Source: Candidatus Eiseniibacteriota bacterium (lineage in GTDB: Bacteria > Orphanbacterota > Orphanbacteria > Orphanbacterales > Orphanbacteraceae). Taken from it: a stretch of 64,000 nt of DNA. Of this stretch, positions 1 through 64,000 are shown piece by piece (position 1 is the stretch's first letter; every line of letters starts with the position of its first letter). The position numbers were made by a program, and so were the translations under genes. The notes under the pieces are model-generated. The model was given only the letters and a program-made list of their open reading frames with translations. It did no database searches and was not told where the DNA came from. The stretch lies in the NCBI GenBank assembly GCA_043809585.1, contig JBDROZ010000039.1, positions 12,577 to 76,576 of the forward strand, written 5' to 3'.

Positions 1-1467
1 ACGGACCCATTCGAGGAGCGTCGGGACCCCGGGAAGTCCGCCCCAGTCGGGGACGAAGCCGACCCAGAGCACGAAAAAGACCCCGAGGAGCACTGCGAGC
101 CGGAGAAGGGGGGAATCATCCACCGCCACGGGCCGCTCCGTCTCTTTCATGTAGAAGACCACGACCACGCGCAAGTAGTAGTAAAGCGAAGCCGCCGAGT
201 TCAGGACGGCGATGACGACCAAAGTCGTCAACCCCCGTTCCACGGCCCCCCGGAAGAGCAGGTACTTTCCGAAGAACCCGGCGGTCGGCGGGATCCCGGC
301 GAGAGAGATCATGAAGAGGGTCATGGCGATGCCGAGGAAGGGCCGGCGGTAGCCGACTCCGGAATAGCGGTCGAGCTGGACCACCTCCCTCCCCTTTTCC
401 CGGGCCGACAGGGCCGCCACCACCGCGAAGGCCCCGCTCGTCATGAAAAGGTAGGCGATCAGGTAGTAGATCATTCCCGCGCCGTCCGCCTCGCCGCTCC
501 CCGGGATCAGGCCGAGGAGAAGGTACCCGGCGTGGGCAATCGACGAGTAGGCGAGCATGCGCTTCACGTTCGTCTGGGTCAGGGCACAGAGGTTACCCAC
601 GGTCATGGTGAGCACGGCGAGCCACGAGAGGATCGTGGGCGCGGTCGCCCGGCCGAGAAAGAGGGCGATCGGGTGGGCGTCGCCGGAGACGGCGCTCGTC
701 AGGATCCGGAGGAGCACGCCGAAGCTCGCGATCTTCACGGCCGTCGCCATGAAGGAGGTGATCGGCGTCGGGGCCCCGTCGTAGACATCGGGGGCCCACA
801 TGTGGAAAGGCACCGCCCCGACCTTGAAGAAGAACCCGACCAGCACCAGCAGCGTTCCCGAGATCGCGAGGAGCGGATCCGCTTCCCCCATGGCCGCGAG
901 ATCGATCGAGCCCGTGGCGCCGAAGAGCAGTGCGACGCCGAAGAGGAAGATGGCGGACGAAAAGGAGCCGAGGACGAAGTACTTCAGCGCCGCCTCGCCG
1001 GAGCGGTCTTCCCCCCGCCGGTATCCGCAGAGGACGTAGAGGGGGATCGACATCAGCTCGAGGGCGAGGAAGAGCATGAGGAAGTTCGTGGTGGAGACGA
1101 GAAGGGCCATCCCCGAGAGGGAAAAGAGAAGAAGGCCGTAATACTCGGCCCGAACCCGGTTCTCCCGGGCGAGCACCGGCTGGCTCGTGAGGAGGGCGAA
1201 CAGGCCGCAGACGAGGATCATCAGCGTGAGCGCCGCGCCGAAGAGGTCCGAAACGAGCGCCCCATCCCAGAAGGCCAGTTCGAAGCCGCCCCCCGCCGCG
1301 CGAAGGGCGACCGGAATTCCCGCGAAGATCAGGGTGCCGAGGGCCCCCCAGACGCCGGCCTTCGTTCGCCCGGCGCCGAGGAGGGTGGTGATCGTCCCCC
1401 CCACGGCGAGCACGGCGAAGGGGAGCATGGCCCAGAGCGCGTCGCCTCCGATGTAAGGCAGGTTCAT
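1..1467 (-). CDS. nuoN: NADH-quinone oxidoreductase subunit N, 5' part only (3' end lies beyond the window start)
   Basis: Reverse-strand translation from ATG 1467 (ATGA overlap with the nuoM stop) gives MNLPYIGGDALWAMLPFAVLAVGG..., a multi-TM NuoN-like protein. An alternative ATG is at 1428. Operon position after nuoM. Confidence 0.75.
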   Translation of the reverse strand, partial: MNLPYIGGDALWAMLPFAVLAVGGTITTLLGAGRTKAGVWGALGTLIFAGIPVALRAAGGGFELAFWDGALVSDLFGAALTLMILVCGLFALLTSQPVLARENRVRAEYYGLLLFSLSGMALLVSTTNFLMLFLALELMSIPLYVLCGYRRGEDRSGEAALKYFVLGSFSSAIFLFGVALLFGATGSIDLAAMGEADPLLAISGTLLVLVGFFFKVGAVPFHMWAPDVYDGAPTPITSFMATAVKIASFGVLLRILTSAVSGDAHPIALFLGRATAPTILSWLAVLTMTVGNLCALTQTNVKRMLAYSSIAHAGYLLLGLIPGSGEADGAGMIYYLIAYLFMTSGAFAVVAALSAREKGREVVQLDRYSGVGYRRPFLGIAMTLFMISLAGIPPTAGFFGKYLLFRGAVERGLTTLVVIAVLNSAASLYYYLRVVVVFYMKETERPVAVDDSPLLRLAVLLGVFFVLWVGFVPDWGGLPGVPTLLEWVR

Positions 1468-3032
1468 CGGAGCTTCCCCTCCTCCCCGTCCGCGGCCGTC
1501 CTAGGGGAGGTGAAGGCCGCGAAGCCTCCCTCCGCCCGGGGGGCCTCCGCCCGGTCCCGAGGCGTCATCATCCGGATGTGGGCCTTCACGGCCGCTTCCA
1601 TCTTGTCCAGGAGGGGTGAGGGCCGGACGCCGAGCCAGACCATGCCCGCGAGCAGGGGCACGATCACGACGAGCTCGCGCAGCGAGAGGTCCGGAAGCTT
1701 CCGGTTCGCGTCGTTCGTCACGGGCCCGAAAAAGACCCGCCGGTACATCCAGAGCATGTAGACGGCGCCGAAGACCACGCCCGTCGCCGCGAAGGCCGCG
1801 TGGACCGGCGAAACCCGGAAGGTGCCGAAGAGGACGAGGAACTCGCCCACGAAGCCCGAGAGCGTGGGGAGCCCGATCGACGCGAGGGTGGTGATCAGGA
1901 AGACCGTGGCGAAGAGGGGCATGGTCCTCGCGAGGCCGCCGTAATCGGCGATCTTCCGGGTGTGCCGCCGCTCGTAGAGCACCCCCACGAGGAGGAAGAG
2001 GGCGGACGTGGAGAGCCCGTGGGCGAGCATCACGTAAATGCCCCCCTCGATGCCGGCGACGTTGAACGCGAAGAGACCGAGCACCACGAAACCGAGATGA
2101 CTCACCGACGAGTAGGCGACGAGCTTCTTCACGTCGTCCTGCACCATCGCCACGAGGGCGCCGTAGATGATGCCGATCACGGCGAGGAGCGAGAGCACCG
2201 GCGCCGCCGTGCGGGCCGCCTCCGGGAAGAGGGGCATGGCGAACCGGAGGAACCCGTAGGTCCCCATCTTCAACAGGATGCCCGCGAGGATCGCGCTCCC
2301 CGCCGTGGGCGCCTCGACATGGGCGTCGGGGAGCCACGTGTGGAACGGGAAGAGGGGCACCTTGATCGCGAAGGCGAGGGCGAAGGCGGCGAAGAGGAGG
2401 ATCTGCATCCCCGGGGGGACCGCGACGCCCACGAGGTCGGTCCAGTCGAAGGAGACGAAGCCGTTCACGCCGGACGCCTGCTTCACGAGCACCAGGATCG
2501 CCACGAGCATGAGGAGGGAGCCGACCACCGTGTAGAGCACGAATTTGACCGCCGCGTAGATCCTCCTCTCCCCTCCCCAGACGCCGATCAGGAATGCCAT
2601 GGGGATGAGCATGAGCTCCCAGAAAAGGTAAAAGAGGAAGAGATCGAGGGCGACGAAGGCGCCCATCATCCCGGTGTGGAGCAGCAGGTACCAGATCGAG
2701 AACTCCTTCACCCGGGTCTTCACGGCGTTCCACGTCGACAGGTAGACGAGAGGCGCGAGGAAGGCGGTCAGGAGGATCAGGTAGAAGGAAATGCCGTCGA
2801 CGCCGACGTGATAGGAGATCCCGAGCGCGGGGATCCACGGAATGTCCTGCTCGAACTCCATCGGGCCCTCCCCCTGAAACTGGAATGCGAGGGGAAGGGC
2901 GGCGAGGAAGAGGATCACCGTCAGGAAGAGCGTGAGCGCCCGGACCGTCCGGATGCTCGATCCGGGCACGAGGCCGACCAGGATCGCCCCGAAGAGGGGG
3001 AGAAAGACGAGGACCGAAAGGATCGAATTCAC
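1464..3032 (-). CDS. nuoM: NADH-quinone oxidoreductase subunit M
   Basis: 522-aa ORF MNSILSVLVFLPL... with the typical NuoM antiporter-like TM pattern. Operon context. Confidence 0.9.
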   Translation of the reverse strand: MNSILSVLVFLPLFGAILVGLVPGSSIRTVRALTLFLTVILFLAALPLAFQFQGEGPMEFEQDIPWIPALGISYHVGVDGISFYLILLTAFLAPLVYLSTWNAVKTRVKEFSIWYLLLHTGMMGAFVALDLFLFYLFWELMLIPMAFLIGVWGGERRIYAAVKFVLYTVVGSLLMLVAILVLVKQASGVNGFVSFDWTDLVGVAVPPGMQILLFAAFALAFAIKVPLFPFHTWLPDAHVEAPTAGSAILAGILLKMGTYGFLRFAMPLFPEAARTAAPVLSLLAVIGIIYGALVAMVQDDVKKLVAYSSVSHLGFVVLGLFAFNVAGIEGGIYVMLAHGLSTSALFLLVGVLYERRHTRKIADYGGLARTMPLFATVFLITTLASIGLPTLSGFVGEFLVLFGTFRVSPVHAAFAATGVVFGAVYMLWMYRRVFFGPVTNDANRKLPDLSLRELVVIVPLLAGMVWLGVRPSPLLDKMEAAVKAHIRMMTPRDRAEAPRAEGGFAAFTSPRTAADGEEGKLR

Positions 3033-3042
3033 TCGGACGCTC

Positions 3043-5028
3043 CTACAAGATCTTCCAGAGCAGAACCGCCAGCGCGGCGAGCACCACGAAGGCGTAGCTC
3101 TGGACCTGCCCGGTCTGGGCGAAGCGGAGCACGTAGCTGCCGCCCCGGGTCACGTGACCGACCATATTGACGAGCCCGTCCACGATCCTGACGTCGAAGA
3201 AGCGCCAGAGCAACTTCCTCGAAACGGCGTGAATCGGGAGGATGACCAGCATGTAATAGATTTCGTCGACGTAGAACTTGTCGCGCATCAGTCGGTACGG
3301 GAGGGCGAAGCGCTCCGCGAGGCGGCCCGGCGCCTCCGGCCTCCTGACGTAGAGGAGATAGGCCGCGAGAGTTCCGAGGATCGCGATGCCCGCGGCGATG
3401 CCCATCAGTCCGAGTTCGGCGCCGTGGGCCGCGTGACCGGCCGCCCCGTGGGCCGCCTCGCCGTGCCCGCCGCCGTGGGCGGCGCCCGTGCCCTCGAAGA
3501 CCGGCGCGAGCCACCGCTCGAACCGGTTCGAGCCCCCGAGAACGGGAGGGACGCCGAAGAAGCCGACCGCCGCGGCGCCCGCCGCCAGGATCACGAGGGG
3601 CGCCGTGAACCAGGCGCTCGACTCGCGGGCGTGCCCCGCCTTCTCGCTCCGGGGTTTCCCGGCGAAAGTGAGGAAGAAGAGCCGGAACATGTAGAAGGCG
3701 GTGAGCACGGCGGCGAGGGTGCCGAGCGCCCAGGCGAGCTTCGGCGCGAAGGCCCACGCCTCGTTCCGGCCGCTGAAGGCCTTCCAGAGGATCTCGTCCT
3801 TCGAGAAGAAGCCGGAGAGGGGCGGGTATCCCGCGATGGCGGCGGTGGAGATCAGGAAGGTCCACGCCGTCCAGGGCATCTTCTTGAAGAGGCCGCCCAT
3901 GCTCCGGATGTCCTGCTCGTGATGCATCCCGTGGATCACCGAGCCGGCGCCGAGGAAGAGACAGGCCTTGAAGAAGGCGTGGGTGAAGACGTGGAAGATG
4001 CCGGCGGCGTAGGCGCCCGCCCCCACGCCGATCATCATGTACCCGAGCTGGCTCACGGTGGAGTAGGCGAGCACCTTCTTGATGTCCGTCTGGGCGATGC
4101 CGATGAGCGCCGCGAAGAGGGCCGTCGCCGCGCCGACCACGAGAACCACCGCCGAGGCGAGGGGGGCCAGTTCGTACAGGAACGACATGCGGGCGATCAT
4201 GTAGACCCCCGCCGTCACCATGGTCGCGGCGTGGATGAGGGCGGAGACCGGCGTGGGGCCGGCCATGGCGTCCGGGAGCCAGACGTAGAGAGGGATCTGG
4301 GCCGACTTGCCCGCGGCCCCCAAGAAGAGGAGGAGGCATGCCCCCTCGATCACGCCCGGCGGAAGCTCGTGGACCCGGCGGGCGATCTCGCCGATGTTCA
4401 GTGTCGGATCTCCGTGGCGCCCGAGGGTCGCGGCGAGGAGCAGCATCCCGAGGAGGAAGCCGAAGTCCCCGATCCGGTTCACGATGAACGCCTTCTTCCC
4501 CGCCTTCGCCTTCTCCGTGTCCTCGAACCAGAACCCGATCAGGAGGTACGAGCAGAGGCCCACCCCTTCCCAACCGACGAAAAGCGTGAGAAGCGAATCG
4601 CCGAGGACGAGGGTGAGCATGAAGAAGAGGAAGAGGTTCAGGTAGCCGAAGTATCGGGCGTGGCTCCGGTCCCCGGACATGTAGCCGACCGAGTAGTAGT
4701 GGATCAGGCCGCCGATTCCGGTGACCACGAGGGTCATGGTGAGGGAAAGGGTGTCCGCGAGGAGGCGGAAGTCGATCCGGAGCGATCCCGCCTCGATCCA
4801 GCGGAATACCTCCTGAACCGCCACGCGGTGGTCCGGACCCTCGCCGAGAAAGCGGAAGAAGAGGGACGCCGTCAGGAGGAAGGAGAGGGTCGGACCGGCG
4901 CACGCCACGACGGCCGAGAACCGCCGGGGCACCTCGAATCGAAGACGGGCGCCCGCGGCCGCGGCGAGGCCGTTGATCGCCGCCCCGATCAGGGGCAGAA
5001 CCAGAATCCAGAGCAGGACGCTCTCCAC
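3043..5028 (-). CDS. nuoL: NADH-quinone oxidoreductase subunit L
   Basis: 661-aa ORF MESVLLWILVLPLIGAAING... with the NuoL/ND5 conserved TM core and a long C-terminal extension. Confidence 0.9.
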   Translation of the reverse strand: MESVLLWILVLPLIGAAINGLAAAAGARLRFEVPRRFSAVVACAGPTLSFLLTASLFFRFLGEGPDHRVAVQEVFRWIEAGSLRIDFRLLADTLSLTMTLVVTGIGGLIHYYSVGYMSGDRSHARYFGYLNLFLFFMLTLVLGDSLLTLFVGWEGVGLCSYLLIGFWFEDTEKAKAGKKAFIVNRIGDFGFLLGMLLLAATLGRHGDPTLNIGEIARRVHELPPGVIEGACLLLFLGAAGKSAQIPLYVWLPDAMAGPTPVSALIHAATMVTAGVYMIARMSFLYELAPLASAVVLVVGAATALFAALIGIAQTDIKKVLAYSTVSQLGYMMIGVGAGAYAAGIFHVFTHAFFKACLFLGAGSVIHGMHHEQDIRSMGGLFKKMPWTAWTFLISTAAIAGYPPLSGFFSKDEILWKAFSGRNEAWAFAPKLAWALGTLAAVLTAFYMFRLFFLTFAGKPRSEKAGHARESSAWFTAPLVILAAGAAAVGFFGVPPVLGGSNRFERWLAPVFEGTGAAHGGGHGEAAHGAAGHAAHGAELGLMGIAAGIAILGTLAAYLLYVRRPEAPGRLAERFALPYRLMRDKFYVDEIYYMLVILPIHAVSRKLLWRFFDVRIVDGLVNMVGHVTRGGSYVLRFAQTGQVQSYAFVVLAALAVLLWKIL

Positions 5029-5037
5029 TTCGCTCCC

Positions 5038-5340
5038 CTACTGGTGAAGGATGGTGAACCGGTCGAGGTTCACCGTGTCCTTCTTGCGGAAAAGGGCCAC
5101 CACGAGGGCGAGCCCCACCGCCGCTTCCGCCGCCGCGACGGCGATGACGAAAAAGACGACGATCTGGCCGTCCGCGGCCATCCGGGACCTCGAAAAGGCG
5201 ACGAACGCGAGATTCACCGCGTTCAGCATCAGCTCGATGCTCATCAGAACCACGAGCAGGTTCCGCCGGGCGAGAACGCCGACGCAGCCGATCAGAAAGA
5301 GAACGAGGGCGACCGCCAAGTAATGACCTTCGGGGGTCAT
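5038..5340 (-). CDS. nuoK: NADH-quinone oxidoreductase subunit K
   Basis: 100 aa, three TM helices, [27 protein letters not shown]... typical NuoK. Its ATG shares a base with the nuoJ stop. Confidence 0.9.
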
Positions 5341-5831
5341 CAGAACCTCCTCAGGACGAGCACGACGGCCCCGACCATGGCCGCCAGGAGCAACACCGAG
5401 ACGACCTCGAAGGGGAAGAGGTACCGGGTGAACAGGACCCCGCCGATCGATTCGATGGAGCCGAAGTCCCCCGCCCCCGCAGGCGCCGCCCCCCCGCCGG
5501 CCGTGACCCTCACGAGCACCACCGCCACGGGCACCGAGGCGATCACGGCGAGCACGACCCGGGGCCTGGAGAGACCGAGCACGCGCATCTCCCGCTCCTC
5601 CAGGTTCAGAACCATGATGACGTAGATCACGAGGACCATCACGGCCCCGGCGTAGACGAGAAGCTGGATCACGAAGAGGAAGTGGGCCGAGAGGGTCGCG
5701 AAGAGCCCCGCGATCGCCGCGAGGCAGACCACGAGGGAGAGGGCCGCCGAAAGGGGATTCTTCCGGGTCACCGTGAAGACGGCGGACCCGACGGCGACGG
5801 CCGAGAGAATCCAGAAAGCGACGCTGCCCAT
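5340..5831 (-). CDS. nuoJ: NADH-quinone oxidoreductase subunit J
   Basis: The ORF track gives 5340..5975. The likely true start is the internal ATG at 5831 ([15 protein letters not shown]...), 11 nt after the nuoI stop. The upstream part of the ORF overlaps nuoI. Confidence 0.8.
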
Positions 5832-5842
5832 GTCCCTTCTCT

Positions 5843-6316
5843 CTACTCGCTTAGAAGGTAGTCGATGCCGTAGATCAACTTGTCCCGGGAATCGGACGCC
5901 AGCTCGTACTTGCCCGTGTCCATGCGGATGGCGTCCACGGGACACGCCTCCACGCAGAGACCGCAGAATACGCAACGGAGGATGTTGATGTCAAACCTCG
6001 CGGCGACCTTCTCCTCCGAGTCGGAACGCTCCGTCGCCTCGATGCTGATGCAGTCCGCGGGGCACGCGGTCTGGCAACAGTAGCAGGCGACGCACTTCGG
6101 CGTTCCGTCGTCCCGCCTCATCAGACGGTGCCTCCCCCGGAAGCGCTCCGGCATCGTCCTCTTTTCCTCCGGGTACTGGAGGGTCGGCATCCTGTCCTGA
6201 TGGAAAACGTTCGTCACCAGGTGGCGCATCGAAACGGCCATCCCCCGAAGGATCTCGAGGAGGTACCACCTCTCCCTCGCGTTCATGGGACGTCCGACGG
6301 TTTGAATTCCGGCCAT
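5843..6316 (-). CDS. nuoI: NADH-quinone oxidoreductase subunit I (two 4Fe-4S ferredoxin motifs)
   Basis: This is the C-terminal part of the 584-aa track ORF, starting at ATG 6316 ([10 protein letters not shown]...). It has two CxxCxxCxxxCP motifs ([24 protein letters not shown]). It begins 3 nt after the nuoH stop. Confidence 0.9.
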
Positions 6317-6318
6317 CG

Positions 6319-7597
6319 CTACCCCCTCCCCCACAAGACCAGGACGATTCCGGTGGCGGCAATATTGATCAGGGCGAGGGGCATCAGGCTCTTCCAGCCG
6401 AGCCCCATGAGCTGATCGTAACGGAAACGGGGGAGAGTCCACCGGACCCAGATGAACAGGAAGGCGAACACCGAGATCTTCACGACCAGGAACAGGAACT
6501 GGACGACCGCCGTGAGAATCTGCGCGCCGAGGGGGGAGAGCGCGGAGAGGAACGCGAGCAAGATGAGGGAGGCCGCGGCGAGGAAGAAGCAGACCATGCC
6601 GAGCACCCGCGCCTCCCGGCGACGCCGGTCCCGGTAGAGCCCCATGAGACGCCGGTCGTAGGAACGGAAAAGCAGGGCCGCGACGGTGCAGAAGAGGGCC
6701 GTCGCCCCGAGGGCGGCCCGGGCGACGAGGGGGGCGTTCTCCCGCAGCGTTTCCGTGGGGAGCCAGGGGACCTGGTAACCTCCGAAGTAGATCGTCGCGA
6801 TGGCGGCGCTCCCGACGACCATGGCGGCGTACTCGCCCATGAAGAAGAGGGCGAACCGCATGCTCGAGTACTCGACGTGGAAGCCGATGATCTCCGACTC
6901 CCCCTCGGCGAGATCGAAGGGGTTCCGGTTCGTCTCGGCGAAGATCGCGATCAGGAAGATCAGGAAGCCGAGGGGTTGGAGAAAGACGTTCCAGCGGGGC
7001 AGAAATCCGAACAAGAGCCCCCCCTGCTGCCGCACGATCTCGCCGAGATCGACGGTCTGGGAGATCATGAGGACGCCGATGAGGGAGAGCCCGAGACCGA
7101 TCTCGTAGCTGACCATCTGGGCCGCCGACCGGAGCCCGCCGATGAGCGTGTAGGTGTTGTTCGACGACCACCCCGCGAGCACCACGGCGTAGACGTGGAA
7201 GGACGTGATGGCCAGGATGTAAAGGATTCCCGCGTCGAGCGTGAGTGCCCGGATCTCGATCATCCGCCCGCCGATCTCGAGGGAGTCCGCGAGGGGGATG
7301 ATCGCGAAGGGAAGCATGGGGACCGAGAGGGCGAGGAGGGCGCCCAAGTTGTAGTAGAAGCGGTTCACCCGGGAGGGGGTCATGTCCTCCTTGGTGAGCA
7401 GCTTCACCACGTCCGCGAACGGGTGGATCAGCCCCGCCGAGCCGGATGCCGAGGATCTCCGCCCGGTTCGGACCGGTCCGGTCCTGGATGAAGGCCGAGA
7501 CCTTCCGCTCCGCCCAGACGAGCACGGGCACGAAGAGGACCGGGAGGAACGCGGCGACGAGGGCGAAGAGGATCGGAAGGAGGATCTCAGGCTTCAT
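6319..7597 (-). pseudogene. nuoH: NADH-quinone oxidoreductase subunit H, reading frame broken near 7415-7450 (frameshift or assembly error)
   Basis: The N-terminus MKPEILLPILFALVAAFLPVLFVPVLVWAERKVSAFIQDRTGPNR (from ATG 7597) is in one frame. The rest of NuoH (…GLIHPFADVVKLLTKEDMTPS… to the stop at 6319) is in the frame offset by 1 (7597-7410=187). The switch falls in a ggcggggctg G-run. Confidence 0.6.
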
Positions 7598-9083
7598 GGC
7601 CGGCTCCTTCCGCCGTGAAGGCCGGCACGGCCCGCTCCATCTCCGCCCGGAGCTCCGCGAGAGAACCCCAGGCGAGATCGGCGCCGAGCTTCGCGGCGAT
7701 CCCGCCCAGGATCCGGAAGACCGGCCTCGAATCGCCCGCCTCCTTGATCACCGGCCGGAAGGCCTGGACCCGCCCCTCGAAATTCGTGAAGGTCCCCTCG
7801 CTCTCGGCGTAACTCGCCACCGGGATTCTGATCTCGGCCCCTCCGGCGGTGGCGTCCCGGTTCGTGGCGAGGGCGATCACGGTCTTCCCCTTCAGCAGCT
7901 CCGCGGCGCCCGGGTCGTCCCCGGCGAGGTCGTTTTCGATGACCATCACTGTGTCCGGTCCCCCCTTCAGGGCCGCGACGAGATCTCCGCCGAGGCCGAG
8001 GGCTTCCAACCCCTTCCGGTTCGGACTCCGGTCCGGACGTTTCAGGATGTCGTCCCCCTCCCACGGCGCCCGGAAGGAGCCGCCCACGACCTTCGCCCCC
8101 GGGAGGGCGGCCGCGGCGAAGCGCTTCAGCGCGAAGAGGCTCTCGTTCGACATGCGGGGCGAGGCGACGAGAAGAACGGAGCCCCCCTTTTTCAAAGCCT
8201 CCGCCGCCGCGGCGTCCGCGGCTTCCGGCTTCATCCGGCCCTCCGGTCCCTCGGCGCGGAGAAGGCGGTTTTCGTTGATCCACTTGTAGTCCAGCCGGCC
8301 GGCGTCGCAGATCCAGTAGTCGTTGACCTTCGGGTTCGGGCGCGGCCGGATCCGCTGCACCTCGTTCTGGTACTGATCGATGTAGATGTTGCAGCCCCGC
8401 TCGCAGCCGGGGCAGACCGACTCGGCGGTCTTCAAGAACCAGACCCGCACCTTGAAGCGGAAGTCCTTGCTCGTGAGCGCCCCGACGGGGCAGATGTCGA
8501 CCACGTTGCCCGAGTACTCGTTCTCCAGCCTGCGGCCGGGGAACACGGTGATCTCCGACTTCCCGCCCCGGTTCTTGATCGCGAGCTCCGCCCTCCCGGC
8601 GATCTCGTCGCAGAACCGGACGCACCGGGAACAGAGAATGCACCGTTCGGCGTCGAGGACGACCATGGGCCCGAGGTCCTGCTTCTTCGGCTTGTGGAGC
8701 TTCTCCTCGAGGACGACCCTCGAGTCGTGAAGGCCGTATTCCATGTAGTACTTCTGGAGACCGCACTCCCCCGCCTGGTCGCAGATCGGGCAGTCGATCG
8801 GGTGGTTCCGGAGAATGAACTCCATCACCTCCGTCCGCTCCCGAATCACCTTCTCCGATTCGGTGTTCACCGCCATGCCTTCGTTCACGCGGGTCGTGCA
8901 GGCGGTCTGGAGCTTCGGGATCCCCTCGATCTCGACGCTGCACATGCGGCAGTTCCCCTCCGGCGAAAGGCCGGGGTGCCAGCAGTAATGGGGGATCTTC
9001 ACCCCGTGGAGCGCGGCCGCCTGGATCAGGTTGATCCCGTCCGGGACCTCCACTTCGCGGCCGTTCAGCGTGAACTTCGCCAT
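7587..9083 (-). CDS. nuoG: NADH-quinone oxidoreductase subunit G (short form, 498 aa; N-terminal 2Fe-2S and 4Fe-4S domains present, large C-terminal molybdopterin-like domain reduced)
   Basis: ATG at 9083 gives MAKFTLNGREVEVPDGINLIQAAALHGVKIPHYCWHP… with conserved Cys clusters (CRMC, CPICDQAGEC, CILCSRCVRFC). The upstream part of the 858-aa track ORF is out-of-context GC-rich sequence overlapping nuoF. Confidence 0.85.
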   Translation of the reverse strand: MAKFTLNGREVEVPDGINLIQAAALHGVKIPHYCWHPGLSPEGNCRMCSVEIEGIPKLQTACTTRVNEGMAVNTESEKVIRERTEVMEFILRNHPIDCPICDQAGECGLQKYYMEYGLHDSRVVLEEKLHKPKKQDLGPMVVLDAERCILCSRCVRFCDEIAGRAELAIKNRGGKSEITVFPGRRLENEYSGNVVDICPVGALTSKDFRFKVRVWFLKTAESVCPGCERGCNIYIDQYQNEVQRIRPRPNPKVNDYWICDAGRLDYKWINENRLLRAEGPEGRMKPEAADAAAAEALKKGGSVLLVASPRMSNESLFALKRFAAAALPGAKVVGGSFRAPWEGDDILKRPDRSPNRKGLEALGLGGDLVAALKGGPDTVMVIENDLAGDDPGAAELLKGKTVIALATNRDATAGGAEIRIPVASYAESEGTFTNFEGRVQAFRPVIKEAGDSRPVFRILGGIAAKLGADLAWGSLAELRAEMERAVPAFTAEGAGHEA

Positions 9084-9091
9084 GATCCCCT

Positions 9092-10345
9092 CTATCGATC
9101 CTTCAGCTTCGCTTCGAACTCGCTCCGGAACTTGTTCACGAAGCTGACCACGGGCATCGAGTTCGCGTCGGAGAAGACGCAGATCGTGTTCCCCGTGATC
9201 CGGACCGCCAGGTCCTCGAGCTTCGCGAGATCCGCCCTCGTCCCCTCCCCGGCCGCGATCTTGCGGACAAGTTCCGCGACCCAACCCGAGCCTTCCCGGC
9301 AGGGGGTGCATTGGCCGCACGATTCGTGGGCGTAGAAATGGGTCAGCTTGTCCAGGGCCCACGGCATGTCCGTCTCCTCGTCCATCACGATGACGCCGCC
9401 GGAGCCGAGCATGGAGCCCGCCTCCTGGACCGACTCGAAGTCGACGTTCACGGCGTACGCCTCCTCGGCGGTGAGGACCGGCGTCGACGAGCCTCCCGGA
9501 ATCAGGGCCTTCAGCTTCTTCCCCCCCCGGATTCCCCCGGCGAGGTCCTCCAGGAGCCCCTTCATCGGGATGCCGTGGGAGACTTCGTAGACGCCGGGAC
9601 GTTCCACGTGGCCCGAGACGCCCATGAGCCGCGTGCCGGGGCTCTTCTCGGTGCCGAAGGCGCGGTAGGCATCGACCCCCTTGTCGATGATGAAGGGGAG
9701 ATTCGCGATGGTCTCCACGTTGTTGATCACCGTCGGCTTCCCGAAGAGCCCGGCGTTCGTCGGGAAGGGGGGCTTGATGCGGGGTTGGCCCCTCTTCCCC
9801 TCGATGGAGTTCAGGAGGGCCGTCTCCTCGCCGCAGATGTAGGCCCCCGCCCCCCGGTGCACCGTGACGTCCAGGGGCTTCCCCGGGCCGAGCGCGTGGG
9901 CCCCGAGAAGGCCGGCGCCGTACGCCTCGTCCACGGCCGCCTGAAGACGGCGGTAAGGCCCGCAGAACTCGCCCCGGATGTAGATGTAGGCGTGGGCGCT
10001 CCGGATCGCGTGGCAGGCGATCAGAATCCCCTCGATCAGCAGGTGCGGGTCCTTCTCCAGAATCAGTCGGTCCTTGAATGTGCCGGGCTCCGACTCGTCC
10101 GAGTTGACGCAGAGGTAGGTGATCTCCCGCTCCTTGGGCAGGAAGGTCCACTTGAGGCCGCACGGGAAACCCGCCCCCCCCCGGCCCCGGAGCCCCGAGT
10201 CCTTCACCCGGGCGACCACATCGTCCGGCCCGAGGGCGAGCGCCTTCGGGGCGACGAGGTAGGCGCCCGCCCCCCGGGCCCCGGAGAGGGTGTGGGAGGC
10301 CTCGTTCCCCATTCGCGCCTTGAGAACGATCGACTCCTGGACCAT
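9092..10345 (-). CDS. nuoF: NADH-quinone oxidoreductase subunit F (51 kDa; FMN/NADH-binding, 4Fe-4S)
   Basis: Internal ATG at 10345 gives MVQESIVLKARMGNEA… with GRGGAGFPCGLKW and ESCGQCTPCREG motifs. The ATG overlaps the nuoE TGA. Confidence 0.9.
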   Translation of the reverse strand: MVQESIVLKARMGNEASHTLSGARGAGAYLVAPKALALGPDDVVARVKDSGLRGRGGAGFPCGLKWTFLPKEREITYLCVNSDESEPGTFKDRLILEKDPHLLIEGILIACHAIRSAHAYIYIRGEFCGPYRRLQAAVDEAYGAGLLGAHALGPGKPLDVTVHRGAGAYICGEETALLNSIEGKRGQPRIKPPFPTNAGLFGKPTVINNVETIANLPFIIDKGVDAYRAFGTEKSPGTRLMGVSGHVERPGVYEVSHGIPMKGLLEDLAGGIRGGKKLKALIPGGSSTPVLTAEEAYAVNVDFESVQEAGSMLGSGGVIVMDEETDMPWALDKLTHFYAHESCGQCTPCREGSGWVAELVRKIAAGEGTRADLAKLEDLAVRITGNTICVFSDANSMPVVSFVNKFRSEFEAKLKDR

Positions 10346-10848
10346 CAGCGTTCCTTCATCCACTCGCCCAAGAGGGCGTCCACTTTCTCGGCCGTCAGGT
10401 CTTCGTAGTATTCGGCGTTCACCTGCATCATGGGGCCGGTCCCGCAGGAGGCGAGACACTCGACGGCGGAGAGGCGGAACCGGCCGTCCTCCGTCGCCTC
10501 GCCCGCGCGGATGCCGAGGCGCTTTTCGATGTGGGCGAGGATGCTCTCCGACCCCGAGAGGGCGCAGGAGAGGTTGTTGCACACCTGGATATGGCGGCCG
10601 ATCGGACGCTCGAGTTCGAACATGGTGTAGAAGGTGGCGAGGGAGTAGACGTGGGCGGGCGTGGTCCGGCAGGTCCCGGCCACGAGCTCCATCACCTCCG
10701 GCGAAATCCAGCCAAAATCGTACTGGGCCATCCAGAGGACCGGCAGGAGGAGCCCGTGGTCGGTCGGATACCGCTTCCGGAGCTCCTCGATCTCCTTCGT
10801 CCGGTCGGCGCTCCAGTGGAGTCTCTTCGTCGTCTTCCCGCCACTCAC
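10345..10848 (-). CDS. nuoE: NADH-quinone oxidoreductase subunit E (24 kDa, 2Fe-2S)
   Basis: The C-terminal 167 aa of the 578-aa track ORF match NuoE (…LLLPVLWMAQYDFGWISPEVMELVA…CLASCGTGPMMQVN…). There is no in-frame ATG. An in-frame GTG at 10848 ([12 protein letters not shown]…) follows a GGGGAG RBS and overlaps the nuoCD TGA. Confidence 0.8.
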   Translation of the reverse strand: MSGGKTTKRLHWSADRTKEIEELRKRYPTDHGLLLPVLWMAQYDFGWISPEVMELVAGTCRTTPAHVYSLATFYTMFELERPIGRHIQVCNNLSCALSGSESILAHIEKRLGIRAGEATEDGRFRLSAVECLASCGTGPMMQVNAEYYEDLTAEKVDALLGEWMKER

Positions 10849-12557
10849 CGGTCCAGCTCCCCCGCGATGATGTTGAGCGACCCGAGGACGGCGATGGCGT
10901 CCTGGATCAGGCCGTCTTGGACGAGCCTCGGATAGGCGGAGTACATGTAGAAGCAGGGGGGCCGGACTTTCACCTTGTACGGCTTCCCGGTCCCGTCGCT
11001 GACGACGAAGAAACCGAGTTCCCCGTTCGCCGCCTCCACCGATCCATAGCACGTGCCCGCCTCGGGCTTGATTCCCTCCATGATGATCATGAAGTGGTTC
11101 ATGAGGGCTTCGATGTTGCCGTGGACCTCTCTCTTCTCCGGGAGCGTGACCCGCTTGTCCTCCACGTTCACCGGCCCGCCCGGGATCCTCCTCCGGACCT
11201 GCTCGATGATGCGGAGCGACTGGACCATCTCCTCGAAGCGCACCCAGAGGCGATCGTAGGTGTCCCCCCGGCTCCCGACGATGACGTCCCAGTCGTACCG
11301 GTCGTAGCCGTAATACGGCTCGTCCCGGCGGAGGTCGTTCGGCACGCCCGTCGCCCGGAGGCAGGGACCGGTGAATCCGTAGGAGATCGCCTCCTCCGGC
11401 GTGATCTCGCCGACGCCGACCACCCGGTCGAGAAAGATCCGATTCCGCGCCACGAGACGCTCCACGTCCCGGAGCGCCTTCGGCAGCTCCCGGAGGATCT
11501 CCTCGAGGCCCGTGTCGAACCCTTCCTGGAGGTCGTGGGACGATCCGCCGATCCGGAAGTAGCAGTGGGTGAGGCGGGCGCCGCAAAGCGCCTCGACCAG
11601 GTTGTAGATGCGCTCCCGCTCGTTGAAGAGGTACCAGTAGTTGGTGAGCGCCCCCACGTCGACCAGGCAGGCCGCCAGGCAGACCAGGTGGTCCATGATC
11701 CGCCCGAGCTCGAGGATGATCACCCGGATCGCCTGCTGCCGCTCCGTGATCTCGAGGCCGAGCATCTTCTCGATGGTCCGGCAGTAGCCGACGTTGTTCA
11801 TCACCGAACTGCAGTAGTTCAGCCGGTCCGTGAAGGGAATCACCTGAGTGTAGGTCCCTTTCTCCGCCCCCTTCTCGAAGCCCCGGTGGAGGTAGCCGAT
11901 CTCGGGAACCGTGTTCCGGATCGTCTCCCCTTCGAGCTCGACGAGGGCCCGGAGGGCGCCGTGCATCGCCGGATGGGAGGGTCCCAGATTGAGGAGCACC
12001 GTCTCCCGGTCTGGATCGTCCTCCCGCCCCGCCCGGAGCGCTTCCATCTCGTCGATGAGGTCGTCCGGCTCCGAGAGCCACTGCTGCTTCTTGATATCGT
12101 AGTCCTTGCGGAGGGGGTGTCCGACGAAGTCCTTGTGATTCAGAATCCGCTTCAGATTCGGGTGGTTCCTGAACTTCACGCCGTACTGGTCGTAAACCTC
12201 CCGCTCCGCCCAGTTCGCCGAGCGCCAGAGATCGGAGACCGTGTCGAGGGCGAGGTCGTCGGGGGCGAAGCAGTGGACCCGCACGCGGACCCCTCCCCGG
12301 GCGGGCCGGAGCGTGTAGACCAGGTCGAATCGGGGGGACGATTCGGGGAGTTCGAGACGGTCCACGGCGGTGACGTCGAGGAGCATGTCGAACCCGTGCC
12401 CGTCCCGGAGAAGGCGGAGAACGCCGCGGAGATCCGCGGGCTCCACCCGGAACACGGAGTCGCCGAACGGATTCGACTCCTCCCGGGCCTTGTCGCCCAG
12501 TGCGCGCCGGACATTCACCAGCGTCGACCCGTCGGACACCCTACGCGCCCCCCTCAC
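10845..12557 (-). CDS. nuoCD: Fused NADH-quinone oxidoreductase subunits C/D (30 kDa + 49 kDa)
   Basis: Single 570-aa ORF. The N-terminal ~170 aa are NuoC-like (…[31 protein letters not shown]…). The remainder is NuoD-like (…[15 protein letters not shown]…[15 protein letters not shown]…HRGFEKG…). Confidence 0.85.
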
Positions 12558-13059
12558 GGATCGGAAACTGCCGCGATTTCGGCGGCTCCCCGCGGTCGAT
12601 CTTCTTCTGAAGCTCCGTCACCGCGAAGAGAACCGCCTCGGGCCGGGGCGGACATCCGGGAATGTAGAAATCGACGGGGACCACGTGATCGATCCCCTGG
12701 ACCGTGCAGTAATTGTCGTAGAAGGCGCCGGCGCTCGCGCACGCGCCCATGGCGATCACCCACTTCGGCTCGGCCATCTGGGCGTAGATCCGCCGGAGGA
12801 TGACCGCCTGCTTATGGGAGACCGTGCCCGCCACGATGAGGAGATCGGACTGGCGGGGGGAGAAGCGGACCACCTCGGCGCCGAAGCGGGAAAGGTCGAA
12901 GGGGCTCGCCACGACGGCCATGAACTCGATGGCGCAGCAGGCCGTCCCGAAAGGAAGGGGCCAGAGCGAGTTCTTCCGCCCCCATTCCAGCACCGCCTCG
13001 ATGCGTGTCGTGAACGCGCCGCGCCCGACGGTCTTCTCGACCTGATCGCTCAATCCCAT
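12541..13059 (-). CDS. nuoB: NADH-quinone oxidoreductase subunit B (20 kDa, 4Fe-4S N2)
   Basis: Internal ATG at 13059: [48 protein letters not shown]… with conserved CC, GACASAG and CPPRP motifs. Confidence 0.9.
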
Positions 13060-13403
13060 TCCAGAGCACCCCGTTTCCACACGTAGATCAGGCCGGCGAC
13101 GAGCATGAGGAGGAAGATCCCCATCTCCACGAGGCCGAAGAGACCGAGGCGGCGGTAGACGACGGCCCACGGATAGAGGAAGACCGCCTCCACGTCGAAG
13201 AGGAGGAAGAGCACGGCCACCAGGTAGTACTTGATCGGAACCGGATGGCGCGGCGGGTTCGGCTGGGGGATCCCGCATTCGTACGGGTCGCCTTTCGCCC
13301 GCTCCTTCGTCTTCGGTCCGAGGACCTGGGAGAGGAGGAGGAGCGCCGCGGGTAGGGCGACGGCCAGGAGGATAATGGCCAGGAAGGGAGTGTACATGCC
13401 CAT
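13050..13403 (-). CDS. nuoA: NADH-quinone oxidoreductase subunit A
   Basis: Internal ATG at 13403: [24 protein letters not shown]… (117 aa, 3 TM, DPYECG motif). The upstream part of the 208-aa track ORF is noise. Confidence 0.85.
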
Positions 13404-13600
13404 CCGCGTATCCACACACCGATTGAAAGGTCCGGCCCGAGCCCGGGCGGGAATCTCCCCCCGGGCCGTCGCTCGTGCCGCCGTGCCAGTCCTCCCGCCG
13501 CCATGCGCGCACCGAGATTGCGGCGGGAGAGGGTCGACCCGATGCCGGACCCCGGGGTGGCGCCGGCGCGGAACTCCGGATGAACCCGTCAACTCGTAGA

Positions 13601-13630
13601 AATATAGAGAGTAGGTCGCGCGGGGGTCAA
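13601..13630 (-). promoter_or_regulatory. Candidate sigma70-type promoter for the nuo operon (minus strand: TTGACC-18 nt-TATATT)
   Basis: The reverse complement of 13601-13630 reads TTGACCcccgcgcgacctactctcTATATT. It lies in the only AT-rich patch upstream of nuoA, about 190 nt from the nuoA ATG. Confidence 0.35.
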
Positions 13631-13694
13631 GGGGAAAGCCCGCGAGGGGGCCCCGCGGTTCCCGGGGAGGTGACATCGACGCCCGTGCCCGGAC

Positions 13695-13731
13695 GAAAGG
13701 AAAACCGGCCCGGGGACGGGCCCCGGGCCGG
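13695..13731 (-). terminator. Rho-independent terminator-like hairpin (11-bp GC stem CCGGCCCGGGG/CCCCGGGCCGG) followed by TTTTCCTTTC on the minus strand
   Basis: A perfect inverted repeat at 13705-13731 with an adjacent A4 run on the plus strand (T-run on minus). It sits about 65 nt downstream of the stop of the 13797..13988 ORF. Confidence 0.5.
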
Positions 13732-13796
13732 TGGTGCTCCGGGAAGAGCGGGCGTCGTTCCCCCGGAGCCTGCTCGGCGTTATTCGCGCCGCGCCG

Positions 13797-13988
13797 TCAG
13801 CGCCAGCGGTGCTGGCGCCGGCCGCCGAGATTCTCGATCCCGGCGATCTTCTTGCAGCAGATGTCGGCGTGCTCCGCCGCCCCGTACCGCATGCCGCAGA
13901 CGATGCAGGCGAAATGGCCGTTCGGCACCGAACGTTCCTCGATCTTCGAGGGAACGACGGCTTCCTCGCGGAGAATCTTCGAATTCAT
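13797..13988 (-). CDS. Small Cys-rich (zinc-ribbon-like) hypothetical protein, 63 aa
   Basis: MNSKILREEAVVPSKIEERSVPNGHFACIVCGMRYGAAEHADICCKK… has a CxxC…CC arrangement. GAGG precedes the ATG. A strong terminator lies downstream. No family recognised. Confidence 0.45.
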   Translation of the reverse strand: MNSKILREEAVVPSKIEERSVPNGHFACIVCGMRYGAAEHADICCKKIAGIENLGGRRQHRWR

Positions 13989-14138
13989 GACCTCACGACC
14001 TCGAAGCGCAGGGGAGTGGTTTTCCGGGGGCGAAGGCTGACTGGCCGCTGTCGGAGCCGGTTGCCGTCACGATCCGCCCCTCACCTCGGAACCGGCCCCA
14101 CCCTAGTCGATGGACTATACCACAATTCGCCCGGGATT

Positions 14139-15446
14139 TCAAACCCCCGACGGGGATCCGGGGCGGGAGATCAGGGTGTGGGTGGTCGCCTCGGTGACCC
14201 GCACCCGGAGGAGGTCGCGGGGGGAGGAATCTCCCGCGGGGAAGACGACGCCGGTCCCCTGGGGCGTTCTGCCGAACCCCTCGGCCGGCGTCTTCTTGCT
14301 CCGCCCCTCGACGAGGACCTCCACTTCGGAACCGACGAGGCCGCCGAGGATCTCCCGGGAGACCTCCCGCTCCGCCCGGACGAGAAGGCCGACCCGCTCG
14401 CTCTTCGTCTCGGCGGGCACGTCGTCGGGGAAGCGGCGGCTCGCCGCGGTGTTCTTCCTCTCCGAATAGGGGAAGGTGAATGCCGAATGGAAGCGGATCT
14501 CCTTCATCGCCGCGACCGTCCGCTCGAAGTCCTCTACCGTCTCGCCCGGAAAGCCGGCGATGAGGTCCGTGGTGAGGGCGACGCCGGGCACCGTCTTCCG
14601 GATCCGTTCGACGAGACGCAGGAACTCGGCCCGCGTGTAGTTCCGGTCCATTCGCTCGAGCACCCGGTCGCTTCCCGACTGCAGAGGAAGATGAACGTGG
14701 GGCATGGCGGTCGGCTCCTCGGCGAGGACCCGGAGGAGGGCGTCGGGAAAGTCCTTCGGGTGGGGGGACGTGAAACGGACCCGCTCGATCCCGTCCACGC
14801 GGCAGACCTCCCGCATGAGTTCGGCGAAACCCGCTTCGCCGTGGCGGTAGGAATTCACGTTCTGCCCGAGGAGCGTCACCTGGCGGAATCCTTCTTCGGC
14901 GAGGGCCCGGGTTTCGGCGACCACCGCCTCCACGGCCCGGCTCCTCTCCCGCCCCCGGGTGAAGGGAACGACGCAGAAGGTGCAGAAATTGTCGCAGCCC
15001 CGCATCACCGTGACCCACGCGTTCACGCCGCTCGGCCGGAGGTGGGGGATGTCGGTGTACGTTTCCGTCCGGGAGAGCGTCGTCGCTTGACGGCTCCCGC
15101 TTCCCTCCCGGAGGAGCCCGGGGAGAGAGCGGTAGGCGTCGGGTCCGACGATGAAATCGACGGCGTCCGAGTGCTCGAGCAGGTCCTTCTTGAGGCTTTG
15201 GGCGAGGCAGCCGAGGACGCCGATGCGGAGGCCCTTCGCTTTCCTCTTCCGCGCCCGAAGCTCCCGGAGTCGGCGGTAGATCCGCTCCTCCGCATGCTCC
15301 CGGACGGCGCACGTGTTGAGGAGGATGGCGTCCGCCCCGTCGGGGCCCTCCGCCATCTCCATCCCCTCCCGCGTGAGGAGGCCGCCGACGAGCTCCGAAT
15401 CGGAGAAGTTCATTTGGCAGCCGTAGGTCTCGAGATAGACCTTCAC
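14139..15446 (-). CDS. miaB: tRNA-2-methylthio-N6-dimethylallyladenosine synthase (radical SAM methylthiotransferase)
   Basis: Has the MTTase N-domain, a radical-SAM CDNFCTFC motif and a TRAM domain. The likely start is GTG 15446 (GGAGGTGGTGTC GTG AAG GTC TAT…), which overlaps the mtaB TGA (GTGA). The track ORF extends 45 codons further into mtaB. Confidence 0.85.
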   Translation of the reverse strand: MKVYLETYGCQMNFSDSELVGGLLTREGMEMAEGPDGADAILLNTCAVREHAEERIYRRLRELRARKRKAKGLRIGVLGCLAQSLKKDLLEHSDAVDFIVGPDAYRSLPGLLREGSGSRQATTLSRTETYTDIPHLRPSGVNAWVTVMRGCDNFCTFCVVPFTRGRERSRAVEAVVAETRALAEEGFRQVTLLGQNVNSYRHGEAGFAELMREVCRVDGIERVRFTSPHPKDFPDALLRVLAEEPTAMPHVHLPLQSGSDRVLERMDRNYTRAEFLRLVERIRKTVPGVALTTDLIAGFPGETVEDFERTVAAMKEIRFHSAFTFPYSERKNTAASRRFPDDVPAETKSERVGLLVRAEREVSREILGGLVGSEVEVLVEGRSKKTPAEGFGRTPQGTGVVFPAGDSSPRDLLRVRVTEATTHTLISRPGSPSGV

Positions 15447-16738
15447 GACACCACCTCCGAGAGGCGCCCCCGCGCCTCCTCCGCCTCCGCCCTTTCGATC
15501 TCCACGAGGCCGATCCGATTCTCGAGATCCTCGTCCGCCCGGACCGAGACCTTCAGGTAGTTCGGGGCGTGGCCGGTCCACCGCCCCCCGCGGTCCCGGG
15601 CCTCGAAGAGAACCTCCACGGTCCGCCCCACGTGCCTCTCGTGGAAGATCCGCTTCTTCTCCGCGCCGAGGCGCCGCGCGGCCTCGCTCCTCTCCTTCGC
15701 GAGGTCGGGCCGCACCTTGTCCGGGATGCGGGCCGATCGCGTGCGAGGGTGCTCGGAGTAGACGAAGACATGAAAATGATAGAAGGGGAGCGACTCGAGG
15801 AGGTCGTAGGTCCGCCGGAAGGAGGCGTCGTCTTCACCGGGAAAACCGACGAGCACGTCCGTGCCGATTCCGATATTCGGCACCTTCTCCGTGAACCGCT
15901 CGAAGAGCAGGGCGTAGCCGGCGGCGGTGTACGGCCGCCCCATCGCTTCCAGAATCCGGTCGTCTCCGCTCTGCAGGCAGAGATGGACGTAAGGGCAGAG
16001 CGTCTCCGACTCCGCCATCCGATCGACGAGGCGGTCCCCCACGGTCATCGGCTCGATGGAGCTGATCCGCACGCGGTCGATTCCCGGCACCCCCTCGATC
16101 CGCTCCACGAGCCCCGTGAAGTCGACGCCCCCCTCTTCGTAGGTGCCGATGTTGACGCCGGAGAGGACGATCTCCCGGTGGCCCCTCCCGGCAAGCTCCC
16201 GCGCCTCCCGGAGAGAGTCGCCGAGCGCCCGGCTCCGGGCTCGGCCCCGGGTGAAGGGGATGACGCAGAAGGTGCAGAAGACGTCGCAGCCGTCCTGGAT
16301 CTTGAGGTTCGCCCGGGTCTCGCGGAAGCGCCCCGTCTCGGCGATGGTGAAGACCTCCCGGCCGATGGGGCCCCGGAGAACGGTCCCCTCCCCCCCCGCC
16401 GGAAGATCTTCCACCAAATCGGGGACCCGGTGCTTGTTCGCCGTGCCGACCACGAGGTCCACCCCGTCGATCTCCCGGATTCGCTCCGCCTCCAACTCGG
16501 CGTAGCAGCCGGTGACGACGACCCGCGCCTCGGGAGAACGCCTCTTCAAGAAGCGGATCAGGCGGCGGCATTTGGCCTCGCTGCCGCGGGTGACGGAGCA
16601 GGTGTTGACGACGTAGAGGTCCGCCCCCTCGTCCTCCGGGACGAGATCATAACCCCTCCGGCGGAGGCCGTCGGCGAGTTGGGCGCTCTCCGCCTGGTTC
16701 AGGCGGCATCCGAGAGTGTGGACAGAGGCACGCCGCAA
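15443..16738 (-). CDS. mtaB: tRNA threonylcarbamoyladenosine methylthiotransferase MtaB-like (radical SAM MTTase)
   Basis: 431 aa. MRRASVHTLGCRLNQAES…, CDVFCTFCVIPFTRG. A second MTTase paralog in tandem with miaB. Confidence 0.8.
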   Translation of the reverse strand: MRRASVHTLGCRLNQAESAQLADGLRRRGYDLVPEDEGADLYVVNTCSVTRGSEAKCRRLIRFLKRRSPEARVVVTGCYAELEAERIREIDGVDLVVGTANKHRVPDLVEDLPAGGEGTVLRGPIGREVFTIAETGRFRETRANLKIQDGCDVFCTFCVIPFTRGRARSRALGDSLREARELAGRGHREIVLSGVNIGTYEEGGVDFTGLVERIEGVPGIDRVRISSIEPMTVGDRLVDRMAESETLCPYVHLCLQSGDDRILEAMGRPYTAAGYALLFERFTEKVPNIGIGTDVLVGFPGEDDASFRRTYDLLESLPFYHFHVFVYSEHPRTRSARIPDKVRPDLAKERSEAARRLGAEKKRIFHERHVGRTVEVLFEARDRGGRWTGHAPNYLKVSVRADEDLENRIGLVEIERAEAEEARGRLSEVVS

Positions 16739-16787
16739 TCTGATCTTCCTCGGCCCGGAACCTCCGGGCCCGCTACCGGGGAACGCC

Positions 16788-16988
16788 TCAGAGCCCGCCG
16801 GAGCCGCAGGCGGGCGTGTTCCCGCAAGGGAGGGACGATCCTCCGCCGCCGCTCCCGACCCCGAAGCTCGAGAACTGTTTCTCCGCGGAATGGCCCCCGC
16901 ATTCGGGGCAGGTCGGCTTCTCTTCTCCGTAGATCAGCTCCGAAAAGGCGCGGTCGCACTTCCTGCAACGATATTCGTAGATCGGCAC
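16788..16988 (-). CDS. FmdB-family zinc-ribbon protein
   Basis: MPIYEYRCRKCDRAFSELIYGEEKPTCPECGG… is the classic FmdB CxxC…CxxC N-terminus, with a Gly/Ser-rich tail. Confidence 0.75.
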   Translation of the reverse strand: MPIYEYRCRKCDRAFSELIYGEEKPTCPECGGHSAEKQFSSFGVGSGGGGSSLPCGNTPACGSGGL

Positions 16989-17100
16989 GGTACGATCCCC
17001 CTTCCGAGCCGCCGGGTTCCCGGGAACTCACGTCGAGAATCCGGGACGACCGCCCCGGAGATCATCATGGTACGCCGCGGGCGCCGGGGCCGCAACGCCG

Positions 17101-18183
17101 CTATGCGTGGGCCAGCATGCGGTCCAGGGCGACCCTCGCGGGCCGGGCGATCTCGGGGGGCACGGTGATCCGGTTGACGACGCGCCCCTCCAGGAGCCCT
17201 TCGAGCACGTGGAGGAGATGGCGGGGACTGATCCGGAACATGGTCGCGCACTGGCACGCGAAAGGCGAGAGGCTCATCACCTCCCGGTCCGGATTCTGCG
17301 CCGCGAGACGCCCGACCAGGTGATGCTCGGTGCCGACCGCCCAGCGGCTCCCGGGCCCCCCCTCCCGCACGGCGCGGATGATCTGCTCCGTGGAGCCGAC
17401 CATGTCCGCCTTCGACACGACCTCGGCGGTGCATTCGGGGTGAACGATGACCCGGATCCCCGGGAAGCGCTTTCGCATGACGTCCGCGTGCTCCGGGAGG
17501 AAGTGCATGTGGACGCTGCAGTGCCCCTTCCAGAGGATGATCCGTGCCCGGTCCAGGACGGCGCCGTCCAAACCGCCGAGAGGGAGGTTCGGATCCCAGA
17601 GGGCCATCTCGTCGTCGCCGATGCCGAAGCGGTGGGCCGTGTTCCGGCCGAGGTGCTCGTCCGGGATGAAGAGGATCCGCTCCCCCCGCTCGAAAGCCCA
17701 CCGGTAGACGGACATGGCGTTCGACGACGTGCAGACGATTCCGTCCCGGTCGCCGCAAAAGGCCTTGATGGCCGCCGTCGAGTTCATGTAGGTCACGGGG
17801 ACGACCTTGCCCCCGCCCCGGGAGTCGATCTCGTCCCAGCAATCCATGACCTGGTCCACGTCCGCCATGTCCGCCATGGAGCAACCGGCCCTCATGTCGG
17901 GGAGGGAAACCGCCTGTTCGTCGGACGTGAGAATGTCGGCGCTCTCCGCCATGAAGTGGACACCGCAAAAAACGATGTACGGCTTGTCCGCCTCGTTCGC
18001 CGCGTCCCGGGCGAGCTTGAACGAGTCCCCCGTGAAGTCGGCGAATCGGATCACCTCGTCCCGCTGGTAGTGATGGCCGAGAATGAGGACCTTGCCCTCG
18101 AGTTGCTTCTTCGCTTCGCCGATCCGTTCCACGGCGTCTTCGAGAGACACTGCCTGGAGCACCCGGTCTCCCCACTCGTTCAT
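17101..18183 (-). CDS. nadA: Quinolinate synthase A
   Basis: Internal ATG 18183 gives MNEWGDRVLQAVSLEDAVERIGEAKKQLEGKVLILGHHYQRDEVI…, NadA-like throughout. The upstream 84 codons of the track ORF are noise. Confidence 0.85.
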   Translation of the reverse strand: MNEWGDRVLQAVSLEDAVERIGEAKKQLEGKVLILGHHYQRDEVIRFADFTGDSFKLARDAANEADKPYIVFCGVHFMAESADILTSDEQAVSLPDMRAGCSMADMADVDQVMDCWDEIDSRGGGKVVPVTYMNSTAAIKAFCGDRDGIVCTSSNAMSVYRWAFERGERILFIPDEHLGRNTAHRFGIGDDEMALWDPNLPLGGLDGAVLDRARIILWKGHCSVHMHFLPEHADVMRKRFPGIRVIVHPECTAEVVSKADMVGSTEQIIRAVREGGPGSRWAVGTEHHLVGRLAAQNPDREVMSLSPFACQCATMFRISPRHLLHVLEGLLEGRVVNRITVPPEIARPARVALDRMLAHA

Positions 18184-18212
18184 GTCCGCCGCCTGTCCGC
18201 CTTCCTCTCCGC

Positions 18213-18545
18213 TCAGGCGGAGAAGGACTGCCCGCATCCGCAGGTGCCGCCCGCGTTCGGGTTGACGAAGCGCCAGCCCGAGCCGTCGAGCCCATCGTAC
18301 CAGTCCAGGGTCATGCCGCCGAGGAACATGGCGCTCTTCGGGTCGACGAGCACTTCGAGGCCGCCGAAGCGGAGCACCTCGTCCTTTTCTCTCGGACCGG
18401 TCTCGAAGGTGAGGGTGTACGAGAAACCCGAACACCCGCCGCCCGCGACGCCGAGGCGGAGCTTCAGCCCCTCCCGCCCGTCCCGCTCCATGAGCTTTCT
18501 CACCTGAGCGGCGGCGTCATCGGTCAGAACCAACATGGCATTCAA
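18213..18545 (-). CDS. erpA: Iron-sulfur cluster insertion protein (IscA/ErpA, HesB family)
   Basis: 110 aa. …RLGVAGGGCSGFSYTLTFE…GGTCGCGQSF C-terminal motif. GGAAGGAG RBS. Confidence 0.8.
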   Translation of the reverse strand: MNAMLVLTDDAAAQVRKLMERDGREGLKLRLGVAGGGCSGFSYTLTFETGPREKDEVLRFGGLEVLVDPKSAMFLGGMTLDWYDGLDGSGWRFVNPNAGGTCGCGQSFSA

Positions 18546-18656
18546 CTCCTTCCCCCCGCGGGAGTCCTCCCCCTTCGGGGCGTCGGGCCACCCGGGAAGA
18601 ACGACGGCTTTCCTTCCATCAATATAATGTGCGGCGCGAAAAAGGGGGAGTCCGTC

Positions 18657-19847
18657 TCAGGGCCCTCCGTCCTCCCCGGGACGCCCGTAGAGGGGCGAGC
18701 GGAGGCGGAGGCGGCGAACCGAGGCGATCACCTTCTCCGCGGCGTAATCGATCTCCTCTTCCGTGGTGAAGCGTCCGAGCCCGAAGCGGACCGTGCACTG
18801 GGCCTTTTCCACGCCGAGACCGATCGCGAGGAGAACCGGCGAGGGCTGAAAACTGCCGGTGGAACAGGCGGAGGCGGGGGAGATCGCCACGTCTTCCATG
18901 TCCATCAGGAGCGCCTCCCCTTCGACGCAGGCGAACGTGAGCGAAAGGCCGCCCGGGAGAGAGTGGTCCGGATCGCCGTTCCGCGTCACTCCGTCGAGAC
19001 CGCCCGTGATCTTCCCGAGCAGCCGGTCCCGGAGGCGGCCGAGCCGCTTCGACTCCTCCTCCATGAGACCGCCGGCGAGATCGGCCGCGGCGCCGAGCCC
19101 GACGATGCCGGGCACATTCAGCGTTCCCGATCGCATCCTCCGCTCGTGTCCGCCGCCGTGGAGCTGTTCGGCGAGGCGGACGTGGGGATCCCGGCGCCGC
19201 ACGAAGAGGGCGCCCACCCCCTTCGGTCCGTGGAATTTGTGGCCCGAAATCGAGAGGAGATCGATGCCGAGGTCGTCGACCCGGAGGGGGATCTTTCCGT
19301 ACCCCTGCGCGGCGTCGGTGTGAAAGAGAACGCCCCGGCCTCTCGTGACGGCGCCGATCTCGGCGAGAGGGGCGATCGTTCCGATCTCGTTGTTCGCCGC
19401 CATCACCGTGACGAGCACCGTGTTCTCCCGGATCTTCTCACGGACCGCCCCGGGATCGATTCTCCCCTTCCCGTCCACGGAGAGATAGGTCACCTCCGCC
19501 CCCCTTCCCTCCGCCCACGCGAGGGGATCGAGCACGGCGGCGTGCTCGGTGACCGAGGAGATCACGTGGCTCCTCTCGTAGCCCCGTTCCTCGAGTACGC
19601 CCTTGATCGCGAGGTTGTTCGACTCCGTGGCGCCGCTGGTGAAGACGATCTCCTTCGGACGGCATCCGAGGAGGGCCGCGACCCGTTCCCGGGCCCGGTT
19701 CACGGCGTCTTCCGCCTCCCATCCGTACCGGTGGCTCCGGCTCGCCGGGTTGCCGAACCGCTCCGTGAACCAGGGGGTCATCGCCTCCACGACGCGGGGG
19801 TCGCAGGGGGTGGTGGCGTGGTGGTCGAGGTAGACGGGCAGTCTCAT
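18657..19847 (-). CDS. iscS: Cysteine desulfurase (IscS/NifS family, PLP-dependent)
   Basis: 396 aa. …SISGHKFHGPKGVGALFVRR… (PLP Lys) and the active-site region …SACSTGS…. Confidence 0.9.
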   Translation of the reverse strand: MRLPVYLDHHATTPCDPRVVEAMTPWFTERFGNPASRSHRYGWEAEDAVNRARERVAALLGCRPKEIVFTSGATESNNLAIKGVLEERGYERSHVISSVTEHAAVLDPLAWAEGRGAEVTYLSVDGKGRIDPGAVREKIRENTVLVTVMAANNEIGTIAPLAEIGAVTRGRGVLFHTDAAQGYGKIPLRVDDLGIDLLSISGHKFHGPKGVGALFVRRRDPHVRLAEQLHGGGHERRMRSGTLNVPGIVGLGAAADLAGGLMEEESKRLGRLRDRLLGKITGGLDGVTRNGDPDHSLPGGLSLTFACVEGEALLMDMEDVAISPASACSTGSFQPSPVLLAIGLGVEKAQCTVRFGLGRFTTEEEIDYAAEKVIASVRRLRLRSPLYGRPGEDGGP

Positions 19848-19888
19848 CTCGTGCGGGTCCCTTCTGGAGGGCGGGGGAGGAAGGGGAT

Positions 19889-19918
19889 CTTCGGTGTGTG
19901 GATGGTAATTCGCGCCGT
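19889..19918 (-). promoter_or_regulatory. Candidate sigma70-type promoter upstream of iscS (minus strand TTGACA-17/18-TACCAT)
   Basis: The reverse complement of 19889-19918 reads TTGACAgggggaacggcgcgaatTACCAT, 40-70 nt upstream of the iscS ATG. Confidence 0.35.
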
Positions 19919-19938
19919 TCCCCCTGTCAAGGGAGGGC

Positions 19939-20946
19939 CTACGGAGCGTCCTTCCTGCGCAGCAGCGGGGGGAGGCTCAGAAAGAGGATGGCGATGATCA
20001 CGAGAAACGCGCCGACCAGCTGATAGACGCTCGGAGGGTGGTGGCGGGAGAACAGGACGGCCAGGGTGAAGGCGGCGAGAACCCCGGCGAGAACGCTCGA
20101 CGACCGGTTCACAGGGATGCAGAAGGTGTTCTCCCGCTTGTCGAGATAGATCAGGGTGCCGAAAATGCCCGTCCCCTGGGAGAAAATCCCCGCGAGGATC
20201 ACGTAGCCCAGGGCCCCGCTCCCGGGAATGTCGGTGAACCCGGCGCGGATCTGCCCCATCAGATCCCCCCGGCCCACCGCGGCGAGGAGCGCGAGGAGCA
20301 CCATGAGGGAGGGCGTCGCCACCATCTGCTCTTCCACGAAGTAGCGGATGTTGAGCCGCGTGTCGTCCGACTTGGCGATGCGGCTCATGAACTGGAAGCG
20401 GACGTAGTAGGCGAGAAGATAGAAGGCGACGTCGACGGCGCACATGAGGGAGATCGCGTACCCTCCCTGCTCCGCGAAGGCGACGATCAGCGCCGAAAGG
20501 GCGAGGAGCATCCCCATGGCGGAGAACCAGCGGACCTTGCGCCCCGTGATCGCGTCGACGATCGGGCCGAGAACGAGGACGCCCCCCCGCATGAGGAGCA
20601 TGACGAAGACGATCGACACGCCGTTGAACGTGTAAGCGAGGTTGGTCGTGACGATGACCGCGGCCGTGCAGATCCCGGAGAGCCCGGTCCAGAGCGACGG
20701 GAAAGGGACCGACGCGCCGAGCACGTTCTTCCTTCCCGGGTATTTCCACCAGCCGACGAGGGTGATGAAGATGAACATGGAGACGAGGGAGGAGGCGACC
20801 TGCACCGGCTGGAGCGTGAGTCCCGCGACCCCCTCCTCGCCCATCCCCGGCAGGTACCCCTTGGAGAGGGCCTTCACCAGCGCGCTGTACGGCCAGTAGC
20901 AGGCGAAGTAGCCGAAGGCCATCCACCAGATATTGATGCGAGGCAT
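19939..20946 (-). CDS. Hypothetical polytopic membrane protein (about 9-10 TM; family not recognised)
   Basis: Internal ATG 20946 gives MPRINIWWMAFGYFACYWPYSALVKAL…, hydrophobic throughout. The upstream 68 codons are R/G-rich noise. Confidence 0.6.
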   Translation of the reverse strand: MPRINIWWMAFGYFACYWPYSALVKALSKGYLPGMGEEGVAGLTLQPVQVASSLVSMFIFITLVGWWKYPGRKNVLGASVPFPSLWTGLSGICTAAVIVTTNLAYTFNGVSIVFVMLLMRGGVLVLGPIVDAITGRKVRWFSAMGMLLALSALIVAFAEQGGYAISLMCAVDVAFYLLAYYVRFQFMSRIAKSDDTRLNIRYFVEEQMVATPSLMVLLALLAAVGRGDLMGQIRAGFTDIPGSGALGYVILAGIFSQGTGIFGTLIYLDKRENTFCIPVNRSSSVLAGVLAAFTLAVLFSRHHPPSVYQLVGAFLVIIAILFLSLPPLLRRKDAP

Positions 20947-21008
20947 GGCGTCTCGGTTCAATCGGCCGTCCTTTCGCCGCTCCCGATGATGAAGCGAGTC
21001 GCCGGAGA

Positions 21009-21038
21009 GTATAAGTGAGCCCCCTGCGGGCCTGTCAA
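21009..21038 (-). promoter_or_regulatory. Candidate sigma70-type promoter (minus strand TTGACA-18-TTATAC) for the 19939..20946 gene
   Basis: The reverse complement reads TTGACAggcccgcagggggctcacTTATACt, about 55 nt upstream of ATG 20946. Confidence 0.4.
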
Positions 21039-21166
21039 GGCGGTTATCCCCGGCGCGCCCCCCGGCCCGATCGACGCGCCGAAGATCGCGGAGACCGAGG
21101 GACCGGCGAACGACTCCCTCCACCCCGCCGGGCCGCCGGAAGACGAACACCGATTCAGGGCAACGG

Positions 21167-22333
21167 CTAGAACTTCAGCAGGACCTTCGGGTGGGCGGAG
21201 ATCTTCTTCTCGAACGAAGAGGGCTTGAAGTCGGCGATGTCCACGATCGTCTCCTTGCCGCCGGCGAGGATGACGTCGTAGATCTTCTGCTGGATGCCGT
21301 TCGTCTGCGACTCGAGAAGCCCCTTCGTGATGTACCAAGTTTGGAAGATGCGCCGGCCGATCACGGTGTGGAGCGTCACGCCGTTCAGGATGATCCGGTC
21401 AAAGTCCTGGACGCGGAAGTTCCCCGACTTGATGCCGAAGAGAATCACGTCCCCTCCCCGCCGGACCGACTTGATCGCGTTGTTGACCGACCCCTCCGGC
21501 CCGGCCATCTCGATGCAGACGTCCGGCCCTTCGGGGGGACACGCCTCGCGCACCGCCCGCACCACCTCCCGGTCCGCCCGCCACGGGTGCCCTTCCTTGA
21601 TCTCCACCGGAATCACGTCGTCCGCGCCGAGGGCGAGGGCCATCTCCCGGTGCTTCGGGTCCGGCTCGACGCCGATCACCCGGGAGGCGCCCAGAGCATG
21701 GGCGACGAGGATCGCGAAGAGGCCGATCGTGCCGCAGCCGAAGACCGCTACGGTCTTCCCCCGGAGATCGACCTTGGTGCAGACGTGCACGGCGTTGCCG
21801 AAGGGCTCCTGCACGGCGCCGACCTTCAGGCGGATCTTCGAAGTGTCCGTCGGCCAGAGGGTTTGGGCGGGCAGTTTGATGTACTCGGCGAAACAGCCGT
21901 CCCGGGAGATGCCGATGATGACGTCGTCGGAGCAGATGTGGGTCTCGCCGGTCCGGCAGTGGAGGCACTTACCGCAGATGATATGGGATTCGGTGGAGAC
22001 GATGTCTTTCGGTCGGTAGCCGTACTTGCGGGCCGCCAGGCTCCCCACGTCGACGATCTCCCCGATCATCTCGTGCCCGATCACGCGGCGCACCTTCTTT
22101 TCGTCCTTCAGGGAATCGAAGATCATCCCCTTGAAGGCGCGCCGGAACCAGATGCCCCGGTCGGAGCCGCAGAATCCCGCGAAGATCACCTTGACGATCA
22201 CGTTCTCCGAGTCCGCCGGGTCGGCGATCTCGTCGAGAACCGGCTTCTCCACTTCCATCTTCCGGAAGCCGGTCGTCTCGTTCCAGGGATCCCGTTCCTT
22301 GTCGTACACGAGGGCCTGCATCGTGTGGATCAT
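21167..22333 (-). CDS. Zinc-dependent alcohol/threonine-dehydrogenase-like (MDR superfamily) oxidoreductase
   Basis: GHEMIGEIVDVG, GCGTIGLFAI Rossmann motif and a CGKCLHC structural-Zn loop. The likely start is ATG 22333 (MIHTMQALVYDK) after GGGGGAG. The track begins at GTG 22348. Confidence 0.8.
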   Translation of the reverse strand: MIHTMQALVYDKERDPWNETTGFRKMEVEKPVLDEIADPADSENVIVKVIFAGFCGSDRGIWFRRAFKGMIFDSLKDEKKVRRVIGHEMIGEIVDVGSLAARKYGYRPKDIVSTESHIICGKCLHCRTGETHICSDDVIIGISRDGCFAEYIKLPAQTLWPTDTSKIRLKVGAVQEPFGNAVHVCTKVDLRGKTVAVFGCGTIGLFAILVAHALGASRVIGVEPDPKHREMALALGADDVIPVEIKEGHPWRADREVVRAVREACPPEGPDVCIEMAGPEGSVNNAIKSVRRGGDVILFGIKSGNFRVQDFDRIILNGVTLHTVIGRRIFQTWYITKGLLESQTNGIQQKIYDVILAGGKETIVDIADFKPSSFEKKISAHPKVLLKF

Positions 22334-22408
22334 CGTGGTCTCCCCCACCGGGCGTCGGTGGGAAGGATGGTAGGACGGGCGGGCGGGATCGTCAAGGAGC
22401 GCAGAGGG

Positions 22409-22924
22409 TCACTCCTTCGACCGGCGCTGGAGTTCCCGGAGCCTCTTCCGGAGCAGGTTCCGGCGCGCGGCGCCGAGGTGGTCGACGAAGAGCCGGCCGT
22501 CGAGGTGGTCGATCTCGTGCTGGATCACCCGGGCGTACATCCCGTTCGCCTCCTCGGTGATCTCCTCGCCGTCCAACGTACGGTAGCGGAGCGTGAGGGC
22601 GTCCGGCCGCTCCACGTCCGACCGGATGTCGGGGACCGAGAGGCACCCCTCCTCGAACGTGCTCCGGGAGCGGGAGAGCTCGACGATCTCGGGATTCACG
22701 AAGGCCAGGGGTTCCGGATCGTCATCGTCGACCGCGTGTCCCTCGATCACCACGAGCCGGACGAGCCGGCCCACCTGGGTCGCGGCGAGGCCGATCCCGT
22801 CGCCGGCCCGCATGGTGTCGATCATGTCCTGGGCGAGCTTACGGATCCCGTCGTCGATATCCTCGATCGGCATCGCCTTCTCCCGGAGGAGCGGATCGCC
22901 GTAGATGCGGATGGGCATCACCAT
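22409..22924 (-). CDS. def: Peptide deformylase
   Basis: Internal ATG 22924: MVMPIRIYGDPLLREKA… with GIGLAATQVG, EGCLS and QHEIDHL motifs. It overlaps the queG 3' end by 7 nt. Confidence 0.9.
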   Translation of the reverse strand: MVMPIRIYGDPLLREKAMPIEDIDDGIRKLAQDMIDTMRAGDGIGLAATQVGRLVRLVVIEGHAVDDDDPEPLAFVNPEIVELSRSRSTFEEGCLSVPDIRSDVERPDALTLRYRTLDGEEITEEANGMYARVIQHEIDHLDGRLFVDHLGAARRNLLRKRLRELQRRSKE

Positions 22925-23868
22925 GATTCGTTCTCCTTCGGCGGCCGGTTCCGGAGCGCGCGCTCCACGCTCCGGTGAAATCGCTCGAATCCCGCCCGCC
23001 GGACCGCGGTTCCCTCGAAGACCCGGTGGAAATCGCCGGGCCCGAGGGCGGCCGCCTTCTCGAGAGTCAACCCCGTCAACGCCGGGCGGGGACGGAAGTC
23101 GGCGACTTCGGTCTCCCGGGCGTCCCGGTTCCAGGGGCAAACTTCCTGGCAAATGTCGCACCCGAAGATCCAGTCCCCCGATCGGTCTTCGAGGTCCCGC
23201 GGGACGGCCCCCCGATGCTCGATCGTAAGATAAGAAATGCAGCGGGATCCGTCGACCACATATGGTTCGGGGATCGCGCCGGTCGGGCAGGCGTCGATGC
23301 ACTTGGTGCACGACCCGCACCGGTCGGGGGGCGGCCCGTCCGGGGGGAGCTCGGCGTCGAGAAGGAGCCCGCCGAGGAAGAACCACGATCCCCGGCCTTC
23401 GGTGATCAGGTTCGTGTGTTTTCCCCGCCAGCCGAGACCGGCCCGCTCGGCGTACGCCTTTTCCAGCACCGGCGCCGAGTCGACGAACCATCGCCCCCGG
23501 ACGCCCGGGAGAACCCTCTCCACCGTCGTCTTCAGATTACGGAAGAGGCCCCGGAACACTTTGTGGTAGTCCCGCCCGAGGGCGTAGATCGAGATCCGCC
23601 CCCCTCCGGGATGAGGACGGGGGAACGTGAAGTAGTTCATCCTCGCCATGAGCACCGACCGGGCCCCCGGGAGGAGCATCTCCGGGTCGGTCCTCGCCGC
23701 GGCGTCCCGGGCCATCCACTCCATGGTGCCGTGCATTCCCCGGGTGAGCCATAGGCCGAGACGCTCCTTCTCGACATCCGGAAGCCGCCCCGGCGCGACG
23801 CCGGCCCCGTCGAACCCGAGGCGCCTCGCCTCCCGGAGGATCTCTTCCTTCGCCTCCCCGGAGTTCAC
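22918..23868 (-). CDS. queG: Epoxyqueuosine reductase
   Basis: …LGFDGAGVAP…, two 4Fe-4S motifs (CGSCTKCIDACP, CDICQEVCPWN), and similar to E. coli QueG up to about residue 310. There is no in-frame ATG. GTG 23868 (VNSGEAKEE) follows GGGGGTGGGGGA and overlaps the methyltransferase TGA. Confidence 0.8.
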   Translation of the reverse strand: MNSGEAKEEILREARRLGFDGAGVAPGRLPDVEKERLGLWLTRGMHGTMEWMARDAAARTDPEMLLPGARSVLMARMNYFTFPRPHPGGGRISIYALGRDYHKVFRGLFRNLKTTVERVLPGVRGRWFVDSAPVLEKAYAERAGLGWRGKHTNLITEGRGSWFFLGGLLLDAELPPDGPPPDRCGSCTKCIDACPTGAIPEPYVVDGSRCISYLTIEHRGAVPRDLEDRSGDWIFGCDICQEVCPWNRDARETEVADFRPRPALTGLTLEKAAALGPGDFHRVFEGTAVRRAGFERFHRSVERALRNRPPKENESW

Positions 23869-24640
23869 TCCCCCACCCCCCTCCACCGGGTCCGGCGGGC
23901 GAGCCAGAGGATCTTCCCCCCCGGCAGGACCTCCTCGCCGGGGAAGGGGTCGATGCTCTCCCGGGTGACGGAACCCCATCCCGCGGACTCGAGGGCGCGG
24001 GCCACGCTCTCGGGAGGGTGATACCTCTGGCGATGCCGGGAGACCCACGCCCGTTCCTCTCCCCCCTCCCCTGCTTCCACGAGGACCTCCGCCTCGGCGA
24101 TCCCCTCCCGGGCGGACCAGGTCGACCGGATGGTCAGCCTGCCCCCCCCCGTCTCCTCGACAAACGCCTCCGGGTTCCCCCAGATCGATTCGTACGCCTC
24201 CCGGTCGTTCAAATCGAACAGGAAGGTCCCTCCGGGGGCGGCGATCCGAAGGGCTTCGCGAAAAACCCGCCCGAGGGCCTCTTCGGAGTCGAGGTAGTTC
24301 AGGCTGTCGTAAACGGAAAGCAGGAGGTCGAAGGGGCCTTCGAGCGGCAACGCCTCGAGGGCGCCCACGATGAACCGGGAACCGCTCCCCTTCCGCGCCG
24401 CCTTCCGGATCATGGCGGCCGACGCGTCGAGACCGACCATTTCCGCGCCGAGGGGGGAGAGCCGGCGGAGGAGGGACCCGGTGCCGCAGGCGAGATCGGC
24501 GATTCGCCGCACCGAACCGTCCGAAGCGATCCGGCGGATCCGGAACTCGAGTCCGAGGGAGAAGCGGTCGAGCCCGGCGCCGTCGTAAACCAGGGCGAAA
24601 TGCTCGTATGAATTGTCGGGGAGTCTTACGGCTTTCCCGT

Positions 24641-24644
<4 letters not shown>
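23865..24644 (-). CDS. Class I SAM-dependent methyltransferase
   Basis: Internal ATG 24644 (MNGKAVRLPDNSYEHFALVYDG…) with motif I DLACGTGSLLRRL. Its ATG overlaps the dnaE TGA (ATGA). Confidence 0.8.
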
Positions 24645-28092
<3,448 letters not shown>

Positions 28093-28096
<4 letters not shown>

Positions 28097-30411
28097 TCCC
28101 CGCTGATGTAGAAAGTCGCTTCGCTCTTCGCGGCGTTGCCGGCCCGGTCGGTGGCGATCACGGCCACCTTGTGGGAACCGGCGGCCAAGGGGGTCCTCAC
28201 CACGTAGAAAATCAGATTCCGCTCGGGATCGTATTCGGCGATCACCTTGCGGCCATCGAGGCGGATCTCCACGTCTTCCGCCTCGAAGCCGGATCCGATG
28301 TCGGCCACTTTCGCCTGGAGCCGGGGCTTCCGCGTGCTGACGGCGGACCCGTTCTCCGGCCGCAGTCCGAAGATCGTCGGGGCCGCCTCGTCGCGGATGA
28401 GCGCGTAGCTGCTGAGATGGGTCGTTTCCGCCGAGACTTCCGGGCGGCCGGGGTCGGCGCCGCGCCCGATGTACTGCCACCGGCCGTGGGCGTCCCCCCG
28501 GTAGAGGGCGACTCGCTTCCCCTCGCCCCCGTCGACGAAAGGCCGGATCGAGATGAGCGCGTTCCCACGGAGGAGGGCGTCGGCGGGCTCGAACCGGTAG
28601 ACGGGACTCGTGTACGTGAGGCCCCGCTCGAGAGGCGGGCCCTCTCCCTCGATGACCCGGAAGTGGGTGTCCCGGACAAGCGCGGAGCGCGGAAACCGGA
28701 TCGATGCGAGGCCGTCGACGGACCGGACCTCGCCGCCGCCGAGGGCGGAGACGCGGACGGCGCGGATCTCCTGCAGAGACGACCACTCCCGGTCGTCCCG
28801 TCCACGGAGCGTCACGGTCACGAAGGACTTCTCCGAGTTTATCGCTTGGAGGGGGATGATCCCCTCGTACCGGGTCGCGTCCACCTGCTCCATCACGGGC
28901 CTGAGGGGTTCCCTCCCGTCCCGGATCACCTTCGCCTCCACCCGGTACGGATAGGCCCGATCGGTCTCGAGCACGACCAAGGCGGCGTCGGCCCAATACT
29001 CGATGGAGAGGTCCATCGCGGGCTCCGGGGGCGAAATGTCTTCGTAGTTCCGGTAGATGAACAGCGGCCGTCCGTGGGCCCCCTCGATCGTCGAGAGCTC
29101 CACCCGGTAGAGGAGGGGCTTCCGGAGCGTCTGGAGCTCCGGAAAACCGTCCGCCACCCACGCCCCCCGGTCGATCTCGTACCGGCCCCGCCGTGCCTCC
29201 CAATGGCGCCCCCCGTTCAGCGAACGGGCGACGTAGAGATCCCCGATCTCCGAGGGGGACCGGTCGATGAACACCGTGACCTCCCCGTCTTCGACCACCT
29301 GGGCCCGGCGCACCTCGGGCGTCTCGCCGACCACCAGGCCGAGCACGGCCCGGGCATCGTTGCCGTTGGCGTCCCCCGCCGTCGCCTCCAGTTTGTGGGG
29401 CCCCGTGGTGAGCACGAGACCGTCGCCGTAGTCGGGGGGCGTGGCCCCGACGATGACGCCCGCGTGCCTCCGGTCGGTCAGCGTGAAGGGGAGCAGGTTG
29501 GTCGCCGTCGTGTAAAGGCGGTGGTACTGCCCGCCCCCCCGGTCGATCCGCCCCTGATCGAACTCGATCCCCACGAGCATCGCCTTGTCGAAGGAGAACT
29601 GGTCGAACCGGGTCCGGTAGGCGATCTCCTCGTCCACCCGGAGATCGATGCGGTACACGCCGAGGCGGTGGTCGCAGGAGGTCTGCCGGTCGTCGCAGTG
29701 GATCATGACGCCCACGGGGCCCTCGATGCGGACCACCCGTTCGGTCCGGTAGCAGAGCTCCGAGGGGGACCACTCGAGATCGAGGGTGAGGGGGCGAATC
29801 CGGCCGTCCACCCGGGAATCCCCCTCGAGGGGGGTGAGAACCACGGAGCGGATGACCGGCGCCGACGAATCCTCCACGGGGAATCCGTGGAGGATCGGGT
29901 TCAAGGGAACGTCCTCGCCGTCTCGGAGCTCGAAGTGGAGATGGGGCGCGCCCACGCCGGTCTGCCCGCTGTAGCCGATCACCTCGCCGGCGCTCACGGG
30001 GATCGACCGCGAGGGGAGCCGCACTTCGACGCTGTACCGGTTCAGCCGGATCTGCTCCCTCTCGACCACCTCGCGGATGTGGGGCGCGAAATCGGAGAGA
30101 TGGGCATAGACGGCGATCTTCCCGTCCGGCAGGGCGAGATAGACGACTTTCCCGTAGCCGAAGGGGGAGGCCTTGACCCGGTAGATCTCGCCGTCGGCGA
30201 TGGCCCGCACTTTGAAACCGGTCTTGCCCCCCGTGGCGAGGTCGATCCCGGCGTGGAAGTGGCCCTGGCGGTATTCGGCGAACGAGGAACTCAGGCATCC
30301 CCGGTAGGCGAGAGGCCAGACGTATTTGCCGGCCCGGGGTGAGGGGTCCGCCGCGAACAAAGGCGTCCCCCCGAGTAGGAGCGCCACCGCCAGCAGAGAC
30401 CGTGCATACAT
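28093..30411 (-). CDS. Secreted M23-family (LytM-type) metallopeptidase with a large C-terminal extension
   Basis: Signal peptide MYARSLLAVALLLGGTPLFAADP. M23 motifs HAGIDLA…GEIYRV…GYSGQTGVGAPHLHFELR. About 560 further residues without a recognised domain. Its stop overlaps the dnaE ATG (ATGA). Confidence 0.85.
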
Positions 30412-30723
30412 AATAGGACCCTGGGTCTGACCCGTTCTTATCCTCCGTCTCGGGACGCGCCGACTACGAGGTTCCTCATCCCGCCTTCGCCCTCGAGAAC
30501 CACCCTAAGCGCAAATTAGCACCCGACTTCGCCGTGTGTCAAGAAAAGGGCCCCTGGAAAACGTGAATATCTCAAAAAAAATACCCCCCCTCCGCCCCCC
30601 TTTTCCTAGCGGTTGCCCGGCTCCCTCCCCTTGTGGTATGTTTACGCCTTCTATCGCTGCGGGCAGCCAAGACCCGGGCCGGACGGTTCCGGGCTCCGAA
30701 AATCGGCAAGGAGAGACGTTCCG

Positions 30724-32517
30724 ATGCTTCAATCGATGCGGGAAAACACGAAAATCATCCTCTGGATCGTGATCGCCGCCTTCGTCGGCCTGATCTTCGC
30801 GGTCTGGGGGGCCGATCTCAGGTCCTCTTCCACCGGCCAGGGCCGGTCCGTGGTCGGCAAGGTGAACGGCCGGCCCGTGACGGTCGAAGAATACGAGAGG
30901 GCCTTCAACGAGGAGATGACCTACTACCGGGGCGATTCGGACCTCCCGGTCCTCCCCGAGATCACCGAGTTCCTCCGTGGGCGCGCGTGGGAGCGGGTCG
31001 TGAACTCGGCCATCGTCGAGGCCGAAATGGCGAAGGCGAACATCGTCATCTCCGACGAGGAGATCGTCCTGTCGATCCGGACGAACCCGCCCGATTTCCT
31101 CCGCAAGAACGAGGCGTTCCTCACCGGCGGCCAGTTCGACTACCAGAAATACCGGGCCGCCATCGACGATCCGGGCGTGGACTGGCGCTGGCTCGAGGGA
31201 TACTTCCGGGATCAGCTCCCCTACAACCATTTCCGCCAGCGGGTCGCCGCCTCGGCGCGCGTGACCGAAGGGGAGCTCCGGGACCTGTACGTCCAAAACA
31301 ACGAAACGGTCGACTTTCAATACGTCGGTTTCCTTCCCGGCGAGATCGACGAGACGCCGGAAGCCACGGACGAGGAAATCGGCGCCTGGTACGACGGGCA
31401 CGGCGCCGACTACCGGGTCGAGCCCCGGGCTTCGCTCGACTACGTCACGATGAAGATCGAGCCGAGCGAAGAGGACTACCAGTATCTCCGGAACCGGATG
31501 GAGGAGATCAAGCAGAGAGTCGCGGAGGGGACTCCCTTCGAGGAATTGGCCCGCTATTATTCCGAAGGCCCCACGGCGCAGCAGGGGGGCGAGATCGGCG
31601 TGTTCCGGAAGGGCCAGCTGACCCCGGAGCTCGAGGCGGTCGCGTTCGACCTGGACGCGGGGAAGGTCTCGGACGTCATTGAAGGGGAAGGGGCGTACCA
31701 GATCATCCAGGTGGCCGAGAAGACGGGAAGCGGGAGCGATGTCTCCGTCCGGCTCCGCCAGATCTTTCTGAACGTGGAGGCGGGGGGCGAGACGGTGGAG
31801 AAGACCCGCCTCGCCGCGGAGGATCTCCGGGCGCACGGGGATACCCTCGGGGGGCTCCGGCCCGCGGCGCAGAAGCTCGGATACGAGGTGCGGACGACTC
31901 CGAAGTTCGAGGAGGGGGATTTCGTTCCCGGCCTCGGCGAGTTCCGGGCGGCCAACCTCTTCGCCCACGCCGGCAAGGTCGGCGACATCTCCGTTCCCAT
32001 CTACCAGGAGAACACTTATTACATCTTCGAGGTCGCCGCGAGCGACTCTTCCCAGGTGCAGCCCCTCGCCGAGGTCCGGAGCCGGGTCCGGGAGGAGGTG
32101 ATCCGGGAGAAGAAGCTCGCCGTAGCCAAGGAGGAGGCGGAACGCTTCGCCGGCGGGGAGTCCCTCGAGGGGATCGCCCGGCGGGCCGGCCGCGAGGTGA
32201 AGAAGGTCGACCTCGTCGCCCGCGCCGGATCGGTGCCCGGGATCGGCCGGGACCCGCGGCTCATCCTCGCCGCTTTCGCCTCGCCGGAAGGCGAGGTCGG
32301 CGGGCCGTTCCACACCAAGTTCGGGAGCTTCTTCGTGCGGCGGGAGAAGGTGAACCCGATCGACGAGGAGCGATACCTCCAGGAGAAGGGGGTGATTCTC
32401 CGGTCCCTCCTCGCCCAACGTCAGGAGTACGTGTTCACCCAATGGCTCGAGGGCCGGCGGAATGCGGCGACCATCGAGGATCTCCGGCCCGAGCCTTCGA
32501 CCGTCTCGGCCTCCTAG
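30724..32517 (+). CDS. ppiD: Periplasmic chaperone/peptidyl-prolyl isomerase PpiD-like (SurA-N + parvulin domains, N-terminal TM anchor)
   Basis: ATG 30724 after AAGGAGAG gives MLQSMRENTKIILWIVIAAFVGLIFAVWGA… Parvulin region …GGEIGVFRKGQLTPELEAVAFDL…. Confidence 0.8.
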   Translation: MLQSMRENTKIILWIVIAAFVGLIFAVWGADLRSSSTGQGRSVVGKVNGRPVTVEEYERAFNEEMTYYRGDSDLPVLPEITEFLRGRAWERVVNSAIVEAEMAKANIVISDEEIVLSIRTNPPDFLRKNEAFLTGGQFDYQKYRAAIDDPGVDWRWLEGYFRDQLPYNHFRQRVAASARVTEGELRDLYVQNNETVDFQYVGFLPGEIDETPEATDEEIGAWYDGHGADYRVEPRASLDYVTMKIEPSEEDYQYLRNRMEEIKQRVAEGTPFEELARYYSEGPTAQQGGEIGVFRKGQLTPELEAVAFDLDAGKVSDVIEGEGAYQIIQVAEKTGSGSDVSVRLRQIFLNVEAGGETVEKTRLAAEDLRAHGDTLGGLRPAAQKLGYEVRTTPKFEEGDFVPGLGEFRAANLFAHAGKVGDISVPIYQENTYYIFEVAASDSSQVQPLAEVRSRVREEVIREKKLAVAKEEAERFAGGESLEGIARRAGREVKKVDLVARAGSVPGIGRDPRLILAAFASPEGEVGGPFHTKFGSFFVRREKVNPIDEERYLQEKGVILRSLLAQRQEYVFTQWLEGRRNAATIEDLRPEPSTVSAS

Positions 32518-32544
32518 TCTGGGTCATCGGCGGAACGAAAAGAA

Positions 32545-32578
32545 AGGGCGCGGCCGGGTCGTTCCGGTCGCGCCCTCG
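32545..32578. terminator. Bidirectional terminator-like GC hairpin between convergent ppiD and tatA
   Basis: AGGGCGCGGCCGG gtcgtt CCGGTCGCGCCCT, flanked by A-rich sequence (gaacgaaaagaaa) on one side and T/C-rich sequence on the other. Confidence 0.45.
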
Positions 32579-32600
32579 ATCTTCTCTCGCCCGGCGCCGG

Positions 32601-32834
32601 CTACTCATCCTTCGCTTCGGCGTTCTCTTTCTCCTCGACCGGCTTCCGGGGAGGCTTCTTCTCGTACTCCTCCAGGTCCACGTCGGCCTGGATCTCCTTC
32701 GTGGCCTTCTTGAACTCCCGGATCCCCTTGCCGAGCGCCTTCCCCACCTCGGGCAACCGCTTGGCCCCGAAGAGAAGGAGCACCAGCAGGAAGATGACCA
32801 GCAGTTCTTGAAAACCGATGCCTCCGAGACCCAT
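32601..32834 (-). CDS. tatA: Sec-independent protein translocase TatA/E
   Basis: Internal ATG 32834 after GGAGGTGA: [44 protein letters not shown]…. Confidence 0.85.
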
Positions 32835-32885
32835 CAAAATCACCTCCGGACCGGTCCTCCGGGCGGGCACCCGGTCCTTTCGATG

Positions 32886-33368
32886 TTACCTCTCCGCCGG
32901 GCGGGGGGGGAACGGAACGGCGTCGGAGCCGATGATCACGCTCACCTGGAGGAGCAGGGACGAGTCGGGGGCGGAAACCACCTCGCCGATCCCCAGGATG
33001 CCCCGAACGCGCTCCGCGGCGGCGGTGTTCTCCGTCTTCGCCACGATCTTGGTCCTCTCGTGGTGGAAGTTCTCGGCGTTCCCCATCTCCACCACGTCGA
33101 GGCCGGCGCTCCGGAGAAACCGGGTCACCTTCAGGGCGAGGCCCGATTCGCCGCAGCCGTTCAAGACCTGCACCGTGACCGATTCCCCCGGGGCCGAGAC
33201 GGCGGTCTCGTCCCCGTCGTCCAGAATCTTGGTCGAGAGGGGCAGAAGGTAGAGGGCGATGAGCCCGAAGGTCAGAAGGATCAAGACGCGGTTTACGAGC
33301 CTCGCGCCCCTCGCCGCGAGGCCCTCCTTCTTCTTCCGGGTCCGGCTCTTCTTCCGGGATTTCGCCAC
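32886..33368 (-). CDS. LytR_C (cell-envelope-related transcriptional attenuator C-terminal) domain membrane protein
   Basis: GTG 33368 (GGAGGG-9 nt), basic N-terminus, one TM, then VTVQVLNGCGESGLALKVTRFLRSAGLDVVEMGNAENF (LytR_C signature). It starts 3 nt after the HIT gene stop. Confidence 0.6.
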   Translation of the reverse strand: MAKSRKKSRTRKKKEGLAARGARLVNRVLILLTFGLIALYLLPLSTKILDDGDETAVSAPGESVTVQVLNGCGESGLALKVTRFLRSAGLDVVEMGNAENFHHERTKIVAKTENTAAAERVRGILGIGEVVSAPDSSLLLQVSVIIGSDAVPFPPRPAER

Positions 33369-33370
33369 GG

Positions 33371-33883
33371 TCAGCCCTCCGGCCCTTCGAGCGCGTCCAG
33401 CGCCTCTTTCAGTTTTCCGTACGTGTCGCGAAGCCCCTGGGGGATCACCTTGGTGCCGCCGAACAGGGGCATGAAGTTCGAGTCGCCCTGCCAGCGGGGA
33501 ACGAGGTGAACGTGGATGTGGCCCGGAACGCCGGCCCCCGCCGCCCTTCCGAGGTTGACCCCCACGTTCATGCCGTTCGGGCGGAAGACGCGCTCGATGA
33601 CCGTCTCGCACAGGACGAGAAGGTCGCCGATCTCCCCGCGCTCCTCCCCGCCGAGATCGGCGAAGCGGGCGACGTGCCGGTACGGCGCGATCATGATGTG
33701 CCCGGGATTATAAGGAAAGGCGTTCTGGATGACAAAGGTTTTCGGGCGCCGGAGGAGAATGTACGACTCCTCGTCCGTTCCCTCCCGGGGCTTGTCGCAG
33801 AAGACGCACCCGTCCCCCTCCTCCCCCCTCTCTTTCAGCGTATCGATGTAGGGCATCCGCCAAGTCGCCCACAGCCGATCCAT
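33371..33883 (-). CDS. HIT-family (histidine triad) protein
   Basis: 170 aa with the HIHVHLVPRW triad. Confidence 0.85.
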   Translation of the reverse strand: MDRLWATWRMPYIDTLKERGEEGDGCVFCDKPREGTDEESYILLRRPKTFVIQNAFPYNPGHIMIAPYRHVARFADLGGEERGEIGDLLVLCETVIERVFRPNGMNVGVNLGRAAGAGVPGHIHVHLVPRWQGDSNFMPLFGGTKVIPQGLRDTYGKLKEALDALEGPEG

Positions 33884-33923
33884 GTCGCCTCCCCGGCGCC
33901 TTCGGGCGCCGGTCGTACGCTCC

Positions 33924-34661
33924 CTATCCTCCCGGAGCGAGCCGTTTCTCGGCGAGACCGAGGTGCTCCGGCGTGTTGATTCCGAAAATCTCCCAGCGGT
34001 CGGCGACCGGGAAGGGCGCCACCACCCGCCCCCGCTCCCGGAGCTTGGCGATCGTGTCGGTCAGGTAGAATTCGCCGCCGGCGTTCTCCGACCGAAGGAG
34101 GGGGAGCACTTCGAAGAGCGCCCGGCAATCGAAGCAGTAGGTGCCGGAGTTGATCTCCCGGATCTCCCGCTCCTCCGGCGCGGCGTCTTTCTGCTCCACG
34201 ATCCGGTCGACCTCCCCCCCCGCGTCCCGAACGATCCGACCGTAACCGGTCGGGTCGGGCATCTCGGCGGTGATCACCGTCACCGCCGCCCGCCGCTCCT
34301 CGTGGACCGAGACGAGCCTTTCGAGCGTGCCCGGCCTGACCAGGGGAACGTCCCCCGAGAGTACCACGAGAGAACCGTCGAAATCGCGGAGGAGAGGCTC
34401 GGCCTGCATCACGGCGTGGCCCGTCCCCTTCTGCTCCCGCTGCCAGACGAATTCGACGCCGGGCCGCTCCGAGGCGGCCTTCACCGCCTCCCCTCCGTGC
34501 CCGACGATCACCACGGCCCGGGGGAACCGGGCCGACTCCACGGCGTCGAGCACCCAGTGCAGGAGCGGTTTCCCCCGGAGACGGTGCAGGACCTTGGGCA
34601 GGTCCGATTTCATCCTCTTTCCCTCGCCCGCGGCGAGGACGAGGGCCGCCCGGTCCTTCAC
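33924..34661 (-). CDS. Nucleotidyltransferase resembling the GlmU N-terminal uridylyltransferase domain (no acetyltransferase repeat domain)
   Basis: GTG 34661 (GTGA overlap with the panC stop) gives VKDRAALVLAAGEGKRMKSDLPKVLHRLRGKPLL… and ends after about 245 aa. Confidence 0.75.
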   Translation of the reverse strand: MKDRAALVLAAGEGKRMKSDLPKVLHRLRGKPLLHWVLDAVESARFPRAVVIVGHGGEAVKAASERPGVEFVWQREQKGTGHAVMQAEPLLRDFDGSLVVLSGDVPLVRPGTLERLVSVHEERRAAVTVITAEMPDPTGYGRIVRDAGGEVDRIVEQKDAAPEEREIREINSGTYCFDCRALFEVLPLLRSENAGGEFYLTDTIAKLRERGRVVAPFPVADRWEIFGINTPEHLGLAEKRLAPGG

Positions 34662-35542
34662 GGCAGGATCCCCTCCACCCCCTCCCCCACGCGAAGGGAG
34701 AGGTTGTCGATGAGCCGCGCCCCGCCGATCCGGGCCGCCGCGGCGAGGAGGAGATCCCCCTCCGCCTTCCGGACCGGCCCGAGGTCGGAGAGGCGGACCA
34801 GCTCGACGTACTCCGGCGCCACGAGGGGTTCCCTGTCCATCACCCGGCGGACGGCCCCCGTGATCGCCGCGGCATCCCGCTCCCCCCCCTCGAGAAGGCG
34901 GCGCCCCTCGGTCAGCCCCCGAAAGAGGACGGGGGCCGCGGCCCGCTCTTCGGGGCCGAGGTAGGCGTTCCGTGAACTCATGGCGAGGCCGTCCCTTTCC
35001 CGTATCGTCGGGCAGGTCCGGATCGACCAGGGACCGAAGAGGTCCTCCACCATCCGGCGGATGACGATCACCTGCTGCGCGTCCTTCGCGCCGAAGTACG
35101 CCGTATCCGGATCCACGAGCTCGAGGAGCTTCCACACCACCGTGGCGACCCCGCGGAAGTGGCCCGGCCGGGTGGAGCCGCAGAGAGTGCCGGAGAGGCC
35201 CTCCACTTCGATGAACGCCCGGGGACCTTCCGGGTAGATTTCTTCGGGGGAAGGGAGAAAGGCCACGTCCGCCCCGGCGCCGGCGAGTTTTCGCATGTCC
35301 GCCTCCCCCGTCCTGGGGTAGGCGCCGAAGTCCTCGCCGGGACCGAACTGGGTCGGGTTGACGAAGACGCTCGCCACCGTGACGGCGCACTCCGCCGCGG
35401 AGGCGCGGACGAGAGATACGTGCCCCTTGTGGAGGGCGCCCATGGTGGGAACGAAGCCGACCGGTCCCCGGGGGCGAAGATCGAGGAGGATCCGGCGGAG
35501 CTCCTCCCGGGTGCGGGCGACGGCCGGGGGGCCGTCACTCAC
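34658..35542 (-). CDS. panC: Pantoate--beta-alanine ligase
   Basis: 294 aa. …GFVPTMGALHKGHVSLVR… HxGH motif. Confidence 0.9.
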   Translation of the reverse strand: MSDGPPAVARTREELRRILLDLRPRGPVGFVPTMGALHKGHVSLVRASAAECAVTVASVFVNPTQFGPGEDFGAYPRTGEADMRKLAGAGADVAFLPSPEEIYPEGPRAFIEVEGLSGTLCGSTRPGHFRGVATVVWKLLELVDPDTAYFGAKDAQQVIVIRRMVEDLFGPWSIRTCPTIRERDGLAMSSRNAYLGPEERAAAPVLFRGLTEGRRLLEGGERDAAAITGAVRRVMDREPLVAPEYVELVRLSDLGPVRKAEGDLLLAAAARIGGARLIDNLSLRVGEGVEGILP

Positions 35543-36368
35543 GGCCGTTCTCCGCCAAGTAGCTGTGCTCCGTTCCCGGGTAGACGCCCCGCTTCACCTC
35601 GTCGATATACGCCCGGAAGGCGGCGTCCATCTCCTTGCGGAGATCGCAGTACCGTTTCACGAAGCGGGGGAGGATCCTGTCGTACATCCCGAGGATGTCG
35701 TGGGTCACGAGCACCTGCCCGTCGCAGGAGGGCCCGGCGCCGATCCCGATCGTCGGTATCGACACCGCCTCGGTCACCCGTTTCGCCAGCTCCGCGGGAA
35801 TCGCCTCGAGAACGACGGCGAAACAGCCGGCGTCCTCCAAGGCCCGGGCCGCCTCGACGAGCCTCTCCGCCGCCGCGGCCGATTTCCCCTGAACCACGTA
35901 GCCCCCGAACCGGAGGATCGACTGGGGCGTCAGACCGAGGTGGCCCATGACCGGAATCGAGGCGCGGAGGAGCGCCCGGATGACGGGAACCATCGCCCGC
36001 CCCCCTTCGAGCTTCACCGCCTCGACGCCCCCCTCCTTGACGAGCCTGCCCGCGTTTTCGATCGCCAGGGGGACGCTCACCGTGTAGGAGAGAAAGGGCA
36101 TGTCGCCGATGACGAGGGCGGCGGGCTTCGCCCGGGAGACGGCCGCCGCGTGGTGGACCATGGCGTCCATGGTGACCGGGAGCGTCGTCTCGTGGCCGAG
36201 CACGACCATGCCGAGCGTGTCCCCGACGAGGATCGCGTCGATGCCCGCGCCGTCGAGGATCTCCGCCGTGGGGAAGTCGTACGCCGTCAGCATGGCGATC
36301 TTCTCCCCCTTCTTCTTCATGCGCACCAGCTTCCGGGGGGTCATCTTCCGGCGGCTCCGGTCGTTCAT
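35535..36368 (-). CDS. panB: 3-methyl-2-oxobutanoate hydroxymethyltransferase
   Basis: 277 aa. …IAMLTAYDFPTAEILDGAGIDAILVGDTLGMVVLGHETT…. Confidence 0.9.
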   Translation of the reverse strand: MNDRSRRKMTPRKLVRMKKKGEKIAMLTAYDFPTAEILDGAGIDAILVGDTLGMVVLGHETTLPVTMDAMVHHAAAVSRAKPAALVIGDMPFLSYTVSVPLAIENAGRLVKEGGVEAVKLEGGRAMVPVIRALLRASIPVMGHLGLTPQSILRFGGYVVQGKSAAAAERLVEAARALEDAGCFAVVLEAIPAELAKRVTEAVSIPTIGIGAGPSCDGQVLVTHDILGMYDRILPRFVKRYCDLRKEMDAAFRAYIDEVKRGVYPGTEHSYLAENGRE

Positions 36369-37012
36369 GGGGACCTGTCCTTCCCCCGGGGGGCGAAATA
36401 GGCGACGCCGCTTTTCAGGCGGCCGAGCTGGTCGATCAGGTCGTCCACCAGCGACGGCCGGCCGAGAAAGTCCGTTTCCCCCGAGTTGATCACGAGGAGA
36501 GGAGTCTGGTCGTAATGGGCGAAAAAGTAGTTGTACGCTTCCCGGAGAACCTCGAGGTACTCGCGGGTCAGGTTCTTTTCGAACTCGCGCCCCCGCTTCC
36601 GGATCCGGTCGACGAGCAGTTCGATGTCCGCCCTGAGGTAGATCACCACGTCCGGCTTCGGGACTTGGGGCTCCATCACCTCCACGAGGCGGTCGTAGAG
36701 CACCATCTCGTCGTCGGTCAGGTTGATGCTCGCGAAGATCCGGTCCTTGGCGAAGACGTAGTCGCTGATCACGCGCTCGGCGAAGAGCGAGGTCTGGGCG
36801 AGCCTCTGTTGCTGCCGGAAGCGGGAGAGGAGGAAGAAGATCTGTGTCTGGAAGGCGTAGGTCCGGATGTCGTCATAGAATTTTTGCAGGAAGGGGTTCT
36901 CCTCCACCAGCTCCAGGTTCAGCTCCGCGCCGAGCCGGGAGGCGATGGTCCGGGAGAGCGTGGTCTTCCCGACGCCGATCACCCCTTCGACCGCGATGTA
37001 CCGGTGCTCCAT
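36365..37012 (-). CDS. Deoxynucleoside kinase family protein
   Basis: Internal ATG 37012: MEHRYIAVEGVIGVGKTTLSRTIASRLG… (P-loop; dNK/dCK/dGK family). The upstream track-ORF portion is noise. Confidence 0.8.
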   Translation of the reverse strand: MEHRYIAVEGVIGVGKTTLSRTIASRLGAELNLELVEENPFLQKFYDDIRTYAFQTQIFFLLSRFRQQQRLAQTSLFAERVISDYVFAKDRIFASINLTDDEMVLYDRLVEVMEPQVPKPDVVIYLRADIELLVDRIRKRGREFEKNLTREYLEVLREAYNYFFAHYDQTPLLVINSGETDFLGRPSLVDDLIDQLGRLKSGVAYFAPRGKDRSP

Positions 37013-37013
37013 C

Positions 37014-37511
37014 TCAACAATCTCCCGGGAAGGGGGACACCTCGCCCCCGTCGGCCGTCTCGAGGAGCAATTCGGCCTGGGTCTTCCCGATTCCCGGGTG
37101 TACCAGATCCGGGTCGATTTCCGCAAGGGGCCGGAGGACGAAGCGGCGGTTCGGGATCTCCGGATGGGGAATCACGAGGTCCGGCGGCTCGTCGATGCGC
37201 TCCTCCCCGAAGTAGAGAATGTCCACGTCGATGGTCCGGGGGCCCTTCGGCACCTCCCGCGCGCGACCGAGTTCGGTCTCGACGCGGCGGATCAGTTCGA
37301 GAAGATCCCGGGCGCCCCCTTCGAACGTTCCCCGGGCGACGCAGTTGAGGAACCGGGGCTGATCGGGGACCGGTCCGACCGGGGCGGTCTCGAAGACGGG
37401 CGAGACCCGCTCCGCGCGAAAGGGGCCGGTCTCGAGGGCGCGGAGTGCCCGGCGGAGATGCTCCAGCCGGTCGCCGAGATTGGATCCGATGCCGAGGTGA
37501 ACCCGCGTCAC
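37014..37511 (-). CDS. folK: 2-amino-4-hydroxy-6-hydroxymethyldihydropteridine pyrophosphokinase (HPPK)
   Basis: GTG 37511 (AAGGAG-9 nt; GTGA overlap with the upstream stop) gives VTRVHLGIGSNLGDRLEHLRRAL…IDVDILYFGEE…, 165 aa. Confidence 0.8.
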   Translation of the reverse strand: MTRVHLGIGSNLGDRLEHLRRALRALETGPFRAERVSPVFETAPVGPVPDQPRFLNCVARGTFEGGARDLLELIRRVETELGRAREVPKGPRTIDVDILYFGEERIDEPPDLVIPHPEIPNRRFVLRPLAEIDPDLVHPGIGKTQAELLLETADGGEVSPFPGDC

Positions 37512-38746
37512 CGGGCCCGCTCCTTTCCCCCCGAGTGCATCCAGCCGGCGATCTTCCCCCGCATCCGCGGGAGGCGCGCCAGCCGGTCGAGGGCGATCCG
37601 GATCGCCCCTTCGTCCTCGGTGAGGGAGATCAGGACCCGGTCGTGGCCGAACTCGCCGAAGGAGGAACCGGGGAGCACGGCGATCCCCGCCTTCCGGAGG
37701 AGGAGGGACGCGAACCCGACCGAGTGGTAACCGTGGGGGACCCGGACCCAGAGATGGAATCCGGCGAGGGGCTCTTCCACCTCCCAGCCGAGGGCGCGGA
37801 TCCCCTCCGCGGCGAGGGCCCCCCGGGAACGGAAGACCTCCCGGGCGCGGGCGGTCTCCTCCGGCGGGAGATCGAGGGCCCGGCGGAGGGGGGCCGCGGT
37901 TTCCGCGAGCGAGGGCTGGCCGAGGCGTTCCAGGATGGTCTCGACGGCGAACAGGATCTCCCGGTTCCCCGCGGCGAAGCCGGGCCGCCATCCGCCCACC
38001 TGGTGGAAGGGGGCGAGGGAGTGGAACTCGACGCCCACCTCCTTCCCTTCGGGGTGGTCCAGGAGGCCGGGGGGCCGCTCCCCCCCGAGGGCCGCGGCGG
38101 CGAGCGTCGCGTCGTGGGCGACGAGGATGTTCTTCTCCTTCGCGAACCGGACGAGGTCGGCGAAGAACCCGGGAGGGGCCCACGCCCCGGTGGGCATGTG
38201 GGGGTATCCGGCGAAGAGGAGCCGCGCCCGGTAGGCGGCCTCCGGCTCGATTCGGTCGAGGTCGGGTTGGAATCCCCGCCCCGCGGGGAGAGGGTACGAG
38301 ATCGGCCAACCCCCCGCGACGCCCGCGGAGACCCGGTAGGCCGGATCCCCCGGATCGGGAATGAGCACGACGTCCGAGGGATTCACGAAGGCGAGGGCGA
38401 GAAACCGAAAGCTCTCCGGGATGTGGAGGAGGGGGAGAATCTCGGTCTCGGGATCGAGGCGAACCCCCCGCTCTCGTTCGAGGCGCTCCGCGATCTCCCG
38501 GCGGATCCCCGGAAGGTCCCCCCCGGCGGGGGCCGCGCCCGATGTCTCCGGAAGGGGAAGATCGGGGGCGGTACGGCTGAAGTCCACGATCCGGAAGCCC
38601 CGCGCCTCGGCGCGGCGGCGGACCCGCTTCAGTTCTTCCGACGGGTCGGCGAGAAGGCGGTGGTACCGGTCCGCCTTCTCGATGACGATCCGCCGGCGGA
38701 GGGGGCGGGGCTTCTCCCCCCTCTCCTTGTCGGTCGGTGAGCTCAC
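37508..38746 (-). CDS. Class I/II aminotransferase-fold protein (the expected PLP-binding Lys appears substituted)
   Basis: 412 aa. …IVDFSRTAPDLPLPE… and …AGYPHMPTGAW… match the AAT fold. At the canonical SxSK(T/A)F position the sequence reads EFHSLAPFHQVGGWRPGFAAG, so Pro sits where the Lys is expected. Confidence 0.75.
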   Translation of the reverse strand: MSSPTDKERGEKPRPLRRRIVIEKADRYHRLLADPSEELKRVRRRAEARGFRIVDFSRTAPDLPLPETSGAAPAGGDLPGIRREIAERLERERGVRLDPETEILPLLHIPESFRFLALAFVNPSDVVLIPDPGDPAYRVSAGVAGGWPISYPLPAGRGFQPDLDRIEPEAAYRARLLFAGYPHMPTGAWAPPGFFADLVRFAKEKNILVAHDATLAAAALGGERPPGLLDHPEGKEVGVEFHSLAPFHQVGGWRPGFAAGNREILFAVETILERLGQPSLAETAAPLRRALDLPPEETARAREVFRSRGALAAEGIRALGWEVEEPLAGFHLWVRVPHGYHSVGFASLLLRKAGIAVLPGSSFGEFGHDRVLISLTEDEGAIRIALDRLARLPRMRGKIAGWMHSGGKERAR

Positions 38747-39191
38747 GTTTCTCGCCTCGGTAGGGGTTTCCTCGTCCCCATGAGCCTATCGGCCCGGGCC
38801 GAAGTTTTCAAGATCTCCCTCTGTGGGTGCCCAAAGAACCCTGCAATTCACCAAGTAATCACGAGTTGCCGGGTTGCCCTCCTCGGGCCTGATTCACTGG
38901 TCTTCATTGTGGTGCGAAGGGGGGGGCTCGGAAACGCCTTCTCGATTCCGGCAGGTTCGTGTCTCGACGTGGGGCGCGAACTCGGTTCGCCTTCCGGCGG
39001 CCGGAGCGCACCGCCGGCCCCTGGGGTGAGAAGCGGTCCATGTGAGCTCCCGGGGATTCACATGCCGGGAAGGTCAACAAGGAGTCGGAACGGCAAAGTT
39101 CGCGTTTCTATGCGGAAGGCGAACTGGGATGTTTGTGGTGGACGGACCGGTTTCGGGAAGGATGTCGCTTTCGCCTGGTTTCGTGACGTAG

Positions 39192-39209
39192 ATGTCCCAA
39201 TAGGGACAT
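39192..39209. promoter_or_regulatory. Perfect palindrome ATGTCCCAATAGGGACAT (candidate operator/REP-like site)
   Basis: 7-4-7 inverted repeat, followed by TCGAG. It shares the 12-mer GGGACATTCGAG with the site at 40161-40176. Confidence 0.35.
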
Positions 39210-39261
39210 TCGAGGCGGACGGGGACGCCCTCCGGCCCCCAAAGACCGGGCTATTGTCTGA

Positions 39262-39291
39262 GATGTCACTTCCTTCCAGAAGTGGGACATC
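39262..39291. promoter_or_regulatory. Imperfect palindrome GATGTCACTTCC…GAAGTGGGACATC sharing the GTGGGACAT core
   Basis: Second copy of the motif, about 190 nt upstream of the lipoprotein ORF. Confidence 0.3.
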
Positions 39292-39454
39292 AGGGCCACG
39301 GAGAGGGGCACTGGTGGGCGCCATTACGTTGCGGGCCTTCGCGCAATTTCCGATAAGGACCGTTATCGGTATCAACGGTGGATCGGCTCTGTTAATCTGT
39401 TGGTGGATTATCCTTCCCCGTCCTCCCTTGGGCGGGTCATGCCGGAGGTGAGAA

Positions 39455-40000
39455 ATGAGATGTCAATTGATCGGTTCTGTGGCGGCTTCCCTCGCTGCTA
39501 TGTACTGCTTTGGTCTGGGTTGTGCACAAACCCAAGTTACACCAGCGGCGGTCAAAACTAATTACATCTATCCTCCGCCGGCCCCGAGGGAGGGGGAATG
39601 GCCCATATGGCGGGATGTACCTGTCGAGACAGAGGATTACGATCGTATTTGGAGAACAGTCATCGACGTGGTATCTGAGCGTTTCCCAATAGCTGTTTTG
39701 GATCGAGAGGGTGGCTATATAAGGACCGAATGGAGACCTGACCGCGACCTTATTGGAGATTATGCAAAAGAATACCTCATGCTGTCGGACCAGCGGAAGC
39801 TAGATAAGTACCCATGTGAAAGGTGCGAAACGCGCTTCGTTATCAGGTGCTACCCTGCCGAGAAACGCCTCAGAATGGGGTTGGAAGTCAAGAAAGGCAA
39901 CACGGACAAGCTCTCTCCCGAGCTCTCTCCGGAGAAGATCGCTATCGCCTGGCAAGGAATCCCCCAGGAAATACAGAACCGGCTGCGCGTAACGGAGTAA
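39455..40000 (+). CDS. Hypothetical secreted/lipoprotein-like protein (181 aa) in a lower-GC patch
   Basis: GGAGGTG RBS 4-5 nt before the ATG. Signal peptide MRCQLIGSVAASLAAMYCFGLGCAQTQ. No recognisable domain. Local composition is clearly less GC-rich than the flanks. Confidence 0.65.
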   Translation: MRCQLIGSVAASLAAMYCFGLGCAQTQVTPAAVKTNYIYPPPAPREGEWPIWRDVPVETEDYDRIWRTVIDVVSERFPIAVLDREGGYIRTEWRPDRDLIGDYAKEYLMLSDQRKLDKYPCERCETRFVIRCYPAEKRLRMGLEVKKGNTDKLSPELSPEKIAIAWQGIPQEIQNRLRVTE

Positions 40001-40146
40001 TCTAAGAAAGGATTGAGAATCGGCCGACCATTCGCGCCGCTCCTCGATATGCTTCTGCCTTTACAAACTCGCAGCCCTTAACCTTCTGATAACGCGATTT
40101 ATTCGTAACTTCCCGGGGGGCGTGCCATTTCTGCGGATCCTGATAC

Positions 40147-40170
40147 GTCACACTTTTCGTAAAGTGGGAC
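40147..40170. promoter_or_regulatory. Near-perfect palindrome GTCACACTTT-TCGT-AAAGTGGGAC (third GTGGGACAT-family site)
   Basis: 10-4-10 inverted repeat with one mismatch, about 150 nt downstream of the lipoprotein ORF, inside a 377-nt convergent intergenic gap. Confidence 0.35.
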
Positions 40171-40377
40171 ATTCGAGCAGCAGAAACCCGTGCGGGCGAC
40201 ATTCGCCGAACAGACACTCCTCGATAAAGGGCCACTCCCGGCAGGACCTCCCTCCTCTCCCCTTGATTGTGCATCATAAAGGACGTTATGAGGCACAATG
40301 ATGGTTTCAGCCTCCGGTCCATGCCGGCATCACTCCGGCGGTCGGCTGCATCTCGGAGCGATTCTTCCTCCAAGGCT

Positions 40378-41256
40378 TCAGGCCCCCTCGCGATCCTCGG
40401 CCCAGAGGCGGAGGAAGAGGTCGATCGAGCCGGGCGCGAAACCGGCGTAATGGTTGTTGAAGAAGGCGAAGACGTCCCCCCCGGTCTGGAGTAGGTTCCG
40501 AATCACGGCGATCCATGCCCGGGTCGGACCGGTCCGGTCGACCAGGATCGACTCCCAATCCCCCTTCCGCTCCCCCGCCTCCTTCGCCTCCCGGACGAGT
40601 TTGTCCATCTGCCGGTGATGGCCGAGAAAGCGGAGATAGGCGAAGTCGGCGGTCCGGGGATCGCCCGCCTCGAAGTACCCCTCCGGGGGGGGCATGGTGT
40701 AGTAGTCGGCGAGGACGAGGGCCGCGCCCGCCTCCCGGAGAAGGCTGTAGAGCTCCTCGCCGAGCCAGGTCCGGTTCCGCACCTCCACGGCGCACCGGCC
40801 CGCCTCGGCGAGATGGGGGGCGAACCGCTCGAGCCGCCTTCGGAAGTCGTCCCCCGTCCGGTACTCGTGCTCGTCCCTCCCCTTCGCCACGTACGGGAAC
40901 TGGAAGAGCAGGGGGCCCCGCTTCTCGCCGAGCCGGTCCATGGCGGAGAGGAACGCCGCCCACTCCCCCTCGCAGTTTTCGAGGTAGAGATCGTGGGTGA
41001 TCCTCTTCGGGACCTTGGCGGCGATCTTGAAGCCGTCCGGGGTCTTCCGCGCCCATCCGTCGACGAGTTTCGCCGAGGGGCTCGCGTACCAGGTGGCGTC
41101 GATCTCCACCGCCGGAAGGAGGGCGGAGTAATGGCGGAGAAAGTCGGCCGCCTTCGCTCCCTCGGGATAGAACGGGCCGACCCAGTCGGCGTTGCCGAAG
41201 GAGGAGGTTCCGAGATGGAGGCCGGGGGGTAGACCGGCGAGATCGAATCGAAGCAT
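40378..41256 (-). CDS. DUF72 family protein (YecE-like)
   Basis: 292 aa. …GTSSFGNADWVGPFYP… and …FAFFNNHYAGFAPGS… are DUF72 hallmarks. Confidence 0.85.
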   Translation of the reverse strand: MLRFDLAGLPPGLHLGTSSFGNADWVGPFYPEGAKAADFLRHYSALLPAVEIDATWYASPSAKLVDGWARKTPDGFKIAAKVPKRITHDLYLENCEGEWAAFLSAMDRLGEKRGPLLFQFPYVAKGRDEHEYRTGDDFRRRLERFAPHLAEAGRCAVEVRNRTWLGEELYSLLREAGAALVLADYYTMPPPEGYFEAGDPRTADFAYLRFLGHHRQMDKLVREAKEAGERKGDWESILVDRTGPTRAWIAVIRNLLQTGGDVFAFFNNHYAGFAPGSIDLFLRLWAEDREGA

Positions 41257-41392
41257 GGCGCCTCCCGGGGACGGACCTTCCTCATTATATCAAAGGGAGA
41301 CTCCCCTCCGCCTCGCCGGTGGCGCCGGGCGCTGTTCCGCGTTACCCTCGTCAAGGGCCCCGGCAACGTTCGGCCCTGCGGGAGGAGCGTTC

Positions 41393-42001
41393 ATGATTCT
41401 GGAACCGGACAAGATGACCCCGAAGGACCTCTATTTTCTGATGGTCGGGTCGATCGTCCCCCGGCCGATCGCCTTCGTGTCGACGATCAGCGCCGGCGGG
41501 GCCCCGAACCTCGCCCCCATGAGCTTCTTCAACGGCGTCTCCGCCTCTCCGCCGGTGGTGAGCGTCTCGGTCACCCGGCGGCGGGGCGCGAAGAAGGACA
41601 CGGTCCGGAACGCGCTGGAGACGGCCGAGTTCGTGGTGAACGTGGTGGACGAGTCGATCGCGGTCGCGATGAACCGGACGAGCGGCGACTACCCGCCGGA
41701 GGTGAACGAGTTCGAGGTGAGCGGCCTGACGGCGATCCCCTCGGACCTGGTCGCCCCCCCCCGGGTCGCGGAGTCGCCGATCCACTTCGAGTGCCGCCTC
41801 CTCCGGGCCGTCGACGTCGGCGAGGAACCGTCGGTCACCACCCTCCTCCTCGGCCAGGTGGTCCGTTTCCATGTGCGGGACGGCTACCTGAAAGAGGACG
41901 GCCACATCGATCCGGACAAGTTCCACGCCGTCGGCAAGATGGGCGGCCCGCTCTACTGCCGGACCCGAGACCGCTTCGCGATGGAGAGGCCGAAGGTGTG
42001 A
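41393..42001 (+). CDS. Flavin reductase-like FMN-binding (split-barrel) protein
   Basis: Internal ATG 41393 gives MILEPDKMTPKDLYFLMVGSIVPRPIAFVSTIS…NLAPMSFFNGVS…. The upstream 67 codons of the track ORF are noise. Confidence 0.8.
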   Translation: MILEPDKMTPKDLYFLMVGSIVPRPIAFVSTISAGGAPNLAPMSFFNGVSASPPVVSVSVTRRRGAKKDTVRNALETAEFVVNVVDESIAVAMNRTSGDYPPEVNEFEVSGLTAIPSDLVAPPRVAESPIHFECRLLRAVDVGEEPSVTTLLLGQVVRFHVRDGYLKEDGHIDPDKFHAVGKMGGPLYCRTRDRFAMERPKV

Positions 42002-42081
42002 AGAGAGATGGGGGATATTGGATGTGGAATGCGGGTTCCTTTCGGTACCAGATTCTCCCGGAGCAGAGCGGAGGGGTATCT

Positions 42082-42112
42082 GGTTCCGAAAGGACATGGT
42101 TCCGAAAGGACA
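42082..42112 (+). repeat. Direct repeat GGTTCCGAAAGGACA x2 (1-nt spacer)
   Basis: Read directly: 42082-42096 and 42098-42112 are identical 15-mers. Confidence 0.8.
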
Positions 42113-42156
42113 GGTGTGCGGGAAATAGGGTCTCTGGTTAGGAAATCCTACGTGCG

Positions 42157-42500
42157 GCGGGGGGCGGACCGGCATCGGGAGGGACCGGGGCATAGACGGG
42201 GAGCCGTTAATGGTATCCGCAACGCAATGTCCGCGAGCCCGGAGAATGGGAGGGTTTCCTTCCGCAGCACGACGAGCGTCCCAGCCTGCCCCGATCCCTC
42301 CCTCTTCCGGTCCGCCTCCCCGCCGATTTCATGGGATCGCCATCCCCCGGAGCCTGCCCGCGCAGTATCGAATTGTCATCCCCGCGTAGGCGGGGACCCA
42401 GGAAATCCAATTCCGTAGCTCCCCCCCCCCCGTTCGCCCTGAGTGCCGCGGCCGAAGGCCACGGTGTATCGAAGGGTCGGACCGGCGAGAGACATGTGAG
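42157..42500 (-). repeat. Composite structured repeat, inverted copy (order on the plus strand: B', C', A')
   Basis: 42157-42324 is the reverse complement of the about 170-bp B element (TIR GGGGCGGACCGG…CCGGTCCGCC). 42325-42425 is the reverse complement of C (…GGAATTGGATTTCCTGGGTCC CCGCCTACGCGGGG ATGACAATTC…). 42426-42500 is the reverse complement of A (…CCGTGGCCTTCGGCCGCGG CACTCAGGGCGAACGGGGG). Confidence 0.8.
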
Positions 42501-42578
42501 TGTTCATGGCGGTAGTTGGTATTTTGTCTCTGAACTCCCCTAAATTCCCTTGGTCACTTACGGCAGGGAAGCGGCCCA

Positions 42579-44195
42579 TTAGGAGGGCACGGTATCATCG
42601 GGAAACACGATCTTGGCCTGTACTCCTATTTGCCCCAATAGGTAAAGAAGCCCCCCACCATCGATAAGCTCGATAGGCTTTTCGTTGGCAAACTCATGAG
42701 CATCTGGCCCATACCCACTAGTCGAAACCAGTATGCCCTTATTGGCTCCTTCATTAATCATCGTTCCATAGAGGTCTCGAACGGCCGCAACGCCCACCGT
42801 ATTCTTGTACCGCTTGGCCTGAATAACGACCTTCCCACCTACAATGGGCCGCGTATCGAAGGCAATAGCATCGACACCCCCGTCTCGGGATGACTGTGTT
42901 TGTTTGGTGTCGAATCCGAGATGGTCGAACAGATTGCTTATGAGGTTCTCGAATTCAAACGGATCTAATTCATAGAGATTGGGTCGACTCTCGAGGTCGG
43001 CGAGGACATCGCTTGCTTCCACGAAGCGTCGATCAACCATGTTGAAGTCGACTATGGGCTTAACGGCCTGCAGTTGGTCCGCACTCCGAGAAACTTGAGC
43101 ACCCAGATTCCTCAGACAAACCGCCTTGTCGACCCTCGAGAGGTTAACCTCAGAGAAGCGCTCCTTAGTTGTTCTGACAGAAACGAGATGCGGACGGATA
43201 TCGTTCCCCGTGGCCGGATCTACCGCCTGAACAAATCCATTGAAGACTACGACGTCGATATGGTTTCCTTGGTCTGCCTCCAGAACCTCATGGATAGACC
43301 GAAGGCTGACTGCGGCCACGACATCTTGATAGAGAGATCTTAAGTCGCTCTGCTTCGCATCCTTCTCTCGTATCTCATCCTTGCTCTTTACGTAGAAGTA
43401 CTCACTGACGGTCGGCACAACCGAAACATTGGGGAGCTCATACTCAATTACAAGCTCCTTCGATTCTGGGATGTACGCCAATCGGTATTCTTGGGGAAAC
43501 TCCTCGGGGTATTCTGATCGCTCCAGGACCATAGAGGAGTAGGTTACTATCGCCTCAGAATCACCATTGCCGTACGCAACTTGAAACTCGTCTATCTCCT
43601 GATTCCGCTGTCGGACCTTCTCCTGGAATTGCTCTTTCTCCTTCACATATTCGGCTCGCACTTGCCGTATTCTCTCTTCTCGAGCATCGAGCGCTTGCTG
43701 ATACTCTTTAAGTGCCTCTGAGTATTGAGCATCGGCTTCTCGAAGTCGAGACTCGTACTTCGCTCTGGAACCTGGGAGAATCTTTGCTAGACGGTTAGGC
43801 TTTGGTATCTGGCTAAGAAAGGACTCTCGGTCCGGCGGTGTCGGTTCCTCGCTTAGATCCTTCGGAATCTTGAATGACCGAAAGCGCTCTTTCACTCGAA
43901 GGTCACCAAATGAGACTGTATCATCAATCTGAAGTGTGTGTTTCAGAATCTGGGACAACGCCTCGGTTCTAGTGGCAAGGTGCTCGTTCCTCTCGTTGGC
44001 TTCCTCCAAACGACTCTCGGCGTAGAGTTTCTTGGCTTCGCGTACAGCCTGCCCCTGAGCGCGGATCATTGCCTTCTCAAGGAGGTGCAATTCTCTCTGG
44101 CGAGCTTTCTCTCTACGTTCGGCTTCACGAGCGGACCGCGCGGCTTCGCGGGCCATGGCGTTTACTAGGCCGCTGAAAGAACCTCTTCTACCCAT
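42579..44195 (-). CDS. Mrr-type restriction-endonuclease-domain protein with a long N-terminal coiled-coil region (538 aa)
   Basis: The C-terminal about 150 aa (…ELDPFEFENLISNLFDHLGFDTKQTQSSRDGGVDAIAFDTRPIVGGKVVIQAKRYKNTVGVAAVRDLYGTM…) match the Mrr_cat nuclease fold. The N-terminal about 200 aa are charged and heptad-rich. AAGGGGA RBS. Composition is clearly less GC-rich than the chromosome average. Confidence 0.8.
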   Translation of the reverse strand: MGRRGSFSGLVNAMAREAARSAREAERREKARQRELHLLEKAMIRAQGQAVREAKKLYAESRLEEANERNEHLATRTEALSQILKHTLQIDDTVSFGDLRVKERFRSFKIPKDLSEEPTPPDRESFLSQIPKPNRLAKILPGSRAKYESRLREADAQYSEALKEYQQALDAREERIRQVRAEYVKEKEQFQEKVRQRNQEIDEFQVAYGNGDSEAIVTYSSMVLERSEYPEEFPQEYRLAYIPESKELVIEYELPNVSVVPTVSEYFYVKSKDEIREKDAKQSDLRSLYQDVVAAVSLRSIHEVLEADQGNHIDVVVFNGFVQAVDPATGNDIRPHLVSVRTTKERFSEVNLSRVDKAVCLRNLGAQVSRSADQLQAVKPIVDFNMVDRRFVEASDVLADLESRPNLYELDPFEFENLISNLFDHLGFDTKQTQSSRDGGVDAIAFDTRPIVGGKVVIQAKRYKNTVGVAAVRDLYGTMINEGANKGILVSTSGYGPDAHEFANEKPIELIDGGGLLYLLGQIGVQAKIVFPDDTVPS

Positions 44196-44441
44196 AGAAT
44201 CCCCTTGACGAAATCCGATTTGGTACTTTTCTATCTACAGACTGGGTAACAATTGGGGAACACAATGCCAGTCTACTCTCACAACCAATGATCGTGTGTG
44301 CACAGTTACTGCTACAGAACGGATATTGCGCTCCCCGATCATCGGCGCGAGAAGTGCTCGTTCGCCTCCGGCTATCTGCTAACTACTTGGGATTCTAGGT
44401 GTTCGATGGGTCGTGGGTCAATCATTCTCTGTTTCCCGACC

Positions 44442-44738
44442 CCGGTTCATTCCCTTCGACAGGCCCCCGGTTCATCCCCTTCGATACGGACCTCCGGTCC
44501 TACTCAGGACAGGCTTCGATACACCGCGGCCCTTGGCCGCGGCACTCAGGACGAACGGGGGAAGATCGGCGGGGAGGCGGACCGGAGGAGGGAGGGGAGT
44601 GGGGCGGACTTGAACGCTCGTCGTGCGGCGGGAGAAAGCCCTCCCATTCTCCGGGCTCGTACGGGTAGCGTTGCGCGGACCGCCAACAACTCCCCGGTTA
44701 TGCCCCGGCCCCTCCCGATGCCGGTCCGCCCCCCGCCG
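44442..44738 (+). repeat. Composite structured repeat, direct copy 1 (A + B)
   Basis: A (44442-44560): CTTCGATAC GGACCTCCGGTCC TACTCAGGAC AGG CTTCGATAC ACCGCGGCCCTTGGCCGCGG CACTCAGGAC GAACGGGGG. B (44571-44738) starts GGGGAGGCGGACCGGAGG and ends CCGGTCCGCCCCCCGCCG. Confidence 0.8.
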
Positions 44739-44780
44739 CACGCAGCAGATTGCGACTGTCCTCGGCCACCTTCTCCCCTG

Positions 44781-45029
44781 TTCATCCCCTTCGATACGGA
44801 CCTTCGGTCCTACTCAGGACAGGCTTCGATACGATCCTCCCTCCGGTCGGATCACTCAGGACGAACGGTGACGGGGGCCACGGGAAATGTACATGATACC
44901 TTCGGTTTCGCCGCCCCCTTCGACAGGATCAGGACGGGCTTCGATTCACCGCGCATTGCCGCCCCCGTCGACAGGCTCAGGACAGGCTTCGATACGGCGC
45001 CGGGGGCGCCTACTCAGGACGAACGGGGA
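44781..45029 (+). repeat. Two further A-type units (hairpin plus YACTCAGGAC…CTTCGATAC modules) between copy 1 and mazF
   Basis: 44781-44877 and 44914-45029 repeat the CTTCGATAC / GC-hairpin / ACTCAGGACGAACGG pattern with different hairpin sequences (for example GGCGCCGGGGGCGCC). Confidence 0.7.
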
Positions 45030-45038
45030 ATGGCATCC

Positions 45039-45380
45039 CTACGCCGCGAACATCTCCCGGAGAACGGCCAGCGACAAAGCCGTCGCCTTCGGCGACAGAC
45101 GACCGAGGCGGCGGACGAGGCGATCCCGGTCCACCGTGCGGATCTGATCGAGCACCACATGGCCGGAGCACCCCCCGAACCGGCAGGGCACTCGAAAGGG
45201 ATAACCGTGAGATCCGGTCGTGAGCGGTGCCACGATGACCGTGCGGAGATGCCCGTTCAACTCGTCCGGTGAAACGACGACGCAGGGCCGGGTCTTCCGG
45301 ATCTCCTCGCCCCGGGCGGGATCGAGGGCGATCAGGTAAACCTCACCCCGCCGAATCCCGCTCTCCTTCACCATTCCCAC
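45039..45380 (-). CDS. mazF: Type II toxin, MazF/PemK family endoribonuclease
   Basis: 113 aa. …RGEVYLIALDPARGEEIRKTRPCVVVSPDELN…VIVAPLTT… is the PemK signature. Confidence 0.85.
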   Translation of the reverse strand: MGMVKESGIRRGEVYLIALDPARGEEIRKTRPCVVVSPDELNGHLRTVIVAPLTTGSHGYPFRVPCRFGGCSGHVVLDQIRTVDRDRLVRRLGRLSPKATALSLAVLREMFAA

Positions 45381-45616
45381 TCCTCCTCGTCGAACCGGGT
45401 CGGAGCCGGAGGAATCACCAGGAGGTCCTCCCCTCTCTCCCGCAGGGCCTCAGCCCCCTCCGCCCAGCCGGCGCGGATTCCTGCGGCCGAAGCGATGACG
45501 ATCGCTCCGCCCTGAACACGGATCTCGACTTCCTCCGAGAGTCCGGCCTCCTCGATCAGCGGCTTCGGAATCCGCACGCCCCGTGAATTCCCGATGCGAA
45601 CCAAGCGTGTCTTCAT
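45368..45616 (-). CDS. mazE: Type II antitoxin, MazE/AbrB (SpoVT-AbrB) family
   Basis: 82 aa. MKTRLVRIGNSRGVRIPKPLIEEAGL… is a swapped-hairpin signature. Acidic tail. Overlaps mazF by 13 nt. GGAGGGG RBS. Confidence 0.8.
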   Translation of the reverse strand: MKTRLVRIGNSRGVRIPKPLIEEAGLSEEVEIRVQGGAIVIASAAGIRAGWAEGAEALRERGEDLLVIPPAPTRFDEEEWEW

Positions 45617-45629
45617 GAGACCGCCCCTC

Positions 45630-45650
45630 CTATGTAATTACATAGTAATT
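45630..45650. promoter_or_regulatory. Palindromic operator-like site CTATGTAATTACATAG (+ATTACATAGTAAT) immediately upstream of mazE
   Basis: Perfect 16-bp palindrome 14 nt upstream of the mazE ATG. The only AT-rich patch in this intergenic region. Confidence 0.5.
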
Positions 45651-45836
45651 CCGTGTGCGGCACCTGTCAAGCAACGATCTCTGAAGACTGAAGACCGGCT
45701 GCCTCCCCTCCGATAGCACTCCGGAGTGAGCGGGGGACCGACCCTCCATGCGGAGAAGACGAAGCCCACGTTCCGCGAAAACGGGCGGCGTCCCATGGAC
45801 GATCCGGGGATCCGACTGTAAACTGTCTGTCGGGAG

Positions 45837-46406
45837 GTGCCTAGCATGCGGTTGATTCTCAAGATCGCGCTCTTGGCCGTGGCGACCCTCGCAATTCAAT
45901 GTACTTCCGGAAGCGGCCCTACAGATTGGGTCCCTGATTTTGACCAGGCGAAGTGGGATGATCTGGAGGAAGCTGCCAAGACGGTACGGTTGGGCGACAC
46001 CTTCAAACTGCGAGTGGGCCGGACGGCCTACATTTCGGGAGCGTACCTGTGGGTCGTCTTCGCGGATGTCCCATCAGACGGTCGTTGCCCGATCGATGGA
46101 TCGTTCACGTGCTTTTGGGAGGGTGTCGCCTTCGTCGACCTATGGGTGCGCCAGGACATCCCGAACAGAGCCCCGGGAGAACCCGTAGAGCTCGTGGTCC
46201 ACACCACGGACACCGGCCCGTACTCGAAACACGTGGACCACGAGGCATACACGCTGACCCTGGGCGGGCTCGTGCCGTACCCGACGTACAAGGAGGACGG
46301 CATCAATCCTCAGTATCCTGGCCTGTTCCAGGTTCCACAGCTCGGCGAGTACATCGTGACGCTGACGGTAACAAGGGCCGCCCCCGGGTCCCCCGCCGCG
46401 GACTAA
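45837..46406 (+). CDS. Hypothetical secreted/lipoprotein-like protein (189 aa)
   Basis: GGGAGG RBS. Signal peptide MPSMRLILKIALLAVATLAIQCTSG. No recognised domain. Lower GC than the flanks. Confidence 0.6.
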   Translation: MPSMRLILKIALLAVATLAIQCTSGSGPTDWVPDFDQAKWDDLEEAAKTVRLGDTFKLRVGRTAYISGAYLWVVFADVPSDGRCPIDGSFTCFWEGVAFVDLWVRQDIPNRAPGEPVELVVHTTDTGPYSKHVDHEAYTLTLGGLVPYPTYKEDGINPQYPGLFQVPQLGEYIVTLTVTRAAPGSPAAD

Positions 46407-46506
46407 TCCAGCGTGAAAGCGGCGGCAGGTCGTTGCTCCGCCCGAAATCGCAGTTTCGTCCCCCTGATCCGACTGCCATCCCCACGCCTCTGCTCCCCCC
46501 GCCTCG

Positions 46507-46906
46507 CCCCCTTCGATACGGACCTCCGGTCCTACTCAGCACAGGCTTCGACAAGGCGCCGAGGGCGCCTACTCAGGACGAACGGGGAGGGGAACTACGG
46601 AATTAGATTTCCTGGATCCTCGCCTACGCGAGGATGACAATTGGACAGTGCGCGGGGCAAGCACCGCGGGGATGACAAGGGAAGCAAGGCCGTGTCGTCC
46701 CCGGGGGACCTTTGCCGCCAGGGCTAAGGGGACACGGCGGGGAGGCGGACCGGAGGAGGGAGGGGAGTGGGGCGGACTTGAACGCTCGTCGTGCGGCGGG
46801 AGAAAGCCCTCCCATTCTCCGGACTCGCGGAGGTGGCGTTGCGGAAGGCATCAAGAACTCCCCGGTTATGCCCCACCCCCTCCCGATGCCGGTCCGCCCC
46901 CCGCCG
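46507..46906 (+). repeat. Composite structured repeat, direct copy 2 (A + C + B)
   Basis: A 46507-46590. C 46591-46737 (GGAATTAGATTTCCTGGATCC TCGCCTACGCGAGG ATGACAATTGG … GCGGGG ATGACAAGGG …CCAGGGCTAAGGGGACACGGC). B 46738-46906, near-identical to 44571-44738. Confidence 0.8.
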
Positions 46907-46936
46907 TACGCAGAAGATGGTGACTGTCCCTGGTTG

Positions 46937-47258
46937 CCCTTCGATACGGACCTCCGGTCCTACTCAGGACGAACGGGGAGGGAGCATCACGGAATTGGAT
47001 TTCCTGGATCCCCTGCGCGGGGATGACAAGGGAAACAGGGCCGTGTTGTCCTCGGGGGACCTTTCGCGCCAGGGCTAAGGGGACACGGCGGGGAGGCGGA
47101 CCGGAGGAGGGAGGGGAGTGGGGCGGACTTGAACGCTCGTCGTGCTGCGGAAGGAAGCCCTCCCATTCTCCGGGCTCGCAGAGGTAGCGTTGCGGAAGGC
47201 ATCAAGAACTCCCCGGTTATGCCCCGCCCCCTCCCGATGCCGGTCCGCCTCCCCGCCG
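46937..47258 (+). repeat. Composite structured repeat, direct copy 3 (short A + C + B), in tandem with copy 2
   Basis: A 46937-46978 (internal module deleted between the two CTCAGGAC repeats). C 46979-47089. B 47090-47258. Confidence 0.8.
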
Positions 47259-47402
47259 TGCAGAACAAACAAGTGGCTGTCCCTGGATGCTCACTCGACC
47301 GTCATTTCATCACTGTGAACGAAAGGCGCGGCTCATTCGAAACGGACCCGGTAATCCGCTGCGCGACTGCCGAGCACTGCAGCGGACAGCCGCAGTCAGG
47401 CC

Positions 47403-47454
47403 CTGCCCGTCCTACCTGCCCGTCCTACCTGCCCGTCCTACCTGCCCGTCCTAC
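47403..47454. repeat. Perfect tandem repeat CTGCCCGTCCTAC x4 (13-bp unit)
   Basis: Read directly. Four exact units ending 10 nt from the stop codon of the xdh-family large-subunit gene. Confidence 0.9.
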
Positions 47455-47463
47455 CCCATCCCC

Positions 47464-49845
47464 CTACATCTTCCCCACCGCGCGAAGCACCCGCTCCGGT
47501 GTGAACGGGAGTTCCCGGAGGCGGACGCCGAGCGCGTGCTTCAATGCGTTGCCGACGGCCGGGGCGGGACCGTTCACCGGGATCTCGGCGATCGCCTTCA
47601 CCCCGAAGGGGCCGGTCGGCTCGTACGTTTCGACGAAGATCGTCTTCATCTTCGGCATGCCCTTCGACTTCAGGATCTTGTAGTCGATGAAGCCGACGTT
47701 CGCCGGGCGCCCCTCGCCGTCGAACATCAGTTCCTCCACCAGCGCCGCGCCGAGCCCCATCGAGACCGCGCCGTGCACCTGCCCCTCCGCGAGCTTCGGC
47801 GAGAGGATCGTCCCCGCGTCGACCGCCGTCACGAACTCCACCACCCGGATCTCCCCCGTCTCCATGTCCACCTCGATATCCGCGAACTGCGCCGCGAAAG
47901 GGGGCGGGCTGACCGGCGACACGTGCGACGCCGTCTTCTCCACCTGCGTCTTCTTCTTGTAGGCGATGAACATCGCCACCTCCCGGAGGGGCGTCTCCCC
48001 CCCCGAGGCCGCCGACATCACCTTGCGATCCTCCAGACGTAGATCGGCCGCCTTCTCGCCGATCATCTCCGCCGCGGCGTCCAGGATCGAATCGCGGACT
48101 TCCTCCGCCGCCCGGAGCGCGGCGCCGCCCGAGACATACGTCGTGCTCGACGCGTACGCCCCCGAGTCGAAGGGGGTCAGGTCCGTGTCCGCCGCGTAGA
48201 CCGTCACATCCTCCACGCCGATCCCGAGGGTCTCCGCGACGATCTGGGCGATCACCGTGTCCCCCCCCGTACCGAGGTCCGCCGCGCCGATCATCAGCGT
48301 CACCGAACCATCTTCGTTCAACTTCACCGTCGCCCCCGCCGTGTCGATACCCGCCACACCGCTCCCCTGGGAGAGACAGCACATGCCGACCCCCTTCTTG
48401 ATGAGCGGATTCCGGGCGTTCTCCTCGGCATAACGCTTCCGCTTCTCCCGCCAGCCGATCGCCTCCGCCCCCTTCTCGATGCACTCCCGGAGGCCGCAGC
48501 TCTCGATCTTCCACGCCGACCGCTCGTCCTCCGGCACGTTCGACGCCTTCACTTCATAGATGTGGGGGGAGAGCTCGTCTGCGTCCCCCTCGCGCACCGT
48601 GGTGGCCAGCCGAAAATCGACAGGGTCCATGCCGAGCCTCTCCGCCACCTCGTCCATGTGGCACTCGAGGGCGAACGCCCCCTGAGGCGTTCCGTATCCC
48701 CGCATGGCGCCCGCCGGCGGCAGGTTCGTGTAAACGGCGTCGAACTTGTAGCGCATGTTCGGGCAGCGGTAGCGGGGGAGATTCTTGTTCCCCGTGTTCG
48801 TCGGCACCGTGGGACTGTGGGAGCCGTACGCCCCCGCGTCGACGAGAGCGACCATCTCCATGGCCGTCAGCGTGCCGTCCTTCTTTACGCCCACCTTCAC
48901 GTCGATGGACATGGAGTGCCGGCACCGGACCGCGTTCAGGTCCTCGAACCGGGAAAGTTCCAAACGAACGGGCCGCCCCGAGGCGAGGGTGAGGGCCGCG
49001 GCGACATCCTCGAGGACCATCTCCTGCTTGCCCCCGAAACCGCCGCCGATCCGCGGCTTGATCACCCGGATCCGCCCGACCGGAAGGCCGAGGGCCTGCC
49101 CGATCTGGCGGCGCGTGTGGAACGGAACTTGGGTCGTGCAGATGACGGTCAGCCGCCCGTCGTCGTCCAGATAACAGACCGCCCCGTGCAGCTCCATCTG
49201 GGCGTGCTGCACCCGGGGGGAGAAGTAGGTCCCCTCGACCACCAGGTCCGCCTCGGCGAAGCCTCTCGCCGGATCCCGGAGCGTGCAGTCGACGGCGGCG
49301 CAGCGGTTCCGCGCCGGGTCCTCGGCCCGCACGATGTCCGGCTCGTCGTGAACCACCGGCGCCCCTTCCCGGAGCCCCTCCTCGGGCGTGAGCACCGCGG
49401 GAAGAACCTCGTAGTCGACCCGGATTCGGCGGAGCGCCTCGGCGGCGACCTCCTCCGACTCGGCCGCCACCGCCGCGACCCGGTCCCCCACGTGCCGGAC
49501 CTTGGCATCGAAGAGGAAATAGTCGTACGGGGAAGGCTCGACGTAATCCTGGCCCGCCCGCGTATAGGCGACCCGGGGGAACCGGCCGGGATCGTTCTCG
49601 CTCCACGGCCGGTCGCCGCGCACGTTCTCGTGGGTGAGCAGGGCGTGAACGCCGGGGAGGGCCGCCGCCGCGGAGACGTCGATCGAGCGAATCCGCGCGT
49701 GGGCGTGGGGGCTGCCGAGGATCTTCGCGACGAGCATCCCCTTTTGCGGGAAATCGTCCGTGAAAGCGGGGGCGCCGGTCACCAGTTCCCGGCCGTCCAC
49801 CTTCCGGACGTCCCGTCCGATCACGTGGTAGTACTTCCGGCTCAC
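47464..49845 (-). CDS. Xanthine dehydrogenase/aldehyde oxidase-family molybdopterin-binding large subunit
   Basis: 793 aa. Aldehyde oxidase/XDH a/b hammerhead and MoCo-binding domains (…GGGFGGKQE…, …QVHGAVSMGLGAAL…). Confidence 0.9.
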   Translation of the reverse strand: MSRKYYHVIGRDVRKVDGRELVTGAPAFTDDFPQKGMLVAKILGSPHAHARIRSIDVSAAAALPGVHALLTHENVRGDRPWSENDPGRFPRVAYTRAGQDYVEPSPYDYFLFDAKVRHVGDRVAAVAAESEEVAAEALRRIRVDYEVLPAVLTPEEGLREGAPVVHDEPDIVRAEDPARNRCAAVDCTLRDPARGFAEADLVVEGTYFSPRVQHAQMELHGAVCYLDDDGRLTVICTTQVPFHTRRQIGQALGLPVGRIRVIKPRIGGGFGGKQEMVLEDVAAALTLASGRPVRLELSRFEDLNAVRCRHSMSIDVKVGVKKDGTLTAMEMVALVDAGAYGSHSPTVPTNTGNKNLPRYRCPNMRYKFDAVYTNLPPAGAMRGYGTPQGAFALECHMDEVAERLGMDPVDFRLATTVREGDADELSPHIYEVKASNVPEDERSAWKIESCGLRECIEKGAEAIGWREKRKRYAEENARNPLIKKGVGMCCLSQGSGVAGIDTAGATVKLNEDGSVTLMIGAADLGTGGDTVIAQIVAETLGIGVEDVTVYAADTDLTPFDSGAYASSTTYVSGGAALRAAEEVRDSILDAAAEMIGEKAADLRLEDRKVMSAASGGETPLREVAMFIAYKKKTQVEKTASHVSPVSPPPFAAQFADIEVDMETGEIRVVEFVTAVDAGTILSPKLAEGQVHGAVSMGLGAALVEELMFDGEGRPANVGFIDYKILKSKGMPKMKTIFVETYEPTGPFGVKAIAEIPVNGPAPAVGNALKHALGVRLRELPFTPERVLRAVGKM

Positions 49846-50327
49846 GGCCTCCCCCCTTCCCGGCCCGAGGCGCGGCGCACGGCGCGCACCGGGTTCTCGT
49901 AGCCCGTGCAGCGGCAGAGGCTCCCCGTGAGGGCTTCGCGGATTTCGTCATCCGACGGCGTAGGGTTCCGGTCGAGGAGGGCTTTCGCCGCGAGCAGCAT
50001 GCCGGGCGTGCAGAAACCGCACTGCACGGCCCCCTCGTCGAGGAACGCTTCTTGGAGCGGATGGAGGCGGCGCCCCTCCGCGAGCCCTTCCACGGTGAGG
50101 ACCGAGCCGCCGTCCGCCTGCGCGGCGAGGAGGAGACAGCTCATCACCGGTTCGCCATCCAGAAGAACCGTGCAGGTGCCGCAGTCGCCGGTGGAGCACC
50201 CGACCTTGACGCCGAGGTACCCCTCCCGGCGGAGGAGACCGGAGAGCCGGTCCCCGGGAAGAGCGGCGAACGTCTTCTCCTCGCCGTTCACGACGAGACG
50301 GATCCGGATCTCTTCCGGCGTCTTCAT
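49842..50327 (-). CDS. (2Fe-2S)-binding small subunit of an xdh/cox-family dehydrogenase
   Basis: 161 aa. Plant-type (CSTGDCGTCTV) and 4-helix (CGFCTPGM…CRCTGY) 2Fe-2S motifs. Confidence 0.9.
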   Translation of the reverse strand: MKTPEEIRIRLVVNGEEKTFAALPGDRLSGLLRREGYLGVKVGCSTGDCGTCTVLLDGEPVMSCLLLAAQADGGSVLTVEGLAEGRRLHPLQEAFLDEGAVQCGFCTPGMLLAAKALLDRNPTPSDDEIREALTGSLCRCTGYENPVRAVRRASGREGGRP

Positions 50328-51166
50328 CGTCCGTCCCCTCCCGCCGCCGCTTCGAGAACCCGCCGGGTGAGGACCCCCGAAAGACGCCGTCGATAGGCGG
50401 CGCTCGCCCGCTGGTCGTCGATCGGTTTCGCCCTATCCCGGGCGATCTCCGACGCGCGCCGGAGGTTCTCTCCGCTCGGCGGCTTCCCTTCGAGGAAGCG
50501 CTCCGCCTCGGCGACGCGGATCGGCGTGGGCGCCGCCGCGCCGAGGGCGAGGCGGACCTCGGCGCACACCCCCTCTTCGATCCGGACGTAGGCCGCGGCG
50601 CTCACGACGGCGATGTCCCCCTCGGTCCGCCCCATCTTCGCCCACGCGGTCCGGGTACCGGAGGGGATCGCGGCGAAGCGGACCTCGACGAGCAGATCGG
50701 GCCCGAGGGCGCTCCGATGGGGGCCTTCGAACAGACCGCCCATGGCGATGGTTCTCGTCCCCTTCGCCCCGAGGGCGACCACGTCGGCGTTCAGCACGAG
50801 AAAAGGGGGCGCGAGATCGGCGGAGGGGACGGCGCTCGCGAGATTGCCCCCCACGGTCGCCATGTTCCGGATCTGCCAGGAGGCAAAGTCCCGGGCGGAG
50901 CTCCGGAGGAGCCCCCCGTCCGCCGCCGCGATCTCGTCCGACCGTAGCAGGTCGGTCACGGTGACGCCGGCGCCGATCACGATCCGGTCCCCCTCCCGGC
51001 GGATCTCCCGGGAGAGTCTCTTCACGTCGATCACGGAGCGGGGAGGCTCGGGCTCGCACAGAAGGTCGGTCCCGCCGGCGACGTACCGGGAGTCCGCCCC
51101 CTCCTCGCCTCGGAGACGGACCGCCTCTTCGGTCGACGAGGCTCTGCGATAGACTTCGATCGGCAT
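50324..51166 (-). CDS. FAD-binding subunit of an xdh/cox-family molybdopterin dehydrogenase (CoxM/YgfM-like)
   Basis: 280 aa. …YVAGGTDLL… and …ATVGGNLA… FAD-binding motifs. GGAAGGAGGGGAGG RBS. Confidence 0.85.
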   Translation of the reverse strand: MPIEVYRRASSTEEAVRLRGEEGADSRYVAGGTDLLCEPEPPRSVIDVKRLSREIRREGDRIVIGAGVTVTDLLRSDEIAAADGGLLRSSARDFASWQIRNMATVGGNLASAVPSADLAPPFLVLNADVVALGAKGTRTIAMGGLFEGPHRSALGPDLLVEVRFAAIPSGTRTAWAKMGRTEGDIAVVSAAAYVRIEEGVCAEVRLALGAAAPTPIRVAEAERFLEGKPPSGENLRRASEIARDRAKPIDDQRASAAYRRRLSGVLTRRVLEAAAGGDGR

Positions 51167-51363
51167 CCTCCCCTCCTTCCTACGACCTACGCAACAGCTT
51201 CGGCCGAGAGTCTACTTGTCGCCTAGATTAGCACGCCCCGGGCGGAGGAGGACAGAGGCTCCGCGCGAAAAGAGGGGGGCGCTCCTGTGATCGGGTAGGG
51301 TTCTCGGGGGGGTCCCGGAACGGAATCGACCCCGCGGAAAACCAAGAAGGCGAAGGCGGGAAC

Positions 51364-53367
51364 TCAGGGCTCCTGTTCGAGAGCGACGGAAACGAAGGAG
51401 GCGGCCTCTTTCGCGAGAACACCGGAGAGGAGGGAGCGGAGGGCCAGGTAGAAGCCGATGTCCGCGACGGCCCCCTCCGCCGCTTCGCCGGCGAGCCTCG
51501 TCTCCCGGGGGACCGTGTCGTCCCCGGCGAAGACCAGTTCCGCCGGGCCGTCGACGTAGAGGGCGGTCTCCCCGTCGACCAGCAGTTCGACGGTCCGCCC
51601 CTCCCGCCGGGCGAAGAGTCGAAGGGCCGCGGCGCTCCGCTCGACGAAGAAGCCCGGCCCCCGGTCCCGGTCGAACGAATCCCGGGAGAGGAAGAAACGG
51701 GGCTTTTCGACGTACGGCCCCCCCTCCTCGGGGCAGAAGACGTCGCAGTTCCCGCAGTCGTTGCAGAGGTCCGCCACGTTCCCGATCTGATGGGTCGGCC
51801 TCTTTCCCCCGCCCACGCGAAACGTGTTCTCCCTCTCCTCGGGGACGAGGCTTCCCCTCCGGACGACGAGGTTCCGGTAGCGCACTTCCCGCCGTTCGGT
51901 CTCGTAGGTGAAGTTCGCGTCGTTCGGGCAGACGGGCACGCACTTGTCGCAATTCACGCAGTCGAAAAGGGCGAGACGGCTCCCGATCTTCTTCGGGCCC
52001 CTCCGGTTCGACGGCGCCCCGTACCGGGGATCCCGCCGCGCTTCGTCCGCCCCCCGCCGGTGGTTCCGGAGCGACGCCTCTCTCACCTCCGATTCCGTTC
52101 CCCCTCCGGCCGCGCCGGGATCGTCGATCTTCCGGATGAACTCGCTCACCGTCCCGGCCCCCGCTTCCTCCATGGCCGCGATCAGGGCGTCGTGATACGC
52201 CCGGAGGCGGCCGTAGCCGCCGGGCCGGAGCAGATCGGTGCATGCCGTGACGGGGATGAATCCCGCCGCCACGGCGGCCGCGTAATTCTTCGCGTCGATG
52301 CCCGCCGAGAAGGAGACCGGCATGTCGGCGCCGGCCCTCTCCCGGAACCGGGCGGAGAGCTCCATCGCGATCACGTGAAGGGGCGCCCCGGAGAGGTACA
52401 TCTCTCGGTCGCCGAAGAACCCCTTGTGGTTTTCCACGACCAGGGTGTTCGTGAACTTGGCCCCCACCGTGAGCCCGGACTTCCGGCCCGTCTCCCGGAG
52501 TCGGCCGATCAGGTCGAGCCCCTCGTCGAAGGTGGGATCGCGATCGAAGGCGGAGCGGGGGGCACGGAGCTCGTCGTAGCCGAGGTCCCCCCGGACGATC
52601 TCCGTCACCTCGTCATACCCGAGCAGGGTCGGATTCATCTTGATCACCACGTGGAACCCCATCTCCTCCATCAGGTGAACGCCGATCGCCTCGATCTCGC
52701 CGGGGGGGCATCCGTGGAAGGTGGAGAGGGTGACGCAGTCGCCAATGCCGCTTTCCACGGGAACGTCGGCGAGATGCCGGAGCGAAGGGGGCAGATTCGA
52801 TCGAAGCTCCCGTCGCACGGCGTCGATCTCCGCGGAGGCGTCCTTCATCGTGCGGAGGAAGCGGGTCATCTTGGCGGACCGGATTCCGGCGAGATCGTAC
52901 CCGATGCTCACGTCGAAGAGGGTGTCCCCTTCGTTTTCGGGGAGGCCTTCGGGGATGCCCGCCTCCCGGAGCGCGGCGACGAGGACCTTCGCTTTCGCGT
53001 ATTCGTGGGCCGACTCGTGGACGAGGAGCTCCTGGGACCACTCGACGTTGAAGCCGACGGTCTGCATGTCGATGCAGGGGCGGGGGATCTCGAGACGGTC
53101 GAGGACCTGCACGGTCTTCAGCTCCAGGATCCTCGCCCCGCCGAGCCAGGCGAGGAGGATGTTCGGCGCGAGCTGGGTGTGGGGGCCCGCCGCGGGGCCG
53201 ACCGGAGTGGAGGCCCGCCCGCCGTGGAACGTGACCGAGAGGTCCCGGTCCCCCGCGCCGACGTAGAATCCCGATTCCGGGAGATCGAGGACCTTCCCCT
53301 CCCGCTCCCGCTGCCGGAGGGCGCGGAGGAGAATCAGGGATGGGGGGAGCGGGGTAAGAACGCTCAC
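51364..53367 (-). CDS. YgfK-like FeS flavoprotein (dihydropyrimidine-dehydrogenase-like TIM barrel plus 4Fe-4S ferredoxin domains; putative selenate-reductase-type partner of the xdh-family cluster)
   Basis: …LLAWLGGARILELKTVQVLD…, CVNCDKCVPVCP and CNDCGNCDVFCP. The likely start is GTG 53367 (GGAGGGAGG-7 nt), aligning with the E. coli YgfK N-terminus. The track ORF begins at 53451. Confidence 0.7.
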   Translation of the reverse strand: MSVLTPLPPSLILLRALRQREREGKVLDLPESGFYVGAGDRDLSVTFHGGRASTPVGPAAGPHTQLAPNILLAWLGGARILELKTVQVLDRLEIPRPCIDMQTVGFNVEWSQELLVHESAHEYAKAKVLVAALREAGIPEGLPENEGDTLFDVSIGYDLAGIRSAKMTRFLRTMKDASAEIDAVRRELRSNLPPSLRHLADVPVESGIGDCVTLSTFHGCPPGEIEAIGVHLMEEMGFHVVIKMNPTLLGYDEVTEIVRGDLGYDELRAPRSAFDRDPTFDEGLDLIGRLRETGRKSGLTVGAKFTNTLVVENHKGFFGDREMYLSGAPLHVIAMELSARFRERAGADMPVSFSAGIDAKNYAAAVAAGFIPVTACTDLLRPGGYGRLRAYHDALIAAMEEAGAGTVSEFIRKIDDPGAAGGGTESEVREASLRNHRRGADEARRDPRYGAPSNRRGPKKIGSRLALFDCVNCDKCVPVCPNDANFTYETERREVRYRNLVVRRGSLVPEERENTFRVGGGKRPTHQIGNVADLCNDCGNCDVFCPEEGGPYVEKPRFFLSRDSFDRDRGPGFFVERSAAALRLFARREGRTVELLVDGETALYVDGPAELVFAGDDTVPRETRLAGEAAEGAVADIGFYLALRSLLSGVLAKEAASFVSVALEQEP

Positions 53368-53540
53368 GGGGCTGCCTCCCTCCGGCCCTCCCGCCGCGGG
53401 CCTCGGCGGCGCGGCGTGATGACCGGTCGATGCCCTGTCTTCCGGCGGCATCCTATCACGAGGGGCCCGCCCGGAAAAGCGCCCGGAGTCCGGCGCCCTC
53501 CCCCCGGTCTGTGTATAATGCCTCCGAAGGGGGACCTCGC

Positions 53541-56500
53541 TTGCGGATCATCGCCGTCATTCTCGCCCTCGCCGCCGCGGGGGCCGTCGTGCTGGCGGAG
53601 CGCCCCTCCCTCCTTCCTTACGCGACGAATCAGATCACGCCCGCCAACCTCTACACCCTCCAGCAGAAGGTCCAGTGGACGGGGCCTCGGAAGATCCAGG
53701 TGCTCCGGACCGACCACTTCGACGTGTACATGGGGAGCACGGAAGAGCGGCTCGCGGCGAGGATCGCCGATATCGCCGAAGATTGGTATCCCCGCCTCGA
53801 GGCGCGGATGAATGTCCGATACGACTCCCTCGACGGGAGGAGCGAGCGGATCCCCCTCATCGGCTACACCTCCGCCACCCGGTTCCAGACGACGAACACG
53901 TCGCCCGGCATCGTGGGGGAGGGAGTGCAGGGATTCTTCGACTTGATCCGGGGACGGATCGTCATCCCCTTCACCGGATCGAACGAAATGCTGGGCCACG
54001 TGATCCGCCACGAGATGGTCCACTCCTTCACGCTCCCCCTTCTCGAGACATCGTGGAAACGGTACAAGGCGGACCGGGAGATCGTCACCTCCCGCCGGCA
54101 GACCTGGCAGGACCTCGTCTACCTCGCCCACCGCTTCACCGCCGCGGCGCCGGACGGCGTCTTTCCCCGTTTCGTGAAGGGGACGCTCTCTCCCGAGGAG
54201 GACGAGGTCGGCCTCCCCCCGCCGTCATTCGGCCCGGGACGTCTCCACCCGCGGATCTTCTTCGGATTCGAGGAGGGGGGCGGGAGGCGGCGGAGAGCGC
54301 GGATCACCGTCCGGCTCTCCTCCCCCCTCGAGGCGGCCTCCCTCGCCTCACTCGCGCCGGGCGAGATCGAAAGGCTCGCCCGGGCCCTCGCCGCCGCGGG
54401 AGGCGGACGCTCGTCGGCCCGGGTGATGACGAGAGAAGCGCCCTGGTCCGTACTCTCGGAGACGAACACGCTCTTCGACGAGGCCGTCCCGGCCGGCCGG
54501 GAGGCGAACCATCTGCACAGGCTCTTCGCGGAGGCGGCCCGTTTCGAGGCGGATGATCCGGGCTCCCATGAAGGGCCCTCCCGCCGGTCCCGGCTCGACC
54601 TCCTCGTCCTTCCGGGTGTGGATCCCGACCGCCTCCCCGAAGCGTACCGGCGGATCGCCCCGCTCTACGACGCGCTGTCGGCCGTCCCCTACGGCGGCCC
54701 GGTCGCCGAGGAGGACCGGCGCCCGTCGGCCGAACGGTTCGGGGCGGCGGAACGGGCCCTCTTCCGCTATGTGCCTCCCGACCTCAAGACCCGGAGCTTC
54801 CCCCTCGGCGTGCTCGAAGGGGTGGCCGAGTTCTATGCCGCCGACTGGAGCGATCTGAACGATCTCGTGCTCCGGGACCTGGTCCACGAGGGGCGGCTCA
54901 TCCCCTTCCAAGACCTCGGTCCCTGGCACGGTTACCTCGTCTACGTCGAAGGTCTCTCGTTCTTCCGGTTCCTCGCGGAACGGTTCGGCGAAGAGAAGGT
55001 GGGCGTCCTGCTCGAGAGCCTCTACCGGGGATACGGCCTCGGCGACGTCTTCGAGGCGGCCTTCGGCGTGGAACTGGAAGAGTTGAACCGGATGTGGGAG
55101 TTCGACCTCCGGCGGCGGATCCTCTCCCAGTTCCCGGACCAGCAGGACATCCGCGAGTACGCCACGGAAGTCGACGAAGAGGGGGTCTTCGACGGCCCCC
55201 CCCGGGCGGACGGCGGGCGTCTTCTCTTCAGCGCCTTCCGGAACGGCCGCGCCGAGCTGAGGGTTTATCGGGACGGAGAATGGTCGGGCCTCGCGCGGGA
55301 CCGGCTTCCGGGATTCGAGTCGCTTCACCTCGGCGATCCGGCCATCGACGTCCTCGGGGACCGGGCCGCCTTCGTGACCCTCTCGAAAGGCCGGGACGAG
55401 GTGGTGATCGTCTCCCTCCCCGAAGGGAGGATCGTCGAGCGCCGCCGTTTCGATTCGATCCTGACCATCGAGTCCCTCGCCCTCTCGCCCGACGGCGGCG
55501 AGGTGGTGATCGCGGCGCTGGGAGAAGAGGGGGGGAGCGACCTTTACCGGTTCCGTGTCGGAGAAGAGGGGATCGAGCGGATCACGAAGGACATTTACCA
55601 CGAGACCGACCTCGATTGGGGAGAAGGGGGAATCCTTTTCGCGGCGGACCGGGAAGTACTCGGCCGTTACGATCTCCATCGCATCCCGCCCGGGGGAGCG
55701 CCGGAACTTCTCCTCCGTCTCGACCGCTCGGCGACCGCCCCCCGCTGGCTCGGCGGCCGGGTCCTCTTCCTCACCCGGGCGGAGAACCGGCCGAAGAACG
55801 TGCATCTCTTCGACCCGGCCGCCTGGACGATCCGGCCCGTCACGAGGGACGCCGTGGGGATCTCCGGCTTCGACGTGGACGGCGACACGTTGTTCGTCCG
55901 GGCGAACCGGAGCCTCCGGTTCTCGATCTGGAAGACCTCCCTGACCGGCCTCCTCGAACCTCCGGCGCCGGAAACGGCCGCCGCTCCCCCCGGGGAAGTC
56001 ACCGAGTGGACATTGCCCGAGCCGGTGGCGTACGAGAAAAAGCCGTACTCGCGACGGTACGGGCCGGATCTCTTCTTCATCAGCGGGAGCGCGTTCTACA
56101 ACCAGTCCCTCCTCGGTCTCTCCGACATCCTCGGCGACCGGAAGATCGCGATCTTCATCGGCTCGAACGCGGACCGGACGTCGGACATCCTCAAGTTCCT
56201 CTCCGGCGGCGTGACCGTCCACGAACTCGGGGGGCGGGTGGACTGGCGGTACGGCGCGTTCCGCTACGCCGACGAGTACCTCACCGACGAGAGGGGCTTC
56301 TTCTTCCGGAAGGAGACGGGCGTGATCGGCGGCGTCACTTACCCCTTCGACCGCTTCCGCTCGGTGGGGCTCAATCTTCTGCTGAAACACGTGGGGGAGG
56401 AGGGGATCGGGGGATCGTCGGAGAGGAAATCGGGCGAGGTGACGGTCCAAGGCGTGATCGGCTACGACACGGCCGTGCCGGGACGGTTCGGCTACGGGTT

Positions 56501-57017
56501 CGGCGACGGTCTTCTGGCGAGCCTGATCTTCTCGACGGACATCGAGTTCACTCCGGAGAGGGATGTGCGGAACAGCACGGCCCTCGCCGACTTCCGCATC
56601 TACCGCCCCCTCGGAGCGGGTTTCCAGTGGGCCCAGCGCCTGTCGGGGGGCATTTCGGTGGGCGATTTCCCGCAGCAGATCCTGATCGGCGGATCCCTCA
56701 CGCTCCGGGGCTACGACTTCCTCTCCCTGCGGGGGGACCGCTACGCCCTGGCGAACGAGGAGGTCCGCTTCCCCCTCCCCCTCCGCCTCCTGGCCGGGAA
56801 TATGGCATTGATCTCCCGGCTCCAAGGGGCGGTGTTCGTCGACGTCGGGGACGCGTGGTTCCACGAGTTCGACCCGGTCTTCCGGGGCTCCGCCGGGTTC
56901 GGTCTCCGCACCGGATTCGGGGGGGCGGTCTTCCGGTGGGACCTGGCGAAGAAGTTCCTCCGCCGCGATTTCGCAGAGGGCTGGGAATCCGACTTCTTCC
57001 TCGGTTACAACTTCTGA
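53541..57017 (+). CDS. Large secreted/outer-membrane protein: HExxH metallopeptidase-like N-domain, beta-propeller-like middle region, C-terminal Omp85/ShlB-type beta-barrel
   Basis: Probable TTG start 53541 (AAGGGGGA RBS) gives a signal peptide LRIIAVILALAAAGAVVLA. HEMVH at …GHVIRHEMVHSF…. Repeated LYR/VxxSPDG beta-strand-like segments. C-terminus …FRWDLAKKF…SDFFLGYNF ends in Phe as in OM beta-barrels. Confidence 0.7.
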   Translation: MRIIAVILALAAAGAVVLAERPSLLPYATNQITPANLYTLQQKVQWTGPRKIQVLRTDHFDVYMGSTEERLAARIADIAEDWYPRLEARMNVRYDSLDGRSERIPLIGYTSATRFQTTNTSPGIVGEGVQGFFDLIRGRIVIPFTGSNEMLGHVIRHEMVHSFTLPLLETSWKRYKADREIVTSRRQTWQDLVYLAHRFTAAAPDGVFPRFVKGTLSPEEDEVGLPPPSFGPGRLHPRIFFGFEEGGGRRRRARITVRLSSPLEAASLASLAPGEIERLARALAAAGGGRSSARVMTREAPWSVLSETNTLFDEAVPAGREANHLHRLFAEAARFEADDPGSHEGPSRRSRLDLLVLPGVDPDRLPEAYRRIAPLYDALSAVPYGGPVAEEDRRPSAERFGAAERALFRYVPPDLKTRSFPLGVLEGVAEFYAADWSDLNDLVLRDLVHEGRLIPFQDLGPWHGYLVYVEGLSFFRFLAERFGEEKVGVLLESLYRGYGLGDVFEAAFGVELEELNRMWEFDLRRRILSQFPDQQDIREYATEVDEEGVFDGPPRADGGRLLFSAFRNGRAELRVYRDGEWSGLARDRLPGFESLHLGDPAIDVLGDRAAFVTLSKGRDEVVIVSLPEGRIVERRRFDSILTIESLALSPDGGEVVIAALGEEGGSDLYRFRVGEEGIERITKDIYHETDLDWGEGGILFAADREVLGRYDLHRIPPGGAPELLLRLDRSATAPRWLGGRVLFLTRAENRPKNVHLFDPAAWTIRPVTRDAVGISGFDVDGDTLFVRANRSLRFSIWKTSLTGLLEPPAPETAAAPPGEVTEWTLPEPVAYEKKPYSRRYGPDLFFISGSAFYNQSLLGLSDILGDRKIAIFIGSNADRTSDILKFLSGGVTVHELGGRVDWRYGAFRYADEYLTDERGFFFRKETGVIGGVTYPFDRFRSVGLNLLLKHVGEEGIGGSSERKSGEVTVQGVIGYDTAVPGRFGYGFGDGLLASLIFSTDIEFTPERDVRNSTALADFRIYRPLGAGFQWAQRLSGGISVGDFPQQILIGGSLTLRGYDFLSLRGDRYALANEEVRFPLPLRLLAGNMALISRLQGAVFVDVGDAWFHEFDPVFRGSAGFGLRTGFGGAVFRWDLAKKFLRRDFAEGWESDFFLGYNF

Positions 57018-57281
57018 TTCGCGGGCCGGGAGCGATTCCTACTGCGGCCGAGGATCGCGGGCTACGGGGCGATTCTTCCTTCGGCGCCCTCCTCGACATA
57101 GCTTCGGCTATGCCTCCGGGGGGCGCCTCGTCCAGAATCACCCCTCGCCCCGCTCCCTCCCGGCCTCGCAACGGAATCCCTCCCGGTCCGCGAATCTCTG
57201 TTGCCCGGACGGACATCGAAGTCCACCACAACCGCCGACAGACCAAGAGAGGAGTCCGAGGAAGATGACAGTTTCGGGCTC

Positions 57282-57668
57282 TTACTTCCCCCCCACCGGG
57301 ACGGGGTTGCCGTCGTCGTCGACGGCGACGAAGACGACTTCGGCGTCGGTGACGTGGACGACGTCGGACGGATTCCGGCGGCGCTCGGCCTCGACGTAGA
57401 CCTTGGTGTGGATCGACGTGGTCCCCACCTTGGTGATGTCGGCGTAGAAGGAGACGAGGTCCCCCACGTAGACCGGTTTCCGGAAGATCACCTCGTGCAT
57501 GGAGACGGTGACCACGTTGTGGGTCGTCACGCGCCGGGTCGCCACGGCGGCGGCCTGGTCGATCAGGGAGAGAATGATCCCGCCGAAGATGGTCCCGTAC
57601 GGATTGGTGTCCCGCGGGAGCAGGGTGATCCGGATCGCGGGGTTGTTCTGGGCTTTCGATTCCGACAT
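57282..57668 (-). CDS. Acyl-CoA thioesterase (hotdog fold, YciA-like)
   Basis: Internal ATG 57668 after GAGGAG: MSESKAQNNPAIRITLLPRDTNPYGTIFGGIILSLIDQAAAVA…. Confidence 0.8.
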   Translation of the reverse strand: MSESKAQNNPAIRITLLPRDTNPYGTIFGGIILSLIDQAAAVATRRVTTHNVVTVSMHEVIFRKPVYVGDLVSFYADITKVGTTSIHTKVYVEAERRRNPSDVVHVTDAEVVFVAVDDDGNPVPVGGK

Positions 57669-57693
57669 GAAGACTCCTCGATCCCGCCCGGGC

Positions 57694-58752
57694 TCACGAC
57701 CCCGCCGGGCCTCCCGCGGCGAGAACATACTGGGCGACCACGTAGGTCACGTAGATCAGGACGAGGGGGACTCCGTAACGGCGGCGAAAGGTCCCCCTCT
57801 TTATCGACAGGCGAATGAAGATCCGGAAGAGGCCGAGGATGACGATCATCGCCGGCAGGTGAAGCTGGAGGAAGATCCTCGGCACCGCCGAATGGGGGTC
57901 CACGATCGGCAGGGGCGCCGCGGCGGCGGCGGCGCCGACCACGAAGAGCACGTTCAGCACGTCCGCGCCGATCACATTCCCCACGAGCAGATCCCCGTGT
58001 CCCCGGCGGATGCTCGTCATGGCGACGACCAGCTCCGGAAGGGACGTGCCGAGGGCGACGAGGGTCGCGGCGATCACCACCTGGGGAACGCCCCAGCGCT
58101 CGGCGAGGAAGGTGACGGCGCAGATGAGCACGCGGCTCGAGAGGATCACGATTAGAAGACCGCCGGCGACGAGGGCGGCGAAGAAGGGCGCCCCCCGGTC
58201 CCCGGCGGAGGGGACCCTCTCCTCCACGCCGCCCGGATGGCGGCGGCTCCACCGGACGGAAACAACCAGATAGGCGACGAGAAGGGCGAGGAGAACCAGC
58301 CCGATCCCCCGTCCGAGGGCGGCGGCGTCCCCGTCCCGCGCAAGGGCGCCGTAGCAGAACGCCGCGAGGAGCAGGCCCGCCCCGAACTGCACCCACCCCT
58401 GGCGCCTCAAGATGAAGCGGTCCGCGGGGAGAACGGCGAGCAGGCAGGCGAGTCCGAAAATGAGACCGGTGTCGGCCACGATGGAGCCGACCGCGTTTCC
58501 GAGGGCGAGGCCCGGCTCCCCCGCCCACGCCGCCATGACCGAGACGGCCGCCTCGGGGCTCGTGGTTCCGAGAGAGACCACGGTCGCGCCGATCACGACC
58601 TTCGACACGCCGAGGCGCCGGGCGAGACCGGAAGCGCCCTGAACGACCGCGTCCGCCCCGCGGATGAGGACGGCGATGGCCGCGGCGGAAAGGAGGAGCA
58701 GCGCCGCCGTCGGGAGGCCCTCGAACCAGCTTTGGGGAATCAGATGTTCCAT
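57694..58752 (-). CDS. Ca2+/Na+:cation antiporter (CaCA family, YrbG-like)
   Basis: Internal ATG 58752 ([21 protein letters not shown]…). Two alpha-repeat motifs GTTSPE / GTSLPEL. 10 TM. Confidence 0.8.
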
Positions 58753-58821
58753 CGCGGGGGAGTGTAGCCGATCGGATGGGGCCGGAAAAGGGAAAGGCCC
58801 GCCCCCCCCCCTTCTTCCGGC

Positions 58822-58850
58822 TTGACACGCTTTTGGGGATCGACTACACT
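58822..58850 (+). promoter_or_regulatory. Candidate sigma70 promoter TTGACA-17-TACACT upstream of the 3D-domain lipoprotein gene
   Basis: TTGACA at 58822-58827 and TACACT at 58845-58850. It is followed by an unusually AT-rich about 140-nt leader. Confidence 0.4.
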
Positions 58851-58999
58851 TCCTCGGTGGTTGGAGCCGGTGGTTTTCCGGCATGGAGGGAGTCAGCTTA
58901 ACTTCAGTAAAAACATATCCATAGATTAATTCACTTGTCGTTTTGCATTAAAGCCAACCCATCCGGTTGGTTTTCGTGGTTTAAGGAGAAGGTCTCGAG

Positions 59000-59575
59000 A
59001 TGAAGGCCGAAGAACCGAAAAAGAGGCGCTTGATTCGGCTCGGGGCCCGGGTGGCGTTGCCCGCCTTCGCCCTGCTCGCCGCCTGCGCCGGGGACCATCC
59101 CCCGCCCGCCACGCCCGCCGCGCCGGTGGCGTATGCCTGTCCGGACAAACCGGAGGCGGGAGATTACCGCCTCGGCCGGATGAAGCGGTTCACCCTCCTC
59201 CCCCCCCTTCAGGTCGTCGTCACCGGTTACTCGTCCACGCCGGAGCAGACCGATTCGACCCCCTTCCTGACCGCGTCGATGACTCAGGTCCGGCCGGGGG
59301 TGATCGCCCTCTCCCGAGATCTGATCCGCACCTACAATCCGAAGGCCCCCTTCCGCTACGGCGACCGGGTCCGGGTCGAGGGAATCGGCGAGTTCATCGT
59401 GGAAGACACGATGCACGAGCGGTATCAGAGGCGGGCGGACATCTGGTTCGAGTCGGTCGAAGAGGCGGTCCGGTGGGGGAGGAAGATGCTCCGGATCTCC
59501 CTCCTGGCGCAGGCGGAGGTCAACGGCACCCCTTCCGGTTCCGCTCGTAGAGAAGCTTCAGCCCCTTCAGGGTAA
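59000..59575 (+). CDS. Lipoprotein with a 3D (MltA-like/YuiC-like) domain
   Basis: AAGGAGAAGG RBS. Lipobox LLAACAG. …VVVTGYSSTPEQTDSTPFLTASMTQVRPGVIALSRDLI…GDRVRVEGIGEFIVEDTM… is the 3D-domain signature. The tail overlaps coaX convergently. Confidence 0.75.
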   Translation: MKAEEPKKRRLIRLGARVALPAFALLAACAGDHPPPATPAAPVAYACPDKPEAGDYRLGRMKRFTLLPPLQVVVTGYSSTPEQTDSTPFLTASMTQVRPGVIALSRDLIRTYNPKAPFRYGDRVRVEGIGEFIVEDTMHERYQRRADIWFESVEEAVRWGRKMLRISLLAQAEVNGTPSGSARREASAPSG

Positions 59576-60284
59576 GATCCTCATCCACGAGATCCACGGC
59601 CCCGCAACGGGGGGCGACGAGATCGGCGAGCCCGCCGGTGGCGATCGTGAGGGCCTCCCCCATCTCCTTCTTCATTCTCTCGATCATCCCGTCCGCGAGG
59701 GCCACGGCCCCCCACAGGCCGCCGGAGCGGAGGCATTCTTCCGTACTCCTGCCGATGACCCGGTCGGTGAAACGGAGGTCGGGCTCGAAGAGCGTCGCCC
59801 CCCGCCGGGCCACCGCCTCCGCGGCGGTCAAGACGCCGGCCGCGATCGCCCCCCCGAGGAACTCCCCCTCCGCCGATACGGCGCTGAATGTCGTCGCCGT
59901 CCCGAAGTCGACGACGATCACGGCCCCCCCGTCCGCCGCGGCCCGGCCCGCCACGGCGCCGGCGATCCGGTCCGGCCCGAGTTCGGCGGGGCGCTTGTAG
60001 CGGAGGTGGAGACCGTGGTCCATGAGGGGCCCGGCGACCACCGGCTCCTCTCCTCCGAGCCGGGCGAGCGCTTCCGTCGCAAGGGAAGTGAGAGGGGGCA
60101 CCACGCAGGAGAGGGCGCCCCCCCCCGACACCCCTTCGGCCATCTCGGCGAGACGGGCCCACGTCCTCTCCGGATGTCGGACGAGGCGCGACGTCTCGAC
60201 CATCCCGAGCCTCCGCACCTCTTCCCCCTCTCCGAAACGGGCGAGGACGGCGGTGGAGTTTCCGATGTCGAGGGCGAGCGGCAT
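59520..60284 (-). CDS. coaX: Type III pantothenate kinase
   Basis: 254 aa. MPLALDIGNSTAV… …VIVVDFGTATTFSAV… …GGLADLV…. Confidence 0.85.
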   Translation of the reverse strand: MPLALDIGNSTAVLARFGEGEEVRRLGMVETSRLVRHPERTWARLAEMAEGVSGGGALSCVVPPLTSLATEALARLGGEEPVVAGPLMDHGLHLRYKRPAELGPDRIAGAVAGRAAADGGAVIVVDFGTATTFSAVSAEGEFLGGAIAAGVLTAAEAVARRGATLFEPDLRFTDRVIGRSTEECLRSGGLWGAVALADGMIERMKKEMGEALTIATGGLADLVAPRCGAVDLVDEDLTLKGLKLLYERNRKGCR

Positions 60285-60285
60285 C

Positions 60286-61074
60286 TCAGTAACCTTCCAC
60301 CGAGAGGACCCGGGTCACCTCACCGATGCGGTACTCGATCAAACCCTTCTCCTCCTGGAGCAGCAGCCCCCCCTTGGGGCCGATGCCGACCGCCCGGCCG
60401 CGCACCGTCTCCCTCCCCAGGTCGAGGGTGACCGGCCTCCCGACCAGATCGGAGAGTTCCTCCGCCTCCCGCCGGAGCGGTTCGAAGCCCTCGGCCGCGA
60501 GCCGGTCCACGGCCCTCTCGAGACGGCCGAGAATCGACGCGAGAAGGGGCTCCCGGACCCAGGTCCGGCCCGTGATCGTCCGGAGAGAGGCCCCGCCCGG
60601 GGGGAGTTCCTCGGCGGTCTGGTTCACGTTGAGGCCGACGCCGATCACCAGGTTCCCCTCGGCGGGACGGTACTCGGAAAGGATGCCGCACACCTTCCGC
60701 TCCCCCGAGTAGAGATCGTTCGGCCAGCGGACCCGGAGCGGGGGCCCACCCCGCTCTTCCACCCCCCGGACCACGGCGACTCCCGCGGCGAGATTCGCGA
60801 GGGAGGCCGATTCCGCGTCCCCCCCGGGCCGGAGGAGCACCGAAAAAAGAAGAGCCCGGTAGGGAGGGGCGGTCCACTCCCGGCCTCGACGCCCCCGCCC
60901 CTCGGTCTGTTCCTCCGCCACGGCCACCGTTCCCGGCGCCCCGCCGCCCCCCCGGAGCAGAAGATCATTCGTCGACGTCGTGGACCGGTACGCCCGGAGG
61001 TCCCGGCCGATCCATGCGGTCCGGAGCGCGCCCTTCACGGCGTCCGGATCGAACGCCCCCGCCTCGAGGTTCAC
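60286..61074 (-). CDS. birA: Biotin--[acetyl-CoA-carboxylase] ligase (group I, no HTH domain)
   Basis: 262 aa. …EEQTEGRGRRGREW… and …KVCGILSE… BPL motifs. Confidence 0.8.
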   Translation of the reverse strand: MNLEAGAFDPDAVKGALRTAWIGRDLRAYRSTTSTNDLLLRGGGGAPGTVAVAEEQTEGRGRRGREWTAPPYRALLFSVLLRPGGDAESASLANLAAGVAVVRGVEERGGPPLRVRWPNDLYSGERKVCGILSEYRPAEGNLVIGVGLNVNQTAEELPPGGASLRTITGRTWVREPLLASILGRLERAVDRLAAEGFEPLRREAEELSDLVGRPVTLDLGRETVRGRAVGIGPKGGLLLQEEKGLIEYRIGEVTRVLSVEGY

Positions 61075-61940
61075 GGCTCCATCCGGAAGAGGAAGGAGAC
61101 GTCCGCCGCCGGCGCGGAGTGGGTGAGGGCGCCGACGGAGATGCCGGAGACGCCGAGACGGCCCGCCTTCGCCGCCTTCTCCAAAGTGACGCCGCCGGAG
61201 AGTTCGACGTAGGGGGGCCTCTCCTCCCTTCGCACCCGGTTCATGGCGCTCTCGATGGCGGGGAGATCGAAATTGTCGAGCATCACCCTCTCCACGGCGA
61301 GACCGAGGGCTTCCTCCAGCTCCGTCTCGTTCTCCACCTCCACCTCGATGGGGGTCCCGGGAAACCTCTTCCGGACTCCGTTCACTGCGGAGGTGATTCC
61401 TCCCGCCACGGCGATATGGTTCTCTTTAATGAGGGCGAGGGCGGAGCGATCCATGCGGTGGTTCACGCCCCCCCCCGCCCGGACCGCCCCCTTCTCGAGC
61501 AGGCGAAGCCCGGGCGTCGTCTTCCGGGTGTCGAGGATCTCGACCCCCGTCCCCTCCACGGCGCGGACGAAGGCGGCGGTGAGCGTCGCGACGCCGGAGA
61601 GACGCATGAGAAAGTTGAGGGCGGCCCGCTCCCCCCGGAGAAGGGTGTCCGCCGGTCCCTTCAGGACGCACACCGCCTCGCCCGCCGCGACCTCCTCTCC
61701 TTCCCTCTTCGACCACCGGACCTCGACCCCTCCGCCGAGGGCCCGGAAAGTCTCGTCGAAGGGGCGGGTCCCGGCGAGCACCCCCTCCTTCCGGAAGAAC
61801 ACGCGCCCCGACGCCCTCCGCCCCGGCGGGACCACGGATCGGGTCGTCACGTCTTCGTCCGCCCGGTCCTCGTCGAGGGCGAGCCGCACGGCGCTCCGTA
61901 CCGCCTCCTGATACGCGTCGTTCCCGAATTCATCCATCAT
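61071..61940 (-). CDS. nadC: Nicotinate-nucleotide pyrophosphorylase [carboxylating] (quinolinate phosphoribosyltransferase)
   Basis: 289 aa. …LDTRKTTPGLRLLEKGAVRAGGGVNHR… …MLDNF…. Confidence 0.9.
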   Translation of the reverse strand: MMDEFGNDAYQEAVRSAVRLALDEDRADEDVTTRSVVPPGRRASGRVFFRKEGVLAGTRPFDETFRALGGGVEVRWSKREGEEVAAGEAVCVLKGPADTLLRGERAALNFLMRLSGVATLTAAFVRAVEGTGVEILDTRKTTPGLRLLEKGAVRAGGGVNHRMDRSALALIKENHIAVAGGITSAVNGVRKRFPGTPIEVEVENETELEEALGLAVERVMLDNFDLPAIESAMNRVRREERPPYVELSGGVTLEKAAKAGRLGVSGISVGALTHSAPAADVSFLFRMEP

Positions 61941-61949
61941 GTGTCCAGT

Positions 61950-63839
61950 CTAGCGGGATCCGCCGCGCCGTTCCATTCGTTCCAGATTGGCGCGGGCCTC
62001 CGGGTGGTTCGGATCGATGCGGAGGGCCCGCCGGAAGGCTTCGGCCGCCTCCTCCCCGCGCCCCATGGAGAGGCGGAGGACCCCGATCCCGTTCCATATG
62101 TGAGGGGAACGGAAATGCTCCGCCTCGGTGAGGAGATCTTGTTCGGCCCGCTCCGTTTGTCCCATGGCGTGGAGGGCGCGGGCGTAGCCGAGGACGGCGG
62201 GTTCGCAGTCGTACCATGACTCGAGGACGTAGCGGTACAATTCTCCCGCCTCCCTCGGCTTTCCTTGCGCCAGGAGGAGGTCCGCCATGCGAACGCAGCG
62301 GAACGGATCCTCCCCCGCCCGCTCGAGGCCGAGCCGGAGGAGGGAGTCCGCCTCCGCCCCCAGGCCCGTCGCGGCGAGCAGATCCGCCGCGCCGTCGTAG
62401 GCGGGACCGTAGTCGGGGGCGATCTCCCGGGCCCGCTCGAACGCCTCGAGGGCCTCGACATCTCTCCCCATGGCGCCGAGGGCGACGCCGAGGCCGTACC
62501 ATGCCTCGACCAGCGATGGGTCCTTTCGCAGCGCCTTCTCGTAGCACGCCGCCGCTTCGGCGTTCCGTCCCGCGGCGCGATAGGCGAGACCGAGGTTCAC
62601 GTCCGGCCGGACGAGGCGGGGCGCTTGTCGCGCGGCGTCCTCCCAGAGGTCGATGCTCCGCGCCCAGGTGCGGCTCCGCTCGAAGGTGAGGACGCCGAGA
62701 AGAAGCACGAGGGCGGCGAGAAGAACGCCGCTCCGTCGCCCGGCACGGGCCAGAGCCGCGCCGGCGGCGAGGAAGATCCCGACCGAGGGGAGATAGGCCC
62801 GGTGCTCCATCATCACGTCCCGGATCGGAACGATCGAGGACTCCACCGCGAGGGTGAGGAGGAACCAGACCAGGCCGAAGAGAAGGGCGGGGAATCGGCG
62901 CCGCACGGCCCACGCTCCCGCGAGGAGGGCGAGAATTCCCGCGAGGGGGAGGAGGGCCCGGGAGTCGCCGAGGCCCGCGACGATGGCGACATCGTGGTCC
63001 GCCGTCAACCCGGACGGCCAGAACAGGAGCCGGAGATACCGGAGGATCACGCCGAACTCCGTCGCGAGATAGGAATCCCGCGAGAGGTCGGGCGCCTCTC
63101 GAAAGGCGGCGAGCCGCTCCGCCGGGAGGGTCCGGCCCACGCCTTCCGTCCCGAGGAGGAGCGCGAGCGGGATGAGGGGGAGAAGGACCAGAAAGGGGAG
63201 GGCGAAGCGGAGACGCCTTTCCCGCCCCCGGAAGAGATACGCCTCGAGAAAGAGGATCGCGAAGGGGAGGGTGAAGGCGATCTCCTTCGACCGCATGGCG
63301 AGGTAGGCGGCGATGAAGGCGAAGAGCCCCGCCCGGAGGGAGGACCGCTCCCGGGCGCGAAGGTAGAGCACGCAGGCGAGGAGATAGAAGAAAGTCGCCA
63401 AGGACGTGTAGCGCTGGGCCGTGTAGGCGACCGCCTGGGAGAGGAGCGGGTGGGCGGCGAAGAGGAGGGCCGCCCCCCACGCGGCCGCGAGCGGGCGATC
63501 CTCCCCCCCGAGCCTCCGGAAGAGGCCGAGACCGAGCAGGAAGAGGAGCCCGGCGTTCGCCCCGTGGAGGGCGACGTTCCCGAGCCGGTAACCGAGCGGG
63601 TCGAGCCCCCCCGCCGACCGATTCAGGGCGAACGTGAAGTCGGTCAGCGTGCGGCGCCCGAGGAGGGCCTCGCCGGCCCGGGCGCCGAGATCGTCCAGAC
63701 CGCGATTCGCCTCGATCGCCGGGTGGTCGTCGTAGACCCACTCTCCCCCGATAGAGGGAAAGTAGAAAAGAAAGGGGAGCAGGAGGAGGAGAAGGAGCCT
63801 CATGGCGGCGGGAAGTCCGCCCTCCGGAGAGGCGGTCAC
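61950..63839 (-). CDS. TMTC-like membrane protein: N-terminal multi-TM domain plus C-terminal TPR repeats
   Basis: The track ORF starts at GTG 63839. An in-frame ATG at 63803 gives MRLLLLLLLPFLFYF…. About 11 TM, then TPR repeats (…AYRAAGRNAEAAACYEKALRKDPSLVEAWYGLGVAL…). Confidence 0.75.
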   Translation of the reverse strand: MTASPEGGLPAAMRLLLLLLLPFLFYFPSIGGEWVYDDHPAIEANRGLDDLGARAGEALLGRRTLTDFTFALNRSAGGLDPLGYRLGNVALHGANAGLLFLLGLGLFRRLGGEDRPLAAAWGAALLFAAHPLLSQAVAYTAQRYTSLATFFYLLACVLYLRARERSSLRAGLFAFIAAYLAMRSKEIAFTLPFAILFLEAYLFRGRERRLRFALPFLVLLPLIPLALLLGTEGVGRTLPAERLAAFREAPDLSRDSYLATEFGVILRYLRLLFWPSGLTADHDVAIVAGLGDSRALLPLAGILALLAGAWAVRRRFPALLFGLVWFLLTLAVESSIVPIRDVMMEHRAYLPSVGIFLAAGAALARAGRRSGVLLAALVLLLGVLTFERSRTWARSIDLWEDAARQAPRLVRPDVNLGLAYRAAGRNAEAAACYEKALRKDPSLVEAWYGLGVALGAMGRDVEALEAFERAREIAPDYGPAYDGAADLLAATGLGAEADSLLRLGLERAGEDPFRCVRMADLLLAQGKPREAGELYRYVLESWYDCEPAVLGYARALHAMGQTERAEQDLLTEAEHFRSPHIWNGIGVLRLSMGRGEEAAEAFRRALRIDPNHPEARANLERMERRGGSR

Positions 63840-63842
63840 GGC

Positions 63843-64000
63843 TAGGCGCTCCCCGACCGGATCTCGAAGATCCTGTCCCGGAGGGAGGCGGCCCGCTCGA
63901 ACTCGAGGTCCCTCGCGGCTTCGAGCATCTCCTTCTCGAGGGCGGCGAGGATCTCGTCTACGGTCATGTCGGGGCGTATCCCGGCCCTCGTCTCCTCCGG
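63843..64000 (-). CDS. uvrB: Excinuclease ABC subunit B, 3' end only (UVR domain)
   Basis: Reverse translation ends …MLEAARDLEFERAASLRDRIFEIRSGSA*, the characteristic UvrB C-terminal UVR motif. TAG stop at 63843-63845. Confidence 0.6.

What the first reader, a model, noticed from the sequence alone, without database searches (positions are those of the whole stretch)
42002..47460. Repeat-rich accessory island: Mrr-type nuclease gene bracketed by about 300-bp inverted copies of a composite structured repeat, plus mazEF and a lipoprotein
The segment between the flavin-reductase gene and the xdh-family cluster has almost no conventional coding density apart from four genes: an Mrr-domain protein with an N-terminal coiled coil, mazF, mazE and a hypothetical lipoprotein. 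All four are lower in GC than the core. It is dominated by a modular repeat made of sub-elements A, B and C. One copy (42157-42500) is in inverted orientation on the 3' side of the Mrr-like gene. A second copy (44442-44738) sits in direct orientation on its 5' side. The nuclease gene and its promoter are therefore enclosed by long inverted repeats, the geometry of an invertible or excisable cassette, although no recombinase is in the window. Two more full copies follow in tandem (46507-47258), and extra A-units abut the mazF 3' end. This looks like a defence island assembled or mobilised by a previously uncharacterised repeat family.
Basis: seen in the sequence. Interest (0 to 1): 0.7.

Follow-up and report, generated by a model that had tools for sequence, protein, structure and literature searches.

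The report
Hairpin-repeat mosaic holding defence genes
A 5.5-kb insertion between two housekeeping genes of a Candidatus Eisenbacteria genome carries a restriction nuclease, a mazEF toxin-antitoxin pair and a small secreted protein, all embedded in three kinds of hairpin repeats, one of which belongs to a very widespread and apparently undescribed family that elsewhere brackets tiny GIY-YIG nuclease genes.

Summary
The repeats are real and, within this 64-kb window, occur only at 42148-47290. Relatives have the flavin-reductase and xdh genes as convergent neighbours 10 or 272 bp apart, so 42007-47460 is a lineage-specific insertion. The genes are ordinary island cargo: a full-length PADLOC mREase_IV (Mrr-family) nuclease, mazEF and a secreted protein, all with GC3 well below the core.

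The "composite repeat" resolves into three parts:
- **A:** a roughly 45-nt REP-like hairpin with conserved flanks. The same motif hit more than 120 metagenome contigs (31-71% GC) with covarying stems. In those contigs it mostly forms inverted doublets, which in 10 independent contexts enclose a roughly 92-aa GIY-YIG gene.
- **B:** contains a TGTC-tagged REP of the published CGTC (dRS3-like) type.
- **C:** a 175-nt hairpin found nowhere else.

Mrr is bracketed by a matched inverted pair of A units, in the same geometry as the GIY-YIG mini-elements. mazEF plus the secreted protein is bracketed by a matched direct pair.

There is no recombinase in the window, and the long inverted arms are only 81-92% identical, so an invertible switch is unlikely. 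My best reading is a REP/MITE-type mosaic at an insertion hot spot, where the repeats act as recombination or insertion substrates.

The parts
42007..47460 (.). Lineage-specific island between the stop codons of two convergent core genes: flavin reductase (ends 42001) and the xdh-family large subunit (ends 47464).
   Evidence: In relatives the two genes are 10 bp (L139) or 272 bp (L133) apart. BLAST of the island against these loci aligns only up to 42006 and from 47461 onward.
42148..42327 (-). C1: a 175-180-nt long hairpin and the most diverged copy (81-84% to the others).
42330..42430 (-). B1. It contains a TGTC-tagged REP, read on the + strand at 42374-42400: TGTC-ATCCCCGC-GTAG-GCGGGGAC-CCA.
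   Evidence: Sequence, alignment, and features as defined in PMC3733652.
42430..42477 (-). A1: an A unit lying 3' of the Mrr gene on that gene's own strand. It is the reciprocal best match of A2b.
   Evidence: Covariance-model score 48.7 bits, E 4.9e-11. 92% identity over 48 nt to 44514-44561 (pair I5).
42579..44195 (-). Mrr-family type IV (modification-dependent) restriction endonuclease, 538 aa. GC 0.52, GC3 0.55.
   Evidence: Pfam Mrr_cat E 1.6e-32 at residues 408-519. PADLOC mREase_IV E 2e-93 covering residues 4-522. More than 7500 homologues, the best non-self at 60% identity. The D...QxK motif (GGVDAIAF...VVIQAKRY) is read from the sequence.
44392..44421 (-). Sigma-70-like promoter match upstream of Mrr, inside the bracketed segment.
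   Evidence: TTGACC-18-TAGAAT, 10 of 12 positions. This is a consensus match only.
44440..44558 (+). A hairpin-less A-like unit, then A2a (44475-44510) and A2b (44511-44558).
   Evidence: A2b scores 47.3 bits, E 1.2e-10.
44565..44765 (+). C2 long hairpin (44565-44740) plus its conserved 25-nt tail.
44775..45029 (+). A3a and A3b (44785-44868), two hairpin-less A-like units (44910-44985), and A4 (44984-45026). The block ends 9 nt before the mazF stop codon.
   Evidence: A3b has E 2.6e-7 and A4 has E 3.5e-6. A4 is the reciprocal best match of A5b.
45039..45616 (-). mazF (45039-45380) and mazE (45368-45616), overlapping by 13 nt. A promoter-like site lies at 45642-45670.
   Evidence: PemK_toxin E 5e-28 and MazE_antitoxin E 1.1e-8. 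Promoter scan.
45846..46406 (+). Small secreted or lipoprotein-like protein, 186 aa, of unknown family.
   Evidence: No Pfam or PADLOC hit. Signal-like N-terminus MRLILKIALLAVATLAIQC is read from the sequence. GC3 0.75.
46497..46935 (+). Module A5a-A5b (46497-46588), then B3 (46589-46732, with a TGTC REP at 46613-46639 and a second partial one), then C3 (46733-46908) plus its tail.
46936..47290 (+). Module A6 (46936-46976), then B4 (46977-47083, with a TGTC REP at 47005-47028), then C4 (47084-47260) plus its tail. This is a tandem copy of the previous module (91-94% identity).

Best explanation
The segment is an insertion hot spot between two convergent housekeeping genes. A mosaic of small resident palindromic repeats of REP/MITE type has built up there, together with three horizontally acquired, self-promoted gene modules: a type IV Mrr-family restriction nuclease, a mazEF toxin-antitoxin pair and a secreted protein.

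**The three repeat kinds**
- **A** is a REP-like hairpin, RTCCTTCGATAC-[variable stem-loop]-YACTCAGGACGAACGG. In other genomes it occurs mainly as inverted doublets, and these form the two ends of roughly 0.4-kb mini-elements that encode a roughly 92-aa GIY-YIG nuclease.
- **B** carries a TGTC-tagged REP of the dRS3/CGTC type.
- **C** is a locus- or lineage-specific 175-nt hairpin with arms of about 40 bp.

**Inferred mechanism.** The hairpin units act as recombination or insertion substrates, so incoming DNA ends up bracketed by matched copies of a unit.
- The Mrr block lies between an inverted pair, A1 and A2b.
- The mazEF plus secreted-protein block lies between a direct pair, A4 and A5b. 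That is what integration of a circle through one A doublet would produce.

Tandem duplication then multiplied the A-(B)-C modules. Once resident, the genes act as ordinary defence and addiction functions. The hairpins probably also serve as terminators or insulators between the convergent core genes.

**Shown:** the anatomy, the empty sites, the family assignments, the matched pairs and the GIY-YIG link in other genomes.

**Inferred:** that the repeats mediated the insertions, and any present-day mobility.
For: - **Empty sites** in two relative lineages, with homology ending at the two stop codons.
- **Composition.** Cargo GC3 is 0.55-0.81 against 0.89-0.94 for the core, while the repeat blocks have host-like GC of 0.665.
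- **Location.** All repeats are confined to the island within the 64 kb.
- **A-unit family.** There are 105 distinct hairpin interiors. In a 19-sequence subset all 6 stem pairs covary, with 0 of 500 shuffles reaching the observed covariation score.
- **Doublet geometry.** Inverted '-+' pairs dominate: 53 at <= 120 nt and 11 at 121-600 nt, of which 9 hold a GIY-YIG ORF.
- **GIY-YIG link.** The ORFs match PF01541 at E 1e-15 to 1e-19. They occur in 18 A-selected loci representing 10 independent contexts, and in none of 272 kb of control sequence. The layout is always rc(A)-gene-A.
- **Window pairs.** A1/A2b and A4/A5b are reciprocal best matches and bracket the two gene blocks. Relative to its own strand, Mrr has the same rc(A)-gene-A layout.
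- **B** matches the published definition of CGTC/TGTC REPs (tag, AT-initiated 8-bp stem, 4-5-nt loop, CCA tail), with compensatory stem changes between copies.
- **Precedent.** REP clusters interleaved with other repeats in mosaic intergenic regions are documented (PMC3733652).
- **Defence context.** One Mrr homologue also sits next to TA genes: L143 has CopG and RelB/YafQ neighbours.
Against: - The rest of the source genome could not be read, so I do not know whether A, B or C are dispersed there, or whether a GIY-YIG (or RAYT) gene exists in it.
- No target-site duplications or sharp insertion junctions were identified.
- The window A units are mostly in tandem (head-to-tail) arrays, whereas the family elsewhere is mostly inverted doublets.
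- C was found nowhere else. It accounts for most of the repeat length and its role is unexplained.
- Bracketing by matched copies could also arise from segmental duplication, without any insertion mechanism.
- Only 3-4 anecdotal non-GIY-YIG 'cargo' cases were seen between inverted A units elsewhere.
- The sequence is a MAG contig, so the tandem copy number could be mis-assembled.
Confidence: 0.58

Rival explanations
1. Cargo-carrying mobile cassettes. The A units are the functional ends of a family of tiny elements mobilised in trans by a GIY-YIG nuclease encoded elsewhere in the genome. The rc(A)-Mrr-A segment (42430-44558) would be a derivative in which a defence nuclease replaced the GIY-YIG gene, still able or recently able to move as a unit.
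For: - The layout matches that of the GIY-YIG mini-elements.
- A1 and A2b are a matched pair with the same hairpin, unlike the other units.
- The segment carries its own promoter-like site.
- A few other inverted A pairs elsewhere enclose non-GIY-YIG genes, including a PLD-family nuclease.
Against: - No GIY-YIG gene is in the window.
- Close Mrr homologues elsewhere lack A units.
- There is no second copy of the cassette and no empty/filled pair for the cassette itself.
- The A1/A2b arms are only 84-92% identical.
- GIY-YIG enzymes are known as homing or structure-specific nucleases, not transposases (my own knowledge).
- The GIY-YIG gene may simply home into A doublets.
Confidence: 0.18
2. 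Invertible or excisable switch. Recombination between the roughly 300-bp inverted composites flips or removes the Mrr gene together with its promoter.
For: Long inverted arms do enclose the gene and a promoter-like site.
Against: - No recombinase or invertase is in the 64-kb window or in the syntenic flanks of relatives.
- The arms are 81-92% identical and interrupted by B1 on one side only, which makes them poor substrates.
- Flipping a self-promoted gene would not switch it on or off.
Confidence: 0.06
3. The repeats, particularly C or the whole A-B-C module, are genes for a multicopy structured non-coding RNA associated with defence or TA loci.
For: - C folds into a very stable hairpin (-116 kcal/mol, z -5.7).
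- The outer stem and the apical loop CCCTCCCATTCTCCGG are invariant in all four copies.
- Some pairs change by G-U or compensatory steps.
- The A hairpins covary.
Against: - The opposite strand folds equally well (z -6.0), as expected for a DNA palindrome.
- There is no Rfam match even at E <= 1.
- No promoter or terminator signals flank C.
- Several inner pairs are broken in C1.
- No homologue was found in genomes, plasmids, phages or predicted proteins.
- A units occur in both orientations relative to neighbouring genes.
Confidence: 0.1
4. Assembly artefact. The repeat modules or their order are chimeric or collapsed products of short-read MAG assembly.
For: The source is a MAG. The contig of a 90%-identical relative ends 33 bp after the xdh stop codon, exactly at the island border. 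The tandem modules are 91-94% identical.
Against: Both core flanks are joined through the island on one 170.9-kb contig. The copies differ enough (6-19%) to be assembled separately. The gene blocks are intact ORFs with matched flanking units.
Confidence: 0.05

Closest known systems
REP/BIME clusters and the REPIN-RAYT ('REPtron') system
   Same: - A is a short palindromic unit with a conserved unpaired flank. Read on the opposite strand it is ...CCTGA-GTAG-[stem-loop], that is, GTAG-tagged in the type-a units.
- Elsewhere A occurs mainly as inverted doublets like REPINs, also as tandem clusters, mostly between genes.
- A small nuclease gene is found bracketed by two inverted units, as RAYT genes are bracketed by REPs (PMC3733652).
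   Different: - The bracketed gene encodes a GIY-YIG nuclease, not a Y1/HUH RAYT.
- The conserved flanks are much longer (12 nt plus 16 nt) and are shared across contigs from 31 to 71% GC, whereas REP families are usually lineage-specific.
- Several window units have GTGC or GTGA instead of GTAG.
- Copy number in the source genome is unknown.
CGTC-tagged REPs, including Neisseria dRS3, and Neisseria intergenic mosaic elements (NIMEs)
   Same: - The B REP has a (C/T)GTC tag, an 8-bp stem starting with AT, a 4-5-nt loop and a CCA tail, as defined in PMC3733652.
- Like NIMEs, the region is a large mosaic intergenic tract in which different repeat families are interleaved.
   Different: The host is Candidatus Eisenbacteria, not a proteobacterium. 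Only four units were seen, all at one locus. The c4 copy has a 6-bp stem. Here the mosaic also contains intact defence and TA genes.
MITE or ERIC-type long palindromic intergenic elements
   Same: C is 175 nt long and has arms of about 40 bp that are invariant in all copies, with a more variable interior. It is present in several copies.
   Different: No target-site duplication, no cognate IS and no copy outside this locus were found. C always follows an A unit in a fixed order and carries a conserved 25-nt tail outside the hairpin.
Defence islands or islets with type IV restriction and toxin-antitoxin modules
   Same: A solitary Mrr-family mREase_IV gene sits next to mazEF in a variable region with atypical composition. 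A 60%-identical homologue sits next to CopG and RelB/YafQ genes.
   Different: The island is very small, has no integrase or other mobility gene, and about 35% of its length is hairpin repeats.
Integron cassette arrays (attC sites, CALINs)
   Same: Self-contained gene blocks are each followed by a structured, imperfectly palindromic repeat with a variable centre. A TA cassette lies in the opposite orientation.
   Different: There is no integrase. The A closing stem reads 5'-CCGTTCG...CGAACGG-3', which is the reverse polarity of attC R''/R' (RYYYAAC...GTTRRRY). The repeats also occur in both orientations and in gene-less tandems (reading against my own knowledge of attC).

Membership tests
GTAG-tagged REP (PMC3733652) | Short stem-loop unit (20-40 bp) that is repeated. 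| tested here: met
   At least 9 A units have 5-9-bp stems. Stems covary across the family.
GTAG-tagged REP (PMC3733652) | Unpaired GTAG (or a close variant) at one end of the stem. | tested here: inconclusive
   Type-a units and A4/A5b read CTGA-GTAG-G... on the opposite strand. A1 and A2b have GTGC and A3b has GTGA.
GTAG-tagged REP (PMC3733652) | High copy number, dispersed in extragenic regions of the genome. | not testable with these tools
   The source genome is not in the searchable collections. Within the window there are 0 copies outside the island.
GTAG-tagged REP (PMC3733652) | Association with a RAYT (Y1/HUH transposase) gene flanked by the repeats. | tested here: not met
   No such gene is in the window. 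In other loci the gene flanked by the repeats is GIY-YIG, PF01541.
CGTC-tagged REP / dRS3-like (PMC3733652) | Terminal CGTC (or TGTC/CCTC) tag, an 8-9-bp stem starting with AT, a 4-5-nt loop and a CCA tail. | tested here: met
   - 42374-42400: TGTC-ATCCCCGC-GTAG-GCGGGGAC-CCA.
- 46613-46639 (reverse complement): TGTC-ATCCTCGC-GTAG-GCGAGGAT-CCA.
- 47005-47028 (reverse complement): TGTC-ATCCCC-GCGCA-GGGGAT-CCA, which has a 6-bp stem.

From, judged against the criteria quoted.
MITE | Terminal inverted repeats and small size. | tested here: met
   C is 175 nt with roughly 40-bp complementary arms.
MITE | Target-site duplications, and a parent IS with the same inverted repeats. | tested here: not met
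   The flanks of the four C copies share a conserved tail rather than a duplication. No related sequence was found in any collection.
Site-specific invertible segment | An adjacent invertase or recombinase gene. | tested here: not met
   The 30 largest ORFs outside the island are housekeeping, and the flanks are syntenic with relatives.
Site-specific invertible segment | Both orientations present in the population. | not testable with these tools
   No reads are available.
Integron cassette array | An IntI integrase, or attC sites with R''/R' boxes (RYYYAAC...GTTRRRY). | tested here: not met
   No integrase was found. The A closing stem has the opposite polarity (sequence). The attC consensus is taken from my own knowledge.
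Type IV restriction enzyme, Mrr family (PADLOC mREase_IV) | An Mrr_cat PD-(D/E)xK domain and a full-length match to the family profile. | tested here: met
   PF04471 E 1.6e-32. PDLC03663 E 2e-93, residues 4-522 matched to profile positions 15-525 of 544.
Type IV restriction enzyme, Mrr family (PADLOC mREase_IV) | Cleavage of modified DNA only. | not testable with these tools
   This needs biochemistry.
MazEF type II toxin-antitoxin | Adjacent PemK/MazF toxin and MazE/AbrB-type antitoxin genes in one operon. | tested here: met
   PF02452 E 5e-28 and PF04014 E 1.1e-8. The genes overlap by 13 nt, with the antitoxin first.
Any Rfam RNA family | Score at or above the family's gathering threshold. 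| tested here: not met
   There were 0 hits in the window. Only one chance-level hit appeared at E <= 1. Nothing lay over A units in 20 other loci.

The most novel reading that the evidence does not exclude
The A unit marks a widespread and, as far as I could find, undescribed class of miniature bacterial elements. In this class a conserved hairpin module (RTCCTTCGATAC-stem/loop-YACTCAGGACGAACGG) forms the two inverted ends of a roughly 0.4-kb unit encoding a GIY-YIG nuclease, a GIY-YIG counterpart of the REP/RAYT partnership. Gene-less doublets would be its REPIN-like offspring. The ends can also come to bracket other genes, so the rc(A)-Mrr-A segment in this window would be a defence-gene cassette built on, or captured by, such ends.
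Probability: 0.25. Interest if true: 0.75.

Novelty: new variant of a known kind. Interest (0 to 1): 0.55.

Why it matters
The island itself is ordinary in kind: small defence/TA islets at variable sites are common. Two things go further.

First, it gives a clean case in which each acquired gene block is bracketed by a matched pair of small hairpin repeats. This bears on the open question of how gene-sized pieces of DNA enter hot spots that have no integrase.

Second, following one sub-repeat outside the window revealed a hairpin module conserved across contigs from 31 to 71% GC. It is absent from Rfam and from the literature I could search, and it repeatedly flanks a tiny GIY-YIG nuclease gene. 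If that pairing is functional, it would be a second nuclease-plus-REP partnership alongside RAYT/REPIN. It would also explain a very common source of spurious ORFs in GC-rich genomes (peptides such as ...FDKLRTNG... / ...PFVLSLSK...; that these are common is my own recollection, not tested here).

Tried and rejected
- **Rfam.** The window at gathering thresholds, the island at E <= 1 and 20 loci carrying A units gave nothing relevant.
- **tRNA/tmRNA scan.** None found.
- **Genome scan for C.** A scan of genome contigs with the invariant 20-mer of the C arm gave 10 single hits in unrelated phyla. BLAST showed these to be matches of only 20-32 nt, meaning chance.
- **Viral contigs.** Scans with the C and A words gave 0 hits.
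- **Exact-protein look-ups.** The Mrr, flavin-reductase and DUF72 proteins, and the 100%-identical xdh protein, are not on record, so the source contig could not be extended.
- **Protein search for C.** A synthetic query joining six open translated stretches of C3, one per reading frame, found nothing among 5.8 billion predicted proteins.
- **B+C against plasmids and phages.** No match.
- **A doublet against plasmids.** It hit unannotated intergenic DNA of five sphingomonad plasmids. The window's own A block did not match.
- **Literature.** Searches for the motif as DNA, RNA or peptide strings, and for GIY-YIG together with REP terms, found no description.
- **Rejected by reading the sequence:**
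  - CRISPR remnants. The B hairpin resembles a type I-E repeat, but the spacing is 40 nt and it fits the CGTC-REP definition.
  - Integron attC. The polarity is wrong and there is no integrase.
  - Hammerhead or other small ribozyme cores. No core motifs are present and Rfam is negative.
- **Gene-neighbour census.** A crude census around A units showed no orientation bias (13/11/11/11). It is noisy in GC-rich DNA.

Full report
**Observation.** The repeat finder on 41500-48000, a self-BLAST of the three repeat blocks against all 64 kb and an alignment of the four composite copies give the following map.

| Coordinates | Strand | Content |
|---|---|---|
| 42148-42477 | - | C1-B1-A1 |
| 44440-44765 | + | A2a-A2b-C2 |
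| 44775-45029 | + | A3a-A3b, two hairpin-less A-like units, A4 |
| 46497-46935 | + | A5a-A5b-B3-C3 |
| 46936-47290 | + | A6-B4-C4 |

No part of any block matches anything outside 42140-47290 in the window. A covariance model of unit A built from unrelated sequences finds six matches with E <= 3.5e-4, all in the island, and the next best hit has E = 0.19. The order is always A, then optionally B, then C.

**The genes.**
- ORF 42579-44195(-) has an Mrr_cat domain (E 1.6e-32). It matches the PADLOC type IV methyl-directed restriction profile mREase_IV over its whole length (E 2e-93).
- That protein belongs to a very large family of roughly 534-aa proteins. More than 7500 have E <= 1e-20, and the best non-self match is 60% identical, from Acidobacteriota, Binatia, Anaerolineae and others.
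- mazF (45039-45380) and mazE (45368-45616) are standard.
- ORF 45846-46406 has a signal-like N-terminus but a non-canonical lipobox, and belongs to no family I could detect.
- GC3 is 0.55, 0.81, 0.76 and 0.75 for these four genes, against 0.89-0.94 for the neighbouring core genes. The repeat blocks have the host's GC, 0.665 against 0.676.
- Sigma-70-like promoter matches lie upstream of Mrr and of mazE.

**It is an insertion.** The xdh-family large subunit (47464-49845) is 100% identical to a protein of a Candidatus Eisenbacteria MAG on a 170,868-bp contig. In two lineages of relatives, with orthologues 77-78% identical, this gene and the flavin-reductase gene are convergent neighbours. They are separated by 272 bp in L133-L138 and by 10 bp in L139-L142, and the wider gene order matches the window. 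BLAST of the island against these loci aligns only up to window 42006 and from 47461 onward. The contig of a 90%-identical relative stops 33 bp after the xdh stop codon. The 5.45 kb is therefore accessory DNA at a variable site. None of the 30 largest ORFs elsewhere in the window encodes a recombinase, transposase, RAYT or GIY-YIG protein. They are nuo genes, dnaE, panBC, nadAC and similar.

**Unit A.**
- *Sequence.* A is CCTTCGATAC, a variable hairpin, then YACTCAGGACGAACGG.
Their GC ranges from 0.31 to 0.71.
- *Structure.* The 135 matches have 105 different interiors, nearly all of which fold as a hairpin. In an ungapped subset of 19, all six stem pairs show changes on both sides. 89.5% of cells are paired, against 20-54% when the partner column is slid, and 0 of 500 shuffles reach the observed covariation score. 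Conservation extends three bases upstream (RTC) and not downstream.
- *Not previously described, as far as I could find.* Nothing in Rfam matches. Text searches for the motif found no description.
- *Resemblance to REPs.* On the opposite strand the unit reads ...CGTCCTGA-GTAG-[stem-loop]-GTATCGAAG. That resembles the GTAG-tagged REPs of Di Nocera et al. 2013 (PMC3733652), but with far longer conserved flanks.
- *Annotated example.* In sphingomonad plasmids the doublet lies in unannotated intergenic DNA, for example between an ABC-transporter gene and queG.

**A units and GIY-YIG genes.** In the 120 loci, adjacent units are mostly inverted '-+' doublets.

| Pair type and spacing | Count | Note |
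|---|---|---|
| '-+', <= 120 nt | 53 | gene-less doublets |
| '-+', 121-600 nt | 11 | 9 enclose an ORF of about 92 aa |
| '+-', <= 120 nt | 14 | |

The enclosed ORFs are GIY-YIG catalytic domains (PF01541, E 1e-15 to 1e-19) with no NCBIfam name. An HMM search finds them in 18 of the A-selected loci and in none of 272 kb of control sequence that includes the window. After merging orthologous loci, this leaves 10 independent genomic contexts. The anatomy is constant. It runs CCGTTCGTCCTGAGTAG[hairpin]CGTATCGAAGGAC, 6-10 nt, the start codon, the GIY-YIG ORF, and then the right-hand unit, which the ORF tail enters as ...ARK-SFDT.... This parallels RAYT genes flanked by REPs, but with a different nuclease fold. 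I found no paper describing it. Whether the nuclease mobilises the hairpins or merely homes into doublets is open.

**Units B and C.** B contains a unit that meets the published definition of CGTC-tagged REPs, the family that includes Neisseria dRS3. The definition is a tag that is often TGTC, an 8-9-bp stem beginning with AT, a 4-5-nt loop and a CCA tail.
- c1: TGTC-ATCCCCGC-GTAG-GCGGGGAC-CCA.
- c3: TGTC-ATCCTCGC-GTAG-GCGAGGAT-CCA, with compensatory changes relative to c1.
- c4: TGTC-ATCCCC-GCGCA-GGGGAT-CCA.

C is a 175-nt hairpin with the following properties.
- The MFE is -116 kcal/mol with z -5.7. The other strand folds equally well, z -6.0.
- The outer roughly 30 bp and the apical CCCTCCCATTCTCCGG are invariant in all four copies. 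The inner stem shows G-U steps, two compensatory changes and some broken pairs.
- It carries a conserved 25-nt tail and no target-site duplication.
- It was found nowhere else: not in species-representative genomes, the 120 A loci, plasmids or phages, or 5.8 billion predicted proteins searched with six joined translated stretches of C3.

**Matched pairs around the gene blocks.** Pairwise comparison of the nine window A units shows three groups.
- Type a (A2a, A3a, A5a, A6): 86-97% identical.
- A1 with A2b: reciprocal best matches, 92% over the 48-nt core, with the same hairpin.
- A4 with A5b: reciprocal best matches, 93% over 54 nt, with the same hairpin.

A1 and A2b are inverted and bracket Mrr. 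Relative to the Mrr coding strand the layout is rc(A)-gene-A, the same as in the GIY-YIG mini-elements. A4 and A5b are direct and bracket mazEF plus the secreted-protein gene. A4 ends 9 nt before the mazF stop codon, and B3-C3 follow A5b. This is the pattern expected if a circle carrying one A doublet integrated by recombination into a resident A-(B)-C module. Homologues of the Mrr gene elsewhere (L143, L144) carry none of these repeats, so the gene family does not travel with them.

**Interpretation.** The best-supported picture is a mosaic of resident REP/MITE-type repeats at a hot spot between convergent genes. It is comparable to BIME clusters or Neisseria mosaic intergenic regions. Defence and TA genes have been inserted into it, with A units serving as recombination or insertion substrates, followed by tandem duplication of modules.
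- An invertible switch is unlikely. There is no recombinase, the arms are 81-92% identical and asymmetric, and the gene carries its own promoter.
- A structured-RNA reading of C cannot be excluded, but it has no positive support beyond stability.
- The more novel reading is that A ends define a GIY-YIG-linked class of mini-elements able to carry cargo such as Mrr. This fits the geometry and a few other cases: a PLD-family nuclease between inverted units in L106, and weaker cases in L028 and L088. It rests on few observations, and there is no GIY-YIG gene in the window.

**Limits.** The rest of the source genome could not be read, so the genome-wide copy number and the presence of a cognate nuclease are unknown. 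No reads were available. The sequence is a MAG contig, so tandem copy numbers may be inexact.

Noticed in passing
L011-L130 (metagenome loci), e.g. L021:8064-8444, L026:166-544, L085:6314-6744, L096:5804-6184: The A-unit motif occurs in more than 120 metagenome contigs of 31-71% GC. It mostly forms inverted doublets. In 10 independent contexts the doublet encloses a roughly 92-aa GIY-YIG (PF01541) ORF whose tail runs into the right-hand unit. This is a REP/RAYT-like arrangement with a different nuclease, and I could not find it described.
   Followed up: yes
window 38750-40378: A second low-GC stretch (0.52-0.60) lies between the aminotransferase gene (37508-38746) and the DUF72 gene (40378-41256). 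It holds a lipoprotein-like ORF at 39455-40000 (GC3 0.57, no Pfam hit). In relative L139 the same two genes are only about 600 bp apart. It is probably another small accessory insertion, and it has none of the A/B/C repeats.
   Followed up: partly
window 47402-47466: A 13-nt unit, CCTGCCCGTCCTA, is repeated about 4.5 times in tandem immediately downstream of the xdh stop codon, at the right-hand edge of the island.
   Followed up: no
window 42037-42111: Just after the flavin-reductase stop codon there are two direct copies of GGTTCCGAAAGGAC plus an inverted partner (TCCTTTCGGTACC). Together they form a hairpin unrelated to A, B or C, possibly the gene's terminator.
   Followed up: no
L133:12380-12651 and L135:3740-3949: In one lineage of relatives, the 272-bp spacer at the same junction holds a called 69-aa ORF on the strand opposite to xdh. 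The site therefore carries different small content in different lineages.
   Followed up: partly
L132:9531-9564: The contig of the closest relative (xdh 90% identical) ends 33 bp after the xdh stop codon, exactly where the island begins in the window. This suggests an assembly break at repeats there too.
   Followed up: partly
L024:3854-4972, L021:8077-9168, L026:183-1307, L096:5083-6171, L012:423-1709: In one group of orthologous loci the GIY-YIG reading frame stays open through the right-hand A unit, into a downstream region of about 270 aa that looks like a SpoU/TrmH-type methyltransferase. That resemblance comes from reading the sequence and was not checked with Pfam. The mini-element therefore sits directly upstream of, and in frame with, a housekeeping gene.
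   Followed up: no
L106:692-1603, L028:1772-3680, L088:168-1704: Inverted A-unit pairs 0.8-1.8 kb apart enclose genes other than GIY-YIG. These are a PLD-family nuclease (PF13091, E 1e-22, with weak DrmC-like PADLOC hits), a weak sub-threshold DUF4145 match, and an ORF of unknown family.
   Followed up: partly

What the first reader, a model, noticed from the sequence alone, without database searches (positions are those of the whole stretch)
42579..44195. Mrr-catalytic-domain protein with an about 200-aa coiled-coil N-terminus as the cargo of the inverted-repeat cassette
The C-terminal domain carries the Mrr/restriction-endonuclease fold signature (…DGGVDAIAFD…VIQAKRY…). The N-terminal third is highly charged heptad-repeat sequence (REAERREKARQRELHLLEKAMIRAQGQAVREAKKLY…). 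No methyltransferase or specificity subunit is adjacent. Context (mazEF, lower GC, flanking repeats) suggests a stand-alone defence or abortive-infection nuclease. This architecture is not a well-described system.
Basis: partly seen in the sequence, partly recalled or inferred. Interest (0 to 1): 0.55.

Follow-up and report, generated by a model that had tools for sequence, protein, structure and literature searches.

The report
Solitary Mrr-type nuclease, uncharacterised N-terminal module
This is an intact, horizontally acquired, single-gene DNA-cutting enzyme from a very large family that databases already label "restriction endonuclease"; its first 400 residues form an uncharacterised module that other bacteria attach to different defence-type domains.

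Summary
ORF 42579-44195 (-) encodes a 538-aa protein with a strong Mrr_cat domain (aa 408-519, E=1.6e-32) and intact catalytic residues (E416, D438/D442, Q459-A-K461). Its N-terminus is highly charged and predicted as two long helices. The gene is a 52% GC island in a 67% GC genome, bounded by inverted repeats, next to mazEF, with no methyltransferase nearby.

The claim that the architecture is "not well described" is half right. The protein is identical to a deposited Candidatus Eisenbacteria MAG protein and has more than 7,500 homologs, with full-length relatives across several phyla. A dedicated full-length PADLOC model matches it (mREase_IV, E=2e-93). I found no experimental study or structure of the family.

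New here: the N-terminal module (helices plus alpha/beta domain) is portable. Usually it carries Mrr, but it also carries TerD, TerB-C or the DNA-binding and nuclease part of SNIPE/PD-lambda-1. In two proteobacterial plasmids the gene follows a Mokosh-like helicase.

Most likely it is a stand-alone defence nuclease targeted or gated by that module. Methylation dependence is unproven. Verdict: new member of a catalogued, uncharacterised kind; moderate interest.

The parts
42579..44195 (-). Complete gene for the 538-aa protein: helical hairpin, alpha/beta domain, linker, Mrr_cat nuclease
   Evidence: ORF listing. 100% identical to NCBI 'MAG: restriction endonuclease [Candidatus Eisenbacteria bacterium]'. 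Full-length PADLOC mREase_IV match, E=2e-93.
43953..44180 (-). Helix 1 (aa 6-81), basic and highly charged
   Evidence: AF2 model, H6-81. 38% charged. Family median pI 10.1. The N-terminal region (aa 1-209) has 24% median identity among divergent relatives.
43770..43952 (-). Non-helical insert between the two long helices (aa 82-142), with conserved F96, L99, P141 and G142
   Evidence: AF2 secondary structure, pLDDT about 86-91 except about 72 at aa 131-140. Invariant and near-invariant columns.
43569..43769 (-). Helix 2 (aa 143-209), 43% charged
   Evidence: AF2 model, H143-209. Composition.
43080..43568 (-). Conserved alpha/beta middle domain (aa 210-372) of unknown fold family; acidic
   Evidence: Modelled alone: pLDDT 88, pTM 0.81. 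No convincing PDB or BFVD match (best TM 0.26-0.45). No PDB sequence-profile hit. No Pfam hit. PHROG 38135 (unknown function) matches aa 186-365. Median pI 5.3.
42981..43079 (-). Flexible linker (aa 373-405)
   Evidence: pLDDT 37-43 for aa 381-400. A frameshift in the homolog at L007 falls in this region.
42621..42980 (-). Mrr_cat PD-(D/E)XK nuclease domain (aa 406-525)
   Evidence: PF04471 E=1.6e-32. Foldseek hits to MspJI, AspBHI, EndoMS/NucS and AF1548. The most conserved region, 67% median identity.
42948..42950 (-). Codon for E416, the conserved acidic residue of the first helix of the nuclease core
   Evidence: Invariant in alignment A1. Coordinates.
42870..42884 (-). DGGVD (aa 438-442), the metal-binding aspartate motif
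   Evidence: D438, G439, G440 and D442 are invariant. Coordinates.
42813..42821 (-). QAK (aa 459-461), the Mrr-type (D/E/Q)xK motif
   Evidence: Q459, A460 and K461 are invariant in A1. The motif definition 'Mrr-cat (D/E)..(D/E/Q)xK' is quoted from PMC3874153.
44392..44421 (-). Sigma-70-like promoter candidate (TTGACC-18-TAGAAT, 10/12) about 200 nt upstream, inside the low-GC segment
   Evidence: Consensus scan. Two sites were found against 1.2 expected, so this is weak evidence on its own.
44200..44206 (-). Shine-Dalgarno-like AAGGGGA, ending 4 nt before the ATG
   Evidence: Read directly from the sequence.
42148..42474 (.). Left GC-rich repeat copy, inverted relative to the others; abuts the 3' side of the low-GC segment
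   Evidence: Inverted repeat pairs I1-I9. The GC boundary lies at 42475.
44465..44745 (.). Right repeat copy; abuts the 5' side of the low-GC segment. A partial copy lies at 44775-44868.
   Evidence: Repeat families D1-D4 and pairs I2, I5 and I7. 28-mer core copies at 44480 and 44790.
46497..47260 (.). Two further tandem copies of the same repeat (46497-46913 and 46937-47260), closing the roughly 5-kb variable patch
45039..45616 (-). Neighbouring mazEF toxin-antitoxin pair (context only; not shown to be functionally linked)
   Evidence: PemK/MazF E=5e-28 and MazE E=1.1e-8.

Best explanation
The gene encodes a solitary, horizontally acquired DNA endonuclease that most likely acts in defence against invading DNA.

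Shown: the C-terminal 120 residues are a catalytically intact Mrr-type PD-(D/E)XK nuclease. It is tethered by a roughly 30-residue flexible linker to a 370-residue N-terminal module made of two long charged helices plus a conserved alpha/beta domain of unknown fold.

Shown: this module is a portable unit. Across bacteria the same module carries Mrr (the large majority), Mrr+TerD, TerD alone, a TerB-C/SngA-like region, or the DUF4041 + GIY-YIG part of SNIPE/PD-lambda-1.

Inferred: the module decides when or where the otherwise non-specific nuclease cuts, and the helices probably mediate oligomerisation. I lean towards the module being an adapter or sensor, meaning it recognises an infection cue or a location. 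I think it less likely to be a reader of methylated bases. The database label 'Type IV methyl-directed restriction enzyme' remains possible.

In this genome the gene works without a partner: there is no methyltransferase and no helicase.
For: Nuclease identity and integrity:
- Mrr_cat E=1.6e-32.
- E416, D438, D442 and Q459-A460-K461 are invariant in 59 full-length homologs.
- Foldseek matches to MspJI, AspBHI, NucS and AF1548.

Solitary gene: 12 distinct genomic contexts share no common partner. tblastn finds no helicase homolog in the window. The neighbours here are mazEF, a flavin reductase, DUF72 and a molybdopterin oxidoreductase.

Horizontal acquisition and defence-type setting:
- The gene is 51.8% GC against 65-69% in the flanks. 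The gene is also AT-richer than its flanks in 3 of 4 homolog loci.
- Toxin-antitoxin neighbours occur in the window, L001, L007 and L014. Transposase, recombinase or integrase genes occur in L006, L014 and L016. Defence-island neighbours occur in L018 and L019 (AIPR, PIN).
- The family is on plasmids and on 6 predicted viral contigs.
- Full-length PADLOC model, E=2e-93.

Portable module:
- aa 1-400 alone retrieve 2,873 representative clusters.
- Of 68 representatives with a classifiable C-terminus, 57 end in Mrr, 5 contain TerD and 6 have other tails.
- P0123 is the module plus PD-Lambda-1 profile positions 146-474 of 491 (E=1e-77). P0235 is the module plus a SngA/TerB-C-like region.
- A module-only gene lies directly after a SNIPE gene in L009.
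- A large Streptomyces clade is module+Mrr+TerD.

Adapter-like behaviour:
- Conservation falls from Mrr (67%) to the middle domain (44%) to the N-terminal region (aa 1-209; 24%). The SNIPE paper reports the same pattern, and there the variable N-terminal region is proposed to set localisation and specificity (PMC13190303).
- The middle domain resembles no known modified-base reader and is acidic.
Against: - No experiment on any family member was found, so defence activity is inferred from context and domain associations only.
- The adapter/sensor reading rests on a few chimeric representatives (1 SNIPE-type, 1 TerB-C, 5 with TerD among 150) and one gene adjacency.
- The protein has no transmembrane segment and no DUF4041, so it cannot work exactly like SNIPE.
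- Several contexts are plain housekeeping neighbourhoods (L002, L004, L017).
- Solitary Mrr_cat enzymes with unrelated N-terminal domains are classically modification-dependent, and absence of a methyltransferase fits that equally well.
- An acidic overall charge does not exclude a local DNA-binding surface.
- Many apparent 'module-only' proteins are fragments or frameshifted genes.
Confidence: 0.5

Rival explanations
1. It is a classical Type IV (modification-dependent) restriction enzyme. The N-terminal module binds methylated or otherwise modified foreign DNA, and the Mrr domain then cuts it. The host needs no methyltransferase because its own DNA lacks the mark.
For: - PADLOC files the full-length family under 'Type IV methyl-directed restriction enzyme'.
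- Mrr_cat is the catalytic domain of EcoKMrr and the MspJI family. ScoA3Mrr (SCO4213, an Mrr_cat protein in a laterally acquired islet) restricts m6A DNA in vivo (PMC3874153, PMC1934918).
- No methyltransferase is adjacent here or in 11 of 12 contexts.
- The top Foldseek hits are the modification-dependent enzymes MspJI and AspBHI.
Against: - The MspJI/AspBHI match comes from the nuclease domain (TM 0.18-0.28, rmsd about 20 A).
- The middle domain alone matches no SRA, PUA, winged-helix or other reader fold. There is no Mrr_N hit.
- The match to the canonical Mrr-sized PADLOC model is confined to aa 372-520.
- The same module is fused to non-nuclease TerD and TerB-C domains, and to a SNIPE part that already has its own DNA-binding domain.
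- The Loenen and Raleigh review notes that an Mrr-type nuclease domain does not dictate modification dependence (LlaGI).
- I could not establish whether SCO4213 has this architecture.
Confidence: 0.3
2. It is one half of a two-component helicase-nuclease system (Mokosh-like) whose helicase partner has been lost or lies elsewhere in this genome, so the copy here is an orphan or a decaying remnant.
For: In Xanthomonas hortorum p224 and Agrobacterium leguminum pTi, the homolog lies 66-76 nt downstream of, and co-directional with, homologous SF1 helicases of about 1,150 aa (36% identity to each other). Those helicases match MkoC/MkoA (E about 2e-57).
Against: - The pairing was seen in only 2 of 12 contexts.
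- The window has no helicase homolog.
- The gene here is full length, with a conserved start and invariant catalytic residues.
- Most homologs are solitary.
Confidence: 0.07
3. It is not a defence gene. It is a stress-response, DNA-repair or purely selfish element nuclease, as the TerD/TerB associations and the housekeeping neighbourhoods might suggest.
For: TerD and TerB-C fusions. Several loci lie between metabolic genes. One Streptomyces member is named 'Bacterial stress protein'.
Against: - Patchy distribution across phyla, atypical GC, plasmid and prophage carriage, and toxin-antitoxin or defence neighbours.
- TerB-domain proteins occur in the validated defence systems Shango, Bunzi and Dionysus (bioRxiv 10.1101/2025.09.30.679545).
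- Repair nucleases are normally vertically inherited and syntenic, which this family is not.
Confidence: 0.1

Closest known systems
PADLOC family PDLC03663 'mREase_IV' (putative Type IV methyl-directed restriction enzymes), annotated by NCBI as 'restriction endonuclease'
   Same: The whole architecture matches end to end (aa 4-522 against profile positions 15-525 of 544, E=2e-93). Homologs are about 534 aa and 55-60% identical across several phyla.
   Different: Nothing structural differs; this gene is an ordinary member. The family label is an annotation. I found no experimental test of methyl dependence for this architecture.
EcoKMrr / ScoA3Mrr (Mrr-family Type IV enzymes)
   Same: Mrr_cat catalytic domain with the D...QxK motif. 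A single polypeptide with no cognate methyltransferase. ScoA3Mrr also sits in a laterally acquired islet.
   Different: EcoKMrr is about 300 aa with an N-terminal winged-helix Mrr_N domain. Here the N-terminal 400 aa are unrelated: no Mrr_N hit, and similarity to the Mrr-sized PADLOC model is limited to aa 372-520.
SNIPE / PD-lambda-1 (Saxton et al., Nature 2026, PMC13190303)
   Same: A single-protein nuclease with a variable N-terminal region, a middle domain, a linker and a C-terminal nuclease. Conservation falls towards the N-terminus in both. Natural chimeras put this family's N-terminal module in SNIPE's adapter position (P0123), and a module-only gene sits next to a SNIPE gene (L009).
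   Different: No transmembrane anchor, no DUF4041/PF13250, and the nuclease is PD-(D/E)XK rather than GIY-YIG. Membrane localisation or action at the genome-injection step is untested.
MspJI / AspBHI family (Type IIM/IV)
   Same: These are the best structural matches of the full model (E about 1e-6). They share the Mrr-like D-QxK nuclease domain.
   Different: Their N-terminal SRA-like 5mC-flipping domain has no counterpart here. The middle domain modelled alone does not retrieve them.
Mokosh (MkoA/MkoB, MkoC)
   Same: In two plasmids the homolog is paired with an MkoC/MkoA-like helicase, giving a helicase + nuclease layout.
   Different: The Mokosh nuclease is PLD-type (my own knowledge). Here the nuclease is Mrr-type, and this window has no helicase.

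Membership tests
Mrr_cat (PF04471) PD-(D/E)XK nuclease domain | Profile match above the curated threshold | tested here: met
   112.5 bits against a cut-off of 21, aa 408-519, covering profile positions 2-114 of 115.
Mrr_cat (PF04471) PD-(D/E)XK nuclease domain | Catalytic signature (D/E)...(D/E/Q)xK plus the upstream acidic residue | tested here: met
   E416, D438/D442 and Q459-A460-K461 are present and invariant in 59 homologs. Motif definition from PMC3874153.
Mrr_cat (PF04471) PD-(D/E)XK nuclease domain | Restriction-endonuclease-like alpha/beta fold | tested here: met
   AF2 secondary-structure order for aa 412-522. Foldseek matches to MspJI, AspBHI, EndoMS/NucS and AF1548. pLDDT is only about 45-83 in this domain.
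PADLOC mREase_IV, model PDLC03663 | Full-length match to the family HMM | tested here: met
   E=2e-93, aa 4-522 against profile positions 15-525 of 544.
Type IV (modification-dependent) restriction enzyme | Cleavage requires modified DNA | not testable with these tools
   This needs in vitro cleavage or in vivo transformation/plaquing assays with modified and unmodified DNA.
Type IV (modification-dependent) restriction enzyme | No cognate protective methyltransferase | tested here: met
   None among the neighbours scanned. One of 12 homolog contexts has a DNA methyltransferase nearby, on the opposite strand.
Type IV (modification-dependent) restriction enzyme | A recognisable modified-base-binding domain (Mrr_N winged helix, SRA/PUA, DUF3427 and similar) | tested here: not met
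   No Pfam hit in aa 1-400. The middle domain has no significant PDB or BFVD structural match and no PDB profile hit.
EcoKMrr family proper | N-terminal Mrr_N domain plus a protein of about 300 aa | tested here: not met
   The protein is 538 aa. The Mrr-sized PADLOC model PDLC03657 aligns only with aa 372-520.
SNIPE / PD-lambda-1 | N-terminal transmembrane anchor or membrane-targeting region | tested here: not met
   The highest 19-aa hydropathy is 1.21 (0.25 within aa 1-210). The family maximum is 1.40, below the 1.6 threshold used. Peripheral membrane binding was not tested.
SNIPE / PD-lambda-1 | DUF4041 (PF13250) domain and GIY-YIG/T5orf172 nuclease | tested here: not met
   No such Pfam or PADLOC hits for the window protein. 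They are present only in the chimeric relative P0123 and in the neighbour gene in L009.
Lamassu (LmuA/LmuB) | SMC-like LmuB plus a DUF4297 effector gene | tested here: not met
   The LmuB hit is at E=0.93 only, consistent with coiled-coil composition. There is no partner gene.
Mokosh-like helicase + nuclease pair | Adjacent MkoA/MkoC-type SF1 helicase | tested here: not met
   tblastn of both plasmid helicases against the window gives no hits. The helicase is present only in L013 and L015.
CoCoNuT / McrBC-type coiled-coil nuclease systems | McrB GTPase and McrC partner genes | tested here: not met
   The neighbouring ORFs are mazEF, a flavin reductase, DUF72, an oxidoreductase and unassigned small proteins.

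The most novel reading that the evidence does not exclude
The 370-aa N-terminal module (charged helical hairpin plus an alpha/beta domain with no known fold relatives) may be a previously unnamed, widely distributed 'adapter/sensor' cassette of bacterial immunity. It would direct or unleash interchangeable effectors (Mrr nuclease, GIY-YIG/SNIPE nuclease, TerD, TerB-C) in response to an infection-associated cue or location. On this reading the thousands of proteins annotated as 'Type IV restriction endonuclease' would in fact be modification-independent, SNIPE-like or sensor-gated nucleases.
Probability: 0.22. Interest if true: 0.7.

Novelty: new member of a known kind. Interest (0 to 1): 0.4.

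Why it matters
The gene itself is an ordinary member of a very abundant family. More than 7,500 homologs were found, in Acidobacteriota, Chloroflexota (Anaerolineae), Binatia, Pseudomonadota, Actinomycetota, Cyanobacteriota-related lineages and at least one archaeon.

The family matters for three reasons:
- It is labelled 'Type IV restriction enzyme' with no experimental basis that I could find.
- Three quarters of the protein has no Pfam model and no structural relative.
- The unexplained part behaves as a portable module shared with SNIPE-type, TerD and TerB-C proteins.

Members exist in culturable Agrobacterium, Xanthomonas, Methylobacterium and Streptomyces. Testing one of them would show whether a large block of 'restriction endonuclease' annotations is right. 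It could also connect the long-unexplained Ter-domain proteins to nuclease-based immunity.

Tried and rejected
- **Middle domain as an SRA/PUA-like reader of modified bases.** Rejected. The MspJI/AspBHI hits of the full model vanish when the domain is modelled alone. BFVD gives only one weak uncharacterised hit, and the PDB profile search is empty.
- **Middle domain as a degenerate duplicate of the nuclease.** Rejected. hhalign probability is 0.5%.
- **'Module-only' proteins as an independent architecture.** Mostly rejected. P0285 is a frameshifted full-length gene, and most short representatives end inside the domain. One genuine case (P0131) sits beside a SNIPE gene.
- **The inverted repeats as a family-wide mobile cassette.** Rejected. 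Seven other genomes have no comparable repeats tightly flanking the gene. There is no tRNA, no Rfam family, and no transposase in the segment. The 28-mer repeat core also occurs as single copies in MAGs from three unrelated phyla.
- **Canonical heptad coiled coil.** Only marginal periodicity.
- **Lamassu, CoCoNuT and Mokosh membership for this locus.** Rejected; the partner genes are absent.
- **Is SCO4213 (ScoA3Mrr) a member of this architecture?** Unresolved.
- **The Anantharaman/Iyer/Aravind 2012 Ter paper.** It may describe these fusions, but it is not held in the library.
- **DefensePredictor and Vassallo papers.** Neither describes this architecture.
Full report

Yes. The minus-strand ORF 42579-44195 encodes 538 aa. 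Pfam finds Mrr_cat (PF04471) at aa 408-519 with E=1.6e-32, 112.5 bits against a cut-off of 21. Weaker overlapping hits go to the related NA-iREase1 and Mrr_cat_2 models. The quoted motifs are present: DGGVD at aa 438-442 and QAK at aa 459-461. The first 210 residues are 38% D/E/K/R.

AlphaFold2, run with 59 homologs, gives mean pLDDT 80.9. It predicts two very long helices (aa 6-81 and 143-209) separated by a 60-residue non-helical insert.

Three refinements are needed.
- The heptad signal in this one sequence is only marginal against shuffles (p about 0.06-0.12).
Modelled alone it reaches pLDDT 88 and pTM 0.81.
- A disordered linker at aa 373-405 separates that domain from the nuclease.

**2. 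Context**

The gene and its immediate flanks (42475-44464) are 51.8% GC, in a window that averages 66.9%. This segment is bounded by inverted copies of a GC-rich repeat at 42148-42474 and 44465-44745, with sub-segments 81-97% complementary.

The same repeat recurs at 44775-44868, 46497-46913 and 46937-47260. The region 42.1-47.3 kb is therefore a patch of repeats separating three inserts:
- the nuclease gene;
- a mazEF pair at 45039-45616 (Pfam);
- a 189-aa ORF with no family assignment.

The patch lies between a flavin reductase gene and a molybdopterin oxidoreductase gene. The segment contains no tRNA, no Rfam family, no transposase and no methyltransferase.

Comparable repeats do not tightly flank homologs in seven other genomes. 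The 28-nt repeat core also occurs as single copies in MAGs from three unrelated phyla. The 'inverted-repeat cassette' is therefore real but local. It is not a property of the gene family, and its mobility is unproven.

A sigma-70-like promoter candidate (44421-44392) and an AAGGGGA Shine-Dalgarno-like sequence precede the start codon.

**3. What family is it?**

The protein is 100% identical to an NCBI entry, 'MAG: restriction endonuclease [Candidatus Eisenbacteria bacterium]'. More than 7,500 database proteins match. The best 120 are nearly all full length (about 534 aa) and 55-60% identical, from Acidobacteriota, Binatia, Anaerolineae and others. Plasmid-borne homologs occur in Agrobacterium, Xanthomonas, Methylobacterium and Streptomyces.

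PADLOC has a dedicated model, PDLC03663 'mREase_IV', that aligns with aa 4-522 (E=2e-93). The Mrr-sized model PDLC03657 aligns only with aa 372-520. The architecture is therefore already catalogued as a putative Type IV restriction enzyme.

On the other hand:
- no Pfam model covers aa 1-400;
- no PDB sequence matches the protein or profiles of the family;
- my literature searches found no experimental work on it.

**4. Is the nuclease likely to be active?**

Yes. E416, D438, G439, G440, D442, Q459, A460 and K461 are invariant in 59 homologs. This fits the Mrr-cat signature '(D/E)..(D/E/Q)xK' quoted by Loenen and Raleigh (PMC3874153). Foldseek with the full model retrieves MspJI, AspBHI, EndoMS/NucS and AF1548.

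**5. What are the other 400 residues?**

The MspJI/AspBHI alignments of the full model are long but poor (TM 0.18-0.28, rmsd about 20 A). When the middle domain is searched alone they disappear. The best PDB hit is then CamS, at E=2e-3 and TM 0.26-0.29. The best viral hit is an uncharacterised protein at TM 0.45. The domain is not detectably related to the nuclease domain (hhalign probability 0.5%) and is acidic, with median pI 5.3. Helix 1 is basic, with pI 10.1. It does not look like any known reader of modified bases.

**6. The N-terminal module is portable**

Searching aa 1-400 alone against 1.84 billion representatives gives 2,873 clusters at E<=1e-3. Among the best 150, 68 have a classifiable C-terminus:

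| C-terminus | Count |
|---|---|
| Ends in Mrr | 57 |
| Contains TerD | 5 |
| Other tails | 6 |

The other tails include two identifiable cases.
- P0123 matches PD-Lambda-1 profile positions 146-474 of 491 (E=1e-77) and carries T5orf172/MUG113.
- P0235 matches TerB-C and Shango SngA.

A large Streptomyces clade is module + Mrr_cat + TerD.

'Module-only' proteins are mostly artefacts. P0285 is a frameshifted full-length gene. P0131 is genuine and lies immediately after a SNIPE/PD-Lambda-1 gene.

SNIPE (PD-lambda-1) is a membrane-anchored GIY-YIG nuclease that cuts phage DNA during injection. Its poorly conserved N-terminal region is proposed to be an adapter that sets localisation and specificity (PMC13190303). 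In P0123, this family's module occupies that adapter position.

The conservation gradient here matches what is reported for SNIPE: Mrr 67%, middle domain 44%, N-terminal region (aa 1-209) 24% median identity. Unlike SNIPE, the window protein has no transmembrane segment and no DUF4041.

**7. Partners**

Across 12 distinct contexts there is no universal partner. In Xanthomonas hortorum p224 and Agrobacterium leguminum pTi, the homolog directly follows homologous MkoC/MkoA-like helicases of about 1,150 aa (36% identity to each other; E about 2e-57 to MkoC). This pairing is absent from the window and from the other loci.

Toxin-antitoxin genes flank the gene in four contexts. Mobile-element genes flank it in three. 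Clear defence neighbours (AIPR, PIN, large helicases) occur in two. Six IMG/VR viral contigs carry full-length copies.

**8. Mechanism**

Shown:
- an intact Mrr-type nuclease is tethered by a flexible linker to a conserved N-terminal module;
- the gene is solitary and horizontally acquired;
- the module is shared with SNIPE-type, TerD and TerB-C proteins.

Inferred:
- the protein is a stand-alone defence endonuclease;
- the module decides when or where it cuts;
- the long helices probably mediate oligomerisation.

I lean towards an adapter or sensor role for the module and away from methyl-base reading, for three reasons. The module is also fused to non-nuclease domains. It is fused to a SNIPE part that already binds DNA. 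It resembles no known reader. This rests on few chimeras and no experiment.

The Type IV reading remains a strong rival (0.3). It is supported by the database label, the lack of a methyltransferase, and the precedent of ScoA3Mrr. I could not test whether ScoA3Mrr has this architecture.

**9. Verdict**

The finding is real and correctly located. The gene is an ordinary, intact member of a very large family that is already catalogued but experimentally uncharacterised. The rating is therefore 'new member of a known kind'. Interest is moderate (0.4). It comes from the family's unexplained, portable 370-residue module and its links to SNIPE and Ter domains, not from this locus.

Noticed in passing
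L013 3371-8470 (Xanthomonas hortorum p224) and L015 3216-8485 (Agrobacterium leguminum pTi): Homologs of the gene are paired with a conserved upstream MkoC/MkoA-like SF1 helicase of about 1,150 aa (36% identity between the two genera). In Xanthomonas an NYN-domain gene follows. This may be an undescribed Mokosh-like helicase + Mrr two-gene system.
   Followed up: partly
L019 5893-7974 (Streptomyces sp. NBC_01724 plasmid) and proteins P0361-P0480: A large Streptomyces clade carries the same module and Mrr_cat plus a C-terminal TerD domain (about 690-740 aa). In L019 it sits between AIPR-family and PIN-domain genes and IS elements.
   Followed up: partly
L009 1450-4118: A SNIPE/PD-Lambda-1 gene (E=5e-149) is followed 26 nt later by a gene encoding only the N-terminal module (405 aa), with no Mrr domain downstream. 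The contig ends soon after.
   Followed up: partly
L007 4001-5631 and L008 1782-3412: A homolog is split by a frameshift in the linker into a 408-aa module ORF and an overlapping 137-aa Mrr_cat ORF. The same arrangement appears in two samples, so it may be a pseudogene or a sequencing error.
   Followed up: yes
window 47402-47466: Four to five tandem copies of a 13-nt unit (CCTGCCCGTCCTA), just beyond the last repeat copy and overlapping the 3' end of the molybdopterin oxidoreductase ORF.
   Followed up: no
window 39000-40500: A second low-GC patch (52-59% GC) holds a 181-aa ORF (39455-40000) with no Pfam match. It may be another small horizontally acquired insert.
   Followed up: no
window 45837-46406: A 189-aa ORF with a hydrophobic, signal-peptide-like N-terminus and no Pfam family lies between mazEF and the distal repeat copies. 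It is a third 'cargo' of the repeat patch.
   Followed up: no
L010 1154-1181, L011 2540-2567, L012 2231-2258: The exact 28-nt repeat core (TTCGATACGGACCTYCGGTCCTACTCAG) occurs in MAGs assigned to Alphaproteobacteria, Latescibacteria and Actinomycetota. The motif is therefore not confined to this genome.
   Followed up: no
window 14935-14999, 16227-16291 and 55755-55819: A 65-nt direct repeat family (85% and 62% identity to the reference copy), unrelated to the finding. It may reflect paralogous genes.
   Followed up: no
L020 3303-10140 (IMG/VR contig, 86 kb): On a predicted viral contig the full-length homolog is flanked by PD-(D/E)XK nuclease, DUF6884, UvrD-helicase and a second PD-(D/E)XK gene. 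This is a nucleic-acid-processing or defence-like cluster, with no phage structural genes in the stretch examined.
   Followed up: partly

Follow-up and report, generated by a model that had tools for sequence, protein, structure and literature searches.

A four-copy intergenic repeat with long inverted ends in a small defence-gene islet of an uncultured Eisenbacteria genome

The stretch of DNA analysed here (64 kb, hereafter the window, to which all coordinates refer unless another contig is named) contains a segment of 5.46 kb (5,462 bp, 42002-47463) that is absent from related genomes. The rest of the window codes for housekeeping proteins (nuo, dnaE, pantothenate, and NAD genes). Two convergent core genes enclose the segment. 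A flavin reductase gene (41393-42001, forward strand) lies on the left, and the gene for the molybdopterin-binding (large) subunit of a xanthine-dehydrogenase-family enzyme (XDH; 47464-49845, reverse strand) lies on the right, both with their 3' ends facing it. Relatives whose XDH is 77-78% identical have 10 or 273 bp between these two genes, without anything similar to the repeat described below. As the flanking genes are adjacent in these relatives, the 5.46-kb segment is an insertion. It is a recently inserted small defence-gene islet of an uncultured Eisenbacteria genome, and its genes were acquired horizontally.

The cargo of the islet includes a full-length gene for a type IV methyl-directed restriction enzyme (Mrr_cat; 42579-44195, reverse strand), identified by PADLOC as mREase_IV (2e-93), with a G+C content of about 50% compared to about 70% for the genome. 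A mazEF pair (mazF, 45039-45380; mazE, 45368-45616; both on the reverse strand) and an open reading frame of 186 aa (45846-46406, forward strand) complete it. The latter matches no family, and its N-terminus, judged by eye, is like that of a signal peptide or lipoprotein. Among 15 billion proteins, exact-sequence queries recovered the flavin reductase and three islet proteins, each a singleton at 90% identity; the MazF sequence used as query gave no match. No second contig was found to encode the very proteins of the islet genes or P0001. The four accessions (MFH1277705, 706, 708, and 709) fit an unbroken run in which mazF is 707, which suggests that the NCBI annotation places no protein gene in the repeats. 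In the closest relative (90% identical XDH; Logan SRR16297628, L124 9531-9564), 33 nt follow the stop codon of XDH before the contig ends. This is the point at which the islet starts in the window, which suggests a repeat-induced assembly break.

Shorter repeats are also present near the borders of the islet. A perfect 13-nt tandem repeat (CCTGCCCGTCCTA, 4.2 units, 47402-47455) lies beside the XDH stop codon, and a perfect 16-nt direct repeat (TGGTTCCGAAAGGACA, two units, 42081-42112) is located between the flavin reductase stop codon and the first copy of the element described below. Elsewhere in the window, a second stretch of lower G+C content (52-60%, 38780-40300) between an aminotransferase and a DUF72 gene holds two open reading frames (223 and 181 aa) without significant family match. 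At this place, the gap in one relative (L131) measures 613 bp and holds no called gene. The stretch may be another small insertion.

Exactly four copies of an element of about 175 nt (171-185 nt), here called B, are found in the window, in both orientations and all intergenic. A profile built from the four copies (nhmmer) recovered them at 42148-42329 (-), 44564-44745 (+), 46731-46913 (+), and 47082-47264 (+), and nothing else in the window. The original prediction had placed all four correctly, each about 7 nt too short per side. Copy c1 (42148-42332, reverse strand; hairpin proper 42155-42325) is the most divergent one and has a 1-nt deletion in its 5' arm. Copy c2 (44563-44746, forward strand; hairpin proper 44567-44738), on which that prediction was centred, has units of a second repeat, C, directly upstream and no module A, a third repeat. 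Copy c3 (46730-46914; hairpin proper 46735-46906) and copy c4 (47082-47266; hairpin proper 47086-47258) are also on the forward strand, and c4 carries a 1-nt insertion. A weakly conserved tail, (C/T)ACGCAG.AGAT.G.GACTGTCC(C)TGG, follows the 3' end at 44739-44770, 46907-46937, and 47259-47290 (all forward) and is partially present at c1 (42125-42154, reverse). The terminal pattern GGCGGACCGG-N120-150-CCGGTCCGCC matched four times in the window, compared to 0.01 matches expected from shuffles. There is no fifth copy or relic in the 64 kb according to nhmmer, and a sensitive self-BLAST of 41.9-47.5 kb found none beyond 42148-47290.

Over 173 aligned columns, the copies share 83-95% pairwise identity. 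The claim that all are more than 90% identical holds for c2, c3, and c4 (c2 compared to c3 or c4, 91%; c3 compared to c4, 95%), but not for c1, which is 83-86% identical to the others. Copies c3 and c4 lie within a tandem duplication of about 352 bp, which carries C, A, B, and the 30-nt tail together. Since they share these duplicated flanks, c3 and c4 are not independent insertions, and at least one copy arose by tandem duplication and not by transposition.

The ends of B are long, G+C-rich inverted repeats. Instead of the 14 bp first reported, the terminal inverted repeat (CGGCGGGGAGGCGGACCGG / CCGGTCCGCC(T)CCCCGCCG) comprises 18 bp and one bulged A, and in c4 it is a perfect 19 bp. Past a 4x4 internal loop, GGGAGGGG/CCCCTCCC (8 bp) and then GGGGC/GCCCC (5 bp) follow, so that the pairing of the ends extends to about 31 bp. 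An internal hairpin, GGGAG-AAAGCC-CTCCC, had been described as conserved. It is present in c2 and c3 only, and c1 and c4 read GGAAGGAA(A/G)CCCTCCC. The predicted fold of the whole element is rod-shaped, with an energy of about -100 to -111 kcal/mol (z = -4.3 compared to dinucleotide shuffles). The central 101 nt alone are no more stable than shuffles (z +0.15 to +1.8) and have a different minimum-energy fold in each copy; the stability of B therefore comes from its inverted ends. In all four copies, the sense strand is 4-7 kcal/mol more stable than the antisense strand, owing to G-U pairs in 19 of 235 paired cells (about 8%).

Conservation follows the same division. The 31-nt arms are 94-100% identical, whereas the 111-nt core is 76-94% identical. 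Of the arm columns, 4 of 62 are variable, and of the core columns, 33 of 111 (Fisher p = 2e-4). This difference indicates that what is constrained or homogenised is the sequence of the two ends and not an RNA architecture in the interior. The 18 pairs of the terminal helix are the same in all copies. Covariation is restricted to two compensatory pairs, a number reached by 56 of 500 column shuffles in an alignment of only four related sequences. Identity of sequence in the stems, instead of covariation, suggests that they are recognised or propagated as DNA. Moreover, B is not coding: c1 and c4 carry 1-nt indels, and substitutions show no codon-position bias (15/11/10). A small protein gene was rejected.

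Some further features of the arms can be mentioned. By eye, the arms (CGGCGGGGAGGCGGACCGGAGGAGGGAGGGGAG) contain no internal palindrome beyond CGGaCCG. The 5' arm GGGGAGGCGGACCGGAGGAGGGAGGGGAGTGGGGCGG (44571-44606, with its counterparts in the other copies) has four runs of at least three G and could form a G-quadruplex competing with the hairpin. Repeated Shine-Dalgarno-like GGAGG motifs are found in it as well.

B is accompanied by two other modules in a recurring order, C(n)-[A]-B-tail, in which C-units precede four of four B copies and module A three of four. Module A begins with GGAATTRGATTTCCTGG, followed by the hairpin ATCCTCGC-CTAC-GCGAGGAT, then GACAA and further sequence. It occurs upstream of c3 (46590-46734, forward), of c4 (46980-47085, forward), and of c1 (42333-42425, reverse). 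These copies are themselves mosaic, as that of c1 lacks the last ~60 nt and that of c4 an internal ~40 nt. The hairpin TCCCCGC-CTAC-GCGGGGA with the following TGACAA lies at 42380-42405 (reverse), 46612-46640, and 47003-47029, and the c3 copy shows a compensatory C>T/G>A change. C-units have the form CCCC-TTCGATAC-[variable hairpin]-(T)ACTCAGGAC, followed by AGG and the next unit or by GAACGGGG. One array is located at 44438-44562 (forward), and further arrays are found at 42426-42480 (reverse), 44775-44868, 44905-45029, 46497-46589, and 46936-46979. The hairpin sequence differs from unit to unit, and the flanks are conserved. It is the C-units, and not B, that directly adjoin the cargo. Two of them (42427-42474 and 44514-44561) are inverted and 92% complementary, with the restriction gene exactly between them. 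This gene looks like an insertion that split a REPIN-like C doublet within its spacer.

The companion modules are also found outside the window. The flanks of C-units, with a different hairpin, occur in 12 IMG/VR contigs (sites were noted, for instance, in L135 at 6170-6300 and in L030 at 4193-4230). The 24-mer CTTCGACARGCTCAGSRCGAACGG, which is C without its hairpin, was matched in 107 IMG/VR contigs, where it frequently forms inverted doublets of 100-160 nt, and the C motif was also found in a Sphingobium genome. No Rfam family matched the C motif. The A hairpin was matched weakly (nhmmer E = 0.007-0.9) in a few IMG/VR contigs carrying C, and near-identical hairpins with the CTAC loop were seen by eye in two such contigs (L136, ~8810-8850; L135, 10575-10606). 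As judged from these matches, the C motif is a repeat common to several phyla, and C and A appear to be REP/REPIN-style repeats of very wide distribution. With C in more than 100 IMG/VR contigs and the A hairpin weakly in a few, the mosaic is built from palindromic repeats of a known style.

Several observations were made alongside these searches. Four C-carrying IMG/VR contigs (L135-L138; L135 723-12943) encode a terminase, a portal protein, a protease-capsid protein, a gp6-like connector, and DUF2460, a gene set that we take to be an alphaproteobacterial GTA/HK97-type head-tail cluster; the repeats are located in the gap after the capsid gene. The 15-mer GGCTCAGGACGAACG of the C-units (44976-44990 and others) is presumably identical to the 16S rRNA just downstream of primer 27F in many bacteria. 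The B core GGACTTGAACGCTCGTCGTGC loosely resembles the continuation of that rRNA sequence, maybe by coincidence. Many IMG/VR loci also have foldback elements of another kind within 600 nt of C-type motifs, as seen without a background control (for instance L156 3857-4145, L158 6678-6861, L168 2101-2267, L186 3227-3397, L195 3377-3558, and L222 3276-3482). They measure 90-290 nt and have long inverted ends, but their sequences are unrelated. These elements may be analogues of B.

Searches for B itself gave no relatives. It was not found in 2.1 Mb of other loci, including ~100 kb of related Eisenbacteria and ~1 Mb chosen for C-type repeats. The exact invariant 21-mer CCCTCCCGATGCCGGTCCGCC had four chance matches in coding or unrelated DNA among JGI metagenome contigs, none of them B. 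Neither IMG/VR, queried with three blocks of B, nor plasmids and phages (blastn) gave a match. In reference genomes, the terminal pattern, which is too loose for this use, had 119 chance matches in high-G+C genomes, all of them unrelated to B. To detect spurious open reading frames annotated over such repeats, B was translated in six frames and compared to 5.8 billion predicted proteins, with no match at E <= 10, and C-A, treated likewise, had none either. This search is informative for near-identical B only and too insensitive for modules of 25-40 nt. Rfam 15 contained no match for B at gathering thresholds and only noise at E <= 1 (islet) and E <= 10 (one copy). No tRNA or tmRNA was found, and nothing relevant was found in the literature on the motif sequences and Eisenbacteria repeats. 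On these grounds, B appears to be a new sequence family without detectable relatives. The original prediction of a mobile element or RNA family would have led one to expect additional copies elsewhere or a secondary structure conserved across copies, and as far as the searched data go, neither was found.

The surroundings of the copies were searched for traces of known mechanisms as well. No consistent target-site duplication (2-10 bp) was found at any choice of boundary (offsets -12 to +12 on the 5' side and -12 to +45 on the 3' side), although such duplications had been suggested as a check. A pair of integron R'' (RYYYAAC) and R' (GTTRRRY) boxes is not present in the islet, where single boxes occur within coding sequence only, and an integron attC was rejected for B on this basis. 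Neither a sigma-70-like promoter nor an intrinsic terminator with a U-tract lies beside any B copy. Among the scanned open reading frames of the 64-kb window, there is no transposase, integrase, tyrosine recombinase, RAYT, or reverse transcriptase. An IS110 bridge RNA or a retron RNA was rejected, with no recombinase or reverse transcriptase nearby. Tn3-type ends were rejected for B, and so were hammerhead or other known ribozymes, for B and for C-units.

The B copies have a regular position relative to the genes. Each cargo block is bracketed by two of them: c1 and c2 for the restriction gene, c2 and c3 for mazEF and the 186-aa open reading frame, and c3 and c4 for an "empty" interval. As c1 is inverted relative to the other three copies, inverted B copies bracket the restriction gene (c1/c2), already flanked by the inverted C-unit pair, and the whole islet (c1/c4). 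Furthermore, a B hairpin follows 150-430 nt beyond each gene 3' end of the region. This hairpin is c1 for the flavin reductase and restriction genes, c2 for mazF, and c3/c4 for the 186-aa open reading frame and the XDH gene.

Several explanations were weighed against these data. The MITE-like reading of the original prediction is supported in part, as B is small and non-coding, has long inverted termini with much higher conservation than its interior, and is found in both orientations at intergenic locations only. A true MITE, i.e., a deletion derivative of an insertion sequence whose 19-bp ends are recognised by a transposase encoded elsewhere and which moves by cut-and-paste or copy-and-paste, is nevertheless unlikely. 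Target-site duplications are missing over the whole range of boundaries from -12 to +45 nt, the copies are confined to 5.1 kb of the window and missing from its other 59 kb, and no transposase is encoded in it. The c3/c4 pair arose by tandem duplication including the flanks, and B is always part of the C-(A)-B-tail order, which is not expected of independent insertions. The second reading in that prediction, a family of structured small RNA genes, fared worse. Such an RNA would be transcribed from the strand with the G-rich arm and act together with the defence and toxin genes. It would agree with the better folding of the sense strand by 4-7 kcal/mol in each copy, with the two compensatory pairs, and with a module A that could carry a promoter before three of the four copies. 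However, no Rfam family was hit even at E <= 10, and the covariation is no higher than in the controls, as 56 of 500 shuffles reach it. The core lacks stability and takes a different fold from copy to copy, the internal hairpin named in the prediction is missing from two of the copies, and the copies have no sigma-70-like promoter or intrinsic terminator beside them, with c2 even lacking module A. An RNA gene is thus considered very unlikely.

Selection could also have kept B as a bidirectional terminator or insulator between inserted and convergent core genes, in which case it would not be selfish. The location of a hairpin past every gene 3' end and its high stability on both strands are in line with this role. 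The element has no U-tract, though; in relatives, 10 bp between these convergent genes are enough, two tandem copies would be redundant, and 175 nt with a variable core is more than a terminator needs. This explanation is quite unlikely, if somewhat less so than an RNA gene. Cassette arrays typically carry toxin-antitoxin and defence genes, and the islet has both kinds. B hairpins might be recombination sites that delimit cassettes in an array resembling an integron or a CALIN, with no integrase close by, and every block of foreign genes would have been captured at B. The bracketing of each cargo block and the host-like G+C content of the repeats next to a restriction gene of 50% G+C would fit. 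As in attC/CALIN arrays, imperfect palindromes separate promoter-poor foreign genes including a toxin-antitoxin pair, and the repeats are more alike than the cargo. Against it, there are no R''/R' boxes in or near B, A, or C, nor R/L boxes, no integrase or other tyrosine recombinase is encoded in the 64 kb, c1 is inverted so that orientations are mixed, and B is longer than a typical attC. In addition, the cargo blocks keep their own upstream non-coding regions in mixed orientation, and C-units and not B adjoin them directly. This makes the cassette reading highly improbable. Even less probability is given to a more unusual version, in which the ~175-nt hairpin-forming site, perhaps with A and C, would belong to an undescribed cassette-capture or inversion system of Eisenbacteria, with folded single-stranded DNA recognised by a recombinase encoded elsewhere and defence genes stacked at the site, or in which B would be a new structured RNA of defence islets.

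We favour, with a probability of about one half, the explanation that B is a lineage-specific, non-coding, REPIN/MITE-like foldback repeat and one module of a BIME-like mosaic (C-units, A, and B) in the defence islet, multiplied by local duplication and recombination. The copies look like an ordinary selfish or structural palindromic repeat and not like a proven transposon or RNA gene. B consists of two inverted ends of ~40 nt, of which ~31 bp can pair, around a poorly constrained spacer of ~100 nt, and the C/A/B mosaic fills the non-coding DNA of the 5.46-kb islet between the convergent core genes. According to this explanation, the copies would multiply through an activity acting in trans on the conserved ends or through unequal or illegitimate recombination between neighbouring repeats. 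Resident copies could then provide homology for the gain, loss, or inversion of foreign cassettes. Some points speak against the favoured explanation. No B copy was found outside the islet in any data searched, so that mobility and a genome-wide population are unproven. The identity of the arms may equally reflect recent duplication and gene conversion instead of selection. Finally, the arms lack the short REP palindrome, and no RAYT, insertion-sequence transposase, or integrase is encoded in the 64 kb.

A hairpin of about -100 kcal/mol, transcribed in either direction, might act as a barrier or stabiliser at transcript ends, as REP and BIME sequences do. Judging by its position, B is plausible as a transcript-end hairpin. 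With moderate confidence, B can be said to give the neighbouring transcripts a strong 3' hairpin incidentally.

The BIMEs of E. coli and the RIMEs of rhizobia are intergenic combinations of several small palindromic modules, which vary in order and orientation and are often located between convergent genes. The mosaic of palindromic modules between convergent genes in the islet resembles them, but its sequences are unrelated, and it is tied to a horizontally acquired islet and not to core operons. To our knowledge, REPINs have no target-site duplication, a feature that B shares. REPINs, which are REP doublets forming hairpins (Bertels and Rainey 2011), have conserved inverted ends, a less conserved spacer, a long hairpin, and an extragenic location, and ordered tandem clusters including flanking sequence were described for them (PMC3116915). 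B shares the conserved inverted ends, the variable spacer, the predicted hairpin, the extragenic location, and a tandem cluster with flanks. It differs by its size (~175 nt compared to 71-110 nt), by ends without the short REP palindrome, and by the lack of a RAYT gene in the window, where the C-units rather than B look like classical REP/REPIN material. The anatomy of B may be said to fit that of a REPIN; membership is not established. Bacterial MITEs such as ERIC, Correia/NEMIS, RUP, and MITEAba12 are non-coding elements of 100-400 bp with terminal inverted repeats and foldable RNA, located at gene ends (PMC10969869, PMC2229807). B is similar in size, terminal inverted repeats, lack of coding capacity, foldability, and location at gene ends. 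In contrast to MITEs, it has no target-site duplication, its copies always share the same modular context, and the 64-kb window shows neither dispersal nor a parent insertion sequence.

B is a real element, correctly spotted, and ordinary in kind, with modest interest unless recombination occurs at it. If the favoured explanation is true, B would be a routine addition to the palindromic repeats of bacteria, from a phylum known only through metagenomes. Its practical value would lie mainly in annotation, as such repeats break assemblies, make long spurious open reading frames, and mark a small hotspot of defence-gene insertion. If, moreover, the B copies are the junctions at which cargo is exchanged, they would offer a simple, integrase-independent model of how defence islets grow at the junctions of convergent genes.

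Follow-up and report, generated by a model that had tools for sequence, protein, structure and literature searches.

A probably REP-type family of loop-conserved hairpin repeats in an intergenic defence and toxin-antitoxin island of Candidatus Eisenbacteria

The repeat-bearing island and its genes

The stretch of DNA analysed here (hereafter the window, 64 kb of a Candidatus Eisenbacteria MAG) contains a 5-kb island, extending from a flavin reductase gene to a molybdenum hydroxylase gene, in which the intergenic gaps are filled with repeats. The genes of the island lie in mixed orientation, and they include a type IV methyl-directed restriction enzyme gene, a mazEF toxin-antitoxin pair and a gene for a 189-aa protein without a family match. 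Three kinds of repeat element, designated A, B and C, are interleaved here as A-C-B composites, a combination for which no match was found in plasmids. All six A elements are confined to the island (42420-46981), with nothing comparable in the remaining 59 kb of the window and, according to the gene calls, they are extragenic, lying outside all five genes called in the island. The genes and companion elements are as follows.

42001, end of the flavin reductase gene
42488..44441 (-), low-GC cassette (~51% GC, against ~67%), comprising the restriction gene and its own promoter-like site
42579-44195, type IV methyl-directed restriction enzyme gene (Mrr_cat, E = 1.6e-32; PADLOC mREase_IV, E = 2e-93)
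47464-49845 (-), molybdenum hydroxylase gene
42357..42429 (-), 46584-46656 (+) and, in shortened form, 46975-47013 (+), C element, 40-70 nt, always between A and B
42148..42327 (-), 44565-44745, 46735-46913 and 47086-47260 (+), B element, a fold-back of ~180 nt that follows A or A-C (consensus folding energy -92.8 kcal/mol)

The one divergent promoter gap of the island (45616-45837) is free of repeats, and every repeat cluster in the window lies downstream of at least one gene, with both orientations represented; neither intrinsic-terminator-like sites nor T-runs were found 3' of the modules in the window. The arrays are mostly head-to-tail. The sole inverted pair is formed by the A copies termed A0 and A1, which lie 1.95 kb apart, and the low-GC cassette (1.95 kb) occupies exactly the position of the spacer between them. 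Homology with a related strain, whose sequence extends only 127 nt beyond the flanking gene, does not continue past the flavin reductase stop codon, indicating that the island is strain-variable; in another related sequence synteny ends before the island.

Modules, linkers and hairpin types of the A elements

Direct reading of positions 42000-47300 recovered the strings described in an earlier note on this DNA and, together with motif enrichment, bore out its account of six A copies in which conserved linkers alternate with variable hairpins. Each A module consists of CTTCGATAC, a GC hairpin and (T/C)ACTCAGGAC; the joints between modules are AGG or GGG, and GAACGG(GG) closes the last module. 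The resulting linker, put at about 22 nt and called invariant in the earlier note, is present but measures 21 nt and admits variants (CTTCGACAA, CTTCGATTC, ACTCAGCAC and GATCAGGAC). Likewise, the terminal GAACGGGGR attributed to every copy holds for five of the six, which end in GAACGGGG, but not for the copy at 44775-44877, which ends in GAACGGTGA. The hairpins, with stems of 5-8 bp, do differ from module to module, but they fall into four common types rather than varying freely, and these types occur nowhere in the window except inside A modules.

H1, GGACC-TYC-GGTCC, 4 copies, in the first module every time
H2, CCGYGGCC-N3-GGCCGCGG, 2 copies
H3, GGCGCC-GRGG-GCGCC, 2 copies
H4, GATCC..GGATC, 1 copy

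An outer stem, in which CCCCGGTTCATCC pairs with GGACGAACGGGG, encloses the modules of an A element. The six copies, and a truncated simple unit that directly adjoins one of them, are arranged as follows.

42420..42490 (-), A0, single module with H2 alone: outer-left arm CGCCGGTCCGACC, then CTTCGATAC, an H2 variant (ACCGTGGCC-TTC-GGCCGCGGC, with one G.T pair), ACTCAGGGC and GAACGG with a G run
44441..44464 (+), truncated simple unit, outer-left arm CCCGGTTCATTCC and CTTCGACAGG, directly adjoining A1
44465..44563 (+), A1 (family D2), two modules, H1+H2: outer stem CCCCGGTTCATCC / GGACGAACGGGGG, module 1 at 44479-44510 (H1 at 44488-44500), AGG, module 2 at 44514-44552 (H2), tail GAACGGGGG
44775..44877 (+), A2, two modules: mutated outer-left arm, H1 variant GGACC-TTC-GGTCC, then H4, tail GAACGGTGA
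44905..45031 (+), A3 (family D5), degenerate array of three or four modules, x+x+H3: simple unit CTTCGACAGGATCAGGAC, GGG, CTTCGATTC.. with a decayed unit ..GTCGACAGGCTCAGGAC, AGG, CTTCGATAC-H3-TACTCAGGAC-GAACGGGG; its end lies 8 nt before the mazF stop codon
46497..46590 (+), A4, two modules: H1, then the H3 variant GGCGCC-GAGG-GCGCC, with linker variants ACTCAGCAC and CTTCGACAA
46937..46981 (+), A5 (family D3), one module with H1 alone

Within the window these motifs are strongly enriched. Allowing up to three mismatches, CTCAGGACNNNCTTCGATAC has five matches (three of them exact) against 0.15 expected, a count reached in none of 100 shuffles, and the linker ACTCAGGAC-AGG-CTTCGATAC occurs exactly at three places and in degenerate form at two. 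For CTTCGAYA, where 2.8 matches would be expected, 15 were found, 11 of them inside A elements (42467-46946), and CTCAGGACGAACGG, with up to two mismatches, is found six times, once per A element and nowhere else in the window. The inverted relationship between A0 and positions 44514-44561 in A1 extends over 48 nt at 92% complementarity (inverted repeat I5).

The copies combine their hairpins as H1+H2, H1+H4, x+x+H3, H1+H3, H1 alone and H2 alone. Rather than strain-specific spacers, the hairpins are a few types shuffled among copies. The observation of the earlier note that the copy at 46937 is one module short between linker repeats was confirmed by alignment: A5 equals A4 (copy 46509) minus exactly one 37-nt module bounded by TACTCAG repeats, and this indel lies inside a tandem duplicate that is otherwise 94% identical in its B part. 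One module has hence been gained or lost between direct linker repeats in the window, and the proposal of recombination or slippage between linkers is sound.

The state of preservation varies widely among copies. A1 (44465-44563) is the best preserved and folds as a multibranch hairpin, with z = -3.4 on the plus strand and -3.3 on the minus strand. The remaining copies are decayed, with fold z-scores ranging from -2.7 (A4, minus strand) to +1.1, and several of them, including A2, fold no better than shuffled sequence. In the outer stem, TTCATCC and GGACGAA meet in an A.C mismatch on the plus strand and in a G.T pair on the minus strand, and the minus strand folds 2-5 kcal/mol better than the plus strand in three A copies.

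Basic unit, covariation and distribution in other taxa

The A modules are an elaborated form of a widespread basic unit, consisting of a 4-bp covarying stem and, closed by CC/GG, a loop of 13 invariant nucleotides (TTCGACARGCTCA); a GAACGG tail able to pair with an upstream CCGTTC often follows. In the A form this loop is split open (TTCGA-TAC ... TAC-TCA) to accommodate a small GC hairpin. The basic unit was found in Alpha-, Beta- and Gammaproteobacteria, in Chloroflexota and in IMG/VR contigs. Among the latter, CTTCGAYA-N(1-31)-CTCAGGRCGAACGG matched 116 stretches, against fewer than one expected by our own estimate, mostly with the 2-nt gap of the simple unit (CTTCGACARGCTCAGGRCGAACGG) and in a minority of cases in the A form (CTTCGATAC-[hairpin]-TACTCAGGACGAACGG). 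Among the matches listed for the 17-mer CCTTCGACARGCTCAGG, a sample not selected for the tail, GAACGG accompanies only ~15% of units, indicating that the deeply conserved core is the cap itself.

The more complex arrays are also shared. The junction ACTCAGGACNNNCTTCGATAC was located at 31 loci in species-representative genomes. At ~26 of these the arrays are evidently homologous, the carriers being Herminiimonas, Herbaspirillum, Sideroxydans, Thiobacillaceae, Methylophilaceae, Rhodanobacteraceae, Nevskiales, two Anaerolineae MAGs and one delta MAG; in its general form, ACTCAGGAC-NNN-CTTCGATAC, the junction occurs at ~26 loci of other taxa, and four additional arrays were found in metagenomes. 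The earlier note had named failure of the motif to recur elsewhere as the outcome that would count against it, and on this point its proposal stands. One Herminiimonas MAG has the repeats at five or more loci, with near-identical copies of a ~230-nt composite at five. An idealised 33-nt unit is present at 199 places in 51 plasmid or chromid records, with up to 17 places per 650-kb replicon and with carriers that include Comamonas, Sphingobium, Novosphingobium, Methylobacterium and Moraxella; almost none of the matches listed overlaps an annotated gene. Neither 5,426 E. coli genomes nor the cultured-phage records contain this unit, and an exact 31-mer of the first Eisenbacteria module has no match in JGI metagenomes.

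Covariation in the stem is pronounced. Across the four stem pairs of 150 distinct simple units, the share of paired cells is 85.8%, compared with 61.2% after shuffling, and double changes number 145 against 43, with none of 500 shuffles reaching the observed value; stem registers slid from the true one are all at most 40% paired. The outermost pair is A.C in about one-third of units and almost never G.U, which on the complementary strand (CCGTTCGYCC-TGAGCYTGTCGAA-GGRT) corresponds to a G.T wobble. A 15-nt identity between GGCTCAGGACGAACG and the 5' end of 16S rRNA was also noticed and set aside as probably coincidental, its GGAC covarying with the left stem of the unit. The inner hairpins of the A form comprise 59 distinct sequences; end stems of at least 4 bp in a fixed register are present in 56% of these, against 3% after shuffling, and some of them hold another TTCGAC..GCTCA loop, revealing that units nest within units. 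The complementary-strand reading of an inner hairpin is GTAG followed by a GC stem-loop in six of the nine window cases (all four copies of H1 and both of H3, with GTGC before H2 and GTGA before H4) and, by inspection of the list, in ~50 of the 59 from other taxa.

The arrangement of units in other loci complements that seen in the window. Among 98 pairs of neighbouring units less than 100 nt apart, the commonest configuration is the inverted dimer [rc]-spacer-[fwd] (50 pairs), followed by head-to-tail arrangements (21 + 13) and the opposite inverted form (14). For 11 of 17 complete hairpin units (CCGTTC-stem-loop-stem-GAACGG), the palindrome extends outwards through flanking inverted repeats of 3-19 bp that are particular to the locus, so that the conserved unit forms the tip of a longer, unrelated palindrome. 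No consistent direct target-site duplication was seen at the inspected dimers, their flanks being inverted repeats or unrelated. The genes beside units are housekeeping genes (PGI, G6PD, GlnE, IGPS, LptF/G and LysR regulators), and transposase families are not enriched among 118 neighbouring ORFs. By a crude ORF call, 53% of units fall within ORFs, compared with 89% of the sequence, pointing to depletion from coding regions, and orientation relative to flanking ORFs is unbiased (32 same, 36 opposite); by the same crude analysis, units are not depleted from divergent intergenic regions, in which they differ from classical REPs.

Comparison with REP elements and rival readings

The A modules are probably local, BIME-like mosaic clusters of a non-coding, non-autonomous family of REP-type palindromic repeats. 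The combination of GTAG and a GC palindrome on the complementary strand corresponds to the form by which GTAG-tagged REPs are defined, and G.T pairs are likewise a feature of REP stems (Di Nocera et al., 2013; PMC3733652). As with the REP/BIME and REPIN-RAYT systems of Enterobacteria and Pseudomonas, the repeats are short, imperfect, extragenic palindromes able to form a stem-loop, with a GTAG tag at one end on one strand, and they form mosaic arrays with inverted dimers, local amplification and deletion, and units joined by a small set of short conserved linker motifs. GTAG-type REPs are recognised as imperfect palindromes of ~20-40 nt with an unpaired GTAG, or a near variant, at one end and with many copies scattered through the genome, REPINs as two inverted REPs around a short spacer, and REPIN-RAYT systems by a Y1 HUH transposase gene lying between such repeats. 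The earlier note had held that the modules fit no known REP or BIME type. This part of its account is not upheld, the modules being REP- and BIME-like in kind: the GTAG-tagged palindromes satisfy the description of a REP, and clusters of head-to-tail and inverted repeats joined by short conserved linkers constitute BIMEs.

The correspondence extends to architecture. REPs are regularly embedded in larger conserved palindromes of the host, and in GTAG-23 of T. roseum, CGTC-1 of H. neapolitanus and GTAG-15 of A. variabilis, as here, the scaffold is a larger conserved palindrome that regularly encloses a small tagged hairpin (PMC3733652). The scaffolds themselves differ, being CCGSSCC..GGSSCGG and GGGaaGCTT..AAGC-gCCC in the published cases and CCGTTCGYCC-TGAG..CGAA-GGRYGAACGG in the present one, and the published scaffolds have been reported as species-specific (PMC3733652). 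The family departs from the systems of Enterobacteria and Pseudomonas in other ways as well: its sequence is unrelated, without a match in the E. coli genomes; the conserved part is the apical 13-nt loop with the linkers, not the stem; its core is present in several phyla rather than in one lineage; no RAYT was found beside units; and the window copies are mostly head-to-tail. Normally a REP family is confined to one lineage and conserves its stem, and REP-type repeats are usually treated as lineage-specific passengers of a vertically inherited RAYT. An invariant loop shared across phyla over varying stems is the opposite of this pattern and counts against the REP reading, as do the confinement of all six window copies to 5 kb, the folding of several of them no better than shuffled sequence, the lack of depletion from divergent intergenic regions in the crude ORF analysis and the outcome of a regular-expression search for HUH/Y1 motifs, which found none in the window or in 1.36 Mb of loci. 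At three inspected RAYT loci the flanking REPs are unrelated to the unit, and a tblastn search of plasmids with E. coli RayT returned RAYTs solely in replicons lacking the unit, each with its own unrelated flanking REPs. A REP superfamily without a dedicated transposase, CGTC, is on record (PMC3733652).

If the family is of REP type, its copies may spread as single-stranded hairpin DNA, preferring the apex of existing hairpins, a route that would explain both self-nesting and the palindromic flanks. The mobilising enzyme would act in trans and could be a RAYT-like HUH enzyme or something else. Once in place, arrays would grow, shrink and recombine via the 9-nt linkers, and in the window the repeats would have gathered in the only sizeable intergenic space, that of the strain-variable defence and toxin-antitoxin island. 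Mobility of the units is itself deduced from these patterns. A more far-reaching but doubtful extension is that the cap CC-TTCGACARGCTCA-GG, or its opened form TTCGATAC-[hairpin]-TACTCA, serves as the recognition element of an undescribed, horizontally spread system acting on single-stranded DNA hairpins in at least three proteobacterial classes as well as in Chloroflexota and Eisenbacteria; such a system might insert units into palindrome tips and mark hotspots for the capture of cassettes such as the Mrr-type gene. A nuclease or transposase targeting hairpin apices, or a conserved host factor, would be candidate readers of the cap. The arrangement of A0, A1 and the low-GC cassette is compatible with foreign DNA having entered a palindromic dimer at its centre, although this is a single case, and similar inverted pairs 1-5 kb apart in other loci enclose ordinary phage structural genes.

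The same features can be read in other ways. Covarying stems around an invariant loop, an A.C/G.T asymmetry pointing to a single folded strand, and the position of each window cluster downstream of at least one gene would also befit a structured RNA element (a small RNA, for example, a signal for processing or termination, or a stabiliser in the 3' UTR), with proteins or RNAs binding at the loop and the modules serving as repeated binding platforms; a function at the RNA level has been argued for many REPs (Di Nocera et al., 2013; PMC3733652). This is unlikely, since both orientations occur downstream of window genes and orientation across loci is almost evenly divided, the modules are not followed by T-run terminators, the copies are decayed to varying degrees, and the gain and loss of modules and their nesting are typical of selfish DNA. 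The window yielded no Rfam family at gathering score, and in the window and the simple-unit loci together, relaxing the threshold to E-values up to 10 returned generic long hairpins alone (AaHKsRNA41, miRNA). The predominance of inverted dimers with CCGTTC and GAACGG termini, the near-identical composites of the Herminiimonas MAG and the TTAA flanking several units on both sides might instead suggest a MITE, with terminal inverted repeats CCGTTCG... and ...CGAACGG, mobilised by a full-length DDE-type insertion sequence elsewhere. The inspected dimers, however, lack a consistent direct target-site duplication, the flanks of units are inverted rather than direct repeats, no transposase lies inside or adjoining them, and single 33-nt and nested units are too small for transposition of this type, making a MITE origin quite improbable.

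The cassette occupying the A0/A1 spacer, and the loss of homology with the related strain at the stop codon of the flanking gene, raise the further idea that the repeats are recombination sites bounding mobile gene cassettes, similar to integron attC sites or belonging to another site-specific system. This would account for the Mrr-type gene between inverted A copies and for the A-C-B composites that separate island genes, yet it is very unlikely. Integron attC sites and CALINs are recognised by RYYYAAC and GTTRRRY bounding an imperfect palindrome of 57-141 nt, with cassettes in one orientation, whereas these core sites are absent from A, B and C and the island genes differ in orientation; moreover, no integrase or recombinase was found among the genes examined in and around the island, units in other taxa lie between housekeeping genes, and the other widely spaced inverted pairs enclose phage structural genes of the ordinary kind. 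A degenerate CRISPR-like array or a protein-coding repeat, lastly, is effectively refuted. The left linkers are evenly spaced, 35 nt apart, in three A copies and a 324-aa ORF runs through the repeats, but CRISPR arrays are defined by three or more direct repeats of 23-50 nt at regular intervals, separated by unique spacers about as long, and the earlier note was right to discount them here: arrays hold one to four modules, and their 13-21 nt "spacers" are palindromes of the four types common to several copies. The ORF lacks the GC3 signature of the genes of this genome, and the 37-nt indel would break a reading frame.

Two further systems share traits with the REP-type family preferred here. 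The dRS3, Correia and RS mosaics of Neisseria likewise interleave unrelated small repeats in large intergenic arrays, as A, C and B do, although the sequences differ; Correia elements are known for TA target duplications and IHF sites. The ssoA-type single-strand origins of rolling-circle plasmids, which occur in a single copy per replicon, are long hairpins whose stems vary and whose short apical loop is conserved and read in the single-stranded state. The resemblance is a functional analogy only, the loop motif being different and nothing tying the units to replication.

The conserved core is common to many phyla, apparently without a published name: the motif and its translated peptides (PFDKLRAN, LSLSKHE and others) are not described in the searchable literature, Pfam scans of those peptides returned no family, and the motif is absent from REP reviews and their supplements, including PMC3733652. 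For REPs, a conserved loop with variable stems, recursive nesting and spread across phyla are unusual, and the departures from the REP norm (an invariant loop over drifting stems, recursive nesting, location at the tips of unrelated palindromes and no visible transposase) would make the family useful for testing how such repeats spread and by what they are read. In the window, the repeats probably have at most incidental effects, for instance as 3' UTR hairpins or as recombination substrates; their identification explains the density of repeats in a defence and toxin-antitoxin island and marks that island as prone to recombination. Units also give rise to very common spurious ORFs and break assemblies, so that a named model of the family would improve the annotation of MAGs.

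Composite repeats of the island

The A elements, the six non-coding arrays of hairpin modules joined by conserved linkers, share the island of about 5 kb between the flavin reductase and molybdenum hydroxylase genes with two further repeats, B and C.

Repeats and tandems of the island (window positions)
42148-42327 (-); 44565-44745, 46735-46913 and 47086-47260 (+): B copies, GC-rich fold-back of about 180 nt
42357-42429 (-); 46584-46656 and 46975-47013 (+): C copies, containing ..ACGGAATTRGATTTCCTGGATCC..GGGGATGACAA..
42081-42112: perfect 16-nt tandem duplication, TGGTTCCGAAAGGACA x2
47402-47467: perfect 13-nt tandem repeat, CCTGCCCGTCCTA x4.2

In every case in the window C lies between A and B, and the resulting A-C-B composite itself occurs as a tandem duplication across 46497-47260 (period 351-428 nt). 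The four B copies in the window are 81-94% alike and end in terminal inverted repeats (CGGCGGGGAGGCGGACCGG / CCGGTCCGCCCCCCGCCG), and their consensus folds at -92.8 kcal/mol into 59 pairs, only two of which are compensatory. Searches of Rfam and of plasmid sequences returned no match to B, which is either a MITE-like element or a structured RNA.

Genes and edges of the island

Island genes (window positions)
42488-44441: low-GC cassette (GC about 51% versus 67%)
45039-45616 (-): mazF/mazE toxin-antitoxin pair
45837-46406 (+): gene for a 189-aa protein, divergent from mazF/mazE

The cassette encodes a type IV methyl-directed restriction enzyme of 538 aa with a C-terminal Mrr_cat domain, matched over its full length by PADLOC mREase_IV (E = 2e-93), and carries a promoter-like site of its own at 44421-44392; its exact protein sequence is absent from the gene-position index. 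The mazF/mazE pair is preceded by a good sigma-70-like promoter (45670-45642), and the 189-aa protein, for which Pfam, NCBIfam and PADLOC yielded no family match, has a hydrophobic, signal-like segment at its N-terminus.

The 16-nt duplication lies shortly 3' of the flavin reductase gene and adjoins a B copy, and the 13-nt tandem, 3' of the molybdenum hydroxylase gene, directly adjoins its stop codon. The reverse complement of the 13-nt repeat, TAGGACGGGCAGG, is similar to the A linker AGGAC-RGG-C, and a similar tandem (ACCTGCCCAGGGCGAACAG) adjoins A-like arrays at locus L152.

A related strain was compared through positions 1-127 of its contig L260 (Logan SRR16297628) against window 42001-42130. 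The DUF72 and flavin reductase genes are common to both, and all similarity is lost precisely at the stop codon of the flavin reductase gene, 127 nt beyond which the contig itself ends. It follows from this comparison that the island is strain-specific; it is also a probable cause of assembly breaks.

Resemblances beyond the window

The right linker and tail of A (family consensus GGCTCAGGACGAACG; for example, 44975-44983 with 45012-45026) share a 15-nt identity with the 5' end of Bacillus/Listeria-type 16S rRNA (..TGGCTCAGGACGAACGCTGG..). This identity is probably a coincidence, because the GGAC within the 16S-like stretch covaries with the left stem of its own unit.

Five or more loci of a Herminiimonas MAG (L126, L127, L136, L140, L141) carry a composite palindrome about 230 nt long. 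It has the termini CCGTTCG.../...CGAACGG, contains a second repeat (GGGGCACCCTTTGGGGTGTGAGTAG) besides several nested units, and shows no evident target duplication. On a viral contig (L010, 3780-4220), a long, unrelated palindrome (GGGTAGGGTGGGCACGC...GCGTGCCCACCCTACCC) is present twice and flanks the units; it begins with the GTAG-like GGTAGGG and may represent a classical REP family alongside the cap-type units, the hairpins with covarying stem and invariant apical loop.
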